Shown here: in pieces, positions 1-64,000 of the stretch
How the letters are laid out: each line of letters starts with the position of its first letter
Numbering within the stretch: the stretch's first letter is position 1
Assembly: GCA_973895155.1 (NCBI GenBank)
Contig: OZ316893.1
Coordinates: 5,842,171 to 5,906,170 of the forward strand
Reading direction: 5' to 3'
Source of the DNA: Marsupella aquatica
Lineage: Eukaryota > Plantae > Marchantiophyta
Length of the DNA stretch: 64,000 bases
Position numbers and translations under genes: made by a program
The notes under the pieces: generated by a model
What the model was told of the DNA's origin: nothing
Seen by the model: the letters and a program-made list of their open reading frames with translations, nothing else
The model's database searches: none

Positions 1-3000
1 TGTTGTGATTAAGATCTAGCTGCAGACTTGTGCATACAGCCTGATTACCCATACTTGAATGTAAAAAGAGATGATCGAGGAAGAAAAAACCCTTGCAGAA
101 AAAACGCTTCAATGCTATTTCCTGTCCATCTCTACCCCATCCCTTTGTTTTGTCTGCACCCTCACTTTCAACTCCCTTACAGTCATGGTCTACAGGTTCA
201 CTCTAGGCCATAGGCCCAAGGAATATGCCCTTGGTTAGAGTCATGGTCAGAGTCTTCACTCTAGACAGTAGACTCACTGAGTAGCTTTTGATTACCCTTT
301 ATTAGTTAGATGTCTCCAAGCAAGTGAGTTTCAAACTGAAATTTAGTAATTAAACACTTTATTTGCTTTTGGGTAGAGCAGGTAGGCCGTTGGCCATTTG
401 CACTAAGTAAGTTTTACTTTTTAGTTCATGTGAACTTCCAACTCACTTTCCCTTCACGTACACTTGTTAATTAATAGATTTGGACTCAAAATTTTTCAAC
501 CCTTACTCAGTTTGTGCGTTGGGCTGATTTTTAAGATGGAAGCACTGGGTGTCCAGTTAAACTGTTAAGGAGTTTTGGCAAGCTTGCCACATGGTCACCT
601 TTCACTAATCACAAAAGTACATCAACGGTAGAGCATTGGGGTGGTAGCGGATCATTTATTCTGGACATTCAAGGAAAAACAATTGTTCGCAACAAGCCAG
701 GGGTTACAGGTAGTCACACACCATCTTGCATCCAACCATTCAATCTCTCAACTGATAAACCTCATTGAGTATCAAGCCTTAGTTTGGTGATGAATGTTTG
801 CTAACTAAGTCAACATTCTCCTCTCTCATATTGAGACAAAGTATGATGACACTAGTTCCATGCCAACCATGACAGTGATTCTTGTAGATTGGGATTGTTA
901 AAGATTTTTGCTATCAAATGATGATCTCTTAACTCAAAAATTGTTCTTCAATATAAAGTACAACTCAACGGCAGCCGAGTGCACAAACTAAGACATTGCC
1001 CTCAATAATTTAATGTTCTGCAACCTTTCCATGTACTAGGTAGTTTAGTGAAGCAGCACTGTCACTAGTCAAAGAGGATCCATAGTGACAAGGTTACATC
1101 CATGATCACTGTCCTATTTATGCAACAAAACCAGAATGATTTCTTGAAAGGGCCTCACACAAACTGAGGCAACATCCTGGCAATAAACGGACAATGAATA
1201 CTTATAGAAATCTTGATATACCCAAGGCCAAGTAAGACTTCAGTATCACTTTAATTGGAACCGATCCTGAAGGACGGTATAATTGTTAGCACCAGGGAGC
1301 GATGAGTTATTGTTTGAATACAATGTGCATATAAAAGCACCATCTTTTAAGGAAATATTTAGTCAACTTGGGTGAATGAAAGTACTACGAGCAGTCATCT
1401 TAATTTGGCAACAACCATTGGTCCCAAACTGCTTCCAATGAAGAACAAGAACTCAATTATGGAAACTATAAGTTTATTCTCGACAAGTGTGACTTGAGGA
1501 TCACCACACCCAAGAACCACTCAAGACAAAAGGATGTATTGTCATTGTTGGTCCTCGTGGTTTATATTTCCTTGTGATTGGAGTTGGTAATCAGTAAGCC
1601 CTGTTACTTGAAACAGAGCTTAGCGGAAACTCCTTTTCTCTCGTAGAAGGCTAATATGCGCTAATAATGAGTCCATGGTACTAAGAGCACTTATACATAC
1701 AAACCAAGTAGTGGACCATTCCAAAGTCTAAAACCTGGAAAGGCATTCCTCCCCAACCGGAAGAGGTCAATTGAGGTACTGAGGTTTTCTTTATGAAAGC
1801 GGGAAAGCTGCTGTAGTCCACATGTACAAATTGCGCTGAGTTTGTGAGGTATGGGAATGGGATTTCTAGTCAAATAGTGCAACAGGGAAATATCTGACAA
1901 CGGTCAAGATCTCAATCCCATAGTACAAACAGGATATTGAGCGCAGCAAAAAGTGTTTTTCAGAGTTGTTAGGAGGGGGGCCTCTTTGAAAGCCAATGTT
2001 TTTTGGGAATCCAGCACGCATCAACTTGTGTGGCTTGGCCGGTGGGGGTCTACTTGCAGTGGAGTGGAGAAAATAACAAGCAAAGTACACTGATGTATTT
2101 AATAATTATGTTCTGTTGAACTAACCCCAAAGTCAAGACTATCAATTTCTACTGATCCACCAGGGAGAGCAGGGCAGACGGGTGATGGTTCTCGGATAGA
2201 ATCGTTGATGGATGCTTTCTCAAATTAAGGCTATGGCCGGCGATTTCTGGCTCAAACACGTAGAGGCAACTTAAGCAGTATTCTGCAGCGAGCGATCAGT
2301 AATCTAAGGATCTGACCTGAACAGAGATTGCCAAAGTTCTCTAGAGTAATTTCTACCATAGTACGTGCTGAATGAATCGGGAAGCAGCCAGGATGATCGA
2401 CCAAGAACTCATGGCGATTGGAAGGCCAACAATAGACTGACAATGATGGAAGGGAACTCACAGGCATGGAGAATAACGGAAGTGTATGAATAGTTACTAA
2501 AAAATATACTCTAGGTTGAAAAGTTATGCTCGCAGTATTACTTGGAGCACAAATATTCTAAACATTTGCTAAGATTCCATTAAGACTATCCAGCTTTTAT
2601 TTCGAAACAAGGGATTGGAATCAATTGTTTGCTGATTTTGAACACCCCTTGTTTACATGTACAGTAGGAAGAAAAAGATGCTGTGCCGGAAACAGTGCCT
2701 ACCATGCATTTTCTTTATTACGGTCATGGCCATGCGCTGACTACAGAAGGGTCCTGTACCCATAGAGAGAAAGTCCCTAACGCAAATATAATTCGTTGCT
2801 GGAAAAGCGGGCCTGAGCACGGGCGGCGATGGGGTTTCCCAGACGCAAATGCATTCACGAAGTTGCAGTTTTATCCATCCAGATCGGAGGCTCAGCTGGC
2901 CTTGCGCACCGTGCTGAACAGTTGGAAGCACAAGTCCAAACCCCGGCGGAATAAAGTACAGCCTGCGCACCTTTGGCGCTGCCAGCTCAATCCTCGTCGG

Positions 3001-3403
3001 ATCGTACCTACCCAAGTTGTTGCTCACATCTCAGTCAGGCAAACCTTATTAGGGACTCCCAGCGTTGATCCGGCTCTCCAGATCACTCTGTGTTTCTTCG
3101 TTGAATGGCTCGTCTGTGAGCTCCTCGTCGATCTCATTCTGGATTTCCGAAGCCAGGTCTCCGTATCACTGTGGATTTCTAGTAAGAATTGTACGTAGGC
3201 TTGGGCGTAAACGTGTGCAGAAGAAGGCTTCGACGACCTTTGACGAGATTGAAATGAGAGTCTACGTACGAACCTAGAGGATTCTCTTGTATGATCGAAG
3301 TGATATTATGAATAGGATTCAGGCGAGGGCTAGAGATCGATCGATCATATAGATCGAAGGTTCAGGATTTGGATAGAAGCCCATTAATGCGGCAGCTCGG
3401 AGT

Positions 3404-4054
3404 ATGCACAATTCGTGTCGAGAGGAAGACATGGACGACATGTACAATCGTAAGAAGAGAACAGCACGAAAAATCGCTCAGATAAGGATACCGAAGAAAG
3501 GTCTCGCGGATTTGGAAGAGGACGCTTGCACTGTGGTGATCCCGCAACCATTGAATGTAGTGGATCAAGAGGCAGACTCTCAAGATCATTTCGAGCCTGA
3601 GGAATTTACGGCGCTCGAAAGCAGGTCTGAATCGCCAGAAGGGATGGGATCTGCCGAACGGTCGGTCTTGGGAGAGGGCAAGGAGAAGGCCCAATCTAAG
3701 TGCGCTCGAGATGCGAATCTTGCCCAGGGAACGCAATCTTGTGGTGGAAAGACGATTCGAGTAGTGATCTCCAGACAGCAGTTGGCGAAGCTCTTGGCGG
3801 AAGGGTCCATCAAGAATTCATCCGGTTGCAAGTCGCTGCTGCCACCCTCGCCAAGCAACGGACGGCTTGTCGGCATGGCGGAGATAATCAGTAATGCCAT
3901 GAAAATGACACAAAGCCCTGGGTGTCCATGGTCACCTAAACTTGACACCATAACCGAGGCTCCTCTTCTGTTAACGAGATCGCCTGTCATAACCAGAAAT
4001 TGTGAAGCAGTGGCGAATTTGTTGCAGAAGTCCCAAGAAGTAAAACCGTTTTGA
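3404..4054 (+). CDS. Intronless plant protein with DUF4228/PADRE-like C-terminal motifs
   Basis: 216-aa ATG ORF. It contains TIRVVISRQQLAKLL and WSPKLDTITE, resembling the 'v.vvIskqqL..LL' and 'W.P.L..I.E' motifs of DUF4228-type proteins. The typical MGN N-terminus is not seen. Confidence 0.45.
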   Translation: MHNSCREEDMDDMYNRKKRTARKIAQIRIPKKGLADLEEDACTVVIPQPLNVVDQEADSQDHFEPEEFTALESRSESPEGMGSAERSVLGEGKEKAQSKCARDANLAQGTQSCGGKTIRVVISRQQLAKLLAEGSIKNSSGCKSLLPPSPSNGRLVGMAEIISNAMKMTQSPGCPWSPKLDTITEAPLLLTRSPVITRNCEAVANLLQKSQEVKPF

Positions 4055-7000
4055 AGTTAGCATAATATAGAGAATTCCTGTAGGTAGAGGTTGCATATTC
4101 CCAGACATTTGGTAGGATTGAATGGGTCAGGAACGCTAGGTCAGCACGTACTGTGTCAAGTTTGTTTTCTATTGGGCTATCGAATATCCCCGATGGTAAT
4201 GAACTTAATTGGAGCACTTTCGACGTACAGTCTCGATCTCGAAGCAAATATCTCTCGATCGGTGAAACGCAATCCAGTGCCACTAGATCATGCCGAGATG
4301 ACGCCATTTCCAAGGAGCAAGTCTCATTGAGAGGGACGGCGTCATACGACTGCCGGATTGTGACCCAGAGATTTCGAAGGTTCCAAGCGGAACCGCTCTA
4401 GACACCTGAGGACCACTTGATTACCGAACGCCATGGATTCGATCGGGATCGACAAGTTGCCGAAAATCATTAACGAATTGATCAAATGGAATCGGGATCT
4501 GCTGATTAATAGAGACAATTCTGCTTGCAACAACTGATGGTGCGCGCCACTGATTTTTTTGTTTTGTATTGTAGGAAGCTTCTCGATTAAATAGTTACGA
4601 TGCTAGTATTGAAACATCATCTGCGTCGACTCAAACGTAATTTGCAGGTTGTACAAAATGCCATTTCTCTGAAAATGCTATTCAGCAGATTGTGCCCTCG
4701 TCGAAAATTCGGGTGTTTCTGTCGATCGATGACAGAGTTGAATTCGGCAATGAATCATCTGTAAAGCACTGTAAAGCAAAATTAAGGTGCTGCAGGATAC
4801 CGAGTGTCAGTTCCTAGGTAGAGATATTTAACTTCCTTCCTGTCTTGACTCCCAACCATCACCTCTCGCCCCGTAGGTGAACAGGATCGAAATAGTGCAT
4901 TTCTGTACACCTATTTAGAGATAGCCTGCACGGTCGAGGTGCTAGTGAAGGGAAGGGAAGAGAAGATGATAAAAATGGGCTACTTTACTGTAATACAGTT
5001 TGTCAACAGTCGACGCAAAATTGCACGAGTCTCAGTGTTGTAAATTCATAATTCTAAAAGGCTTGAATGTCTTATCGCAGTCCGAAGACCAATTTCATCC
5101 TGAATACACCGAACGTATAATTTGGATGTGACTTCGATGGCACAGTTAATTTGCCACTCTGCAAGCCGGCTGCCCCTTGAGTCACCTACAAATGCATAGA
5201 AACAAGTGCGAGCGGAACTCGTAAAATTTCAAACACAAGAGGAATAAGAAAAACATTTGCCGCATAAGCGCCAACGATGTTGTCTTGGTTTGTCATTGCG
5301 ATCGAAGTTTGCTGAAGCGAAGTTTTCATCGCATTCCTTACATTGTTCTAGCAATTATCTTAGAAATGTGTTTCAAGTAAGCTAGAAGCGGTGATTACAT
5401 GGTAATAAAGTCAAGTAGGCCTAATAATCTTAGCAAGTACATCTCATCGCACTCAGACCTGGGGCAGGGGATTTTCAGCAAAATTTGTAGTCCAGAGGTG
5501 CAGCGCCGAGGTCAGCAGGGAAGTATATTGATCCTGTAATCTGCCCGATTCGACCTTTTGAAACTGGGTTCTATAAGTTTTATAATTAAGCGAGATCAAC
5601 AATTTCGTGCATATTTTGAACCTTCAATATGTCTGAATTGGATGAAATTTCTGTCTATAAGCATCCGAGTTTGAGCCGCAGTGCACGTACACTTCGTATT
5701 GCATGGTCTGTACTCTTGCCCGAATCTAGGTACCCCAGCAGACTTCGTATTCTAAGATCTGTACTCTTGGTCAGGTGAAAATCTCATAGATTTGAATAAT
5801 TTCTGTGGACAGCATGCATGCACTTCGCAATATGTTTAGTTTTCCATCAAAAGACGTATTTGTAACCAAAACTACGCCCCGAACTACGCAGAGTGATCGA
5901 TTGGGTTCCCCATCAAGAGTACGGGTCCTAGCTTGTTGGTGAGCTTGCTTATTGATTTCTTCGATGTACGCACATACTTGGAATCAACAATGATATGCCT
6001 GGACCAGCTCCAGATCAGAGCTGTTGGTGGCTTGACTTCAATATTGATGGACTGGGAACGTAAACCGGAGTTCGGAATATAATTTAAATCTAATTTGCAT
6101 GTCCTGGGCACTGTTTGACGCACGATCAGATGGCATGGGGTCGACAGTCACCAATTAACTGCCGTGATCAAGGGCTTTCGATAGTAAGATTTCACCAATC
6201 ACTTCGTTCTGTTTCTCCAAAAACTGCTGTAGAGGGGAACTCGGTTTGTCTCAGGGTTTATGCATGAAAACCATCTCCCACAAAATCTCTGTCATGTCGG
6301 TTGTTGCTCAGCTGCCCGATTCGGTCCCTGCTAAATTCAGTTACGAGTTCCGTGAGGCACTGGTTTAAGCTTGTACTCTTGTATGACTTCGTCAAAATCC
6401 ATTTCTCTTCCTCCAAAACGTATGAAATGGAATTCTTTAGACACTTACATTTAGCCAGATTGATTGGATCTAAATCCCTCTTTTTATGTTTTCATAACTT
6501 GGGCATGCGACCAATCATTCAGCAAATGCTGCTGTCCGGGGTCCACCATCTTTGCAAGAGTTGGATACAGTTCAAGGGTGTCCACACCTTTATTTAAGTT
6601 CAACGCTCGATTTAGGGTAACAGATACTGTTTTCCAATTATATGAGACGGAGGCAAAGAGTAGACCTGGCCGCGGGATTTCATTTACTAGAAAACGTGCT
6701 ACCAGACCAGTCATCTCCAGAATTTGATGCTAAAAATATACCTTAGGCATAAAACTTGACTACAGTACATTGACCCGAACTGAGTTTGAAAGCTGCAATT
6801 TGGGTCTGACCCGCAAGACAGTCGATTCCAGCTGCAGCCTGGCCTTAACAATAAAGAATATTAACGAGAGCCTTTAATGCATTCGAAGCTCTTGAGATCC
6901 GTACGTTCTGCTGATGATTTTTGAACCTCTCCGGCCAAGCACAAAAAACCCAGCGCAAAGTCAAATGAGACGGTCCAACTGAAACAGTCCCTGGTAAAGT

Positions 7001-8902
7001 ACGTAGCGTGCTTAATTGTTGTGGTAATAATACTTCATGCGGGACTTCATGCTGGGGCTCCGACACTTTCCTGAACACCGTAATCTTAATGGACTGTGCA
7101 ATTCAATTAAAAGGTTTAAGTAATAACCATACCATGGACCTCAATGAATAGCTTGAGTGTGATCGGCTGCTATACAGTCACCGCAAGCGAGACACAATTG
7201 TCCCAGCAAAATGCAAACCTTTTACGAACACATGGTATAGTTACCAAAGCAGGAGCCAGACTCGTGAACAGGAGGTAGGAAACATTGACTGACATACTAG
7301 CTATTCACAAAATTTATATGATTGTAATTTTCCCGTCCTCACAGTGATTATTTATGGGCTTCCCACAGGATTCCAAGGTTCTGAACCGAAAATTTCTACA
7401 GCAATCTTCGTGAAATCCAACCGACTCCGATGATATACAGTATGGAACTGTTTCAACAGTATTACACGTGCAATTTTCTAGTAACGGGACATTCAAACTG
7501 GGTTGTGCCCTATTATTCGAGCTACATGCTTAGTTAATGCCTGTAATGCTTGGTGTTGTACACTTGAGATTTTCTGAGTACTGTAGTTCCTCCTGAGTAA
7601 AATTAATAACCTCCAGTACCTGTAGAATGGGCTTTCATTGTCCTCGGGATTGTCCTGTTCTTCAGCTGACACAGACACAGCTCCCGACACTGCAGCTTTG
7701 ATTGAGAGACTAAATAACTGGTTCTAGTCTCATGGAAATTCGAAGTGCAGATTGATAAGGTGGGAGTCACCCAGTGCAAATAGAGTAAACGTGGATTTAT
7801 TTGACATTCAACCTGTTTGTGTGACCCACATTACGGACTGGTGTCTGGCAAAGAGTGGGTTGCATTTTGATTTGTCGGATAGCAGCGTCTGATTTTTGTT
7901 ATCATGCACTTTTGCAGTAATTAAGTTGGACGCGCAATAGCCCTGATCTCGATTCAGAATCTCTGACAAGAAATACCTTAATATATATATGTCGATCATG
8001 CCAGGGTGCGGTCTGCAGGTTGCTATATGAGGATCACCATAAGGTGATATTATCGAAAATTCTCAGTCGTAGGTGACGAGTGATGAGAGGAAAAAAAAGG
8101 CTTCGACAGCTTGGCTTCATCAGTTCTAGCTCGTCGAGCTGATCTCGAGGAAAACGCAGTCCGATCTATTATGAGAGATGCACTTTGAAACAATTGAAGC
8201 ATAAATTCTAGGTTTCACAAATTTCTTTCCCTGCTCCCTATATATTATGGAATGGTATGTCTGAGATAACGTTTCTGTCCAAGACTAAACGGTGGCTGCT
8301 CTAAAAGATTTTCCAAAGAGTCTTCCCAGCGGCAAAATATATTCTCTCCGATTCGAAGCATATATACAATGCGGGACAAACTATGAACATTTAATTTCAT
8401 CACGGCCGTTCTAGTATTAATTGCAAGCGGTCAACGGAAATTAACTTAAGCAAAAGTCGACGTCCTCCTTGTGGGATCGAGAAATAGTTGTCGCAGAGTT
8501 CTACGCTATTCAATAAATACATATTACTTGATCATGTCGGTCGATTGTTCAGAAGTGTGTTGATCTCTGTAACTATCTGCCCAATTCTAAAGTGTGTTGA
8601 TCTCGGCAACCATATATCTGAACATCTCTCCACACCATATTCATAATTGTTAATATTTTCTATTCTTGCTCACTTCTGTAGAACATATCTATCCTATCGC
8701 AACTGAACGTAACAACACGATTCACCAGAATTTCTCATTTACTTGGAAGTTTTTATTATGATGCGATCGACACGCTTCAATTTGTACAAGTTTTAAACAT
8801 CTAGAAAGCTATTCACAAATATTTATCATAGGCAACACCGGTGCAGTGATCGAGCTTGGGTCTATTCGTGAAGACTAACTGCACATTATCACGAAAGGCT
8901 AA

Positions 8903-10486
8903 TTAAGCTAGCAATAACTCCTGCGTGTACTTGTATTGACGCTTCCTGGGGGGCCTTTGTAAGACCTCATAGTCATTGTCATTGTCATTGTCACTGTCAC
9001 TGTCTCCATCCACCTCAGTGTTCCCAAAATCTATCCTCGTGCTGAACTGAGACCCCCTCAGTCGACCTCTAGCACGTCGAGCTATCCTCGGGATATATCT
9101 GTCCTCGTCGCTCCATGGTGAAAGGTCCAATTTGCCAACCGCGGGCTGTGAAGCATTCATTGAATTGCCAAAGTCGATGTTAGTCAATGATCCATACACG
9201 GTCCCCACTATTTTTGAGAGTCTGTCCTCGCTGGATTCACCCCTATACTCTAGATGATTTACATCATGTCCTGTCATACCAGACAGTTCTTGTTCGCTGG
9301 AATCATTCTGACAGTCGAAAGCACTCATCTTCACAAGCTGGCAGGCTGCTAAAATTTCCGCCACGTCAAAACTCTCTATATAAGGAAATTTACTAGATAT
9401 TAAGGTGTCCAGACTAGCGTTTCCACTATGCTCAAGTTGCAACATTCGTCCCACGACGTCCTTCTCTGATACGAACGAGGACGGCATGTTGGGGCAATCC
9501 TTATCCAGTTCGTCCCCAATGTCAGTGCTACCTTCAGTACAACCAGTCAGTCGATTGTCCAAATCTCTGCTCATGTCCACCGGCACCCAAGAGTAGTCTT
9601 CAACTTCTGGACTCCAGTTCCGATTCTCGTTGCAAGAGTTGAACGTCTCTTCCCTCCTTGTCTGGTGCTTAGGTTGATCCTCCAAGTCCTCGTGGCTGCT
9701 GCTTCCTAGCTCACCTAGATCGTCATTAATCGTTCGACGACATCCCTTGACGACATTTCCGCACCGGGGAGAAAATTCATATTTACTTTGTCTACACTGG
9801 CCTTTCAGGTCACATACCTTCTCGTGATCCTCCTCGCTGGATCGCTCTTCGGGTCGCTCTTCTGCTTGGTCATTCCACGCGTGCTCCTGCGACTGCCGAT
9901 CCCCACTTGATGTCTGGGCCGAATTATGCAGACATCTAGGTTCATCTTTCTGAACTGCTAACGGCGCGACAAACCTAGCTATAAATCTCCGCACTGCAAC
10001 GCCCGGAAGAGAACGTCGCGCTTCCACCCGACCAGACTGCTTTCGTTGCCCGCAGTTCTGCTCCCCTTGCCCACAGATCTGCTCCCCTCGCATATGTGCC
10101 AGAGCTCTCCATTCTCGACGTAGAACTTCTCTATCCAATTTATCCAACTCACCCGGTCCGGAAGCCAAGTGTGGGCAAGTCGGCTCCTCCACTATTCCAG
10201 ATCTCTGTGCGGGATCTTCCCGTGATATTTGACGCTGCTTCGACCGCTCTCCATTGTCTAATGTCCGTGCAACCACATCAGCGGGTGGAGCGGCCAAAGT
10301 ATGAGTATAAAGCTGTGCAGGCCTAGGAGCATCCAAACTAGCCCATGGCGACAAATTATCCACACGCGTTGATTCCGCGGAGTCTATTTGTAGGGAGACA
10401 TAAAGATCGATGCCCGAGTAACACCAGATCGGTTTTTGCTCCGCATCTAGGGCGACGGAGTGTTCCACCACGGTCGTGGAATTCAT
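8903..10486 (-). CDS. Intronless, largely disordered putative nuclear protein (AAxQLxxMS helix, basic C-terminal motif)
   Basis: 527-aa ATG ORF, the longest in the window. Acidic, low-complexity middle; ILAACQLVKMS; KLDLS (EAR-like); D/N repeat; C-terminal RPPRKRQYKY basic motif. The family cannot be named from sequence alone. Confidence 0.55.
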   Translation of the reverse strand: MNSTTVVEHSVALDAEQKPIWCYSGIDLYVSLQIDSAESTRVDNLSPWASLDAPRPAQLYTHTLAAPPADVVARTLDNGERSKQRQISREDPAQRSGIVEEPTCPHLASGPGELDKLDREVLRREWRALAHMRGEQICGQGEQNCGQRKQSGRVEARRSLPGVAVRRFIARFVAPLAVQKDEPRCLHNSAQTSSGDRQSQEHAWNDQAEERPEERSSEEDHEKVCDLKGQCRQSKYEFSPRCGNVVKGCRRTINDDLGELGSSSHEDLEDQPKHQTRREETFNSCNENRNWSPEVEDYSWVPVDMSRDLDNRLTGCTEGSTDIGDELDKDCPNMPSSFVSEKDVVGRMLQLEHSGNASLDTLISSKFPYIESFDVAEILAACQLVKMSAFDCQNDSSEQELSGMTGHDVNHLEYRGESSEDRLSKIVGTVYGSLTNIDFGNSMNASQPAVGKLDLSPWSDEDRYIPRIARRARGRLRGSQFSTRIDFGNTEVDGDSDSDNDNDNDYEVLQRPPRKRQYKYTQELLLA

Positions 10487-12427
10487 CTAGGTTACCACCG
10501 TCGGTCCCTCGATTTGTGTATTGCAATCGATCAGCTCGGCTAGATAGAGAGATTTGTAATCGCTCTGCGAAGCATATCAAATGAGCCGTGAGAGGCACTC
10601 GACTGATCAGACGTGCACCGCAAAACAACTGTAAGGGGAACCATTCAGACTCGTCAATGCAAATCTCTTCATGGCCGCTTTGGCACAATCGCTCAGATCA
10701 GTGCTACAAGCCCTTCAAACTTGTGCTAGTTCCCGCCATGAAATATTATTCAAACTTGTAAAAGTACTCGCAAGCATGCACTGCAGACCTATGGCAGACG
10801 GAGGTTCGTCCCACAAAAACTATTTAAAATATCACCACGTCTCTCTTCCTACCCACCAATGGAATATAGAATTCAAAATGAATTTAAATCTCGTACGTTA
10901 CTTCAAATATCTTCAGGTAGATTTTCATGGGCTTTTTAACTGCAGCTGGCGAGAGAAAACGTAATTAAAGTCTCCGTCATGACCAGTACTGGTGTTAATG
11001 CCAAGTCCGACACATGTTCTCGTCTTGGAGGATCGAATGTTGGAAACCCTAACGCTTTCCTCGCTGGTCTGAAGCACTATTTTTTCCTTATGAGAGTCTA
11101 TAGAAACAACTGGCGATGGCGAACAAAAAACTGGCCTGCATGTCTGGCGCGATCTACACGACAGGACGGTAAAAACTAAAGAGAAACAAAGGATGGCTGC
11201 AAGATCGAGGGAGAAGAAACCTGTACCTCTCTTGGCCGGTTGTACGTCGCGCGACCTATTGCGCACTAGCTTCTCTGCACCAATCTGCCATCAAAAGATC
11301 TCTATCCTGCTCCTAAAACGCGTCTCCCTGAGAGCAAGCCACCTGAGAGCAAGCCACTTTGTGCGCGGCCGCAGACTACAACGCGGTCAAATTTGCGACT
11401 AACGAGTGAGTGCGGAATCAGTTCTGATTCGTATATCTGCGGCCCCCATGCCGATTATCACCTGCCATTCCAATCTTCACAAGCACGAAACGATAGCTAT
11501 CACTGCACGGCCCAATAAACATCGTCCGACGACAAACCCTAACCCTAAACAATACAACCCTTGCTTCACGAGCACTCGATCTCGATGTCGACCTCTCCTC
11601 GTGAACTCGACGAGACTTGAATTGAAGAACGTTCACCCCCAACCCAATTCCTCGCTCCAAGATCCAATTACTTCCCCTAGTATACCTTCTCGGTCGAGAA
11701 GAACTGGCCTAACCTTCCCATGACTTTACTCACGCGACATTCCTTTCAGTCAGATCGTTACTTTCGAGACTCTCCGAAAATCCCAAGCTCCTCCTCGATC
11801 CGTTGTACTCCATGGTTCCCTCTCCACCGTGCCCTTGTGCAGCAGTCCTGTACTACCCTCTCTATATTGTCCGATCTACTCGACCTCTGCTCGATCGCCG
11901 AACCGGAAGCTGTCAAATAAAACTGCGGTGGAGGAGTACGTTCGCCCATAAAATACATCGCTATGGATTGGGAAAATAATGAGGAACCTGAAGACTCGGT
12001 GGGACCAGAGGGTGGCTACAAAAGCCAACAGTCCGAAATGAGGAAAATACAGTAGATTCAGCTCTTATCCACCGGATAAGATATTTTTCCTCCAGATACT
12101 TCCACGCTGTCTGCCGGAAGAAATGTTTACCACACAATTAATTAATGGACCAAGGCTTATTTTTTGATACGCTCGTGGCTCAGATCGAGGCAGGCGATGT
12201 CATCAGACACAGAGTCAAGCAATTCAAAGCCCTCCACTCGAAGTTGTGCATTAAAAAACTTAAAACAAAGCCAGCTGCCGCTTTATATATGATAAGTCCA
12301 ATTTCTGGTGTTTGGTGAAGCTAGTTGACTCCAACTTTGGGCTTCATTAGAGGGAGAATTGTTTGCCTACATGTATCATCGAGAAACTCCAATTATCATC
12401 TCTCACTGTAGCTTGTCAATCGAGCAG

Positions 12428-12542
12428 TCAAATATTGAATCAGGATCTTGCTTCTGACATTCAGAACGGTATCGATCACCCTGGATGCCTTTTCACCGCA
12501 ATCCAAAATATTGAATCAGGATCTTGCCTGACATTCAGAACG
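12428..12542. repeat. Short direct repeat (~40 bp x2)
   Basis: AAATATTGAATCAGGATCTTGC(TT)CTGACATTCAGAACG occurs at ~12430 and ~12507. Confidence 0.7.
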
Positions 12543-13969
12543 ATTTCACTAGGTCGCAAAGCCACACGCCTGTCCGTATTAATGTTGTGGTCAATCCATT
12601 TGTAAAAGTCGACGCACTAGCTTCCATATTTTCTTCACGTTTCCAGCTCGTCAGGGCCAAATATATTGGGGACAACGGAGGCAAGGTGGGATCGCAATAG
12701 TTTTGAGAGTAAATTAGTGTAATTCTCACGACCAAAATTCGACAGTAGTGAGAAAATTTTGGTCGTAGATCGAATTACTTCTCGTCAGTTTTTACTTGAC
12801 TGACCTTAAAAATATTCATATCGTTAATATATATATTGGTGATCCACTTGCAATGATGTCGCCAGCGTCCTAATCGGATTGACTTTGAGACACGGAGAAA
12901 AGACCACTGGGGACGTCTGGGTCTAACTGGTTAATTATGGAAGACTGAGTCGACTGCAGTAAATGGAGAGACTTAGCCAATGTATCTTGTATTTACGAAT
13001 TTACTGCATTCTGACTTAAAGAAGAAATACGTAGGCACGAAATGCAGAAACTTATGGTAGTTGTTTGGGAACGAGTCTGGTGTACAGCTCTCCAAACTGA
13101 ATCTCAATCCGCCCTTTCAGAGTCATTCTTGAGAGTAATGTTATATACCTGTGAGGGCCTGAAAGAAGGAGTTGCCTCTTGTTCTTTCGTTTTTTGGAAG
13201 AAGTACCTTCCTGTCTTGTTTCCATCGCAGTAAACTTTTTGGCTCGCTAGCTCTTATCGGCATCCGATTAGAGATTGCAACAGTATATATTGTGAACAAT
13301 CTAATCAGTTCCTGGAATTTACTTGGGAAATCCGGGAGCATTTATTGGACTCTCAATTTCTTGGTGACTATAACGCGATTGACAGCCATCCGTAATTTAA
13401 TGTATCGAATCAAATCTCCAAGGATATGGAGCTTTGACTCTTTCTACGACTCAGTATTGGGCCAGGTCCACAACTTTTTATCGTTTCGGTGCTCTTGTGA
13501 GGTCTACTCAAACACCACGTCCTGTCTATATTCGCAGGATATATCATTTCCACATTAACCCGTCGACCCAGCACTGCGGGGGTTGAAGTGTCCAGGTTTT
13601 TAGCTCAACGGTGGACTTCACAATTTATCGGACTCGCCCAGTTGATCGATACTTGAGAGCCCAATTTAATTCGAGTGTTAATTCGCTATTGACCTAGCTC
13701 AAATCGGAAGGGACCTGTCCTGCGCAGGACTTCGGAGACTCAGATGAGGAATGAGTGGCATGGTACAAATGTCGAGCAGGAGCCAGAATCGATCGCTACC
13801 TCGTAGGGGCGTCAAGAGCTAGCTGCACTTCAGGGAACATGAGATTGTGGTAACTTCCATGATGTTAAAGCGCCATAATCTCCAATCCAGCTTCATAGAT
13901 CGATATTGTGATAATTCAAAGGAGGCAAGTTGTTACGTATCTTCTCAACCAATCTAGGCCCCCTTTTTC

Positions 13970-14033
13970 GAACGCACTACTCGAAGAGCCATGACTCGCG
14001 ATCGTTGGTTATGGATCTTCGAGTAGTGCGTTC
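13970..14033. other. 26-bp-stem inverted repeat, candidate miRNA precursor hairpin
   Basis: GAACGCACTACTCGAAGAGCCATGAC (13970-13995) pairs with GTTATGGATCTTCGAGTAGTGCGTTC (14008-14033): one mismatch, one G-U pair, 12-nt loop. Confidence 0.6.
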
Positions 14034-17000
14034 CAAACCAAAGCTGATGAGTATATTGGGAGTTTTCCAAACCCATGGCTGTTCACTTCAGCACATTGCT
14101 AAAGAATATTGGACTCTTTAATGCAGTTTCGTATGTATATCAATTATGAGGTTGTTATATTGCTGTTCTCTGCCAGGTTCACGCAAGGATTAGCCTGATG
14201 CTGCTCTGGACCGCACGAAAGTTACAACTCAATCACCTTCACCGTGCCCAAAGACTTGGAGCAATCATTATCCAGAATCGCCACCAGGTTTATATACATT
14301 GTTGCACGAATTTTAGTGTGAATACCCTCTTAGGAGCGATAACCTATGTAAATTGAGCACTGAAAATCAAATCAATGTAATCATGAATCTTTTTCCAATT
14401 TTAAAAGTTGTCTCTTTGCTATATCTCAATAACCAGTTACTCTGCATTAGAGCTAGTCAGACATGAAATATTGACATCGTGAAAATTTTGTTTCTCGCGT
14501 TTTAGTGGCACACTCTTCCTATACTATTATTTGCATATGACACAAACATGACTTCCCTACCAACGCTTCCAGGATCTTCAATCTTCAATCTCCGCAGTAA
14601 GTAACCCAAAGTTCGCTAGCTTGTTCATCAAAAGTAAGGTACACTACTTTGACAAGTTAGAATGTCGGTTTGTCGTCCAACCCGTGATGAGTCATTAATT
14701 ATTACAAGTTTTGTTCAAGTATATAACTCCATAGTTATTTTTTTCCTTGTTTCGTACCAGGAACGTAAGTTACTCTTAATTGACGGCTGTCAACATCTGA
14801 ATGTCCAGAAGCGTGGTAGACTTGATCAACCTCGTTTGTCTTCGATCAACATTTCATAGCAATATGGCGGGAGAAGCCTTTCGAGCTGCCAGTTCTGACT
14901 GATCGATCGAGCGTTACTTATCAATATTAAAGTATGGTGAACGAGTGTCACAGCCACTCCTGCCGGACTGAAAGCGTTTTGAGAGCAAGGTAGATTCGGG
15001 GATCTAGTGGTACCGAAAAGAGAGCCGTGGGATAGATTGGACTTATGCCAAAGACGTGTACGACGACGAGGCGAGCCTCGGCAAACTCGCTTCCCGGGCG
15101 AGGCCTGTGCAGCAAGGGACTCGGAGTCTCGGGCCCTGACCCATCGAATCCGCTCTGGGCGCCCAATCATGAAAACGGGTGTGAGGGCTCCTCCACAGTA
15201 GTTTTAGAAACGCTACAGTTCTACTGTACTGCGGTGCCTCCATGACTAGCCATCGGTCGTCTGCTTTCTCAAGAACTTACTCCAGAGTATTTCATTCGGG
15301 CTTGGTTTTGCTGCCCGAACGACAATTACGGTGTACTACTGTACATTGTGCTACGCGTCCGTCACTTGACTCAGGTCACAGAACTTCAGATCGTCTATAT
15401 TTGCATGATATTTTGATTACTGAAAAGAAGCCTTTCAGGTTCTATGGGGTTCACTAGTCTCAAGATCTCGCTAGGAAGGTGAAGATGATCTAGCGTACTG
15501 TACGCGCTACATTACGAGTAATGCACTTAAAAGGGAAACCAATAAGAGCGCCGAGATTTAATGTTTCAAATTCAAAACCAAAGTGTGTTTAAATTTGTTA
15601 GGTGTACCCTAGCTTGCTGCTTGTTTCAGCTTCAATCTTCTCTTCTCGAGAGCAGAATCAAGCAACAAGGGGTAAGTCCTCTGCACGCTGATCATTTGCA
15701 GAAAGTCTCACTCCAACAATACCTGGATTCTGGCTACAGTGAATGCTGCATGTTGACAGGAACTCGCAGTGGTTCATTGACCTACTCCTCCCGATTTACC
15801 TCGTACGTCAGCGCCTCTACTTCCACTCTCAGTTTTCCATGGATTCTTGCTTTGGATCGTTCTATTTAGTAGTGTGGCTGGTTTGTAGAAATCTTCATGA
15901 ACATATATCACTGTGCCAAAGGGAAAAATGCCGAACCAGGAGACAGGGCTCAGGGGCACAACAACCCAATCTGCATGAGCAGATATATAGAGGTACATAA
16001 ATTTCCTGAATGAGTTCCTTGTTGCAGGTGGGAATGTGGACTTGACCTTGATTAACGTGAGAGCCCAGTTCAGTTCCGTACACTCTGCTCTTTCCCTCCT
16101 CCACCTCGGGCCTCACCAGCAGAGGCGTACACAAATCCGTGTCCATCCCTGTAGTTGTTTGGTACTCTCATCACGCATCAACGACTTGGTCACTTCCAGC
16201 CTGGAAGGACATCGATGTGTAGAAAAAATTGTACTGAAACACATCAACATCAGAACTGAATTAGTAGACTGACACCTTACGCATCCCCAATATGTGTCGT
16301 GCAATCCAAGAGTGGCGAGGAAAACTAGAACTGAAATTTCATCAGGTTTTTGCATCGTGTGTCTTTTGAGACGTAGTTTTTACTCTGCGAACTCGGTGTC
16401 TTCATAGACATGTACGTTAGCTCTGGACAGAAGTGGAGTTCGAAAGTTGACTAGAAGTACAAAATTTTGGAGTTTAAGCAAAAATTCTAGTGGTGCTGCT
16501 GCCCGTGATGTTTAGCAATTTCCTCCTAATTACGTAAAACTAGTTTCGGGTCGGGATATATGAACACTCTAGCTCAAATGACTTTCATGGGAGCAGGGGA
16601 CTCGCTGCTGTCTGAGAGCCCCTCGGAGAACCCTGTTAGCGTGATTGTTACAAACACAAGCTGACGCCGTGTACAGTCGATTTGGTGAATTGGGTGAGAT
16701 TTAATACCTGTAGAGAACTACATTTGGGTCCACTCGGATTGTTTTAATGTCAAACAAGCATGGCACCTACAGTGTCTGCCAAAACCTCTTTGGTTAAACA
16801 GGACATTTGCAAAGGTAACGGAGATTATAACAGGGAAGGGGTTAGAAGGGGTTAGCGTTGTTAGCAGGGCAACAGGGAAGAACACTAGGAGTGTGTTAAT
16901 CTAGATTTGAGAATATTAGTATTTTTTAAAACCAAAAATAGAATACTCCAGGATATTTAAAAACTATAAAAAATATATTTATTTATGTTTTAGGGTAACT

Positions 17001-17454
17001 CCCCAGGTAACTTACACCTTCCCTATAAAAAAAATTTAATGGGCTTAGTAAAAGACTTATAAATGTACTTATGTGTAATCTTGATTAGCTTAGTTTGCAA
17101 ATGACCTGGCAACCCTTACAAAGCTAACCCTGATAAATATCTTCTTTGTGTGCGATGGGTTGAAAAAAAATAAGGCAATGAAGACCTCAAGTGGAAGAAG
17201 CTATTGCCTGAATTACCGCTCCTTTTGTGATGATGTCAGGATGCAAACTAGGGATTCATTGGCCACCACAACATCAACTAAGGTCTACTTGCCATCTCGT
17301 ACTATGGTACAATCAAGGCGTAATCTTTGTGGTGGAAGACCAGGCAAACCAAGAGCCATCTCCTATAGCACATGTACCAAGATCCCAAACGTGAGAACCT
17401 GAGAAGTATAGAGCACCCTTGCACAACATCATAAACAACTGTGGTTTATCAGTA

Positions 17455-18890
17455 CTTTTTTTTCTTTTCTTTTTTCACAATGGAAAACCCCCCAACCAGG
17501 GGAGCACCGACCTGGGGACAAAAGCCGCCCAGGACGAAAGCGCCAGGGCCAACGGCAACAGCAGGCCAAAAAACAGAAAAAAGCTAGTCGGGCCATGGAA
17601 CATGTTTCAGGAGGATGGCCCGTCCAGCCATTGAGAGGCATCTGTTGTTCCAATTGAACAACCTCTTTCTAACTTTCCCAAGCAGAAGTTGTTTTCTTGA
17701 GAGGGTCGGACTTTGTATCCGATGGGGCAACCAAGGTATTCTATGATTTCCTTAGCAATCTTGCATCCAGTATCAGTCAGCCAGCTGGGATATAGACCTC
17801 CTTCCAAAAACAAGGGGATGATCCGGGATTTGTTAACGTTGAGAAGAGCCCCCGAAATGTTTTTGTAATGTTGTATAGTTTCTCTTGCAATGCTGAATTC
17901 TTCTTCTGTTGCAGTAAGGAACATGCCAGTGTAGTCGGCAAACAATTGGTGACACAGGCTGCTTTCTTCTCCCAGATTGAGTCCTTTCAGGCTCCCCTCA
18001 TCCATTCTGTGCTTGATAAGAGCCATCAGCGGTTGAGTCATTAAAGCAAAGAGAAGCGACGAGATCGGGCACCCCTGTCTTACCCCCCAACCCAGCTCAA
18101 TTGCTTCAGTGAAACATCTGTTGATATGAACTTTCAAAGCCGTATCCTCAACCAGCCCCCTTATCAAGGTGATTACCCTCTCGTCAAAATTCATGGCCTT
18201 GAGTACGTCCCACAGGAAGGAGTGCGCAACTCTGTCATACGCCTTCGTGAAATCCAGCTTTAAGAAAATGCTCTCTAGATGGTTAATAGTGGCGTGCTCT
18301 TGTCCTAGTTTGAATGTTATCAAATTATCAAGGATGTCACGCCCTTCCAGGAATCCAGATTGTTGAGGGTCAATTAATTTGCTTGCTACTCTCTTCAAGC
18401 GATTCGCCAGAATCTTAGCAACGATCTTCTCAGTAAGAGTTAGCATGGTGAGCGGCCTCCAGTTGCTCAGCTCCAAAACCTCTTGGTTCTTAGGAATCAA
18501 CTTTATGATGCCAGCGGAAGCCCTCGTAGCTAGCTTCCCATCTTGCCAAAAAGCGTGGACCATCGCAAAGCACGCCATTTTCATATAAGCCCACCCTTTG
18601 TGAAGAACTTCCACCGTCACTCCATCAATCCCTGGTGCCTTGTCTTTCGGGAGGTCGAAGACGGTTTTTTCTATTTCCTCCTCACTCGGGGTCGCAGCCA
18701 TCATCTGGTTCTCTTCTTGTGACACTTTCTTTGTTATTAGCTTCAAGGCTACCTCCCTTTGCTTTGGTTTATCAGTATTACACCATAGGAGATGGACCCT
18801 TGTCATTGCAAGGATTGAGTCACACAAGTGCTAGAAGAAGCGGGGCCTGAGGGGAGGCTCGATCACAAGAAGGGTGCTGTAACCCCAACG
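17455..18890 (-). mobile_element. Truncated, internally deleted L1-clade LINE
   Basis: RT ORF 17607-18827 followed on the minus strand by a short 3' segment and an A-rich tail (T-rich run at ~17455-17476 on +). No endonuclease or ORF1 is visible. The 5' boundary is approximate. Confidence 0.8.
17607..18827 (-). pseudogene. LINE ORF2 reverse transcriptase fragment
   Basis: Motifs KAPGIDG, NWRPLTML, QQSGFLEGR, LKLDFTKAYD, GVRQGCPIS, LFADY (catalytic FADD mutated), LNVNKS, YLGCP. Confidence 0.93.
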
Positions 18891-21800
18891 ATGCATACTT
18901 GTCAAAAACTCCTCTAACTAGCCAGGTCAGAATTCTTTCACTTGGTTAGCATTCACAATACATGCAGCAGAGATTTTATTATCGGGGCATCCTTGTTGGG
19001 ACTGGGATGACATCTTAGCTGCGCTGCCTGCATTAAATCTGGGGAATGCACATATACACCAAATGCTTAGACCCCTGACTTGGCCCTCACTCCAAGAAAA
19101 AAGTGAACCCCTCCATGATTGTGATCCCTTCCCTGTTACAACTTGTTATTTTTAGTTTACTATAAAAAGTTTCGATGTTACTTAATAATTTAAACTAGCC
19201 CCGACTACCCGTTCTTTGAACGTAAATAGCAGAGAGTACAATAAAAAATTATCAAAATATATTTTCTATCCATATTCTTTGAAAGATAATGAAATGATAA
19301 AAAAAATTCATCATTTTAATAGTCAAATATAATATACCCTTCTCCTTTATGCGCACATGAGTATTTTTTAATGCACATATGTTATGGTGGGGCCATAGTG
19401 CATATAGAAATTATCAAGGAAAACTGATATGTACATACATCATGTCATGAGTTTCTCCCATGCACATGATGGCCATAGAGTTACTGTCTAGAGGTTTCAC
19501 TCTAGACCTAGGCTCTTAAAAGTAGACTTGAGTTGGCGTTTTAATAGTAAGATAAAGGAGGCCATGGGCTTAGACAAACGGGCTCAGATTGCTCTGGTTG
19601 CATAGAACCATATCTACAGTAGCTGGTACAGCAAGACTTAAATAATTAATACAACATGGTGCTGTGCTAAATCTACAGCTCGTTAGAGGGTGGGATCGTG
19701 TAGTACCGCATCCCCATGGGCTGTATTATTCACAATCCCGCCTTGCCCTATGTGAGGCAAGTGGCATTGTTTTAATCTTGTCGTTAATGGAGAGCCCACA
19801 AAACCCAGTCCCAACCAAATCTATACTTTGCCATTATTTATAATTGTCAAATGGCTGTAACCCACACTGGGTGCAGACTGCCAATCTATTATTTAGTTAC
19901 CATGGTCATCCAGGTGTCTCACAATTAGTCAGCTGCTGTCGTCCAATGTTTGGTGGGAGTGAGCGGATGCCCAAACATGCTTGTTCTGGTGCATTGGAGG
20001 CAGCTTCTACCAGGTGGCCAGCTAGGGTTTCAATTATACACCGGCCGGTGGGGATTGAAAAGTTTTTTTATTGAGGACCTCTCACTAAAGTCTTCCCCTA
20101 AACTCAAATGACTTCACATGCAATCCATAGTGCCCATGTGGGCCTTTGACTACAGAACTTGCACTTAGAGAGATTGGACTGTATCTTGGACCAGGCCTGC
20201 TAAGCATATATTGTTTTGTACAAATAATTCTCCCTCTAAGTGCACTTCATAATTGAAAAACCCTTGCTAGTTGCTGAAAGGTGCCTTGTTCTTCCTTCTT
20301 GCAGCCCAGTTTGGAGTTTTTGGGGCTACTAAGTGCAAACAGGCCAAAAACATTTAGCTGACAGCTATGTAAGTGCAACCCCTTATAACTGTACATCAAC
20401 ACTAATTGAACTTAAACTTAATGATAAGTGCATGGCATCTGTCAGTACAAATTTTACTAGAGGATAGTGAATGACCCTTAAGGGCAGGGATGTACACTTG
20501 AGGGTGAAACACGGGGGCCATTGGACATTGAGGTTCTGTAGCTCTTATGGATAAATGCACTTATACACATCAAGGGCACACCATATGCTTCTTCAGGACA
20601 ATATTGTGCACCTTCAAGATCTTGACAACTGTCTCGTTTGGACTACCTCGGTTGTGGAATTCCAAATCCCCAGCCATTGATAATATCCAGCACATTCGGT
20701 CCCCGTACAATCATGCAGGAATTTCAGATATGCCCTCCATCGACGGGCCCGGACTTCCCTGCTGCAAATCGCGACGATCGGAGCGGTTGGATCACAAATG
20801 GGTTCATCATTGTCGTTACTTTGGTTCGGTGCCCAAAGCTGGCTTTCATTGATGAGGTGCACAGTTGCACAGTTGCACACCTCTTGAAGAAAAAAGAAAG
20901 CATCCTATCAATAGCCACAAGTCGCTGAGACGCGGAGAGTCAGCCATGTGAATGCTCGAAAGGTCGCAATAAGGGACGCGGAGAACCGAACGACCTTGGT
21001 GTGGATAGTTGGATGAGGCTGGGCCCACACACTTCCGCAGCCCGACACTCCTGTGTCCTGCTCACAACACGGTCTCTCGACTCTCTCGGGCCAATTCTCG
21101 AGCCCCGAGGTGACTATCAACGGCGAATTTTAGACGGCCTTGACTGGATGTACTGAGGGGATGAGATGATCCAGTCGTTCACAACAAATTTGAAGAATCT
21201 GGTCATGCTTCAGATCCACACTTCCGGATGGCAACTCTAGCTGAAAAAGGATGCGTGATTGATTGTTAAAGACTCGGAGTGCAGGCACGGTTCACAGAGG
21301 GTATATGTAGATTGGTGAGCGGTGCAGTTGGTGGTGTATTGTTTCTCAGACAGGTTGCTTATTTCCAAAGGCAGGGGCAGCCAAGCTTGATTGAAAGCGG
21401 CGAGGTGCAGAGGTGGGCTGACAGATAGTAGTGCTACTGCTGGAACGATGGCCTCAGTCCTAAGCAGTGCCGGGAAGGTGGGACTGGTGACAATGAGTTT
21501 CGGCTACATGGCTCTGCGGATGACGACCTCCCTCTCGCGGAGAGTGGATTTCTCGACTGCAAAAGGATCCCCAGTTGCTCCAGATCAGGATCCTGGGGTC
21601 TCTTCTCAGCAGCATGAGTCGGTGAAAACTAATTCGCCAGACGCGCATGTCCAGTGCCTTCACACAGCTCTTCGATGATCGATAGGAGAGCTTTGTGGAG
21701 ATTCGTGGAAAGAGTGTACAGAGATCCGACGAGCTTTCTACTATGGTTGACGTATCTGTGAATTTTACTATTATTCAAGGCTGGAGCCCGATGCAAACAT

Positions 21801-22646
21801 CCATTCCTCATCCGGGATAGCGAAAGTCACTTCGGAGTGTGTAAACTCAAATTCCCTAGCGGTCGTTGTTGTAGGATCTTCTCCGCATCGGCCCATGGTC
21901 CCCTACTAGCAGGAGGATCCTGGGGATATATCTGACTCCCAGCCGTCGAGTTCTCTGTGGGTTGCGATTGTACCAACGGCTTGTCAGTTCTTCGAATACT
22001 TCGGATTTAAGTGTATATTGCGTAGTAGAATTTGAATTCGAACCCACAGATATGCAGATCATGATTTAGGGATATACATTTATAATTATACAGTCATCTG
22101 TAATTTACTTAAAGGCTGTTAATTCCCGCCCAGGGTTATCGGTTGTGCCGATCGAATGAAAATTACCACCTACAATGCTGAGATTGCTAGGATTATTCGA
22201 CTGTCTCTGTAGACAAAACTTTGACGATCATTTTGGACTGCGGGCAGAGATTGATTTGATATCGATGGCAGTACACCCTGAGATTTGTGATGATCGATTT
22301 TTTTAACAATGCAAACTTTTGAATGAGTTTCCATCGATCGATGCAGTGTGCAAAGGTACATGTCTATGAGAGCTTTATTTTCGATGATGCCAAGCAAGTC
22401 GACTCCATGCCTCACCGACCCCTACAGGAGACGAGTAGCAGTTATGAATCAATCTTTGCGTTGCATTCGATGGGCACACATGATCTGCAAAATTTGGACC
22501 TCGTTAATTCATTCTGATCGGAGCCATACTTCGCTTTTGCATTCGATAGCCTCACATTAGAAGTTGACGAGTATAGGACAGCTGTTCAACGAAACCGATT
22601 GGAATAATTTGTCATTGAACGCCAATGGAGGGATCGAGGAGAGGAC

Positions 22647-23342
22647 TGTAGCGTGCCTAACAAGTAAAACCTGTCTACGTCGTTGGAAACTCGAGACTGT
22701 CGCTCACAAAGGATCAAGAGTCAAGACCTTGGAGATGGTCCCAAGTGTAGGCAAAGCAATGGTAATTGGGCGGTAGGTTAGGATCTCACCCAATAGTGTA
22801 GTCACTATGTGGCATCCCGGAATGACGGGAACGTGGACTCGACCGCAGGGTGGGGTGGCACACAAGGCCGGGACGAAGGAAGGGTGCGGAACTGTGGATA
22901 CACTAGTAGTGAGCGGCATGAAAATTGCCCGAAGAAAGACAACAACCCGCCTTGTATTGCGATTGCATTTCCCGAGTATATTCCTAGTAATCTCTCCTCC
23001 TAACCGAAATCTTTGTTGCCAGATATTTCACTCTCCCGCAGTAGCTTTGATTCCTTGCAAATCTTAGCGAAGCCCGTCAGTTCAACATGAACCGAGGCAT
23101 AAGGCATTTCAGGACACACCCTCCGCATACAACTGAGGTATTTAGGAGACTGCTAGGAAGGCCGTCAAGAAGGACAAGAATGTACCGTCCACCGGACCAC
23201 CAGTCACTTTGGCTGACACATAAACTGCAGCCGCCACTATGAAAGGGCACGCGAACTGTTCATTTGATTAGGTCAAGAGAAGACCTACCCTGGAGGGCTC
23301 TCTCACTCCCCGTCCGATCCCATCGTGTACGTTTTGTTTACA
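22647..23342. mobile_element. Possible old solo LTR
   Basis: TGTA...TACA ends, flanks AGGAC/AGGAA (4 of 5 match), and an internal GGTATTTAG TATA-like motif. Weak support. Confidence 0.25.
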
Positions 23343-23536
23343 AGGAATTGATTGTCAAACGAAAGCTTTAATTTTGAGGGGTATTATCATCGAAGGTAAA
23401 GACAGTACTATAGTCTATATCTGAAAAGCAATATAGGAGTGTGCTATTCTCTGTTAGATGGGTCAGCTTTTGGTATTCAAGGCCAAAACAGGAGAAGCAA
23501 TATGGAGGCTTAATTACCCCGTAAGTACATGCTGCT

Positions 23537-23539
<3 letters not shown>

Positions 23540-23572
<33 letters not shown>
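23540..23572. repeat. (TA)n microsatellite
   Basis: About 16 TA units. Confidence 0.95.
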
Positions 23573-23575
<3 letters not shown>

Positions 23576-23587
23576 CTTCAAAATTTA

Positions 23588-24424
23588 ACCTCACTCAATC
23601 CCTCCTAGTATTTATCATAACAATTGAATTGAATTATTGAATTGAGTGTCACCACATTGAATTAATAAGTGCAGAAATGTAGCACCTTTGTGTAGTAAAG
23701 CCTTTCATGATTTTTCTCTTTGTATATTTGAGTGCATTAATTCTCCATAATGCACCCCCTTTTTTGAGGAGGGGATTATACAAAACACCATAAATATAGT
23801 AAAAGTAAAAATTAAATATAGTTTTACCATAAAAATAAATAAATTAAATTTAGTCAAGATCTCAAGATGATAACCAAATCTTATATGGTGATATAAACAA
23901 AATATCTATGAATAGAATCTAATAACTCAAGAACGTATATTTTTGGCCAATTCCATAGCAATCACTTCTTGGATGACCTTTTAATCTGAATTTTCTATTT
24001 CAAGGATTTACTTTTTCTTATTTGTTATGGAAAAATCACTCAAGTTTTTACGTACATTAATGTCCTAGTTATGGGCATTATGGAAATAATGCCATCAAAA
24101 CTCGGGCTACTGCCCTCATTTTTCAGGGCATTATATCCCACAATGCCCTCTAACCAGGACATTATCCTATTCATAGCACTTGAATTGGTCACTCACATCT
24201 TTGTGTTGTAGAACTTGAAGGTCTACAACTTGATGGTACTTTTCATTGGTCAATCACTATGTGCTTTTCTTTGTATTTGCTCTATTTATACTATTTAATC
24301 ACACTCACACTCAATATGTATTCTAGTTCTATTTTCATATTTTATCCACTTACATATCACTACAAAAAAAAATATCAAATATGTTTGAGAATGAGCATCA
24401 TATATAAGAGGGATTGAGTGAGGT
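23588..24424. mobile_element. Possible non-autonomous TIR element
   Basis: 17-bp inverted repeat ACCTCACTCAATCCCTC (23588-23604) / GAGGGATTGAGTGAGGT (24408-24424). No clear TSD. Confidence 0.35.
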
Positions 24425-24941
24425 CCACAGCTGCCCCAGGTTGGGTGGTACCAGGACCGAAGTGGGACACCACATGGGCAGGGTTTGAAACCAGGATACT
24501 TTTACATTTGTAAAGCCTTTCATGACTTTTCTCTTTGTATATTTGAGTGCATTAATTCTCCATAATGCGCCTCTTTTTTTGAGGAGGGGATTATACAAAA
24601 CACCATAAATATAGTAAAAGTAAAAATTAAATATAGTTTTATCATACACAAAAAACAATTAAATTTAGTCAAGATCTCAAGATGATAACCAATCTTAAAT
24701 GGTGATACGGACAAAATATCTATGAATAGAATCTAATATAACTCAAGAACGTATATATTTGGCCAATTTCATACTAACCACTTCTTGGATGATCTTTTAA
24801 TCTGAATTTTCTATTTCAAGGATTCACTTTTTCTTGTTTGTTACCTAAAAGTCACTCAAGTTTTTAGGTACATTATTACCCTCATTTTTCAGGGCATTAT
24901 ATATCACAATGCCCTCTAACCAGGACATTATAGTATTCATA
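23695..24941. repeat. Diverged direct duplication (~480 bp at 23695-24175; ~430 bp at 24510-24941)
   Basis: Both copies begin GTAAAGCCTTTCATGA and align throughout. Copy 2 lacks ~50 bp that forms the left arm of a hairpin in copy 1. Confidence 0.9.
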
Positions 24942-24944
24942 TAT

Positions 24945-25152
24945 CCCCCATTCATCCCACCCAAAAGTTTGGTAATCTATGCTATTCATCCCACCCAAAA
25001 GTTTGGTAATCCATACTACTGTACCTTAGAGGAAACTAGCCTTCACATGGGCACGGTTTGAAACCAGAATACTTTTACATTCATCCCCCCATTCATCCCA
25101 CCCAAAAGTTTGGTAATCTATGCTACTGTACCTTAGAAGGAAACTAGCCTTC
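24945..25152. repeat. Local repeats of TTCATCCCACCCAAAAGTTTGGTAATC
   Basis: Three copies (~24951, ~24985, ~25092). Two continue with CTACTGTACCTTAGA..AAACTAGCCTTCAC. Confidence 0.85.
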
Positions 25153-26569
25153 ACGGGTAGCAATTGCAGGCAGCTCAGTCTACACGAGAGGCCCTTAATG
25201 AGCCTCAATATTGCTCCTTGTGAATATGTATGAAGCCCCCATTGACTTGTCAATCCAAGATTGGAACACAAAACAATCTACTCACTATAATATACAATCC
25301 CGCCTTTTTGTACTCATCGTCTTCTTACAAAATCCACTTTTGGAGTGAACTTATTATGACCCTTGGATTTAAAGCTTACATTTTCCCATCAAATATGTGA
25401 AAAGAAGAATAAAAGAGGATCTACTAGCTTGAGGCACGGATGGGCTTCCACCCACATCTAGACTCATACACTAACATCCACAAAAAGGTCATTGGTGAGT
25501 TGACATGTGGCTATCATGGGTAGGTGGGCCTGACAGGAAAATTTAAGTAGACCCCACATGACATTTGGACACATGATTGTCCCATTCACGTAAACTAAAG
25601 ACAGAGAACAATATAAATTAAGTTGTGAGTTCAAAAGAGACTATTTATAGGACAATGAAAAATATTTAAGTCTATTGGGAGTATATCAAGAAATTTTATT
25701 TTTTCTATTCTGTTTATGACCTATTTTTTCCAAGTTAGATTAACACTCAATCCTAAATTCTTTTTTGCAATAAACTTATCTACCAAAGACATAATGGCCT
25801 CAAGAGTAAAATGGCCCCAACAACAAAATGGCCATAGTGATAATTGTTTGTAACAATGAAATGGATGTAATAACAATTTAAAACATGACAATTGTCATAT
25901 TTTAAATCCCACCATACAAAACTATCCCATCTCAAAGCTTTTGTGCAATTGACAAAAGTGGAAAAGGAAGGAAAAAACCAGTACCATGGAAGGAGAGAAA
26001 AGATTTCTATATCAGCAGAGGGTGACCACACTTGACCACGTGATGCCCCAGCCACCGCCCCCATCTTGCGTTCCCTCCCACGCTCTCGCTCTCACCCTCC
26101 CCCACAACATTGCTTTCACAATAACACTTTGGGACATCTTTTCTCTCCTTTACAACTTTTCTCCTTTACATCCTTTGCTCACCTCAACATCTTCTATCAC
26201 CTCAACATCTTTTTTCTCTCTTTGACATCTTTTATCACTTGACCTCGACATCTTTTGCTCACCTTGACATATTTTCTCTCCTTAACAGCTTTTGTTCAGT
26301 TCGACATCATTTCTCTCCTCGACATCTTTTATCACGTTGACATCTTTCGTGCAATGCACGGGCATTGGGCTTGTACTTACAAAATATTCTTCACAATTCT
26401 ATTTAAGAAGTGTCATGAAGATACTAATTGCAAGTTCTGCTCCCAATCATTTTCTCCCTTCATTAGGTTGCTCCCTCCCTATTTAAGAGTTTAGTCATAA
26501 AAAAATAAAGTTGAAGGTACATCTATGTCATTTCATTCATTAATGCCTTTATCAAGACTTTACGTGCAG

Positions 26570-26815
26570 CGGAGGGTCCTCATTTATTTCCTTTATACCC
26601 ATCACACAAAAGTAAATAAAAGGTTTGTTATTGGGTTAAGAACAATACTTTCAAATTTATTTACAAGAACATTAGTGTTTTTAAAATCCAATTTTGACAA
26701 TTATAAGAAAAGATGAGATTTTAGAAATCAAATTTGAGAATATTTTTAGAATACTCCAAAAAGATAGGGGTAGAAAAACAGTTTTAAAAAACTACTTTTA
26801 TTTTTTAGGGTGCTT
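26570..26815. repeat. Dispersed AT-rich repeat (MITE-like), copy 1
   Basis: Similar to 58113-58360: GGGTCCTCA, TATTGGGTT, TCCAATTTTGA.AATTATAAGAA, AATATTTTTAGAATA, TTTTAGGGT. Confidence 0.45.
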
Positions 26816-27204
26816 ACTAGCTAAAAACATTGAGCTTAACATGAGCCCCCATTTAGAGTGAGGCCCCCAAGACTTACAATAATAGAAATGTGAATAGTGG
26901 GTTCTTTTACAATCTACCCACAGCACCTTGAGTAATTTGTTCAATGGTCAGAATAAAATGAGCTCAATTTCACTAGGGGGGGGGGGGGGAACTAATCAGG
27001 CCATGAGAGTTGGAAGAGCCATTGGACAGTTGGCCTAACAAGGACCCAGTAAATTCTAATCCTGTGACAGCTACCCACATCCCTACAACTCCTAGTGCTC
27101 CCAAGTTATCAGGCATAGTGTGACCTTTAGTACAAACCAGGTTAGTCTTCTTCCTAAGGTTAGCCACAAGAGACATACTTTTATGCTAGTGGCGGGCATG
27201 AGAG

Positions 27205-27528
27205 TGTGGGGAGAAATCAGATCAGGAAAAACACTCCAAACATACACGTGTTCAATAGTTACGTGGTTCGCCTCAAGGTTGGCTACGTCCACGGGAAGAC
27301 CAAGCTTTATTAGCGGTTATATGTCTACTCAAGCATCACCATAGCTCTCATCTCTTCAAGCTTTCATCTCTTGTTATATCACTGTGTTCTTTCTTGAGAA
27401 CTCTCTGTTGTGTTCTCACACCACATAGAAGTTGAAGAGATAAGGACCAATCTCTTCAACTAGGGTTTACTCTAACCCTAGTTAACATACTAACCATAGT
27501 TCAACCCAAGACTGAGTTAACCTTTACA
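27205..27528 (-). repeat. 3' LTR of copia element 1
   Basis: TGTGGGGAGA...CCTTTACA. About 10 differences from the 5' LTR by eye. PPT (AGGGGGAGTT on minus) is adjacent at 27529-27538. Confidence 0.95.
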
Positions 27529-28340
27529 AACTCCCCCTTGACTCACGTCTTGGGAGGGTTCATAACATTGTCTTTTCCTTACAAGTTCCTCCGTGGGAAG
27601 TTCAAGGCAGTAGGGCCAAAAGACCCTCCCCCTAATGCAAGGGTTAACTAGAACTAAGCCGTAGCCGATAAACCATCGGATGGAGTACTCATATAGAGAC
27701 ATTTTCTTGGTTAACTCTATATTTACAATATTTGTAAATAATTACAATGCCTTGAAAAACTATTGGAGTTTAATACTTTGGTAAAAACATCCGCTGGATT
27801 AAGCTTTCCATCAATCTTGACAAGCTCAAATTCATCATCCGATAATGCCTGTCGGATGAGATGATAGCGGACATCAATGTGCTTTACCCTGCCATCCATC
27901 ACCTGATTCTTGGCAGTGTAAATTGCACTTTGACTGTCACAATGAAGATATACACACTCTTGTGATAAACCCATCTCCGCGACAAGCTTTTTCAACCAAA
28001 TGGTCTCTGATGCTGCTTCTGCTGCTGCTACATACTCGGCATCCATAGTAGACTTTGCAACACACTTTTGGAGAGTAGACTTCCAACTAATGCATCCACC
28101 AGCAAGTGTAAATACATATCCAGTTGTTGATCTCCTCTTATCCAGATCATCTGCGTAGTCTGCATCCACATAACCTTGAAGCACTTTCATATTGTTTGAA
28201 CTTGCATCAAACAATAAACCCCTCTTAGTGGAACCTTTGATGTAGCGCAAAATCCATTTCACTGCTTCCCAATGAACTTTTCCTGGATTTTCCATGTATC
28301 TGCTTACCTTGCTAATGGCATAAGCTATGTCTGGTCGGGT

Positions 28341-28628
28341 CTCGGGGGGTTAACTAAGTGTATATTTTGGGGTATCACATGTGATCCTAGCCTAATATAA
28401 ATAGACCTATTTTATAAATAAAATATTCTAAGAATATTCTCCATTTTCAATATTAATAACCCTATTTTATTTTATAAAAAGTATATATTAGAGAATATTC
28501 TATAAACATGAGTTTATAATACCTTCTTTTGCCTCCTACGCTTTTTAAAAATTTAGTTAATTTCTATCAAAAATACCTATTTTGGATCGCACGTGGTTCC
28601 TAAGATTTTTGATAGTCAACCCCCCGAG
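28341..28628. mobile_element. 288-bp MITE with 8-bp TSD (hAT-like TSD length) inserted in copia RT
   Basis: TIR CTCGGGGGGTTAACTA / TAGTCAACCCCCCGAG; TSD GGTCGGGT at 28333-28340 and 28629-28636. Removal restores MVCTRPDIAY. Confidence 0.93.
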
Positions 28629-30294
28629 GGTCGGGTGCATACCATGAGATACATTAAACTACCCACAGCACAGTTTTCATAAGGAACTTTGGATATCAAA
28701 ATTTTTTCTGTCGCATCTGATGGACAAAATGCTGCAAAAATATTGAAATGCCTTGCCAAAGGAACACTCACAACCTTAGCATCTGCCATGTTGAATTTTG
28801 AGAGTACCTTCTCTGCATATCTTTTGCGTCAGCCAAAGTTTGGCTTTGTTAACATCCCTGACAATCTCCATGCCTAGGATCCTCTTGGCTGTGCCCAAAT
28901 CCTTCATCTTAAACTCAGAACTGAGTTGGGCCTTAAGCTAATCAACTTCGCCCCTATCCTCTGCTGCAATGAGCATGTCATCCACATAAAGTACAAGGAT
29001 GACAAGCTTAAAACTTGTGTTGTTCACATGCCTGATGTAAACACATGGATCGTACACGCTTTGCACAAATCCAAGCGATTTCAAAAATTCATCAAAATGC
29101 TTGTTCAATCCACTGCCTTGGGCTCTGCTTTAATCCATACAAGGATTTTAGCAACCTGCATACCAAATTTTACTTGCCATTTTGCACAAAACCCTCTGGT
29201 TGCCTCATGTAAATCACCTCATCCAACGATCCATATAAGAATGTCGTGACAACATCCATTTGATCTAAAACCAAATCAAATAAAACTTCAAGAGCACATA
29301 GCAAACGTATTGTTGAATACTTTGCTACGGGTGAAAAAACCTCATTGTAGTCTATACCTTTCTGTTGAGTAAAACCCTTGGCTACCAACCGAGCCTTATA
29401 TAAATATCTTCTCAGCATCCTCTGTGGGTCCATCTTTCTTTCTATACACCCACTTGCTGTCAATAGCCTGCTTGTCACTAGGTAGACTTGTGAGTTCCCA
29501 AGTCTTGTTATCATGAAGGGATTTAGTTTCCATGCGCATCGCCACCTGCCACTGTTGCTTCTCCATAGAAGCTAGGACCTCTCGAAATGAGGATGGATCT
29601 CCATCTTCTATCACCAATGCATCAATAGATTCTTCATCCAAATCCACATGATCAGAAGGAAGCCAAGTTCCATACCTTTCCCAAGCTTGATGTTTACGAG
29701 TTCCTTTTTGCACTGAAGACTGTGGCTGATCTGATTGTAGTGTGCTTTGCCTTACAGTATTGTCAACATATTCTTCATTTGACACATCCTCTCCTCTTAA
29801 ATCCTCTAGAGGAGGAAATTGCACTTTGTTAGTAGTAGGGAATTGATCTATCTCCCCCTCCTTCAATGATTTGTTTTCATTGAAGGATACATCCCGACTA
29901 ACAAGTGACTTGCAATCAACTGGATCCCACAATCGATATCCACATAGCTCAAAGGAGGTTTTGTAAGTAATTGCCCGACTAGGAGAGAGATTTACTAGAT
30001 AAGCAACTATGTTGACAGCTTCCGCCCAAAAGATTTGTGGCAATTTAGAGTGGCTCAACATGCTTCTTGCTCGCTCCAACAATGTGCGGTTGAGTTGCTC
30101 AGCAACACCATTTTGCTCAGGAGTGTACACAGTTGTGAGATGGTGAGTAATTCCTTTATTTGCACAATACGTGTTGAACTCGCCAGAGGTGTATTCACCA
30201 CCATTATCTGATCGTAGATATCTCACATTCTTTGCAGTTTGTGTCTCAACTTGAGCTACCCATTGTTTGAAGATGGAAAACACTTCAAACTTAT

Positions 30295-30932
30295 GGCCTC
30301 ATTCACAATTGGAGGACCCAAAAGGAACGTCACACTCAAAAGTGACCATAGTTTATTATGCTTTAGGATATCATTTTTAGGGTGTAATGAGATGATATAG
30401 AAAATTTGATGTACTATACTTAATAAACATCCTATATGTTGGTAACATTCATTAAACTATCTAGCATTTGAGACTTTGAAGCTCTCCTTATATGTCCTTC
30501 AAAGATTGATAAAAGGACTTGTCATGCAACGGGTCACATCATTTCAGGACTCAAAAAGACTCTAAAAAATGCATTTTAGACAATAATATTTTACCAAAGC
30601 ATGCATACTAATAGCATAATCTTATATTTCAAGACTTAAATAGTGACACACACTAAACCTTTATGTACAGGACAAAAATAATCAGTAATTTTGGCTTATT
30701 TAGGGCCATCAATAACAGGATCCCTTAAAACAGTTGAAAACTTGATGTATCTACATGGTGAGGTAGGTTACACCATGTAAAATAGTATTGTGAAAAAATT
30801 AGACTTAAATGTCTTGAGATAAAATCATGATGAATATTTTTTCATGTTATGAAAATTATTTTTCACTAAAAAAACATGTTTTTGAGTCCTGAAAGTGGTT
30901 CTTGCGAGGTACACCCAATTGTGAATGAGGCC
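30295..30932. mobile_element. 638-bp MITE inserted in copia integrase
   Basis: Perfect 18-bp TIR GGCCTCATTCACAATTGG / CCAATTGTGAATGAGGCC; TSD TTAT at 30291-30294 and 30933-30936. Removal restores YFIAHKFEVF. Confidence 0.93.
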
Positions 30933-33718
30933 TTATGGGCAATGAAATAAATCCAAACAAACCTTGAGTAATCATCGATAAACGATATATAGTATTGTTT
31001 ACCTGAATGTGAGGAAATTAGAGCAGGACCCCACACATCGGAATGAATATACTCAAGTACAACTTTAGAATGATGAATGACAGTCGGAAATGGAGTTCTT
31101 ATTTTCTTGCCGACAATGCAATGATCACAAAAACTCAACTTGCATGCTTGCAATCCTGGTAGGAGATGTCGCTTGTGTAGGATTTCCAAACTTTTTTCAC
31201 TCATGTGACCAAGCCGAGCATGCCATAAATTGATTTTCTCCTCCTAAAATGTGACCAAATTGACTTCGGCAAGAAGGGTGGTGCCTTCCAAGACATAGAT
31301 GTTTCTTTTCCTCTTGCCAATAAGAACTTCATTTGATCCATGCGTGACTGTTAATACCCCATCAATTGCACTCCATTGATAACCCTTCGCATCCAAGTAG
31401 CCAAGAGAAATCAAATTTTTACACATTTATGGAATGTGTCTAACATTTGATAGAGTACAGTACTTACCACCTAGTAGTTGAATCTTGGATCCAATCCCTA
31501 AAACTTTACAAGAATGATTATTTCCCATCAAAACAGATCCGTTGATAGGAGTGTAGGATGAGAAAAGTTCACGCATATAACACATGTGATACGAGCAAGC
31601 AGAATCCAAGATCCATTGACAATCCTCAACTTGGGAAGTGGTACACAATGCAAATCCTTCACTATCCTCTTCTCAAACAACTACTTGGGCTGAAGAACCA
31701 ACAACTTCCTTGAATGTGTTTTTGACGCGACAATCCTTCTTCATGTGGCCCACTTTGTCACACTTCCAACACTTTATCTCACGAGTAGACCTGGATGGTG
31801 ATTTGGATCGAGATCTAGGTCTGGATCTAAACCTCCTCCTACCAAAGGATCGATCGTGGAACCTTCCTCGCTCCATGGGAAGTGGGTTAAACCGTTTATT
31901 TTCATGAGATGACTCCCTTGTTTTGCCTCTTTCTACCAATAGTGCTGTTGATGATGAGGTTGAGGTAGGATGAGCTGAAGAAACCAGCTTAGACTGCATA
32001 TCATCGGTCAATAGGGCACTCACTACATCATTGTAGGATATAGTTGTCTTATCACGGAATAGAAGAACTCAAGACAAAGATTGGTATGAAGGTGGTAGTG
32101 AGCTCACGAGTTGTAAGGCTTTCTTTTCTTCGCTCAAATGCTCCCCCAAATTCTCTAGGTCAACCATAAGATCATTGAACTGATCGATATGATCTTGAAT
32201 CTTGACTCCATCAGCCATTTTGAATTGCATGAGCTTCAGGCTTGCATACATTCGGTTTGACATCTCCTTCTTATAGTACTTGTTGCGCAATGCTTGAAAC
32301 AAGTCCGTCACCGTTTGTGTTGCTTTTTCCTCGAACTGCTTTTTCACATTGTTTTTCAAGTACATGCCAACAATACTTATCGCTTGATCCTGGAGATCAT
32401 GCCAATCATCATCTTCCATCTCCTTGGGTTGAGATCTTATTACCTTGCCTAGGCCCATCGCCCTAAGTGCATCCCTCACGTTACGTTCCCACATTGTATA
32501 GTCCATCCGACCATCAAATTTTTCCACCTCAAAACTTTGACCTCCAATCCTAGTAGTCGACATCGCTGGAATGCCAAATGTAGTGTGGAGTCGCCTTCCG
32601 ACAAGAAATAAATGTCGAATGCTCAGATGTGGGGTGTGAAAATAAGGCCAAAAATGAAAGTTGGTGAATTTTGAAACTGATCACTCCTATGTGTAGCCCA
32701 CAAGGTAACGCTCCAAATTTTGAAAACGGTTTGTCAAATGGACTCTCGAGTGCCAAGAATTTTTACTCCAACCGGAGGGGGGTTAAAGATGAAATAATTA
32801 CCCCTCGAGGGAATCTCTTATGCCAAAGATTCCACTAGTATACTTTTTCAGAATCAAACACACCAATACTTGCCTAGCTTCCTCAAGTACGCCTCTCCAA
32901 AAGTTGAAGTTGATCCGATTTTATTTGCCGCTCAGAATCTTTGACCTTCGGTAAAAATTTAAGCCTCTGGAAAATAATCTTTTCGGGAAATTTCGTCCAC
33001 CCTTGTACAGCCCATGTGGGGGACTTCACAGGGGGCACTTCCCCCTGCCCGAGCCCTGTCGAGCCTAAAAGGCCTCCTCAAAGTTTTCGACCTCCTCGCA
33101 CGTCCGCGGAAGTCGCGACTACTCACGGCAGAAAGTACCCCTCGGCGGATTCACTCAAATTCCCGTCTCAGTGTTTGACGAAATCCAATTTTGATTTCAG
33201 ATTCAGAAACTAGACTTCGAGGGCATCAAGATTGATATAAAGAACTCGCAAAACGGTGGAGTAATGAGGGAGAAACAATTCGGTGAAAGTGACTGATATT
33301 AAGTTATTCCCCATAGCCAAAATTTTGAGCTCAAAAAATGAGAATTGAAATTAAGATTGGTTCTCAACCGTTTAACGGAATTCAACGATGTTGATATCAA
33401 AACGTCTAGAAAGACAAGGCGCTCAAGCGTATCTCAGTTTCAAGTCCCAATAGAATAATCAAAAAGACTGATCTGAGAAATTGACCTTATCTCTTGCCCG
33501 ATAACGTAAATTGAAAACCGTCACTTACAATTGTTTCCGTTTCTGACCTCAAGCTTTCACTGCTTCACTGAAATGAGCCCCTAGTTGTGTGCTCCACACT
33601 TGTGAGAAGATTGAGTCTGATCTTCTTTCAATAGCTCCGCTCCGAAGAGGAAATCATCCGCTGTTCGCTTTGCTTGAAGCAAGTTCTATGAAGTTCCTAA
33701 TCGACTGAAAAAATCTGA

Positions 33719-33730
33719 GCTCTGATACCA
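33719..33730 (-). promoter_or_regulatory. Primer-binding site (tRNA-iMet 3' end)
   Basis: GCTCTGATACCA on + reads TGGTATCAGAGC on minus, 2 nt from the 5' LTR. Confidence 0.95.
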
Positions 33731-33732
33731 AT

Positions 33733-34056
33733 TGTGGGGAGAAATCAGATCAGGAAAAACACTCCAAACATACACGTGCTCAATAGTTACGTGGTTCACT
33801 TCAAGGTTGGCTTCATCCACGGGAAGACCAAGCTTTATTAGCGGTTATATGTCTACTCAAGCATCACCATAGCTCTCATCTCTTCAAGCTTTCATCTCTT
33901 GTTATATCACTGTGTTCTCTCTTGAGAACTCTCTTGTGTGTTCTCACACCACATAGAAGTTGAAGAGATAAGGACCAATCTCTTCAACTAGGGTTTACTC
34001 TAACCCTAGTTAACATATTAACCATAGTTCAACCCAAGACTGAGTTAACCTCTACA
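33733..34056 (-). repeat. 5' LTR of copia element 1
   Basis: TGTGGGGAGA...CCTCTACA, followed by TSD GAGAG. Confidence 0.95.
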
Positions 34057-35868
34057 GAGAGAAAGTGCTCCCAATCATGCAGTGGGAGTCCTGCCCACAT
34101 CAATTCTACTTTCTAAGTCATGCAGCCGGCTACTGCCCCTACAATCTTACTTTTTATAAGGCAAGATTTTCATTCCTTATAATGGGCTTATATCAAATTG
34201 ACCATGTGAAGTTTCATTACACTAGACTAAACATACTCCTGCACCTCTCATCTCAGACAAGGAATCCATGCACACTTGTTTTCAATTGATATAAAAAACA
34301 GGATGGAAAAATTTGACCAACCCAAATTATATGACTTTTTCTGAATCAGGGTCTAAAGCCAAACTAGCCAGCTTTTTGGATTTGTTTTTCCAAAATTTAG
34401 AATTCTATTAATAAAATTTACTACTAGTTTAAGATTTGTTTCTATCCTACATGGAAAAGAAGAAAATCAAAATTAGATATGACTGAGAAAATTGTAGAAG
34501 AAGAAAACCTATCTTTTTTTTCAATTTGATGTTTTATTATACCCACCCTTAGTCCACGTAAGAATGTAGACGGTGTTTGGAGGGGGGATCACATTAATTC
34601 CATTCATTTTTTTAGGAGGATGAGAAGGGGACAACCCTGTATCAGCCAGAACATGCTCCCTGCGCACTACATGCCTGCTTCCTAGGGTGCATACTTGTCT
34701 ATTATACAAGAGTTGCATACAGGGGGCAATAATAATATTTTGTGTGCTTTTTCTATGCATTGAGCTCTACATTTAGAACCAATAAAATATCATGTATTTT
34801 ATCACACCCGATGTGCCATTTTAGTGGAACTTAGACCCAGCACTTCCTACCAGTATTAGTCGCAATGTCAGCCTATCCAAAATGACAATTGTTGCCCATA
34901 ATTGTAATTGTGAAGGCGAAAACAACAACAAGGTTGTAATGACAATTTTGGAATGCACTATCATTTTACTGCAGGAATTAAAGCATGTATAATTGCTTTA
35001 TTAACAGGGAAGCTTAGTACATACGTCCCCATATTATGTTCAACCCGTTATTTGCACCATGAAACACAATTGGAGAATGTGAGATCCTGAAGCAAGGCTC
35101 TTTATAAACTTAAGGGCATAGTCACTTGACTTGGTGTCAGTCTACTACTACTACTACTACTAAACACTGACCTCAAGATGTCGACCATCAATTCACTATT
35201 TTCTGAGCTTTTCAAAATTTGCCAACTTTTTGGTAGCCCAAATTCTGTAGATTTCTGATTTTTATTCTGTGTAAAACAAAACTTGAAATCAGATCCAAAA
35301 GATGGAGAAGAATATACAAGGAATCAAATACAAAATTAGAGAGTGCTATATGGTCAATCCACCTGTCAGTGTTTCGTCTTACTAAGAAATTTTGTCACAT
35401 ATTTTTAATTTTTGTATCACTTGTATAATCCATATTTTTGATTACTCCCTAGTATTTTTATCTTCCTATACTAGAACTCTCTCCTCCCCACTACATTTAG
35501 TTTTCAGTGCAAATTATACTTTCAAACCCATTAGCAGATTTTTTTGGAATTTCTTGCAATTCTAGTGCATGAGAGAGAATTAGTACTTTAACTTTTATTT
35601 ACCAAACTTTATGGGTTTTGTTGTCATTACTTAGGGCGGGGTATCTTTTAAACCTTATGTGTGTTAAGGTAAGAATGAGAATCAGTACTGTATAATCTGG
35701 TAATGGTTGTACATATAGTGGTGCCGGTCCGGTGACTGGCTGTAAATGGTAACATTACACCGGTTAAATTATAGTCCTTTAGTCTTAGAAGCGTCAGCCA
35801 GAAGTTAATCCAGGGTATTTAGGGAGCAGCACGCAAGGACCGGTAGCAGTTCATTGCATCCTGTTAGA

Positions 35869-36477
35869 ATGGTGGAAAGGCTAGAATTAGGAGAGGCGAC
35901 GATCATCGCGATTAGTGGCCGGATAGGAGTAGAGTTCTGTTATGAAGGTTGCGATGGCTTTCTAGCAAATGGCAAGGTCTGTGCCTTAGGCACAAGGGCT
36001 CGACAGAAAAGACAAGAGGGGACCGACATGGGAACCCCTATTAGCCGAAATCGAGTAGGGCATAGGTGTAAACCGCTAGGCGAAGGAGTGCTTATGTTTA
36101 TGTTCACCATTCGGGTGAAAGAAGGGAGTTGTCGTGTCTGGGATGAGGCCGGGCAACAATTGTTTGGAATGAAGGGCGAAGAGTTTCGTCAGCAATTCAC
36201 GACCAGCGGGGCCATTGAGGGATTCTGCCAAAATGTCATGCGGAAGAAGTGGAATCTGGTACTAAGGCGGGATAACAACCGCGATCAACGGATTGCATGG
36301 CGATTAATCACCGCCGGTCAAGTAATCGTCGCCAACAAAGCGACTACCGCTAAGGAAGGGGACGATAACCTAAATGTCGTTTCACACTTAGCAGAATTGG
36401 CGATCGAAAGTCCGGAAGCTTCCAGTTCAGGCGCCATCAAAGAAGAGAATCAAAGGCGTCGTTGCACAGTTCAGTAA
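35869..36477 (+). CDS. RPA1 C-terminal (Rep_fac-A_C)-like OB-fold protein encoded inside the TG...CA element
   Basis: Intact 202-aa ORF from ATG 35869. ATIIAI..FCYEGC..KVC..RC..FMFTIRV..GSCRVWDEAGQQLFGMKGEEF parallels RPA1 DBD-C (ATI..I..YxAC..KK..Y.l...D.tG..w...FdE.ae.llG..a.el). Confidence 0.65.
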   Translation: MVERLELGEATIIAISGRIGVEFCYEGCDGFLANGKVCALGTRARQKRQEGTDMGTPISRNRVGHRCKPLGEGVLMFMFTIRVKEGSCRVWDEAGQQLFGMKGEEFRQQFTTSGAIEGFCQNVMRKKWNLVLRRDNNRDQRIAWRLITAGQVIVANKATTAKEGDDNLNVVSHLAELAIESPEASSSGAIKEENQRRRCTVQ

Positions 36478-37342
36478 CCACAAGAATCTTCTTGACATGT
36501 AAACACGGTTCTTGGCTCGCTCATCGTTCTTGGCAGGAGACAGTTAGAGTTTCTTTGCAGATTAGCGCAGGAGACCACGGCTGAAGGGCGAACCGTCCAA
36601 CTGAAGTCGGCGCGCCCCGGAAAGTAGTTAGAAACCTCAGCAAAGACGGACGCGAGGCATAGGTATTTAGAGGCTGTGGAGCGCTAGGCGCTCTGTCACT
36701 TTTTGCTAGGAGCTTGGTTGAGAGGTAGAGCCGGACTCACCTCAAGATTACCAGCGTTTTGTATTAATGTCCCTACTCATTTTGAGTAGTTTTCGATTAT
36801 AAAGAGATGTGTATGAATGCAATAGAGTGCAGAGGAACTTTGTTACCTTGTGCTTGAGCGGTGAGTAAGAGTCCAGAGTCAACGTTGGAAGAATGTTGTG
36901 AATCAAGTCAGAAGAAGCAGTAACTTTGAAAGTCATTCGAAGAAGGAGAGGCATTCGTGATTAATACTGAGAGTCGAGGAGTGCGGTTATGGGAGTTCGC
37001 ACGAAGTACTCATTAGGAACATGTGTTAAGTCGATTAATCGTAAATCGCTGGGATGAATGGAAATCGTCTCACTACGAGTGAGGACCTTACGGTTTAGCA
37101 CGTTAAGGTAGCGATTTAACAGACAACTCGTGGGAAGCAAGGTCTGGTTGGAGATTGTGTGTATCCAGGATGTGACCTTGGTCGTCGTACACCTTCAACA
37201 TACAGGGTCAACCGTTAAATTGGGGTTCCTACTACGAATACCTCTATTTAAATTGCTTGATTTAGCCAAAGATAGATCGATTGCCAGGAAGGCCGATTGA
37301 GGGACAGCAGGACCTAACCCGGTCACTGCTACTATAACAACC

Positions 37343-37663
37343 ATGAATGTAGACAGTAAGGTGGACAAGCCTTGCTCCTTGATTAAGTTAAGACCACTGG
37401 AATTGTGGATCTGTTCCATCGGTTCCCACCTGATTACCCGAGCGTTACGCCAGGAGAGTATTCCCATCTGTTTAATTACTTACCGCTATTGGTGTGGGTT
37501 TATCGAGATCATCTACAGGGAGGGTCTGGTGTTGACTGAAGCAGTCGTGCCCAAGAGGTGGAAGGAAGAGTTAGACATTATAGAGCACTTGGTAGGATTC
37601 ACTTACGGGGACTATATAGAGGAAGAGGGGAGTACCCCGCTAGAAGGTCGGTTGATCGTTTAA
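37343..37663 (+). CDS. Unknown conserved protein (ORF2 of the TG...CA element; may be the C-terminal part of a longer decayed ORF)
   Basis: 106-aa ORF. Its last ~65 codons align without gaps to 63794-63991 (minus), with the same stop and mostly synonymous changes. Confidence 0.7.
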   Translation: MNVDSKVDKPCSLIKLRPLELWICSIGSHLITRALRQESIPICLITYRYWCGFIEIIYREGLVLTEAVVPKRWKEELDIIEHLVGFTYGDYIEEEGSTPLEGRLIV

Positions 37664-38081
37664 GCGGGAGATACTGCAAAGAAGGCAGTTAGACGTCCGT
37701 TAATCGCAAGTCAAACTGGGCGTTTAACACTGGCTGGTCTGGTCGTCCGGTCACCAGGTAGAGTCTAACACTCCCCTTTGGATATATAGTGACAATTATA
37801 TAGACAACATAGACTATACCTATTATATCATGTTCATAGGAAATACATGATATAAGTACAAGCGAGATAGACTACCTCGTTAAAAAACCTTTATCAACTC
37901 TAGCTTAGTAAAAACTCTACCAGTGTAGCAGAGAAAAATATGAGTGCTAAAGGAAAAAGAGTGCAGCCTAACAGTCCTCGTCGTAATAAATGTCAATATT
38001 AAATAAAGTTAGATGTTATGGTAAATCTAGCTTTAATATCTGTCTCAATAGTAGGTCGTCAGCATCATGTCATCAACAGCA

Positions 38082-39596
38082 TCAATCATCATGTGGAGTA
38101 GCAGCTTCCACGGTCATCATGCGTCGCACGCTCCGCAGTCCAATCGCCTGGCAGTGTCGGTGATGAACTAATGGTGGTAGTGATTTGGTGAAGAGATCTG
38201 CACAGTTGTCTGCACTTGAAATCTGCAAAATGTTGATCTCTTTTCCATGTAACTCGTGGGTGTAGAAAAACTTTGGAGCTATATGCTTCAGGCGATCGCC
38301 TTTGATGAATCCTTTTGTGATCTGCTGTATACATGCTGCGTTATCCTCAAAAATGTTAGTAGGCTTCGTTAGTGGTGGTAGGCCGCATTTGGTGTTGATA
38401 TGGTTTATAAAGGATCGTAACCAAATGGCTTCACGACTAGCCTCATGTAGAGCTAAGATTTCTGAGTGATTCGATGAGGTTGCTGTTAGGGTCTGTTTCA
38501 CGCTTTTCCAAGAAAAAGCGGTACCCCCTATGGTAAAAATGTATCCAATTTGGGATTTTGCGGTATCAGTGTCGGAGAGATATCCGGCATCCGCATATCC
38601 TATGAGCTTGTGGTTTGCACCGAATGGGTAAAATAACCCGGTATCAATGGTTCCATGTAGATATCTAAATACGTGCTTAACTCCGTTCTAGTGTCTGGTT
38701 GTGGGAGTTGCAGTATGTCTAGCTAGTAAGTTAACTGCAAATGCAATGTCTGGTCGTGTCTGATTTGCTAGATACATTAATGCTCCTATCGTAGAAAGGT
38801 ATGGGGTTTCTGGTCCTAATAGTGGTTCATGCTCTTCGTGCTTGCAAAAAACATCAGTATTGTTTCTAATGAACGTACAACCATTGGTGACGTCAATGGG
38901 TGTGCTAGGTTCATATTGAACTATTTTAGGATCTTTTCAGTTTGTGTGGTTTGATGGAGCATCATGCCAGTAGGTAAGATCTCCAGTTGTAATCCTAAGC
39001 AAAAGTTTGTATGTCCAAGGTCTTTCATCTCAAATGTTGATTTAAGACTAGTAATAGTATCTTCTGTAATTTGGGGTGTCATCTAAGTCATCAACATAGA
39101 TAGAAATGATGACATATTCGTCATCCACATGTTTAATAAATAAACATGGTGTAATGGCATCATGGGAAAAACCCATGGCAATCATTTCATCAGTAAATCT
39201 TTGATACCATACTCTGCCACTTTGTTTCAGGCCATATAATGCCTTCAACACGCGGATAGCTAGTCCACGGCGAGTATTCCGTACGGTTGACACAACGGTG
39301 TCGTTATTATGAGTTACGTGTGTAGATGACACATGAGGTGTAACTTGATATAATTGTTTTATAATCTTATGTAAATATGGGATATGCGATTTAGCGCCTT
39401 GCTCGGTGATATTGTTCCAACTCGGGAGGTGATTGCATGTATAGACAAGTGTCTAAAGTTCCATATAGATATGCGGTTGCAACATCCAGTTATCGCATTT
39501 GTAGTTTATGGAAAATGGCAAATCCGATAAGGTATCGGAATGTTGTGCTATCCATAACCGGTGAGTAAGTTTCATCGTAATGAATTCTCGGTTGTT
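38082..39596 (-). pseudogene. Bianca pol: RT (C-terminal part) and RNase H
   Basis: YDETYSPVMD, ALYGLKQSGRVWY, IYVDDL, YLANQTRPDIAFAVNLLAR, GYADAGYLSD, FEDNAAC. Several stops and frameshifts. Confidence 0.93.
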
Positions 39597-42500
39597 AACA
39601 AGAAGCCTTAAAGGGTGAGTAACAAGCCCAAACTCTAAGCACTCTCGTAAAAAAATTGCAGAAACAAAGAAAATGGCAAAAAAGTGGCCAAAAATACTAC
39701 CTGTTTATTGACAAAATTATAAAACAAATTGAAAGTATTAAAATGACACACTTTTTTCACCATCTCCTAATTACAAAATGATCTCAACTTACTTTTGATA
39801 AAATTACTACCTATAATTTTACTATGCCATTTTAGCAATTTTTACCAAAACATGATTTGTATTTTTAACAAACAATCAAATTACCTCCATAATTCATTAG
39901 ACTTGGGAAAAATTCAAATTCATAAAATATGATCTCTTTTTGACTCTCCAACATGCGCCCCTTCACTCTTTGAGGAAGACTTTTCAATGGAAGATGATAT
40001 CTCCATAAATTCACCACCTACGCTTCCAAATGTACCCGTTCTGATCCAAATCAGATCACTCAATGGCTCCTCTTTTACTCTCAACCTGGCTCTCAACATG
40101 CCTGAGTTTGATTTGTTAGGCAACATCTGAATTTCACAAACATATTGACCCAACTGGGCTCCCCCAACCTCTTCTTGGGGACCTCTTCCAAATTCTTATT
40201 CTTCCCCTTCAAGTTAATTTCTTGATATTGATTGGCTTCCAATCTCAGCCAAATGATGCAAGTGTGCCCGGGTGACCTTCTTGTGATGATCCTTTCCTTG
40301 CCGGAATTATTTGCAGCCTCAGTAGGTCTTCTTGTGTCCCCGCTTGTGTCAGCGCTCTTACACCTTCCTGGAATTTGAGAGATGTCAGATGACCATATTC
40401 ACTCTCTCCCCTTGGTGCTTGTTGCAACGCTTGACCTTTCCAAAATGCACAACAATCTGGTTTTGAGACAGGACTTAGTGTTTTTAGAAACTTGTTACAA
40501 TCGGTCTTCATGAATTCATGAGTCCGCTTTCTCAACTGTCCACTATCTTGAAGACCCTTGAGTCGGACACCCAAATTAACACTAGTCTCAACCACATGGG
40601 ATAGAACTTAACGCCCGGGGAGGCTAGTGCTCTCAAATGAGTGAGAAGAACTTAATGTAGACAAAACACACAAAAGAGCAAAAACCCTTTAACTTGAAAC
40701 AAATGAAATAACATGTTTTCATGAATAGAGGACGCCTATTTGAACTTAATTGGTCCTTTCTCTAATTTAAATGAATAAGAAATGCTTAAATCATTTTTCA
40801 ATAATTAAGCCAATCATTTCATGACATAGATGAACAAGTCAAGGAAAAAGTTGAAAAAATTATATTTCCAAAAGTTTTTTATGACACAACACTTTATTAA
40901 TTAGTCTTCTTGGCTACTAGGTGGTATCTTAGTCCTTTGACTTTTTGGCTTGTTGGGCAACTTAGGGCTTCTTTGGGCCTTTTCCCTTCCCCATACCTCC
41001 CTTTACTAGATTGCTCAATTATTAATCTCACAATATTGTTTGGACTACCCAATCCAGTTTACTTGGAGAAATAAATCATTTTTAGGTTTGCATTCCCAAG
41101 TTTCATGAGGATAAACATTGGCATTAAAAACCCATATGTTTTTGCCCACCAGTAAAAACCCATATGTTTTTACCCACCAAGATACGTACTTCCATGACTC
41201 ATGATTGGAGAGTTTGTCTTGTTGACCTACTGTTTCCATATGCTTTTTGGAATATTGGCATTTGGAGCACTTTTTGCTTTTATTTCACCATATTTTTTGC
41301 ATTTCTTGAGATTGAGTGGTTTGTCTTTATCCCCTTTTCTTTCACTTTTGAAGTCTTTCTTTTGGCTATTCTGGAGATTCTCTCCCTAAGATACCTTATT
41401 CTCTTTCATGAATTCATGAAGGGGCTACCACCTGGGAAACTGAGAAACCAAAAGCTTCATGAATTCATGAAGCCCAAAACTGGTTGTGACAAAATACAAA
41501 GGGCAAAGACTGTGTTGCAAGCTCAATGACCTACAAAGGGCTAGGGTAGCCAATTGGCTATGGCAAAGGAGGCTGCGGCCTGGAGAGGGCTATTGCCCCT
41601 CACTTAAGCTCAAGTCGCATCAAGGTGCTGTCATCAGCTGCCGATTGAGGTCAGGCCTAATTTATGGTCTGGGAACGACTGCTAATCTCTGCTGTCGCCT
41701 TCAAAATCCTGAAGCTGAAATTTTGAATTCCTGGTTTGATGTTGATGCTTTGATTGCTGGATTTCACCTGAGTGTTGGACTTTGATTTCTCAGATTTGGT
41801 TATTGAATGAGCTTCTACTGTGATTGACTGCTACTTGAATTAGCTGTGGTAGACTCTGATTCCAATTAGGGGAGATAGCCACAAAGGATCAGGGATAATT
41901 TGTGAAAAATTGAGCTTGAGAGCTAGATCTCAATCGAGCAGACCTAAGGATTGAAGGGGGAGCGAGTGGAGGATGGGAGAGGGAGCAAGGGAGATTGGAA
42001 TGGGATTGATAAGGATTGGAAGGGGATTGGAAGGGGGGCCATTTAGGGATTGGAGGAGGGTGGACAATCGACCGTCAGGGGAACGATCAACCATCAGAGG
42101 GGGATGGAGCACCGGAGGAGGGCAGTCGAGCATCAAGGGGATGATCAAACATTGGAGGGGGAGCGGTAAAAGATCGGGGGGGAGGGTTTAGGATTGGGGA
42201 AGGGTTTCACTAATCAGGGACCAGGGGAGGGCCGATCGGGAATCAAGATTGATCCAGGGAGGATTAAGGGTTGACCAGGCCTGGTCTGGGTCAAAAATGA
42301 GTCCAAGGTGGGTGGATTGGGAGCAGAAGCAAAGAGAACTATCGAGCTTGGGGGAACTAACTGGAGGGAGCTAGGAGGATCAGGTAGCTTCTTTCAGGTG
42401 AGAACCCGGCTTCATGATTTCATGAAGCCAGGTGGCTGCCCAAATCAAACTCGATGTACATTTCAATATTGGTATGGATCAAGAGAGTGGGGAGGACGTG

Positions 42501-42935
42501 AAGCGCACCAGAGTAGAGGGTGCAACAGAAGATGTAACTATTGAGCTAGCTCGGATTGAAGCAAGGATCTTCTAGAAGTGGAGAGGAGGTTAGAGAAGCC
42601 TTAGATTAGTTGAGTTGCATTGTATTTAGAGATTTAGTGGACTTAGATGCACACCTACAATGGATAGTGGCATTCTACTTAAGATTTTGAGTTTGCACAA
42701 ACTCAGATCAAAGACCGTAAATTTTATGTTTGTAATTAAGTATGGATTTGTTATTTTTGGTAATTGTGAAAATGATGTTGAAAATATCCCAAGATTTTCA
42801 TTGAAAGAATTATAATAGCAAAGTTCACAAAACATGTTTCATTTTTATATGTTTTTTTAAAGCACTTTTGGAAAAATCATGAAAATCTTGAAAAAGGAAT
42901 TCGGGCCTTGGACTCATCCCTTAAGGCTCCATGTT
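39597..42935. mobile_element. 3.3-kb non-autonomous TIR element (AACA...TGTT ends, 4-bp TSD) inserted in Bianca RT
   Basis: Imperfect 33-bp TIR AACAAGAAGCCTTAAAGGGTGAGTAACAAGCCC vs revcomp AACATGGAGCCTTAAGGGATGAGTCCAAGGCCC; TSD TGTT at 39593-39596 and 42936-42939. Removal restores GKGFTQQPRIHYDETY. Confidence 0.9.
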
Positions 42936-45900
42936 TGTTGGGTAAATCCTTTCCCTATCAGACGTGCTTTGTAGCGTACAACTTTGCCTTTATCATTTCT
43001 TTTGCGGACGAATGTCCACTTGTAGCCAATGAGGTGTACGTCTTACGGTGTTGGCTCGACTGGGCCAAAAGTGTGTCTGCTTAGTAGGGAATCTAATTCT
43101 CCATTGATAGCTTTCTGCCATTCAGGCCAATCTGGTCTGTTTTGGCATTCTAAGATGGATATTGGTTCTGGTGTCTCGTCAGTGATATGTGTTGCCACCA
43201 TTAATGCAAAAGCATCCTCTATTGAAGTAGTATTTCTATCCCACATCGTACCGGTGTGTGCGTAGTGGATAGAAATCTCTTCATGAGTTGTGGATTCGGT
43301 ATGATCGACATTAGGTGAAGGTGGTATAGATGAACCACGCCTTCTTGGTTGTTTATCCTTTGATCCCAAGGGTCTACCACGTTTGGCACGAGGCTGGGAT
43401 GTATTTGCTGGCTCACTTGATAATTCGATGCGAGCAGATGCTCTCGCAGCTGGAATATGTGAGCGGCTAACTTGTGATGTATTGACGAAAGCGTCGGGAA
43501 GATCTTCCACAATCTTGTGGAGTTGCAAAATTCGTTGAACTTCTTTCTCCCCTTGATTGGTTCTAAGGTCTTGCCAAAATGGCGAGTATCTTTCCCACTC
43601 CAAAGGTGGTTGTGGGTGTTTAGGGGTTATTAATGATGGATAAACATGTTCATCGAAATAACAATCTAGGAATCTAGATTTAAAGATGTCGCCGGTTGTA
43701 GGCTCCATATATCGGATTATGGACGGAGAGTCGAATCCGATGTATATTCCCAACTGCCGTTGGGGTCCCATCTTGGTTCGTTTGGGTGGAGTAATGGGGA
43801 CCATTACTTGACATCCAAATGAACGAAGATGTGATAGGTCAGGTTTGATACCATTAGCGATTTGGTATGGGCTATAGGTATTAAAAGCCGATGGGCGATA
43901 TTGAATTAATGCATTAGCCTGTAATATGGCATGTCCCCATGCTGAGACGGGGAGTTTCGACTATATTAGTAGTGGGCGTGCAATGAGCTGAAGGCGTTTA
44001 ATGACAGCTTCAGCTAATCCATTCGGGAAATGCACGTGGGGTACAGGATATTGTACGTCTATGCCAAGTGATGTGCAAAAGTCATCAAATATTTCAGATG
44101 TGAATTCCCCTGCATTGTCCACCCTGAGTGTCTTAATGGGGTGATCTGGGAATTGTGCTTTCACGCGCAAGATTTGCGCCAAAATGCGAGGCATAACCAT
44201 GTTCCTCGTTGAAAGCAGGGTCACATTTGACCATTTAGTGGATGCATCGATTAATACCATAAAGTAACGGAAAGGTCCGCTTGGTGGGTTAATTGGCCTG
44301 CAAACATTTGCATGGATTATTTCCAAGAATTGGGGTATTTTAGTTGGCAATTTTGATGTCGTGGGCCTTGTTATTAGTTTACCACGTGAGCATGCAGTGC
44401 ATGGGGTGCTCGCTGGAATGTGGCGTGTATTGATTGGAATGCCTCTTGAGTTCTTAATGATTTTGGTTAGCATTGATTGGCCGGGGTGGCCGAGGCGTGC
44501 ATGCCAAAGCGCATGCAATTTGCTTGTGTTGGCATTGTTATGCAGGCATTCAATATGAGTTACATAAAACCCGCAGGGGTACGAGAAAAGGGTTTCTTTA
44601 ATGATTTTCCCCGTAGGGTATTTTCAATCAAGTGGATGACCTCTTGGTCTCTTGTATCGCCTATTTGGACGTGTAGTCCATTTGCTCGTATATCTCTAAA
44701 ACTGAGGAGATTACGAGTTGCGTTCGGGGCGAAAATGGCAGATTCTATGTGTATTTCGGTACCCTGTGGGAGTCTAATAGAAGCTGGGCCGAAGCCCTCT
44801 TCTATTTGGCTAGGACCATTGATAGTGGTCAGGGACTTACGTGAAGGTGTGATCTTATGGAAAAGGTGCCTATCCCGGAGGATAGTATGCGTGGTCGCAC
44901 TATCGATAATACATGTGCTTGGACTATTTAAATCTGGTGTAGTGGAGCTACTTGCCACTAAGTGTGCCTCGGGTTGGACAGGTAGGTCTGAAAAGTCTTG
45001 GAATGGGTCACTAGACTCCATAAACGCCCCGTGGGTTTCACGGGGTGGTGGCCTAGAGGTTTGTCCATCCTGGATGGGCCGTTGGTATAAATCTCTAAGG
45101 TGTTGCAGGATTCTACAGTTTCTCGCTAGGTGGTTTGTCATGCCACATTCATGGCATTTCGGTCGTTCCCGTTGTTGTCGGGATTGTGACCAATCATTTC
45201 TATGGTTGTTGTTATATGTTCTACCACCGCTGCGTCCTCCGCGTCCACCACGTCCACCACGTCCTCCTCGTCCTCCTCGTCCTCCATGTCCTTCTTGTCC
45301 ACCATGTCCTTCACGTCCTCTAAAGGTCCGCTGGGAGTTATATTGTGGACGTTGGTTATAGAAACTCCCCCTATTGTGGGTGTTTCTTTGGTTGCCATTT
45401 TTAGTGCGCTTAATGCCTTGCCTCGATGTGGAGGGTTCAGCATTTTCTATGTTATGGGTTTCATTCTGTTGTCCTGAGGGCAGTGTGCCCGCAGGTCGTT
45501 TTCTAGAGTTTACTAAAAGAAGTTCTTGGTTTCTTTCGGTGACTAGGAGGTGGGCTATGAGCTCGGAGTATTGCCCGAACTTCATGTTTCAATACTTTGT
45601 TGATAGCCACACATTTGATGAATGAAATGTCGACAGGGTCTTCTCTAGCAGATCCTTGTCTATGACCGGCTCGCCACATAGTGCGAGGGTTGATGTTATT
45701 CTAAAGAGTTCGCTATTGTAGGCTGAAATAGAGGTAAAGTCTTGGACTCGTAGGTTTAGCTAGTCTTGCCTGGCTTTAGGTAGTTCGACCAGTTTTTGGT
45801 GGTCGAATTGGGTTTGGAGCGCTGTCCATAGTTCCCGAGGGGTTGAAAGGTGCATGTATTGTCTCTGTAGGAATCTATGGATGTGGCGTCTCAGGAATAC

Positions 45901-45962
45901 TAAGGCCTTCAATTCATTGGCTTTAGTTAACGGGTCTGGTTGGGGTTCGCCAGCTAGTATAG
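42936..45962 (-). pseudogene. Bianca gag (C-terminal part), PR, IN and RT N-terminus
   Basis: KALVFLRRH, LEKTLSTFH, RGG-rich tract, [71 protein letters not shown]. Confidence 0.93.
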
Positions 45963-48273
45963 AACACGATTTCGGACTGAACGAGAACTATTTTCTCTAA
46001 ACAAGAAGTGTATTTTCATTTTCCGCCGAATCTCGCGAAATCGGCAGTTTTTTTCATCAAAAACACGTTTTTGGGAAAATAATGTAATTCGTATCGAAGT
46101 TCGGATTGAAACAGCAAATTTAATAATGATCAAAACCAATGAAATTCATGCTAACAAACATTCAAATTATCAAGGAACAATTAGATCCAAAAAACTTTCT
46201 CCTCAACCTCATATTCACGCTCTCCGAAGATATATGAAAGGTCTTATCTCTAAATCCATATCCATGTTTCAAGCCAAGTGCGATAACTGTATCGGACTCC
46301 GGATTTGAGCCATGAAAGCTCCGACCCAATCTCAGTTTTCTCAGTTTTTGGATATTTACCAAGAATATTTTACATTACAGTCGATAAGAATTACTGCACG
46401 GTTTGTCAAACTTACCTTGCAGTTACCTCCGCAATTGACCAGTTACCTCCGCAAGTGACCATAGTCAACATGCCATTCTTTCAACAGCAATACGCAGTCC
46501 GATAAAATTATCGCGAAAACTACGGGCGACAAAAATACTAGTCGACAATACTAAGATCCTTCGGTTTATCGGTTAAATTTCAAAATTCCTATCCATATGA
46601 AGAAAACTCTTTGCAATACCAACATCAGATAAATTTATCGCTTCAATTTCAAAATTGCAACTTCCATATGAAGGAACCACTTTTGCAATACCAACATCAG
46701 ATAAATTTATCGCTTCAATTTCAAATTGCAACTTCCATATGAAAGAACCACTTTTGCAATACCAACATCAGATAAATTTATCGCTTCAATTTCAAAACTA
46801 TATAATTTTGCCATGATGCATGTGTGAGAATGAAATTGGAAATCCAAGAAATATACCCTTTTCTGCTATTTTGTCGTTTAGGGTGACAGCCAATCAAAAG
46901 TGGACATGTGGGCCAACCCCTCAACAGACACTATAAAAGGGCCACCGCCGATAAGTTTTTGGTGTCATTATCGAGAGTAGAGTTTTGGGAGTTGTGTTCT
47001 TGGAGCAACATTCTGTCCGTTGAGCCTTTCGTTTTCCCTGATTGCGGGAGGAATGCAAAGCCCCATAGTCTTACAACAGAAGTGAGCCTGTTTGTGATAC
47101 TTGTTGTCAAGACGACGACAACAATAGTTACAAGAAAACTCCAAAGAATGTAAACACGCCGTTAACATCAACCTCGAATGAATTGGAACTCCTGCATCAT
47201 TCATTCCGTAGAATTCAATGCGGAGAGGATTCTGCCTATCTCCAGGATCAGTACCACCCATCCACAATGCTCCTATACCGATGGGGAGAAATTTGAGTTG
47301 CACGAGTCTCTTGTACAACCGGCGTGCACGTTTGACACAATTTTCAAGGAAGACAGCCATTTGTCACAATACCTGTTGTCCACGAAGTGCAATCGACCTT
47401 TCATTGTGCCTCCTAAACCCGGCAACACTGCGACATCAGAGATGAAGATGAGTCTCCAAACAAAACAAAGGAAAATGATTCTCACAGGAGGATGCGATAA
47501 GTTTATCGCACTCCACATTCGAATTGAAAATATGACTTCCTCAGACACCTAAGCCCTGAATTCAATCTTTCACAAAAATGATAACTCCGATAAATTTATC
47601 GGATTCTCAATTACTCCTCTTTCCATGAAAGGAATGAAGACTCCGATAAATTTATCGGAATGAAGGCAACACCTCTCTAAACACTGGATCAAATGATTGC
47701 AACAGAGGAATGCAGAATGCAATAAATTTATCGCAGTCCGCTCGGATCTGGACATTTTACACTAAATGACTAGTTAGTCTTACATGGAGAACTTGAACAG
47801 GAATGGCTGTTCCGATAAATTTATCGGGTTTTCGGTAGAAAGAGTCGAATCGCTTGGGAGGAAGTTAAGACTCGATGGGAGTTTGGTATTCGCTCTCAGT
47901 CAGGAGATATTTGCTCTGGCGAAAGCAAATGTTTTATGGGCAGCCTGCTCCTCTTTATATAGGAGACGCTCTAAACCATGGTTAATTTCCCCTTAACCAT
48001 GGTTAAGTTTCCCCTTTACCTGGGTTAGTGCATGGTCGTTCCTGGATTACGTGGTTCGGACCAAGTTACTCGCAGTTCGGACTTTTTCACTGACGGAATG
48101 TAAAACCCGATGCACATATCGCTCCCTGCATTCCCGCGGCGATGCAATGGAGGAAAGTGGCGTTTCGGAGAGTTTTTGCCAGTTTTATCGGTCATTGCAT
48201 TGCCTTAGAAAAAAAATGGGATCGGGCTAAACGAGAACTCCGACACACTTCTCGGTCGGTCCGAAATCGTGTT
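45963..48273. mobile_element. 2.3-kb non-autonomous TIR element (AACA...TGTT ends, 4-bp TSD) inserted in Bianca gag
   Basis: TIR AACACGATTTCGGACTGAACGAGAA vs revcomp AACACGATTTCGGACCGACCGAGAA; TSD ATAG at 45959-45962 and 48274-48277. Removal restores MAQPILAGEPQPDPLTKANELKALVFL. Confidence 0.93.
46575..46797. repeat. ~71-72-bp tandem repeat (~3 units) inside the TIR element
   Basis: TTTGCAATACCAACATCAGATAAATTTATCGCTTCAATTTCAAA recurs at ~46610, ~46682 and ~46753. Confidence 0.9.
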
Positions 48274-48407
48274 ATAGGTTGGGCCATCCCTATGGCTGGG
48301 AGTAGGGTTAGCGAGGTTAGGTTTTCTTTGAGGTTCATGGACCATTCTAGGTAGTTGCCGCCATCGATTTCTAGGGCTGGAAAGGTTAGTTTTTTGAGGT
48401 TGGTCAT
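48274..48407 (-). pseudogene. Bianca gag N-terminus
   Basis: MTNLKKLTFPALEIDGGNYLEW matches the Bianca-type gag start (MsNL.KLeF.ALdi.G.NYL.W). Confidence 0.85.
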
Positions 48408-50086
48408 CTTTAAGGTCCTGGCGTGCAACGGTGGTGTGCGTGTTTATATAATATATATATAGTCAAAAGACAATGCACATTTGCCGCATGCACTGGTGGA
48501 GAAAGGGTTGAGGAAAGCAATCTAAGTCATTGGCAAGTAAAGCAAGAATGATTGGGTTTTTGCAGAATTTAGGTTTTGCACTTAGTAAATTGGTTTTCTT
48601 TGTAAATGTATAACTGCAGGGTTTCCTTTGTATTTGTTATTTCCTTTGTTAAACTGTGCAGTTATCTGGTTGCGCACTTAGGTTTGCAGTTATGGGTGAT
48701 TATTTAGTCGTGCCCTGGTTAAGTGCACATGGTGCTTTGTTAAGTTAATTTCTCATTGTTATGGTGTGCAATAATGGAGGGTTTAGCGGTTAAGTGCGGT
48801 TATGGAGCGTGCACTTAGCGGGTTTGGCTCGGTTCGACGTTCTCTCGATGTTTTGAGCTTTGAGGTTGCGCTATCTCCCTCATTTGCCGCTTCGCTCGAC
48901 CTTCTGATCTCGTTTGCAGTCGTGGCCTTCCGTCTATGGTCCTTATGGTTGCTCTCTATTGCTCATTTCGCCCTCTCGCTGTTTTCGGTGTCTCGCTACT
49001 ATCGGCCCTTCTTTCAAGTGCCCTTTTAATTTTTGTTTCCCATGGAAGTTTAGAATTCGGACGCGCCTCGTGGTTTTGTGAAACACCTTAAATGCGACGC
49101 ATCAGGCTGACCGATCTTCTCAAACGTTTCTCTCTCTCTTTCATTCACTGCTGTTCTCGAGGGTGTGGCCTCTCGCTGCCTTATCGATCTTTTGTATCCC
49201 TGTTCGGCAATCTATCTCCTCATATGAATAACTCGCTCGCGCTCGATCTCTCGTCAAGAAGGCCTCAACTGAAATTGCATCAATTTCTGTTTCGGTCTCT
49301 CGCTGCTGGTGGTCCTTATCTTTCCATTTCAATTCTCCTCCCTCGTAAACTGTCGAATGATTTCTTAATGTTTTCTCTCCCCTCCTTCCTTTGATTTGTG
49401 CAGCGGAGGGATTCTGCTGTCCTTATCAATGCTTCTCTGAAATGGTGCCGAAGTTTTTCTGCTTCAGCAATTGAACCTCCTCTGGGGCTGAGCTAGCGCG
49501 AGAGCAGAGAAGTTCACCTTCTGTTAGCAGTCATGCGTTCCAGGGCTCTCTATCTTCTCCTCTTGACTTCTCGATCCTCGTTTGTCTAATTTAATTCATT
49601 CTCACCTTGCTCCTTCGTAAGCTTTTTGTCCTCCGCCTATGGGCAACGATCCAGTTCTCACCTCGTTTCACCTCGTTTCTCGCCTTCTGGTTCTGCTTCT
49701 TCTAATTCACGTTATTATTGCTGGGGCGCTCTCGTTTTTCCTTCCTTCCTTCAGTAAGAAAAACTATCGCGGGTCTTATCTGCGCTGCGCTCCTAGTCCG
49801 ATTTTGCCTCGACCTTCAACCTTCAATCGATCGCTCCAATCTCCTCTGATCTCTGTAGGCTTTTCAAAGTTTCTTCGCTTCTTTCCGATCTCTTTTCTTC
49901 TCTCTCGATTCTCCTCCAATGAGTCCGAATCGGTGTCTCTTTGTTTTTCTGCCCTCGACTCTCTGATCTTGGATCCAATGTCTTTGTGCTCCTTAGATGT
50001 TAAAGTCGTCCTCTCAATCCCCATTCAAAAAAAAATTCAATCTTCCCTGGTCTTCTCCTTTCTATCTCGCTCCGCTGGCTGAGGCT

Positions 50087-50100
50087 TCGTGCTGATAACG
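50087..50100 (-). promoter_or_regulatory. Primer-binding site complementary to a half tRNA-Ile (anticodon arm)
   Basis: + strand TCGTGCTGATAACG equals the tRNA-Ile(AAU) anticodon arm TCGTGCTAATAACG with G at the wobble position. It abuts the 5' LTR. Confidence 0.85.
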
Positions 50101-50225
50101 TGTTAAGGTAAGAATGAGAATCAGTACTGTATAATCTGGTAATGGTTGTACATATAGTGGTGCCGGTCCGGTGACTGGCTGGTCTGGGCTGGTCTGGTCG
50201 TCCGGTCACTAGGTAGAGTCTAACA
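50101..50225 (-). repeat. 5' LTR (125 bp) of Bianca element
   Basis: TGTTAAGG...GTCTAACA, followed by TSD ATGTG. Confidence 0.95.
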
Positions 50226-50825
50226 ATGTGCACAATTTGTTACTGATTTGAGTGTCACTAAAACAAGTTTAAATTCTTATTTGCTCAAGTTTTCTATACT
50301 TGTGCACTTGTACTTTTACCGTCATTATGTAACATTGTACTTTTATTTGACATATGTAACATTGTACTTTTATTTGACATGTGTTGTAATAAATACCATG
50401 CAAGAATCATTTACGCGGCACTACAAGACAGAAAAATCATCATGCTATATACAAGGGAATCGAATACTCAATTGAGAAGTGAACACAGCCAGTCAAACCC
50501 TTCATCACTACACGCAAAAGGTCAACATTATTCAAACGTCTAATGCACCATGTACATGGGCACTTCTCTACAGAAAATTACCGACAATTAATTTATTGAA
50601 AAAGTAGTCTACTGGGATCGAGTGGCGGGGCAGGCGGGCCTTGCTTTTCGATCCAATGCACGAGACAGATAGTCATATACAGACGAAAATAAAGGAAGGG
50701 TATGCGCGTTGCTTTCATCCAGTTCACGAGATGTGTCGTGGACGCACAAGTGGCCACCTCCGTTTGATTCAATCCAGTTCACGAAAAGTGATCAGGGTTC
50801 TAATACCAATGTGTCCAAGTGTAGC

Positions 50826-53800
50826 TCATGTCATAAAAGTTATAATAGCAGGATCAATATCCTTTGGGGTCTCCCGAGGAAGGCATGGGTAAGGGAGGCG
50901 GTCAGCCAAATATTTGGCCATTTTCATGTAATTTGGTGTTGTTCTCGACTTGTGTTCGGCCAATAGACTCGACTTAGATGCCTGAGAAGTAACGGACGTC
51001 ATGTCGACAGGAGTAGAGCAGATGAAAGGAGCGGGACAATGAAATTGGGGGCTTTTGCTGCATGTCAACGGGTTCTCTTCACCAAAAATCGTCTTCTCTG
51101 CGTCTGCGATCGTTTCTTGGATTTGTGGGTCGGCTTCCTTGAAGATCCAGTCACCTGTCCTCCAATTCAAGTCGTAAAGCTGAAGAAACCTTGCACCATA
51201 CTCGGCAATGAACTCTATTGCAGACAAAATGAAGTCAAAATCGCTCTGCTAAATATAGTATCCGAAGCTTATTCTTGCCCATCCAGGCTTCACAGCCGCG
51301 TAACCCTACAAAGTAAGTTCACACGGAGACGGTCATTATTACCAAAACGAATGACAATTTGTCTGAAATGTTCTATCGGATCCAAAAGCAATTTCAAGTG
51401 TTGTTGCAATGAAAAATCCCACTGACTTAAAATCCAATGAGAGAAACAATATCCAGCGGGAGGGAAGCTCAGAGAGAGAGACACAGGCAGTGTGCACAGT
51501 TTCTTTTTACCTCGATAGGTCAAGGCCAACCAAGGTATAAAGTTCCCGCCTGCCTTAGACTTAAGGAAAAAACTATAAATTTTTATAAACATTCGAGTTC
51601 GAGGGGTCCAAATTATTTACATGCCAAGCCCTCTTACCTGTTGTATTCCTTCACGGAATGCAAGTGACTGTTCTGTGTCGACACTCAGTAGATTATGCCC
51701 GTACGTCGCTGCACAGGAGCATCCACCTCTTGCTTGAATGCCGAACAGATCGCTCAAAAGCTTGACAATAAACCGCCCGTTCAATGGTTTGCCTTGAGGT
51801 TTTTTCAATGCAACGGCAGTCCCTTCTTTCGGATCCTTGGTCTCCATATACAGTTGCAGTCGCAATGGACATTGTGCGGCCCCAACGACGAATTTCTGGA
51901 GCACGTTCATGGCAAAGACGCTGGTGTCCTTTTCCGTTGAGATTGGCTTCTCGGGGGAGCTTTCTCTAGAGATCCTCTGTTTCCTAAGTTGCAGTTGCGG
52001 ATGGTCCAGCGACGAACCACTGTTGAAGATCCTCTCTGGCAAACTGGCTGCACTTGAACCACTGCACGGTTAGAGTATGGCTTCAACGTCTATGTTAAAA
52101 TATAATCTATGCAGTCAAGTGTGACACAAGCTAAGTCGAAGTAGTGAAGAGTCATGATCTCCTACCTTCATAATCTTTCTTGACATTCTGGGATCCGACT
52201 TTACTTGGAAATTCTAGACGTGGACTAATACCAAAAGAAAGGATGGCGACGCGCTTCACCATTGTCGGGCCGTAGATATCAATATTGGGATTGGCTCCGA
52301 GCCTCGACATTGCCTTCTCAATGAAGAAAGACTCGTGAGAAGAGATGAGCTCCGAAGTTAGAAACTCCTTGACCCAGAAAACCAACGCTGTTCTTATTTT
52401 CTGGATAATAGGTGGGGTTCCAGCATCCTCCCGGTGCTCAATTCCGTCATAATATATGGTATTCTGAAATCAACCCGTACAGGCAGCATATCAATGTGGT
52501 TCTCTTGAAATCCAACTAGACGAACCAAAATGACGCAAATTTACAGTTTCGATATCAAGTTTATCTAACTAGGTATATAACTACTAGCGTTTTGAGAGAA
52601 GGTGCAGTAGTGCTCTACAACAACCGTTTACTGGTCGAAGAGTTGTCATAGATTGTGCTTAGTACGTACGTGTGCACATCTACTAAGCAAAATTTGCGGG
52701 GGTGGAGACTGAGGAACAACGTGGACCCGCCCACCTCTTCATCGAAGTTCACGAAGTCCACCGTGCCACCGCCACAAGTTGAAGGTGGGTGACCTTTTAA
52801 GAGATATAGATCTTTCCTCATCAGAAGAAGGCCAGGAGTACCAGGTCCCCCCATGAATTTGTGAGGGCTTACAAAAATTGCATCGTATCCGTCCAGCTTC
52901 CCTGACCGCATATCAATCTTCACGTATGGAGCACTGCGTTTCATGTCAAAACAAACCATTCAAGAGCACAACAAATTCACGGTATAGTTACTTACGTCCA
53001 GTGATCAGTGAGAGGAGTTCCCTAGCCCCCAGCTCCGCAGTTGGGGCATCCACCTCCTTGATTGACACCTGTATATGTCACTTGATCTTCGGTGTAGGGT
53101 ACTTACCAGGCTGCAAAGTCGAAGCAAGCGTACGCTCCATGGGCATGTAAGAGCTGGGCGATCTCACGAGTACCAGAAAGAATACCGGTGACGTTGCTGC
53201 CTGCAGAGAAGGAACCCAGCTTCGGACGACCTTTGTAAAGTGGATTCTCCAGAGCTGCTTTCAAGCTCGAAATGTCTACGAGCCCCTTCTCACTCAATCG
53301 GATCTCGACAACCTATTCGAAAGTAGCAAATCGTTAGTTTGCTTGAGAGTTTCAAAACGAAACCCAGTTCTAAAGTGCATTATCTCGCATCATATATACA
53401 AGTGTAAACTTTAGCTTCCTGTGATGTGAGAAGCCTAGGTCAAAATGTCCTGAACATACCTCTGCCAGACTTTGACGCCATGAGAGAAGATTAGAGTGAT
53501 GCTCATAGGGCCCGACGAAAACGACCCACCGATGCTCGTTCGCCAGAACAGCACGAATTGGTTCCCTCAATATTGAAGACACAGCGATCCCCATCACTTC
53601 CTGGAGTTTTTTTATTGCTGCTGTAGATCCGGAGCCACAAAATAGAAGGGCATCGTCTTCTGTACCACCCAGACATGACTTCACGTACTTTAGAGCTTCT
53701 TCCATGATGTTCCCAGTCATGCTTCCGACATAACTATCATCTGTATGAGTGTTTCCTGCATTCAAACGGATGCATAATAACTCATTTTTACATGATGCAA

Positions 53801-54380
53801 CTCTGACTGCATCCCTTTCCACAATTCCCACCCACAGTTGCACTAAGAACTAATTTTGGAGAAAATACCAGTGAATGCTCAACTAGATCAGACCAATCTA
53901 CCCGTGTCTCATTCACAGCTGGCCACTACATGCCTACTTCAGCTGAAATAGACAGTCTAAGCCACCTCAGCCATGAATTGTCCCACAGTAGTTATTTTAC
54001 CGACGGATCTGGGATTCCTTGCATATACCATCTATCGGCCATCCACATTTAATGTGTCTTATATCGTCATGACTAAATACCAAAGACTTTGTCTCTCGAG
54101 ATATCCAGGAGCAATTAAAATACATGAATCGTATCACTGGACATTAAGTACCGTAGACAGGAAGCACCATCTCCATGATGAAGTTTTCAATGAACTGGAG
54201 GCTTCGACCGGATGCGGTGTGATCAGCGTACGTCAACAATCTTGTACCGAACGGAGTCCCGAACTCAACGTACTCTCCAATGACCTGTGAGCGTACCCAA
54301 TCAAGCTTGTCCGCAAAACTACTCATAGCTATGTTGTCTTTCGCAAGATAGCGATCGGGCAGAGTCGGAAACAAGTCCAT
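50826..54380 (-). CDS. Aminotransferase class V / cysteine-desulfurase-like PLP enzyme, 7 exons, one in-frame TAG in the last exon
   Basis: Predicted exons with GT-AG junctions: 54380-54152, 53755-53460, 53312-53107, 52933-52735, 52463-52166, 52047-51638, 51305-50826. Motifs YADHTASGR, YGNTHT, GPYEHHSN, SAGSNVTG, FDFAA, SPHKFMGGPG (PLP lysine), EDAGTP, GIQARGGCSCA, KPGWARIS. The start codon and the exon-6 acceptor are less certain. Confidence 0.88.
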
Positions 54381-57300
54381 CTGGAGTGAATTGATTTCCA
54401 CGATGCCCGGCTACATTAATAGCTGATCTCGCTGAGCAGTAAGCATAACACTTGGTACCGTAGACAAATCACTCTACTTCTTGTGCGATGGCATTATCAA
54501 GAGGCGGAATGGTGATCTCAACCTCTTGAACTTCTCACATCAAGCAGCTCCCAATTCAAGCTCTTCGTATCGATCGAAGCTGAACAATAGTGCTCGCCCT
54601 GGCTTTTGATAACACAACACAACAATTCTCGCGGAGAGTCGCTTTCAAGCGTTGAATTTCAATCAATCGACCTTTTTCGTGAGCACAGTAAAGCACTTGC
54701 ACGCAACACCTGAATGCCATATAGCAAAGCGGTGTAGACTGTCGACGTTCTTGCGGTCACGGTTGAATTATATGGCTAGACCCGTACAGAACAGAACGGA
54801 ACCTGGGTTCGAGACACTAAAACATGTTTGGCCATTTTTTCCCATGGGAGTTTGGCATTTTTTCCCATTTTCTTGTAATGTCAACCCATTATTCAATTAA
54901 TCCGTGGACCCCCATGTTCATCCAACGAATGTGTGTGATAAAGTGAAATCAATTTTCTACAGGGCGGTAACCGATGGTTTTGAGTCTCCTAGTGATCTTG
55001 GTGTATGCTCGTACCAAAGAGAACGCTCGAAAAGATAGAGGAGATCAATCTGGTTGAGATGATCTCTTTGGTTCATCAAACCAAAGGTCGAATGTGTAAG
55101 AAGTTTTTGGATGATTTTTGCTCAAACATTGGAGAAATCGTGTTTCTATCATTCCTGATTGATTGTGAGTTACATTGAGAATTATTGCCACAAGACAGAC
55201 CGGAGAACATCACTCAACTGTTTGCGAAAGGTTGCTTGTCATTTTGGTGGGGAGAACGCACAAAACGGACGAGCCATCACTTCACATACAGGTTTGTAGT
55301 TATTTTGATTTAAGAAAGTTATTGTGTGAAGGGGAGACCAACGATTGTTTCTTTGACACAGAGGCTACAGTTGGCATCAGCCTGTGTTCAGAGTGAGCTT
55401 TGTTGAAGCCTGGAGGGACGCGAACAATTCAAATCAGGAAGCAAACATTGCGGACAAGCAATGACAACGTAATTAAAGAAATCAATTTGCAATGGCTAAG
55501 TTTGTGATGGTGACAGGATTGTGATGTCTCTTAATAGAGAAAAGGTTTCCAATGAGCCTCGGATTGACAATTTTGTCAAGTTCCAAATGAGTTTTTGAAT
55601 TTCTTTGTCTATCCAATGAGTATGACAATAAGAAATTTTGATCATGAGTTCATGAATTCTTTTAGCTTTTCAACATTGAGTCCGACATTGACAAATTTCA
55701 TATGAGATTTTGTCACGGTACTAAAAAGATCATGAGGTTTTCAATCTCTCTAGTTTTCTAATGTGTGACATTGGAAGTATTCGTCAAGAATTAAAGAGAT
55801 CATAAGTATGTGAATTTCTCTAGCTTTCCAATGAACTTAACATTGATAGATTTTGTCAAGTACTAATGAGATGATGATTTTTTAATTTTGCTCTAGCTTA
55901 GTTTCCAATGAATGTGATTTTGAGAGATTTAAAAATAGTTTTAAAATACAAGCATTTTGATGTAAAACACTGATATATCATTGACAAACATTAGAATGGT
56001 AACTTTATTTTACTAAATGACATCTCTTCCTTTCTATTCAATTTTTTTTTATATTCAATATTTACGGCATGGCGCCCCAAAAATTACATATCTTTTGCCA
56101 CAAACATGAATGTGCCATTTTGTTACTGCCATAATTAAGATCTTTCCTGTTTGTGGTTGGTTGTGCTGATGTGGTGCAACCTCATGGTAGGGAATTTGCA
56201 AGGGACTTCTAATGGGGGTCCGTAATTATCCAAAGTCTGATTTTACCAGTATTGAATATTTTTTATTTTTAGGTAATTTGATATTCTCTTTCACATTATT
56301 TAAAAAACTTATATTCATTTCCAATAGAAATGCTATCGAAAATACTTTCACATAATAAAAAATTAGATTTTCATTAACAATGAAGAGTGATTGTTGCAAT
56401 CAAGACAACTATGATGCAAACTAGCTGGGTAGTATCCATTATATAACAATTGGTGAAATATTTGTGAAACTCCTATATGGTGAATTCACTTTCCAGTATT
56501 TTGTCTTATTAAAACTTCTTTTCTTATGTATTTTTAGTTCAATGTGTCTTACCAAGGTGCATACCTTATATAGTTTAGAATTTGGATTTATTCTGGCACC
56601 CCTCTAAATGTTTTAGTATATCATCCACCCTTTAACAAAGCTCAAGTAATTTCTAGCTCTTATTCTCATGACTCAAGAATAAATTATTTAAATAAACTGC
56701 ACTCCTTGTGTTTTTAAGTTATACTCATGGTTTTGTTTCCTAAATTCATGATTTTAATTAATTAGAGTGTCATTGTTTAAGGTAAGTACACAAGTATCTC
56801 TACTGGTGTATAATATGTGCACAGCCCAATACCAGAGACTTAAACTTTTCCTATTCATTATTATTTTTCTTTACATGTATACTTGTGATCCTGGACTGTG
56901 AGTCTTCCTAGTCAATGTACTGTTTTATATTTGCCACAAAAAAATTAATGGCAGGTAATTAAAAACATTTAGCATTGTTTCACTAAAAAACAAAAACAAA
57001 AGTTCCAAGATGAACATGCTATATGATGCGGGGTAATATCCATCATGCAACAATTGGATATCAAGTGGACCATACTAAGAATCTAAGGTAAAATATGTAA
57101 TTTTTGGAAAACAAAAATGCTACAATCATTATTTGGTGTAGATCTTAGAAATTATCTACAGTAGTTACGAGTTCAATCCCCTTGCGCCTGCACAGAAGAT
57201 TTCATTGCATGATTTCATTGCATTAAAGAAGTCATTAAGTAAAATATGTGATTGCTCAAAAAACATAGTCAGGTAAAACATGTTTTTGTGCAAAAATTGC

Positions 57301-57816
57301 CATTAAATAAAATATACGGTTGCTCAAAAATTATAGTTAAGTAAAACATGTAGCTGTCCAAAAGATATAGTTTACTAAATTAAAATATCATTTGGTGGAA
57401 GATGTCAATGCATAATAGATGACGTTGTGCTAATCAAAGATGTGACTCAAAAAATATCATGGTGCAAAAGATATATTGACTGAAATAAATTGTTTAATAT
57501 TAAATATAAGATCTCAGTGTGTAAAGTATGTGGTCTATTAAAAGATATCATGAAGCAAAAGAGAGTCAACAATGACCACCAAAGTACAACAAAGTGAGAA
57601 TGGTTTTTCTGGTGTTTGATCATTTTTCTTTTTTGGTTCCTTTGAAACACCAACAACCCCCCCCCCCCCCCACACCACCATCTTTTTCTCTCCTTTTTAC
57701 TAGTTTTTGGTCTTCTTAGGGTTTTTCTTTTCCCTCCCTTTATGGTTCTTTTGCCTTTGGGACCATATCTCCCTTTTGGCGTTCCTGTCTTTTTGGCTGT
57801 CTTTTGGCAGTGTGGT

Positions 57817-57913
57817 ATAACAGTTCTTTCATCCATGACATTGTGCACAATAACAGTTATTTCATCGATGACATTGTGCACAATAACAGTTCTTTCATCG
57901 ATGACATTGTGCA
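57817..57913. repeat. 33-bp tandem repeat x3
   Basis: Units of ATAACAGTTCTTTCATCGATGACATTGTGCACA. Confidence 0.9.
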
Positions 57914-58112
57914 CTGTCTACATTATTCACTACTATTTTATTTTATTTTATTTTTGACTATTGAATATTAAATATTTGCAATCAAACTTCTGTTATGAGT
58001 ACTGTCATCATACCTATGGAGTATCTAACACTTCCTATCAAAGGACTTAGTAGGGCCCCTCTGACATCTCATGGACTTAACAGGATTGCAAGATGCCATC
58101 GGGACTTAATCC

Positions 58113-58360
58113 CGGGGTCCTCACTTCTTTTCTTCCGACCGAGCATGCACGAATAAATATAGGGTTTTTTTATTGGGTTTTTACTGAAATACTTATAAAT
58201 TTTTGTTGAAAAAATTAGGATTATTTTAATCCAATTTTGAGAATTATAAGAATCATAGTGTTTTTAAATCAAATTTTGAAATATTTTTAGAATATTTCAT
58301 TAAGTTAGGGATAAAAAAATTCTAAAAAACTTTATTTCAGACTTAAGTTTTAGGGTATTT
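58113..58360. repeat. Dispersed AT-rich repeat (MITE-like), copy 2
   Basis: Similar to 26570-26815. Confidence 0.45.
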
Positions 58361-61018
58361 ATTCCCCAAACTTTGCAGGTGATATGAGACACCTCTTGGA
58401 TTGAGGCTATCGAGGTTCATGGTACTGTTTGAAACTGACCATGGTAAGGGGAAGACTTAGTTCAAGAAACTATTTTTCTTCTTGCTTGGAAAACTGTGCA
58501 CAACAAATATAATTCCTTTTTTGGTTTCTTACTTCCAATTTTTACTGTTTTCATTATTTTCTCCCAAATCAGCACGGCAACTTTGAATGATGACCACTGT
58601 CTACAATTGTGCTAAGCATATAATTTGACCATTAAGAGTCATAGAGAGAATTTAACCTAATTACTATCTTTGTGAGCAGCAGTGCCTTGTCTCTTTTGGT
58701 CAGCACAAAACAGCATAGAGTACAGTACATTACTTATGTGAATGTGTATCAAACTACAATCACAATAGACTATATCTGTTCATCCTTCCGGTGAGTAATG
58801 GACAACTCACAGAGTAAAACTTTGCAGAACTGTCACACAATAGGCAAGCCTCAACGCCAGAAGTAATCCCACAATGAATAAAAAGTGGTGATGGCCCCCA
58901 CTTCTTGTCAGTGGGACCATTCTAACTGTCCAAGACAAGAAGTCAGTGGGACAATTAGAATCTGGGACAGCAAAATTGATAGAGTATCACACAATGAGTA
59001 TCACACCCTGTCCTCCCCAACACCACCACCCCCCCCCCCCCCCCCCCCCTTTCCCAACGTGCCTTGTTTGCTTAGGTGAATAGGTTTGTAAAATTGCCCA
59101 GGTCTCCAACCTGCCTCCTTTGCCCGGGTCAATGGTAGACCTACCCTCCAAAAGGAGCCGTGCCTGCCTACTGGAGGTGGACCTGTAAAAGGAGCTTTTG
59201 GCTCCAACATGCGTAACTTGCCTAGGTGAATGATAGACCTAGTACCCTTAAGAGCGCCCATTCACTTCAATCATAGGACCCTTTGACCTGATTTTGGGTC
59301 CTTTCACCCAGAAAATATGAATTGTTTATAGGTGGGGCTTTTTGTATTTTTGGAGACATCTATGTTTTGAGCTGTAAAATGATATTCCCCACGGTCCCAA
59401 AAATTTCTCAAAAACCAACGAGGCCCAACAAGTCAGGGAGTAACCCAGGAAAACCAAAACACTTAGAAGCAAACAACAAACAAAAAACCTTATTGGGCAC
59501 TAAACTGAAAAGCCTGGTAGGGCTCTAGAGTAAACCGCCTAGGAGGGTCACTGAGGGGAATCTACCTAGAGACCCTAAAACCTACTGCCTCAGCCCTACG
59601 AAAAAGAGTGAAAGCCTGGGGCCTCTGAAGTGCCACTTGATCAGATTACAAAAAATTCAAATTGAATTGAGACTTAGTCCGGTCTTTGCGCCCCCATCCT
59701 TTGAAAAGCAACTACCCTGTGGAATCAATCTGAGATACAGAATGTTCTAGGTGATCAAAAAATAGATAAATTTGGGTCTTTTAGCGTTGGGAATTGAGCA
59801 TTTATTTGGTTCATATGATGATTTTGTTAAGAATCTAAGCTTTGTCTTTGTTATACATATATTACTTTACATACCAAAGTCGTGTTGCATGTAGCATCTC
59901 TTCCGTCATTATATCCTAACTTTGAGTCACATTGACTAAGCTTTTTCTATTTTAATGTTTTCATACTTCATTCCGCTACTCCACTCTCCGATCCGACAGA
60001 AGCTCATTGTTCTTGACCTTAACAAGATTTGTTGGGATTGTGTGAAGACCAAAAGCTCGGGACCGTTGACGAAGCCCACAAGTTTACGTGGCATGCACGT
60101 ACTGGCGGAGACGTGGAGAGTTTATTTTCATGTATGTGGAACAACCATATCTCCATGAATTTATGTATGGCAGTCGCAGAACTTGACTACCTTAACACTT
60201 AGCTCCGGCGTCGCTAACTTCGACGTCGAGCTCCCTTATGGTCCAGGCCCAAATAGGTCATTCAAAGAGGACTTAGGATGGGGAGACTTGTGGGCAATGA
60301 GGCGTGGCACTAGCGAAGGCAAGGCACCAAGCTGGTGACACACACTAAGGACTTAGACTAGATGAGTGCTAGTTGGGTCAAGGGCAAAAGGGTCGGGCTC
60401 AAGGTCAACCGTCCGCACCCCCAAAATGACTTTGAGTTATGAGGGCTTGAGTGAGAGCTCCTCTTGGGCCCAAGGCCAGTGGAGTTGATGCCATGGGCAA
60501 CGAACGCTTGGGGCGCGAGTTATGGCCCGATCCGGGTTTGGCCGATTGGGGGCCCCAAGAGGCAATGAGATCTGAGGGCCTAGCCATGAGCACTAGGTTG
60601 GCCCGATCATAACGGGCTAAGGTACTCTGCTTGCGGACGCCTAATGAGAAAGCCCTGGGCCCTCACTCCGTGTAAAAGAAATGGACCCACTAGTACATAT
60701 TAAGCTGATTTCCGATGCTCAATTTTTGCGAACAATCGGCGTCCGATTCTTTTAGCATCGGAAATTCCGATTATCAAAAAATGGCAATATGCCATACTCT
60801 CGGCTTCGGATATCTTCATTTCCGATATAATTGACAACGGAACCTTTCCGATGCGTTAAAAAACGGATCATATCCGTTAGAAAACACATCGGATCCCTCA
60901 ACAGAAACTTTGATTGATATGTCCGATGTTTTTTGTAACGAAAATGATGTGCGTTACAATATTCATCGGAAACTTTCCGTAGTTAATAATAACGGATATT
61001 ATATCCGATTGTGCTAAC

Positions 61019-61200
61019 ATGGCAAAGTCCGATGTTAGGAGAATGGGAAAGTCCGATGCTGGGAGTATGGGAAAGTCCGATGCTAGAAGAATGGGAAAGT
61101 CCGATGCTGGAAGAATGGGAAAGTCCGATGCTGGGAGTATGGGAAAGTCCGATGCTAGAAGAATGGGAAAGTCCGATGCTGGGAGTATGGGAAAGTCTGG
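61019..61200 (+). repeat. 24-bp tandem array (~7.5 units) in the CACTA left arm
   Basis: Units of ATGGGAAAGTCCGATGCT(G/A)G(G/A)AG(T/A). Confidence 0.95.
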
Positions 61201-62046
61201 TTATGACAAAAAGAAAATTTTTGATTGTGTTAGAATGAAAAGTTTTGATGTGTTAGATGGGGTATGTGGTTGCACCGACATACTCTTCCCAAAAGATGCA
61301 ATCATTCTTGCATGCATGAATAACTTCATACTTGAGGCAAATGGACTTGAGTGTTGTTTTTGCCTCATTCCAAGACCCAACATATTTTTCCCTTACGGAA
61401 ATATGTGCTCAACATGCCAAGTCCAAAATACATCATCTAGAAGGAGGTTGCTTGTCCCATGTAGTCTTTGTTGCAAGTCCAACAACAACATAGTTGATAA
61501 AAGATGAGACAATCAGGAGCCATTGACGCTGAGGCTTTGGAAGGACCAAAATATCATCCATAACTAATAAGCCATAATTATCCCATATCAAATCTAATGA
61601 AGGAGGGCTTTACTATCGATGAATGACCCCTGCCAGATTTCTATTGGTTTCTCCTAGGGGAATGTAATAGGGTAACTAGAATAGGTCACTTGATGCAAAG
61701 ATCTAATCTCATGATAGAGAAAAATGGATCAAGAATGGGTCCAAATTATGGGTCTTAGTAAACTCACAAGTGTATAAAATCCCCAAACACTCTAAGTCAA
61801 ACAACAAAAGTGCTAAGCTTGCATGTACAATGTAAGGAATAAGAACCACAAAGTTAAGCTCATGTTGGAGGAATAGCAATTGGGATGGGTGACCAATTAG
61901 TTGAGAAAATTTGAAGAGTTCACATGTCAAGGGAGATGGGCACCTAGCTCATAGTTCCAAATGAAAGTAGAAACCCAATTAAAGGAAGAGATGGGTGACC
62001 TGAGCATGTCGCGTCCGCTGAAATGCATATCCCATTTTGATTGCTT

Positions 62047-62178
62047 CGGACTTTCCCATTCTCCTAGCATCGGACTTTCCCATTCTCTCACCATCGGACT
62101 TTCCCATTCTCCTAGCATCGGACTTTCCAATTCTCCCACCATCGGACTTTCCCATTCTCCCACCATCGGACTTTCCGA
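62047..62178 (-). repeat. 24-bp tandem array (~5.5 units), inverted relative to 61019-61200
   Basis: Units of TCGGACTTTCCCATTCTCCTAGCA / TCGGACTTTCCCATTCTCCCACCA. Confidence 0.95.
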
Positions 62179-63727
62179 TAGAAGTCCGATTGTCGATATC
62201 CGATACTATTAAAATGGCATGTTGCGATGCTAGTAGTATCGGATATATGGTTTTTCAAATTTTATTTTACAAAGGCGTCCGATGTGGAGAGAATCGGAAA
62301 AAGGAGGTAAAATGTACTAGTGACCCCCCTACGATCGGGCCCTTTTCCTGTTTACCCCTTGTCATTTCCATTTTACTATTAAAAGTTCCGTTATAATTAC
62401 CGGTAATAATTATAATTATTAGTTAAAAATGAATAAAAATTACCCTTCGAGAGTTCGCACGTCCTCCACGTATTAGTTAAGACTGAGGGCCCAGGGCGAG
62501 AAAGTTATGGGCGTTGCCAGTTGGTGGCGCACCTAGACATGTGGGATAGGATCCGGGTTGTGGCCCAAAAAGTTGAGGACCAAAGGTGGTCTGGGGGTGG
62601 CAGGTCTCCAGAAGCATATATGAGGGGAGTGGTGTCTCCCTGGGGGCTAAGGGCGGTTGCGCCACTAACTAAGAGAAAACTTCAAACGGAAACGGTGATA
62701 ACTTCCCAATAAGAAGTCTTGGGTGCATTGGAAAGCTCTCAAGAAGGAATATAATATTCTCCTGATCTCAGCTGGGTCTAAGGGCGTCATAGGTTCTTGA
62801 GGTTTGCGGCACGGTGTTATCACGCCCGCTTGCCAAATCCTGCCGAAACAGCAGCCAAGTCGCGTTCAGTCTCTCAAGGGAGCTTGCGTTGGGGAGGCAA
62901 GGCCAAGTAGGCATGGAGGTTGAGTTCCAAGGGCACTTGGCCCCTAGACCATCAGCGGGGTGAGAACCGGGAGTTGGTTGCTAGAGTCGGGGTCATTCTG
63001 GTCCCAACGTGTCGGGATAAGCTTTAGGACAAGCTACGCTATTTGGGCCATGAGCATGTCCTAGGGGTAGGGAGGTTAGTTGGTGATGGATAGGTACAAG
63101 GGGGAACCCAGGCTGCGCCCAAGGAAGGAGTTATTCTGGACAAATAGTGGGTGTGGGTTCTGGTTCCGGCTTATGGCATCGGGAGGACCTATCGCTGACC
63201 TATTTACTAATGTCTGTTGATCGAGCTTGACTTAGGATTCTAAATTTGGGGAGATCTAGATCCTGGAGGGTTACTTACCGAGATGCTTGGTTGCTTTTTG
63301 TGGTGCGTCCCATGGCTCCCCAAACCCAAGAAACCCCCTCGCACAAGCCGATTCCCGCAGGTTTTGTCCTCGGCGAGGCCATTTCCGCGGCTTAGCGGCA
63401 TGGGACGCTGCTAACCTCTCCTTCTCCTACTATTAACATTTTACACACATATACTGGACAGATCCTTCATCGGGTCATGAGATACTTAGCCGGCCTATTC
63501 TAGGCCTTCCCTTGTATTCCTCTCCTGGTCTTCCATTAGGTATGTTTGGATTCCGCCGCCGGAATGATCCCCAATTGGCTTGGTTAAGCCACTAAGACCT
63601 CTCTCAGCTCGACACATCCAATTCTCACTCCCTTGCTACTTCCCTTCATTGATGTGGGCACTCTTCACACAAGTTAATGCGACACACAAATAGCAAAATG
63701 ACTCCTTCTGACTGAGTTATACCATGC

Positions 63728-64000
63728 TATTAAACGCCTACTTTGACCTTGCGATTAATGGCCGTTTAACTACCTTCTCCTCAGTAATCTCGTTTAAACG
63801 ATTAACCGACCTTCGAGAGGCGGCACTCCGTCTATCTCGACACAGTCCCCGTAAGTGAATCCGACCAAGTGCTCTTGAATGTCGAGTTCCGTCTTCCACT
63901 TCTTAGGCACTTCAGCCTCGGCCAACACTAACCCCTCTCTATACACAATCTCAATGAACCCACACCACTCGCGGTAAGTGATCAAGCAAATCAGAACGTT
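63728..64000 (-). mobile_element. Terminal part of a second, diverged copy of the TG...CA ORF-bearing element (runs off the window)
   Basis: Its reverse complement aligns with ~37460-37729, including the terminus (...GGCGTTTAATA vs ...GGCGTTTAACA). Confidence 0.85.
63794..64000 (-). CDS. Homolog of ORF2 (37343-37663), 5' end outside the window
   Basis: ICLITYREWCGFIEIVYREGLVLAEAEVPKKWKTELDIQEHLVGFTYGDCVEIDGVPPLEGRLIV*. Confidence 0.7.
   Translation of the reverse strand, partial: NVLICLITYREWCGFIEIVYREGLVLAEAEVPKKWKTELDIQEHLVGFTYGDCVEIDGVPPLEGRLIV

Follow-up and report, generated by a model that had tools for sequence, protein, structure and literature searches.

The window analysed here, a 64,000-nt stretch of a Marsupella aquatica contig, contains a Bianca-type copia element with an ATGTG duplication, a primer site adjoining one of its LTRs and a purine tract adjoining the other. 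The latter LTR is split by a 1,989-bp unit that carries the reading frames described below (Table 1). The window also holds a PADRE-like gene, which, with the Bianca-type element and the CG/CHG decay described below, points to a land-plant host; exact look-up of 8 proteins of the window gave no match. The unit has a G+C content of 47%, begins with TGTAAA and ends with TTTAACA. When the unit is excised along with a single CTGGC, what remains is a 115-nt LTR that differs from its sister by one substitution and a 10-nt indel; in the sister LTR the empty site is marked by one CTGGC at 50175-50179. The unit was inserted by an integrase that duplicates 5 bp of its target. Two attributes of a solo LTR are present, namely TG...CA termini and a 4-6-bp duplication with an empty site. 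No long or terminal inverted repeats (TIRs) were found within the 1,989 bp, and a Pfam search matched neither ORF1 nor ORF2 to families of gag, pol or transposase. A preliminary description of this DNA had recorded the perfect CTGGC duplication in the Bianca 3' LTR, the TG...CA ends without long TIRs and the lack of gag, pol and transposase, and each of these observations was borne out.

Table 1. Positions in the window of the unit, its reading frames and associated features.
Feature	Position	Strand	Size or character	Basis
Putative solo LTR	35741-37729	+	1,989 bp, TG...CA	ends and empty site
Left target-site duplication	35736-35740	+	CTGGC	letters flanking unit
Right target-site duplication	37730-37734	+	CTGGC	letters flanking unit
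Host Bianca-type copia 3' LTR	35662-37770	-	split by the unit	
Host Bianca-type copia 5' LTR	50101-50225	-	sister LTR	gives empty site
TATA-like GGGTATTTAGGG	35813-35824	+	about 50 nt upstream of ORF1 start	
ORF1	35869-36477	+	202 aa; inferred U3	ATG frame, length test, subfamily conservation
Non-coding block	36640-36709	+	70 nt; candidate core promoter and U3/R border	conservation, contig depth
Probable third coding frame	37058-37300	+	80 codons	same frame as ORF2
ORF2	37343-37663	+	106 aa, orphan; inferred R/U5	dN/dS and homologues
Right end of diverged-subfamily copy	63728-64000	-	ORF2 tail and terminus	cut by window end

Contigs of public sequencing runs revealed a close family of approximately 8-22 copies in addition to a diverged subfamily. 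The depth of family contigs relative to the single-copy flank contig, a rough measure, was 18-22x in run X1 and 8-10x in run X2. Multi-copy contigs coincide with the ends of the unit, X1 record 1 starting at precisely 35741 and X2 record 16 stopping at precisely 37729; both termini are common to dispersed copies, and several different right flanks were recovered. Another insertion is bounded by a different 5-bp target-site duplication (TSD), its left flank ending in ATTTC (X2) and its right flank beginning with ATTTC (X1). The copy at the window end is 77.7% identical to the unit over 264 nt, with the terminal CA replaced by TA. It had been proposed that this diverged member makes the unit part of a family and not a one-off capture, and that other copies should be checked for shared termini and TSDs; the multi-copy contigs, the second subfamily and the insertion flanked by ATTTC agree with the proposal. 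The sole left-hand extension listed for the unit is single-copy flank by depth arithmetic (92.8 predicted, 92.5 seen), and the same arithmetic led us to reject a 647-nt contig as internal sequence next to the left end.

One X2 contig runs past the terminal CA into TTTT-TGGCGACCATACTGG, a motif resembling a primer-binding site (PBS), read from a 19-letter loose end in one of two runs. The first nine letters from TGG in TGGCGACCATACTGG are those of a retroviral PBS printed in PMC4724089, where it is labelled Arg or Trp. The motif is shaped like a tRNA 3' end; among viral contigs it gave 94 matches, with a tRNA in none of the 60 loci scanned. Since the right end of the unit carries the primer-site side, the ORFs are in the sense orientation of the element.

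Two insertions with identical 5 letters on either side (CTGGC; ATTTC) could also have been made by a self-contained gene cassette or a non-autonomous DNA transposon of the Ginger or GingerRoot type, moved by an integrase-type enzyme, and the ends of Ginger are likewise TG...CA (PMC6839031). Such an origin is very improbable, as the unit has no TIRs and a 5-bp TSD, whereas GingerRoot has TIRs of 100-150 bp and 6-bp TSDs and the TSD of Ginger is 4 or 6 bp (PMC6839031); the PBS-like motif past the right end argues against it further. The shared termini, the second TSD and the PBS-like motif lead us to read the unit as a solo LTR and not as a free cassette. Of the two possibilities offered in the preliminary description, a solo LTR with accessory genes has gained from this evidence and from the selection on ORF2 described below, and a free cassette has lost ground.

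In the OTA/Tat lineage the expected primer is tRNA-Arg (or Lys/Asp/Trp), and Ogre elements, which belong to the Tat group, use an Arg primer. The 5-bp TSD and long LTR of the unit fit the OTA/Tat lineage, neither being unique to it. Solo LTRs of the Ty3/gypsy non-chromovirus OTA/Tat lineages (TatIII, Ogre, Retand) resemble the unit in their TG...CA ends, 5-bp TSD and kilobase size; 5-bp TSDs occur in Tat lineages together with Arg primers and LTRs of up to about 5 kb (PMC6317226), and OTA/Tat elements have a TGG-type primer site a few bases past the LTR and a tendency toward extra ORFs. The element of origin was likely Ty3/gypsy and Tat-like, a placement set by TSD, LTR size and primer-site shape, with no RT seen here.

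Next to the copies, whose contigs break at the termini, there was no sign of a polypurine tract, a second LTR or gag-pol; the PBS contig reaches just 19 letters past the end, and the 1.3 kb beyond the window-end copy gave no Pfam family match in six frames. These observations would suit the LTR of a non-autonomous (LARD-/TRIM-like) element, the body of which would have a primer site and no gag-pol, leaving the LTR genes as its sole proteins. Nothing contradicts this directly, although contigs that stop at the termini could not have revealed a coding body. Past the window-end copy there is no comparable PBS-like motif, and this copy is probably a solo or 3' LTR. We regard a non-autonomous origin as unlikely.

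ORF2 is under strong purifying selection. As described previously, 66 bp separate its end from the right terminus of the unit. Its length alone is unremarkable, a frame as long occurring in 366 of 2,000 shuffles. Comparison with the window-end copy, in which the same stop is used, gave a dN/dS of 0.10 (dN 0.16; dS 1.6, with synonymous sites near saturation), answering for ORF2 the earlier call for dN/dS across copies; the differences number 12, 9 and 32 at the three codon positions (Fisher p 6e-11). Three unnamed homologues (P0002-P0004) of 42-75% identity were found among 1.84 billion proteins, with a conserved core of C-x-x-T-Y-x-x-W-C-G-F-I-x-I. An Atlas search with P0002 yielded only leads under 0.9 (0.76, Peptidase_A17 clusters).

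A third coding frame of 80 codons, absent from the earlier reading of the sequence, is probable upstream of ORF2. In this copy it is interrupted by a private stop at 37109-37111, and none of the remaining five differences from family contigs changes an amino acid. In the diverged subfamily there is a match to 37105-37162, with loose ends that read as similar residues in this frame, and run X5 has a 12-nt insertion at 37282. A single long ORF2 (37058-37663) was rejected: family contigs retain the stop at 37298-37300, and the ATG of ORF2 is also the start of the best homologue. That stop may be read through; the 201-residue product had no matches in a word-based protein search. An antisense frame at 37195-37467 found no support in a Pfam search.

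ORF1 stands out by length, an ATG frame as long arising in 3 of 2,000 shuffles. In the diverged subfamily its ATG is kept and the alignment is gapless, with 39 differences in 207 letters and 13 in 98, and a 3-nt deletion near 36435-36446 maintains the frame. Differences between this copy and the close family (2 synonymous, 7 nonsynonymous) look neutral. Among 27 scored differences, 23 are C/G transitions, 20 of those 23 in CG or CHG context, a pattern of decay.

The first third of the unit had been said to carry an intact RPA-like ORF. The ORF itself stands; the RPA label obtained weak scores in a targeted test of that prior guess. Against 62 archaeal RPA1-C domains, HMMER gave 5.0 bits (7 of 2,000 shuffles as good) and hhalign a colinear global alignment with a score of 28.2 (0 of 233 shuffles as good), at a probability of 34-39% local and 0.4% global. 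The order of motifs in ORF1 (Y-x-x-C, a strand, W-D-E-A-G-Q-Q-L-F-G-M-K-G-E-E, helices and two strands) is colinear with the RPA1 C-terminal OB-fold (PF08646 Rep_fac-A_C), the profile of which has L-F-G-E-Q-A-E-K-L-L-G-K-T-A-E-E opposite the W-D-E-A-G motif. Residues C24, C28, C38, H65 and C67 fall in the matching region, but their spacing differs and they do not make up a complete four-cysteine zinc site; ORF1 also differs from RPA1-C in being a single domain and in lying under every library threshold. No Pfam family was found for ORF1 at E up to 1, the PF08646 cut-off not being reached, nor any RPA sequence match in the PDB, nor a homologue in word-based protein searches at near and shorter lengths. 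Structure models were poor (pLDDT 38 and 42); RPA chains appeared among Foldseek hits that fell short of significance (E 2.2-8.2, TM under 0.2), and the best VIA-align Z was 3.3, to unrelated chains. From the profile test and the predicted strands and helices, residues 1-150 likely adopt an OB-fold like that of RPA1-C, its zinc site degenerate, and are followed by a low-structure tail, and a relationship to RPA is somewhat favoured. For the proteins of the unit, scans of metagenome and viral contigs and sequence searches of Pfam, PHROGs, NCBIfam and the PDB returned no matches, and an Rfam search gave none.

The neutral appearance of ORF1 in the close family and the broken middle frame of this copy could indicate passenger genes, that is, a Helitron-type RPA gene or host fragment captured by an ancestral LTR and copied without function; plant Helitrons carry RPA genes, the RPA1 C-terminal OB-fold included (PMC9033089), though in a rolling-circle element and not in an LTR as here. 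Capture may account for the origin of ORF1, but not for its retention, its start, frame and residues being kept in a subfamily about 19% diverged, and the dN/dS of ORF2 with synonymous sites near saturation opposes a passenger role. Passenger status is quite improbable.

Between the two ORFs, the block at 36640-36709 has no differences between both subfamilies. Its depth is 974 (X1) and 422 (X2), against 565-692 and 144-175 for its neighbours, with loose ends on both sides. It contains the TATA-like sequence GGTATTTAGAG, starting at 36662 as noted previously, a small hairpin (36676-36696) and a T run. Folding of 36670-36790 was no better than that of shuffles (z -0.98). Assigned purely by conservation, the block is a candidate core promoter and U3/R border. 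By likeness, the TATA-like GGGTATTTAGGG might possibly serve as a promoter of ORF1.

Taken together, these data favour, with a probability of roughly 0.75, the view that the unit is what a multi-copy LTR retrotransposon of plants, likely Ty3/gypsy and Tat-like, left behind as a solo LTR, with at least two selected small genes inside that likely encode accessory proteins. Insertion of a full element into the Bianca LTR would have been followed by loss of the body via LTR-LTR recombination, and this copy is probably methylated and decaying. With 36640-36709 as the main promoter of the element, ORF1 in U3 would either form part of the genomic RNA at its 3' end or be expressed from a separate promoter upstream, in the manner of retroviral sag or nef, and the 80-codon frame and ORF2 in R/U5 would be upstream frames of the 5' leader, ahead of the primer site. 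Speculatively, ORF1 would be an RPA-like ssDNA-binding protein coating the first-strand DNA of about 1 kb transferred in reverse transcription. It is conceivable, but doubtful, that this lineage turned its LTR into an accessory module of two or three genes built around the promoter, one of them for an RPA-like ssDNA-binding protein that chaperones long strong-stop DNA or shields the element from host silencing, with solo LTRs spreading intact, self-promoted genes across the genome.

LTRs are normally treated as non-coding, and annotation pipelines seek extra ORFs between them. Genes wholly inside the LTR would be present twice per element and retained by each solo LTR, surviving solo-LTR formation, which is the host's main route for removing genes of retrotransposons. 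If real, an RPA-like protein encoded by the element would offer a concrete, testable accessory function, which most plant examples lack. Additional ORFs of plant LTR retrotransposons include Grande gene23, those of RIRE2 and Retand, env-like ORFs (PMC7264820) and ORF0 of Retrosat2/RIRE3/RIRE8 (PMC3485330). Like the genes of the unit, these are family-wide orphans under selection and proposed accessory factors. Whereas those ORFs are internal, preceding gag or lying between pol and the 3' LTR, ORF1 and ORF2 lie within the TSD-bounded repeat, where they flank the candidate promoter on both sides; among the published plant extra ORFs consulted here, none was found inside an LTR. The arrangement, the function of which is proposed from sequence, is a variant of the known accessory-ORF theme that is new in lying inside the LTR. 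Genes overlapping LTRs are known from retroviruses, namely MMTV sag, lentiviral nef and the foamy-virus bet/tas region. The unit resembles these in having a protein gene in U3, sense to the genome, and differs from them in its plant host, in having no sequence relation to them and in carrying further genes on the R/U5 side.

The unit is an integrase-type insertion into a Bianca-type copia element on the minus strand, whose 3' LTR it splits, and re-checking bore out all coordinates of the preliminary description. The empty site is visible in the sister LTR of the host copia, which is itself surrounded by an ATGTG duplication. The host is far longer than the 4.2-8.6 kb given for Bianca, a half-tRNA-Ile-primed group, in the available text of PMC6317226. 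Its excess size, its long non-coding stretches with tandem repeats and the very high depth of contigs just inside its 3' LTR suggest that it likely holds nested insertions.

Coordinates of the unit, its reading frames and other features of the window
Feature	Coordinates	Strand	Remarks
Intact ORF	8903-10486	-	527 codons; no Pfam match above cut-off
LINE-type reverse transcriptase	17607-18806		Fragment
Second copia	27205-34056		324-nt LTRs, 97% alike; gag-pol broken
Host Bianca-type copia	35662-50225	-	~14.5 kb; very short LTRs (115 and 125 nt)
Unit	35741-37729	+	1,989 bp; starts TGTAAA, ends TTTAACA; CTGGC at each flank
ORF1	35869-36477	+	202 aa
Conserved non-coding block	36640-36709		70 nt
Middle frame	37058-37300	+	80 codons
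Middle-frame stop to ORF2 start	37298-37345	+	14 open codons after the stop; same frame
ORF2	37343-37663	+	106 aa
Tandem repeats of host copia	46565-48121		Non-coding
Sister LTR with empty site	50101-50225
Class-V aminotransferase-like host gene exons	51600-53720		Just beyond 5' LTR of host copia
Non-autonomous CACTA-like element	60700-62320		Inverted arrays of 24-nt subterminal repeats at each end; CACTA motif near 62320
GC-rich stretch (52%)	62450-63725		1.3 kb, between CACTA-like element and window-end copy; no Pfam match in six frames
Window-end copy	63728-64000	-	Diverged subfamily; cut by window end

The proposal that the unit represents a family and not a one-off capture was upheld by contigs of public sequencing runs, four of which were compared at 80% likeness and two at 95%. 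Whole or partial unit sequence was present in five of the six runs listed, under three coded organism labels; one of these runs may come from the source of the window itself. Contig depth, a crude measure, was 565-692 for the close family against 32 for single-copy flank in one run (X1) and 144-175 against 18 in another (X2), which corresponds to some 18-22 and 8-10 copies. Position 35741 is precisely where contigs begin and 37729 precisely where they end, so that the copies have their ends in common. Among the pieces listed, ATTTC ends a left flank (X2) and begins a right flank (X1), indicating another insertion, flanked by a duplication of its own; a further right flank begins CTCCG. A second subfamily (depth 646 and 388) has 39 differences in 207 letters of ORF1, and its ORF2 tail, with loose ends at 37613 and 37615, matches the window-end copy, which is 77.7% identical to the unit over 264 nt. 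The ORF1 pieces of this subfamily presumably belong with that tail.

Selection on the unit is evident in ORF2. Its length is unremarkable (reached in 366 of 2,000 shuffles). Over the 68 codons common to ORF2 and the window-end copy, dN was 0.16 and dS 1.6; the ratio of 0.10 is not near 1, and the frame is conserved. The corresponding pN/pS was 0.22 (bootstrap 0.13-0.36), differences were distributed 12/9/32 by codon position and the stop was identical. Other frames did not exhibit this pattern, save an antisense frame that shares third positions and contains stops. A HMMER search of 1.84 billion proteins yielded three matches, each to ORF2, at 75, 48 and 42% identity; they are unnamed singletons on short contigs, and the closest begins at the same methionine. 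No fold could be assigned to ORF2.

The middle frame is probably a third coding frame. An in-frame stop that breaks it is confined to this copy, and the other five differences from the close family are without exception synonymous. The diverged subfamily resembles it in this frame, and in run X5 the frame contains a 12-nt insertion. No homologue was found by HMMER among the 1.84 billion proteins. Read-through of the stop at 37298-37300 would yield a single protein of approximately 200 amino acids, since the intervening codons and the ORF2 start lie in one frame.

An ATG frame as long as ORF1 arose in 3 of 2,000 shuffles. By eye, ORF1 of the diverged subfamily has its ATG at the same position, aligns without gaps in two blocks, lacks 3 nt near 36435-36446 and retains H, A, L and I in a loose end at 36379-36408. 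Nine differences separate ORF1 of the unit from the close family, two synonymous and seven non-synonymous; these look neutral, as expected of decay after insertion. Of the 27 differences scored, 20 were transitions in CG or CHG context.

Searches of ORF1 against Pfam, PHROGs, NCBIfam, PDB sequences and in two protein searches gave no match, nor did VIA-align above Z 3.3. Single-sequence models were poor (pLDDT 38 and 42). Their order of elements was a strand, a gap, two strands, three helices and two strands, which is that of the C-terminal OB-fold of RPA1 (PF08646). All Foldseek rows fell short of significance; among them were RPA chains of Ustilago, yeast, human and Pyrococcus, aligned over 139-180 columns. 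Against a profile built from 62 archaeal PF08646 domains, ORF1 scored 5.0 bits, equalled by 7 of 2,000 shuffles and by none of 67 further frames from the window, in a weak, targeted test; the hhalign local score was reached by none of 233 shuffles, again a weak test of a prior guess. The global hhalign alignment was colinear with a probability of 0.4%. The earlier label "RPA-like" is weakly supported by these profile scores and by no library match; RPA-like ancestry is reasonably probable. Helitrons carry RPA genes, according to the portion of PMC9033089 available, and are a plausible donor.

A single X2 contig runs beyond the terminal CA into TTTT-TGGCGACCATACTGG, a 19-letter, single observation that by place and shape is a candidate primer-binding site (PBS). 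Ogre elements have a similar Arg site following a short T run. Counted from TGG, the first nine letters equal a retroviral PBS labelled Arg in the accessible part of PMC4724089, whose authors argue for Trp. The table in PMC6317226, as far as available, assigns Arg primers and 5-bp target-site duplications to TatIII, Ogre and Retand; the duplications of Phygy, Selgy and TatI are 4 bp long. Liverworts, mosses and ferns have Tat elements as well (PMC13468544, in excerpt). Next to unit copies, neither a purine tract nor gag-pol was visible in the listed contigs, which break at the termini. A 647-nt contig was rejected as internal sequence, its depth being that expected of a mix of single-copy flank (340 nt) and repeat (307 nt). 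The solo-LTR reading gains from the common termini, the second duplication and the PBS-like motif; most likely the unit is a real multi-copy LTR carrying selection-maintained genes.

The conserved non-coding block, without a single difference, is better conserved than the genes; its depth is near that of both subfamilies summed, with loose ends on each side. It contains a TATA-like motif and a hairpin and, on sequence grounds, is a candidate core promoter, in which case ORF1 would fall within U3 and the remaining frames within an R/U5 of ~1 kb. The unit would have become a solo LTR after insertion, with its promoter mid-repeat and accessory roles for the LTR-borne genes. Speculatively, such an R/U5 might generate long first-strand DNA that an element-encoded single-strand binder protects, aiding strand transfer, and leader frames might modulate translation of gag or code for regulators.

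Retroviral sag and nef are precedents for LTR-associated genes. Literature searches with thin coverage of subscription journals listed no plant case of ORFs inside LTRs, nor of LTR elements with genes for RPA or an OB-fold. The domains recorded for plant additional ORFs in the available text of PMC6317226 include no OB-fold. In Retrosat2, ORF0 precedes gag (PMC3485330, in part), and the rotifer ORF3s are captured extra genes adjoining gag and pol (PMC5408684, in part). Plant additional ORFs are situated in the internal region (PMC7264820), whereas those of the unit lie inside the LTR.

Follow-up and report, generated by a model that had tools for sequence, protein, structure and literature searches.

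A predicted RPA70 DBD-C-like protein with an export-signal-like tail, encoded in a probable solo LTR of the liverwort Marsupella aquatica

Introduction

What is an intact RPA-like gene doing in an LTR-like setting, and what would such a protein do for its carrier? The question is raised by an open reading frame of 202 codons (ORF1) in a 64,000-nucleotide stretch of the genome of the liverwort Marsupella aquatica (contig OZ316893.1 of assembly GCA_973895155.1; hereafter, the window). The initial annotation described ORF1 as an uninterrupted frame that encodes a single-stranded nucleic-acid-binding OB fold resembling RPA70 DBD-C inside an LTR-like element, and the frame at 35869-36477 (+) indeed translates stop-free with all of the motifs quoted there.

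RPA cargo of mobile elements is known from Helitrons, which captured RPA at least twice (HLE1 and HLE2), according to the available portions of PMC11417382 and PMC9033089. The extra ORFs described for plant LTR elements reside in the internal region and include Athila ORF1, Ogre PMD, Retand TRP28 and orchid AlkB (PMC7264820, PMC6317226, PMC11963269 and PMC12786077, as far as their accessible text extends); no RPA or OB domain is named among such ORFs in the accessible text of the first three sources. ORF1 would resemble these ORFs as a conserved accessory frame of a plant LTR element; it differs in that they are internal and have other domains, while ORF1 is located in a presumed LTR. REXdb, in the portion available, counted only ORFs of at least 250 codons; thus, the 202-codon ORF1 would escape this survey. 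The term RPA is absent from the readable text of the REXdb supplement, outside of which the table of extra-ORF domains may lie. No report of an RPA or OB gene in an LTR retrotransposon was found in the literature covered, in which subscription papers are few.

The carrier of ORF1

ORF1 starts 128 bp inside a 1,989-bp insert, which splits the left LTR of a Ty1/copia element and is nested in the latter (Table 1). The host copia includes broken frames for a zinc knuckle, a protease region, integrase, reverse transcriptase and RNase H. Its two LTRs have one difference in 115 compared bases and one indel; as they are nearly identical, both insertions (that of the copia and that of the nested insert) are young. 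ORF1 is ruled out as part of the copia polyprotein by its opposite strand and by the nesting of the insert. The LTR-like carrier of the initial annotation stands; it is the nested insert and not the copia coding region. The primer-binding site of the host copia (50071-50100, -) is not of the usual full tRNA-Met type and resembles that of half-tRNA priming.

Table 1. Features of the 64-kb window (positions within the window)
Feature	Position	Strand	Description
PADRE-domain gene	3377-4054	+	Likely host gene, weak Pfam match
527-codon stop-free frame	8903-10486	-	No Pfam match
407-aa open frame	17607-18830	-	RVT_1 reverse transcriptase domain, E 1.8e-29
Second complete-ended copia	27205-34056	-	324-bp LTRs 97% identical, 5-bp TSD, Met-type primer site, broken gag-pol
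Host Ty1/copia	35662-50225	-	LTRs of ~120 bp, 5-bp TSD, broken gag-pol; landing site of the insert
Left TSD copy	35736-35740	+	5 bp, CTGGC
Insert	35741-37729	.	1,989 bp, TG..CA ends, 5-bp TSD outside
ORF1	35869-36477	+	202 aa, stand-alone RPA70 DBD-C-like zinc OB-fold protein (predicted fold)
Predicted OB-fold core	35869-36324	+	Residues 1-152: long beta1, zinc insert, beta2-beta3, three helices, beta4-beta5
Predicted zinc site	35950-36069	+	C28-x9-C38-x26-H65-x-C67, enclosing an arginine-rich insert
Export-signal-like motif	36376-36405	+	Residues 170-179, hydrophobic x3-x2-x1, CRM1-type NES pattern (candidate)
ORF2	37343-37663	+	106 aa, no known family, purifying selection
Right TSD copy	37730-37734	+	5 bp, CTGGC
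Multi-exon class-V aminotransferase-like gene	51617-54410	-	Likely host gene, weak Pfam match
Diverged second insert copy, end only	63730-64000	-	78% DNA identity; cut by the window edge

The termini of the insert have inverted complementarity at just 12 of 30 bases, the TIR is no longer than a few bases, and no internal direct repeat is found in the 1,989 bp. Contigs assembled from two public runs start exactly at 35741, and in other copies of the host LTR the joints skip 1,994 bp (the insert plus one TSD) to leave an empty host LTR. Contig depth is 565-756 over the insert vs. 32 at the unique left junction of the host (run X1); read depth is not copy number and the contigs may stem from the sample of the window itself, hence these values are taken as 'multi-copy' only. 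The insert family is multi-copy.

The TG..CA ends, the 5-bp TSD, the multiple copies and the lack of a long TIR or internal direct repeat are the features of a solo LTR, and TSDs of 4-5 bp are typical of plant LTR elements (PMC6317226, accessible part). The insert is likely a solo LTR of a family other than the host copia, with the designation 'LTR' taken solely from its ends; it would be the LTR left after recombination between both LTRs of a full element. A TRIM is ruled out by the lack of internal repeats, and a Helitron by the 5-bp TSD and TG..CA ends. Helitrons have no TSD and end in 5' TC and 3' CTRR. Only two ATG-started frames of more than 100 aa are present in the insert (ORF1 and ORF2), neither of which matches Pfam, and there is no Rep-helicase gene; the latter is also missing from non-autonomous Helitron copies. 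Thus, the initial annotation, which regarded RPA-like genes of plant mobile elements as characteristic of Helitrons, was right to place this one in a non-Helitron, LTR-like context. ORF1 shares with the Helitron RPA genes its location on a mobile element that carries an RPA-type OB gene, and differs from them in a carrier with TG..CA ends and a 5-bp TSD that is devoid of a Rep-helicase (PMC11417382 and PMC9033089, in part).

Alternatively, the insert could be a small DNA element that is complete but non-autonomous, or its protein family could have its main home in another mobile element and merely have been picked up here. Within the window, a paired copy, primer-binding site or purine tract tied to the insert was not found, nor a clear PBS or PPT beside the second copy at 63730-64000, and the capture of RPA by Helitrons is repeated (PMC11417382, available text); the ends, the TSD, the 12 of 30 complementary terminal bases and the lack of Helitron ends argue against this alternative, which is considered unlikely.

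Protein genes within a terminal repeat have precedents: MMTV sag and HIV nef are located in or overlap the retroviral U3. The likeness is that of a protein gene inside a terminal repeat that is kept in solo LTRs; the proteins are different, and here the unit is 2 kb with two small genes.

The window also has two arrays of a 24-nt unit (60980-61243 and 62030-62197), which are inverted to each other and ~850 bp apart. Palindromic words related to this unit occur at 46565-47833, within the host copia.

Selection and decay of ORF1 and ORF2

When the 1,989-bp insert is simulated with a first-order Markov model, 3 of 2000 runs contain an ATG-initiated ORF of at least 202 codons. Compared to a high-depth family contig that spans the whole frame, ORF1 has 8 substitutions, no gap and no stop created; at 6 of these 8 sites, the window copy shows a C->T or G->A change. 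The dN/dS of this near-identical pair (0.66, P 0.58) is uninformative and fits recent neutral decay. Compared to a second subfamily, ORF1 differs at 39 sites over 207 bp, and the listed gaps total only 3 nt. The 27 changes listed in codons 8-58 are at third positions in 16 cases (dN/dS 0.22, P 0.001). A 1-nt deletion in ORF1 is noted in one low-depth contig (run X5). The ORF1 family is under purifying selection, while the window copy is likely a young, decaying relic: its intactness is likely due to its youth, as suggested by the 6 of 8 C->T or G->A differences. The initial annotation was silent on this likely cause, as it was on ORF2 and on the export-signal-like tail.

Conservation of the frame in its family is supported on two grounds: purifying selection in the comparison with the second subfamily, and 69 diverged relatives with conserved ligands of the predicted zinc site (see below). 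The notion that ORF1 is a chance or dead frame devoid of function draws on its status as a single protein without Pfam or PDB sequence match and on the neutral look of the recent changes in the window copy. Set against the relatives, the dN/dS of 0.22 and a confident predicted fold, this notion is scarcely credible for the window copy and is refuted at the family level.

A T-rich stretch followed by AG (35850-35871, +) lies just before the start of ORF1 and is seen likewise, by eye, in a loose end of the second subfamily. This may be the splice acceptor of a spliced accessory transcript.

ORF2 has a second copy at 63794-64000 (-), where its last 68 codons are found in the cut insert copy. The two are the same in protein at 53 of 69 codons, with dN 0.17 and dS 1.31 (dN/dS ~0.13). 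ORF2 has one database relative and no Pfam match. A complex prediction of ORF1 and ORF2, in which alignments were not used, scored 0.00 and is evidence neither way.

The protein family of ORF1

A full HMMER scan of 1.84 billion representative proteins returned 73 matches, of which 4 WD40 proteins were dropped as false to leave 69 distant relatives of ORF1. Of 29 relatives looked up, 11 are named (5 from Calypogeia fissa and 6 from Riccia sorocarpa), all of which are liverwort proteins, and 18 are unnamed Logan records. A word-index search with ORF1 alone had zero matches, while one with the family alignment had 5 proteins, including one new. No related loci were found in metagenome or viral contigs, and ESM Atlas searches with the ORF1 relatives gave no usable match. 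Several paralogs are present per species with less than 50% identity to each other, a pattern that would be more in keeping with mobile elements than with one gene of the host.

The family alignment includes the query core and 61 of the 69 relatives (62 sequences), with 8 long proteins left out. Among its best-kept residues are Y25, G27, C28, L32, D34 (N in ORF1), G35, C38, L40, G41, R45, H65, C67, G71, G73, F79, G95, L98, G100 and W128.

In Riccia-type gene models (P0030, P0034, P0036, P0055, P0062 and P0077), the OB domain is preceded by an unnamed domain, a coiled coil and a RING-like finger. These upstream domains have no match in the window and no similarity to ORF2, and a profile of the upstream parts searched against the PDB returns only coiled-coil, RING and WD40 noise and no VANC21. 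The Riccia fusions may represent a larger accessory cassette or merged neighboring gene models.

Predicted fold and zinc site

AlphaFold2, when supplied with the 62-sequence alignment, models the ORF1 core with a pLDDT of 93.7 and pTM of 0.83, and all five models are above 91. The single-sequence model (pLDDT 38) is unusable, and its fold searches are without significant match. The likeness to a zinc-containing RPA70 DBD-C fold, suggested by the initial annotation from motif order, is supported by the alignment-based model: in Foldseek, the top 12 ranks are all taken by RPA large-subunit chains or by complexes that contain them, with 4gop_C as best (E 1.2e-4, TM 0.59) and only match with E <= 0.001. 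An independent wide structure search places human RPA70C first (8rk2_A; Z 11.3, rmsd 3.9, 130/158 aligned), followed by Ustilago RPA (4gnx_C, Z 11.2), Teb1 OB-C (10.7) and CTC1 (8.8); the best bacterial SSB/PriB reaches Z 7.4. The structural matches overall are at an rmsd of 4-6 Å (best 3.9) and an identity of 10-14%. A structure search of BFVD had no match at E <= 0.001.

At the sequence level, the Pfam assignment (Rep_fac-A_C) that had been expected of ORF1 fails, with no match for the ORF1 protein. Rep_fac-A_C is touched by 4 of the 62 family members, below cut-off (best E 0.024), and no other Pfam family is matched by two or more of them. The family profile reaches yeast RPA1-C at E 0.14, below threshold, and phmmer of the ORF1 protein against the PDB returns chance matches only.

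In the model, the C28/C38/H65/C67 site lies between strands 24-27 and 74-83, and the helices span residues 92-99, 103-109 and 113-125. This order of elements equals that of DBD-C, in which a zinc finger separates beta1 from beta2 and three helices separate beta3 from beta4 (PMC8329085, accessible text). The predicted fold thus resembles RPA70/RPA1 DBD-C (PF08646; 8RK2, 4GNX/4GOP, 1L1O and 6I52) and Teb1 OB-C in its zinc insert and its three helices. By contrast, ORF1 is stand-alone, replaces C4 by C-x9-C-x26-H-x-C around an arginine-rich insert, is only 10-14% identical and is below the Pfam cut-off; further differences are a tail motif on a variable linker and many divergent paralogs per species. 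The frame begins at the domain, as an in-frame stop is found 20 codons upstream and the insert starts 128 bp upstream, and DBD-F, A and B are absent. Judged from the model, ORF1 is built like DBD-C yet is not an RPA1, as it lacks further OB domains upstream and has C-C-H-C ligands. The domain would derive from host RPA1, or from it via a Helitron RPA, and then lose its partner OB domains. The ORF1 family is a previously unnamed liverwort protein family of RPA70C-type predicted fold with an LTR-like carrier.

The cysteine spacing departs from the canonical C4 ribbon, as had been observed from ORF1 itself, and the predicted site is C-C-H-C. Of the 53 alignment rows that span the site, 39 have all four ligands and 14 lack at least one; the third position is occupied by His in 56 of 58 rows. 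The first Cys of the FCYEGC motif (C24) is discounted as a ligand, being V in 22 and C in only 11 of 54 rows. The ORF1 family thus lacks the C4 zinc finger of eukaryotic RPA1; a C3H zinc site is possible in archaeal RPAs, as described in part of PMC8329085. The 26 residues that separate C38 from H65 carry a net charge of +3.6 on average and include the conserved R45, R48, R60 and R62, and the core is basic (pI 9.4).

The C-terminal tail

The tail of ORF1 has a motif (hydrophobic-x3-hydrophobic-x2-hydrophobic-x-hydrophobic) with the spacing of a class-1a NES. NES patterns yield many false positives, and this one was first spotted by eye and counted afterwards, in tails of related proteins that are not independent. 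The count covers the 24 of 71 family sequences that reach the end of the core with a tail of at least 25 residues; the 47 that are too short were dropped. The pattern occurs in 17 of the 24 tails vs. 2.9-3.0 expected from shuffles (0 of 1000 shuffles), and in 10 of 15 vs. 1.0 expected when 9 Riccia-type proteins are left out. In these same 15 tails, the four spacings of a continuous helix occur in 0-2 and the reversed pattern in none, while helix spacings are also enriched (8-10 of 24) when the Riccia-type tails are included. For comparison, natural 55-aa windows have the pattern in 8 of 48 coiled-coil/RING parts, 4 of 42 frames from the window, 18 of 108 OB cores and 1 of 69 WD40 sequences. 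Carriers of the motif are spread over the family tree. The linker from core to motif varies from 19 to 86 residues and, thus, fits a short linear motif. The tail pattern also fits the CRM1 export-signal consensus (PMC10674744, available portion) and, as a pattern, is likely a nuclear export signal. Readings of the tail as an ESCRT MIM1, UIM or EAR motif are a poorer fit by eye.

The main rival for the origin of the tail is that it may be a displaced trimerization helix, as RPA70 ends in a helix after the OB fold and the RPA subunits join through C-terminal helices (PMC8329085, accessible text). ORF1 would then keep this helix on a longer linker and act as a decoy or private RPA, which binds host RPA2/RPA3 and thereby weakens or diverts the response to ssDNA (sensing and repair) at integration gaps. 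The closest predicted fold is indeed the domain of the RPA trimerization core, and the helix spacings are enriched once the Riccia-type tails are counted. However, the motif is set off from the core on a linker of variable length, only export-type spacings are enriched in the 15 other tails, and the identity to RPA1-C is low; such a role is improbable.

Possible function

An RNA export adaptor derived from an RPA domain and encoded in a likely solo LTR, analogous to Rev and CERV, is put forward tentatively for ORF1, as possible and somewhat short of probable. HIV Rev hands element RNA to exportin-1. Similarly, gRNA export of the C. elegans element Cer1 requires CERV, a protein with a Cys loop and a candidate NES (PMC10309623, available part). 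The observations that bear on an export role are the ORF, the insert ends with TSD, the further family copies, selection on ORF1 as well as ORF2, the conserved C-C-H-C residues with the basic stretch that they enclose, and the enriched tail pattern, to which a predicted fold is added. In the proposed mechanism: (i) the parent retrotransposon would express ORF1 from its LTR, (ii) the OB groove and arginine-rich zinc insert would bind RNA of the element in the nucleus, and (iii) the tail would bind XPO1/CRM1, such that the element RNA would be exported, then translated and packaged. The main ligand of RPA-type folds is DNA, which counts against RNA export. The likeness to CERV and to retroviral Rev/Rex/Rem is one of functional analogy only, i.e., a small accessory protein with a Cys- or Arg-rich part and an NES-type motif; no common sequence or fold is shown, the export function of CERV/Rev is tested while ORF1 is known from sequence and a model, and ORF1 resides in a presumed LTR with an RPA-type predicted fold (PMC10309623 and PMC10674744, in their accessible text).

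The tail motif is also compatible with a cytoplasmic single-strand chaperone, a role in line with the protection of cDNA intermediates proposed in the initial annotation. The motif would then serve only for cytoplasmic retention of the 22-kDa protein, which would cover genomic RNA or single-stranded cDNA as reverse transcription and strand transfer proceed. A fold of the ssDNA-binding type and the basic core are in accord with this role. The job is, however, normally done by the nucleocapsid of Gag, and the conserved arginine-rich insert could equally be an import signal, which points to shuttling; the chances of a chaperone are judged to be low.

Less likely still is an anti-silencing or chromatin factor that would bind ssDNA or R-loops at the element and keep the latter transcribed; a counter to silencing was the other function suggested in the initial annotation. 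The Riccia gene models that fuse the OB domain to coiled-coil and RING-like regions would agree with such a factor, as would the CpG content of ORF1, which is not depleted (o/e 1.08 vs. 0.72 in the host copia). The fusions may, however, be merged gene models, an export-type tail is unexpected in a factor of this type, and the 202 aa include no chromatin domain.

Significance

The export-adaptor proposal extends to a broader scenario that is rather doubtful as a whole: liverwort LTR elements would have turned RPA domain C into an LTR-encoded, Rev-like exportin-1 adaptor for genomic RNA, an independent plant invention of the strategy of complex retroviruses that would be found across leafy and thalloid liverworts and left in every solo LTR. 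According to section 2.2 of a 2025 review (PMC12786077), the RNA export of plant LTR retrotransposons is not yet studied directly. A small, soluble, element-encoded protein with a defined predicted fold and a four-residue export-like motif makes this question testable. The ORF1 family escapes Pfam as well as the main survey with its 250-codon limit. Should the export reading fail, ORF1 would still represent an unnamed liverwort family with a predicted RPA70C fold on an LTR-like carrier, whereas RPA cargo is described for Helitrons.

Follow-up and report, generated by a model that had tools for sequence, protein, structure and literature searches.

Inside a 1,989-bp insertion that splits an LTR of a Copia retrotransposon, we identified a short open reading frame, ORF C, which on its pattern of substitutions is a protein-coding frame under purifying selection. 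The explanation that we favor, at a probability of about 70%, is that ORF C is a selected gene within a solo LTR, likely of Tat/Athila-type Ty3/gypsy origin, and likely encodes a small accessory protein expressed from an internal promoter of its own. According to the preliminary description of this DNA, the end of an LTR-like unit encodes a real protein that is under selection and belongs to no recognised family. The omega values, the homologues, and the family contigs agree with that proposal, and the position can be refined: the stop codon of ORF C lies 66 nt short of the right end of the insertion, and the frame is wholly inside the 1,989-bp likely solo LTR. The features discussed below lie within the window, that is, the whole stretch of 64,000 nucleotides that was analysed.

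35662..50225, − strand: host Ty1/copia element, with target-site duplication ATGTG and Pfam domains; LTRs 35662-37770 (interrupted) and 50101-50225; gag to RNase H at 45588-38082
35736..35740, no strand: left target-site duplication CTGGC, 5 bp
35741..37729, + strand: the insertion, likely the solo LTR of a non-chromovirus (Tat/Athila-type) Ty3/gypsy element, delimited by TG...CA ends, the target-site duplication, and the ends of family contigs
35816..35821, + strand: TATA-like word TATTTA, a putative promoter word 53 nt 5′ of the ORF A start, no intervening ATG
35869..36477, + strand: ORF A, 202 aa from the first Met, 222 codons stop-free from 35809, Cys-rich
36640..36709, + strand: 70-bp block, identical in the near-identical and the diverged subfamilies, with a TATA-like word at 36664; likely the main LTR promoter and the U3/R border
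37058..37300, + strand: ORF B, 80 codons, in the same frame as ORF C, with a weak start context; a stop at 37109 breaks the window copy only
37245..37250, + strand: TATA-like word TATTTA, predicted internal promoter, 98 nt 5′ of the ORF C start, the intervening leader being ATG-free
37343..37663, + strand: ORF C, 106 aa, under purifying selection, with a strong start context (A at −3) and homologues P0001-P0003
37664..37729, + strand: 66-nt tail that follows the ORF C stop and closes the LTR; the second copy retains it, with small indels
37730..37734, no strand: right target-site duplication CTGGC, 5 bp
63728..64000, − strand: second, diverged copy, comprising the 3′ end of another LTR of this type, in which the final 68 codons of ORF C are present; it is cut by the window edge and ends in TA, not CA

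The evidence for selection comes from the comparison of ORF C with the second copy. Positions 37466-37663 (+) align without gaps to 63794-63991 (−) over 65 codons and a common TAA stop. Of these 66 codons, 32 are identical (the stop counted in), 21 differ synonymously, and 13 carry a replacement; the recount returned the numbers given earlier (about 21 synonymous and about 13 amino-acid changes), and the common stop with small indels right behind it is also as first described. The preliminary description had further held that a real gene should show dN/dS significantly below 1 and, across many aligned copies, a 3-nt periodicity of substitutions; the one pair in the window shows both features. 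By codon position 1/2/3, the 48 base differences are distributed 11/7/30 (chi-square p 8e-5). The Nei-Gojobori method gave a dN of 0.148 and a dS of 1.53, near saturation, for an omega of 0.10, and the Goldman-Yang pairwise estimates were 0.106 (F1x4) and 0.069 (F3x4), with a 95% interval of 0.02 to 0.20 on a grid. Likelihood ratio tests against an omega of 1 gave 33.7 (F1x4) and 37.4 (F3x4), p about 1e-9, from a single pair, 65 codons long, whose synonymous sites are saturated. When 27 transitions and 21 transversions were placed at random, 21 synonymous codons were reached in 0 of 5000 runs. The case for ORF C as a gene is made by this substitution pattern and by the homologues, not by the length of the frame: an open frame of 120 codons is unremarkable here, with 368 of 1000 shuffles reaching such a length.

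Such a periodicity might also be an artefact of methylation-driven mutation, of an antisense gene, or of RNA structure. Indeed, the antisense mirror frame has a low omega (0.165), the folding z-score is −1.8, and the window copy shows CG/CHG decay: it differs from the family contigs at 29 sites, and 24 of these changes are of the methyl-C loss type, 21 of the 24 in a CG or CHG context against a background of 41%. This copy of the unit is thus decaying and probably silenced. However, CG/CHG-weighted nulls (four weightings) attained the observed synonymous count in 0 of 3000 runs each, and transversions alone are biased toward the third position as well (3/5/13). The mirror frame contains 6 and 4 stops in the two copies, so the + frame is the selected one, and ORF C has homologues at the protein level. 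As far as one pair allows, the artefact reading is refuted, and we regard it as hardly credible.

The limits of the frame were less clear at the outset, as it had been described as open through isolated stops back to about 37060 and perhaps longer in its ancestral form. The stops are there, at 37298, 37109, and 37055 in the frame of ORF C, and they differ in kind. The stop at 37109 is private to the window copy, being absent from the contigs of two public runs, X1 and X2. The stop at 37298 is shared, since the near-identical family contigs of both runs cover it and list no difference there. This combination argues for two tandem frames, B and C, rather than one long frame. For the present family, the homologue P0001 (75% identity), which is called from the same Met as ORF C, and the TATA-like word and ATG-free leader that lie between the two frames likewise lend no support to a longer ORF. 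In a weak search, 0 of 363 candidates were longer homologues of ORF C, and an older form in which B and C were fused is still conceivable. The combination of a TATA-like word, an ATG-free leader, and an A at −3 precedes both ORF A and ORF C, an arrangement seen in 0.24% of 5000 shuffles in a test that was chosen post hoc.

With B and C in one frame, just 5′ of the primer-binding site (PBS) discussed below and downstream of the likely main promoter, it might be thought that they are upstream ORFs, or a single read-through protein, of the genomic RNA leader that tune gag translation or packaging in cis. We find this quite improbable, as eight ATGs separate the word at 36664 from ORF B, the G behind the stop at 37298 makes a poor context for read-through, and residues of ORF C are conserved down to 40% identity, which suggests a folded product.

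This conservation emerged from a profile search of 1.84 billion representatives, which returned four matches: P0001 (75%), P0002 (45%), P0003 (40%), and P0004. The last, a moth Tudor protein with 11 repeated stretches, was dropped as a repeat-inflated match. The other three are singletons from short contigs with no names attached. Over the five proteins of the ORF C family, 13 columns are invariant, with the motif C-x-x-T-Y-x-x-W-C-G-F-I at the center. Pfam, NCBIfam, PHROGs, and PDB sequence searches with the family yielded only sub-threshold single-member matches, DUF7433 (E 0.008, with P0002) and DUF4503 (E 0.08, with P0003), and an Atlas search with P0001 gave a best score of 0.76, which is noise level. 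No related locus was found in metagenome or viral contigs or in phages (best E 0.2 and 4 in the latter), and an Rfam search was blank. The AlphaFold model of ORF C has a pLDDT of 37; its best Z among 48,161 chains was 3.5, in a VANC fold comparison made with this low-confidence model. Likewise, Foldseek and VIA-align gave no match with the low-confidence models of ORFs A and C (pLDDT 35 and 37), which is no sign of a new fold. A dsRNA-binding domain was considered for ORF C and rejected: 0 of 5 members beat their shuffles against a dsrm profile built from 19 of 25 domains, all bacterial (the 6 without the signature were dropped, some likely mis-cut), the hhalign probability was 0.3%, and Pfam was blank. 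An AP2 comparison gave only three weak bacterial matches. The searches run thus matched none of ORFs A, B, and C to a family, fold, or function.

The unit that contains ORF C has the features of a solo LTR, namely TG...CA ends and a 5-bp target-site duplication around a single unit, and no terminal direct or inverted repeats were found within its 1,989 bp. Five bp is the commonest duplication length of plant LTR elements in the accessible part of one survey (PMC6317226). From these features, together with the fixed ends of the family contigs and the PBS-like word described below, we consider the unit a likely solo LTR that carries ORF C in sense. Self-comparison places the halves of the disrupted host LTR at about 35661-35742 and 37732-37770, split by the insertion, and its intact twin at about 50100-50225. 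Of 115 aligned letters, only 1 distinguishes the two host LTRs, apart from a 10-bp duplication, so that the insertion is young. Contig joints that span the insertion in X1 and X2 do not represent empty sites, as they match the other Copia LTR.

The surroundings hold several other repeats. In the host Copia, 4.5 kb of sequence (45600-50100) separate the 5′ LTR from gag and include purine-skewed DNA and, at 46565-46797, a tandem repeat with units of roughly 70 bp. The PBS of this Copia resembles the half-tRNA type of Bianca elements. A second Copia element lies at 27205-34056, with 324-bp LTRs at 96.9% identity, and a broken LINE reverse-transcriptase frame at 17607-18830 (Pfam RVT_1, E 2e-29). 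At 60900-62250, two inverted arrays of a 24-bp repeat, about 850 bp apart, are like the subterminal repeats of non-autonomous DNA transposons.

The unit is not confined to the window. Five public runs, from three studies and under three organism labels, carry it or part of it, and one of the five may come from the same source as the window. Contigs of X1 and X2 cover it whole at 98-99%, one beginning exactly at 35741 and one ending exactly at 37729. Contig depth on the unit against its left flank is 565-690 versus 32 in X1 and 144-175 versus 18 in X2. Although contig depth is not a copy number, these ratios suggest that the repeat is present in some ten to twenty copies. Other contigs are diverged and match along the whole unit, at 35875-36081 (81%), 36409-36480, 36640-36709, 37105-37162, and the end of ORF C; a loose end in X2 beyond 37615 resembles the second window copy. 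These diverged contigs and the loose end like the second copy point to two subfamilies with a common architecture.

The 70-bp block, which lies in the gap 3′ of ORF A, forms a contig of its own of 70 letters in two runs; its depth is the sum of those around it, and loose ends adjoin it left and right. The block is identical although synonymous sites elsewhere are near saturation, as expected from strong cis constraint or from recent recombination in the R region. The TATA-like word that it holds at 36664 also gives a near-match when the opposite strand is read.

ORF A is separated from ORF B by 580 bp, and its open stretch of 222 codons is reached in 2 of 1000 shuffles. The diverged subfamily aligns to it over 35875-36081, with 39 differences in 207 positions. 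None of 200 candidates was a homologue, and Pfam, NCBIfam, and PDB sequence searches with ORF A were blank. Its AlphaFold model has a pLDDT of 35, and Foldseek on a model of such low confidence is uninformative. Judged by eye, ORF A may resemble the C-terminal zinc-ribbon OB fold of RPA70, a single-strand-binding domain. This presumed likeness, together with the resemblance of tandem short ORFs with their own TATA-like words to a viral cassette, could suggest that the ORFs stem from a gene cluster captured from a host or virus, that the selection is older than the capture, and that they are now passengers. However, the 70-bp block, the tail, and the end of the LTR are common to both subfamilies, so that the synonymous divergence must have arisen with the ORF already in the LTR, unless it was captured twice. 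As no donor was found in viral contigs, phages, or the 1.84 billion representatives either, we judge a captured cluster to be very improbable.

The type and orientation of the element were read from its continuations. Three different ones are found beyond 37729 in the contigs, one of which, in a single contig of X2 with 19 loose letters, is a T run followed by TGGCGACCA... and supplies a PBS-like word after the right end. This word presumably fits tRNA Arg. Among 72 public matches (37 + 35) to the 18-letter PBS word, 69 continue otherwise and 3 continue with GGA. These three (L030, L031, and L034) are retrotransposon-like, and two of them have a gag frame directly behind the word. L030 encodes, in order, gag, an RNase H-like domain before the reverse transcriptase (RT), RT, RNase H, and integrase, which is the layout given for TatI and TatII in the accessible part of PMC6317226; L031 has a weak gag match, and L034 has an LTR-like end. 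A PBS word presumably of the non-Met type, as in non-chromoviruses, is common to the X2 contig of the unit and the Tat-layout L030. The word in the contig and its place before a Tat-type gag make the unit likely an LTR in + orientation, with ORFs A-C in sense. The word was not found in five supplementary files of PMC6317226, which may omit large tables. According to the accessible part of PMC13468544, liverwort Tat elements are without an additional RNase H (aRH).

The contig L034, plant-like and from a metagenome, has a further feature. At 555-1852 it shows TAACA, a T run, and the PBS word, and upstream of these three sense ORFs (131, 105, and 128 aa), the first two of which are paralogues (32% identity, E 8e-10), while the last stops some 35 nt short of what is likely the end of the LTR. 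The contig may represent an independent family that also carries genes within its LTR. Its ORFs have no Pfam or NCBIfam match, and homology to ORFs A-C is not demonstrable. A gap-free similarity over 48 residues between ORF B and L034:1043-1360 is not established, as its score of 36 was found in 67 of 3000 shuffles and bettered by unrelated frames, with an hhalign E of 0.095.

In the contigs, no gag-pol is linked to the 1,989-bp LTR, and the only left continuation is AT-rich, shows no polypurine tract, and may be a flank. Together with TG...CA ends and a 5-bp duplication, which suit any integrase substrate, these findings would also be expected if the unit belonged, as an LTR, to a LARD-like non-autonomous element, or if it were a small unit that a foreign integrase moves as a whole, with the ORFs as the sole cargo driving its spread. 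Such an origin is improbable in our view, since the PBS-like word beyond the right end in one contig implies that some copies are 5′ LTRs, and the unit is without internal terminal repeats.

For the solo LTR of a Tat/Athila-type element, the following course of events can be proposed. A full element would have integrated into the 3′ LTR of the young Copia, and its interior would have been lost by LTR-LTR recombination, leaving the solo LTR. Selection would have acted during the retrotransposition rounds of the families, like that on gag and pol. With the main LTR promoter predicted near 36664, we find it fairly probable that U3 contains ORF A and that a long U5 contains ORFs B and C; otherwise, all three would lie in a long U3. 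Since a longer leader holds many ATGs, ORF C would be translated from a short transcript that begins downstream of the TATA-like word at 37245. As a gene in the LTR, ORF C would be carried by both element ends and by every solo LTR, and its product would serve the family in trans. What it does can only be guessed at: tentatively, it may counter host silencing, and the next guess is a part in copying or packaging, as a small nucleic-acid-binding protein. It is also conceivable, if rather unlikely as a whole, that in a non-seed-plant Tat lineage the LTR has become a multi-gene cassette with its own promoters, a U5 gene by the PBS, and a captured ssDNA-binding OB fold in U3, and that solo LTRs express these genes in trans.

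From a biological perspective, plant LTRs are treated as non-coding, and a selected cassette in an LTR means that solo-LTR formation leaves some genes of the element behind. If the cassette reading is true, the usual removal of elements would leave active helper or anti-silencing genes. ORF C would provide a new small protein family for studies of the conflict between hosts and transposons, and repeat masking hides genes such as this one.

Finally, the unit can be set beside known systems. It is similar to the non-chromovirus OTA elements (Tat, Ogre, Retand, and Athila) in its large LTR, 5-bp target-site duplication, and PBS word of the non-Met tRNA type, and also in having accessory ORFs of no known family that are kept in most copies (accessible part of PMC6317226; PMC7264820). 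The published extra ORFs are located inside the element, either 5′ of gag or in the stretch from pol to the 3′ LTR, and outside the LTRs (same sources), as also in PMC10508981 and the accessible part of PMC13468544. The main survey, as far as its accessible part goes, counted only frames of at least 250 codons outside the polyprotein (PMC6317226), whereas the window unit has three short sense ORFs inside the LTR. ORFs A-C are also without the PMD, Transposase_28, or Athila ORF-1 domains of OTA elements. ORF C therefore shares with the published extra ORFs the gene-like retention across copies but not the interior position. Extra ORFs as such are common in non-chromovirus elements, and what sets the unit apart is their placement within the LTR; phrase matching in the open-access literature, a narrow method, gave no report of ORFs inside plant LTRs. 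In retroviruses, MMTV sag sits in U3 and HIV nef overlaps the 3′ LTR. ORF C is like sag and nef in being an accessory protein gene inside an LTR that is retained in solo LTRs. Unlike them, it belongs to a plant retrotransposon whose LTR carries several ORFs, at least one of them likely in U5 by the PBS.
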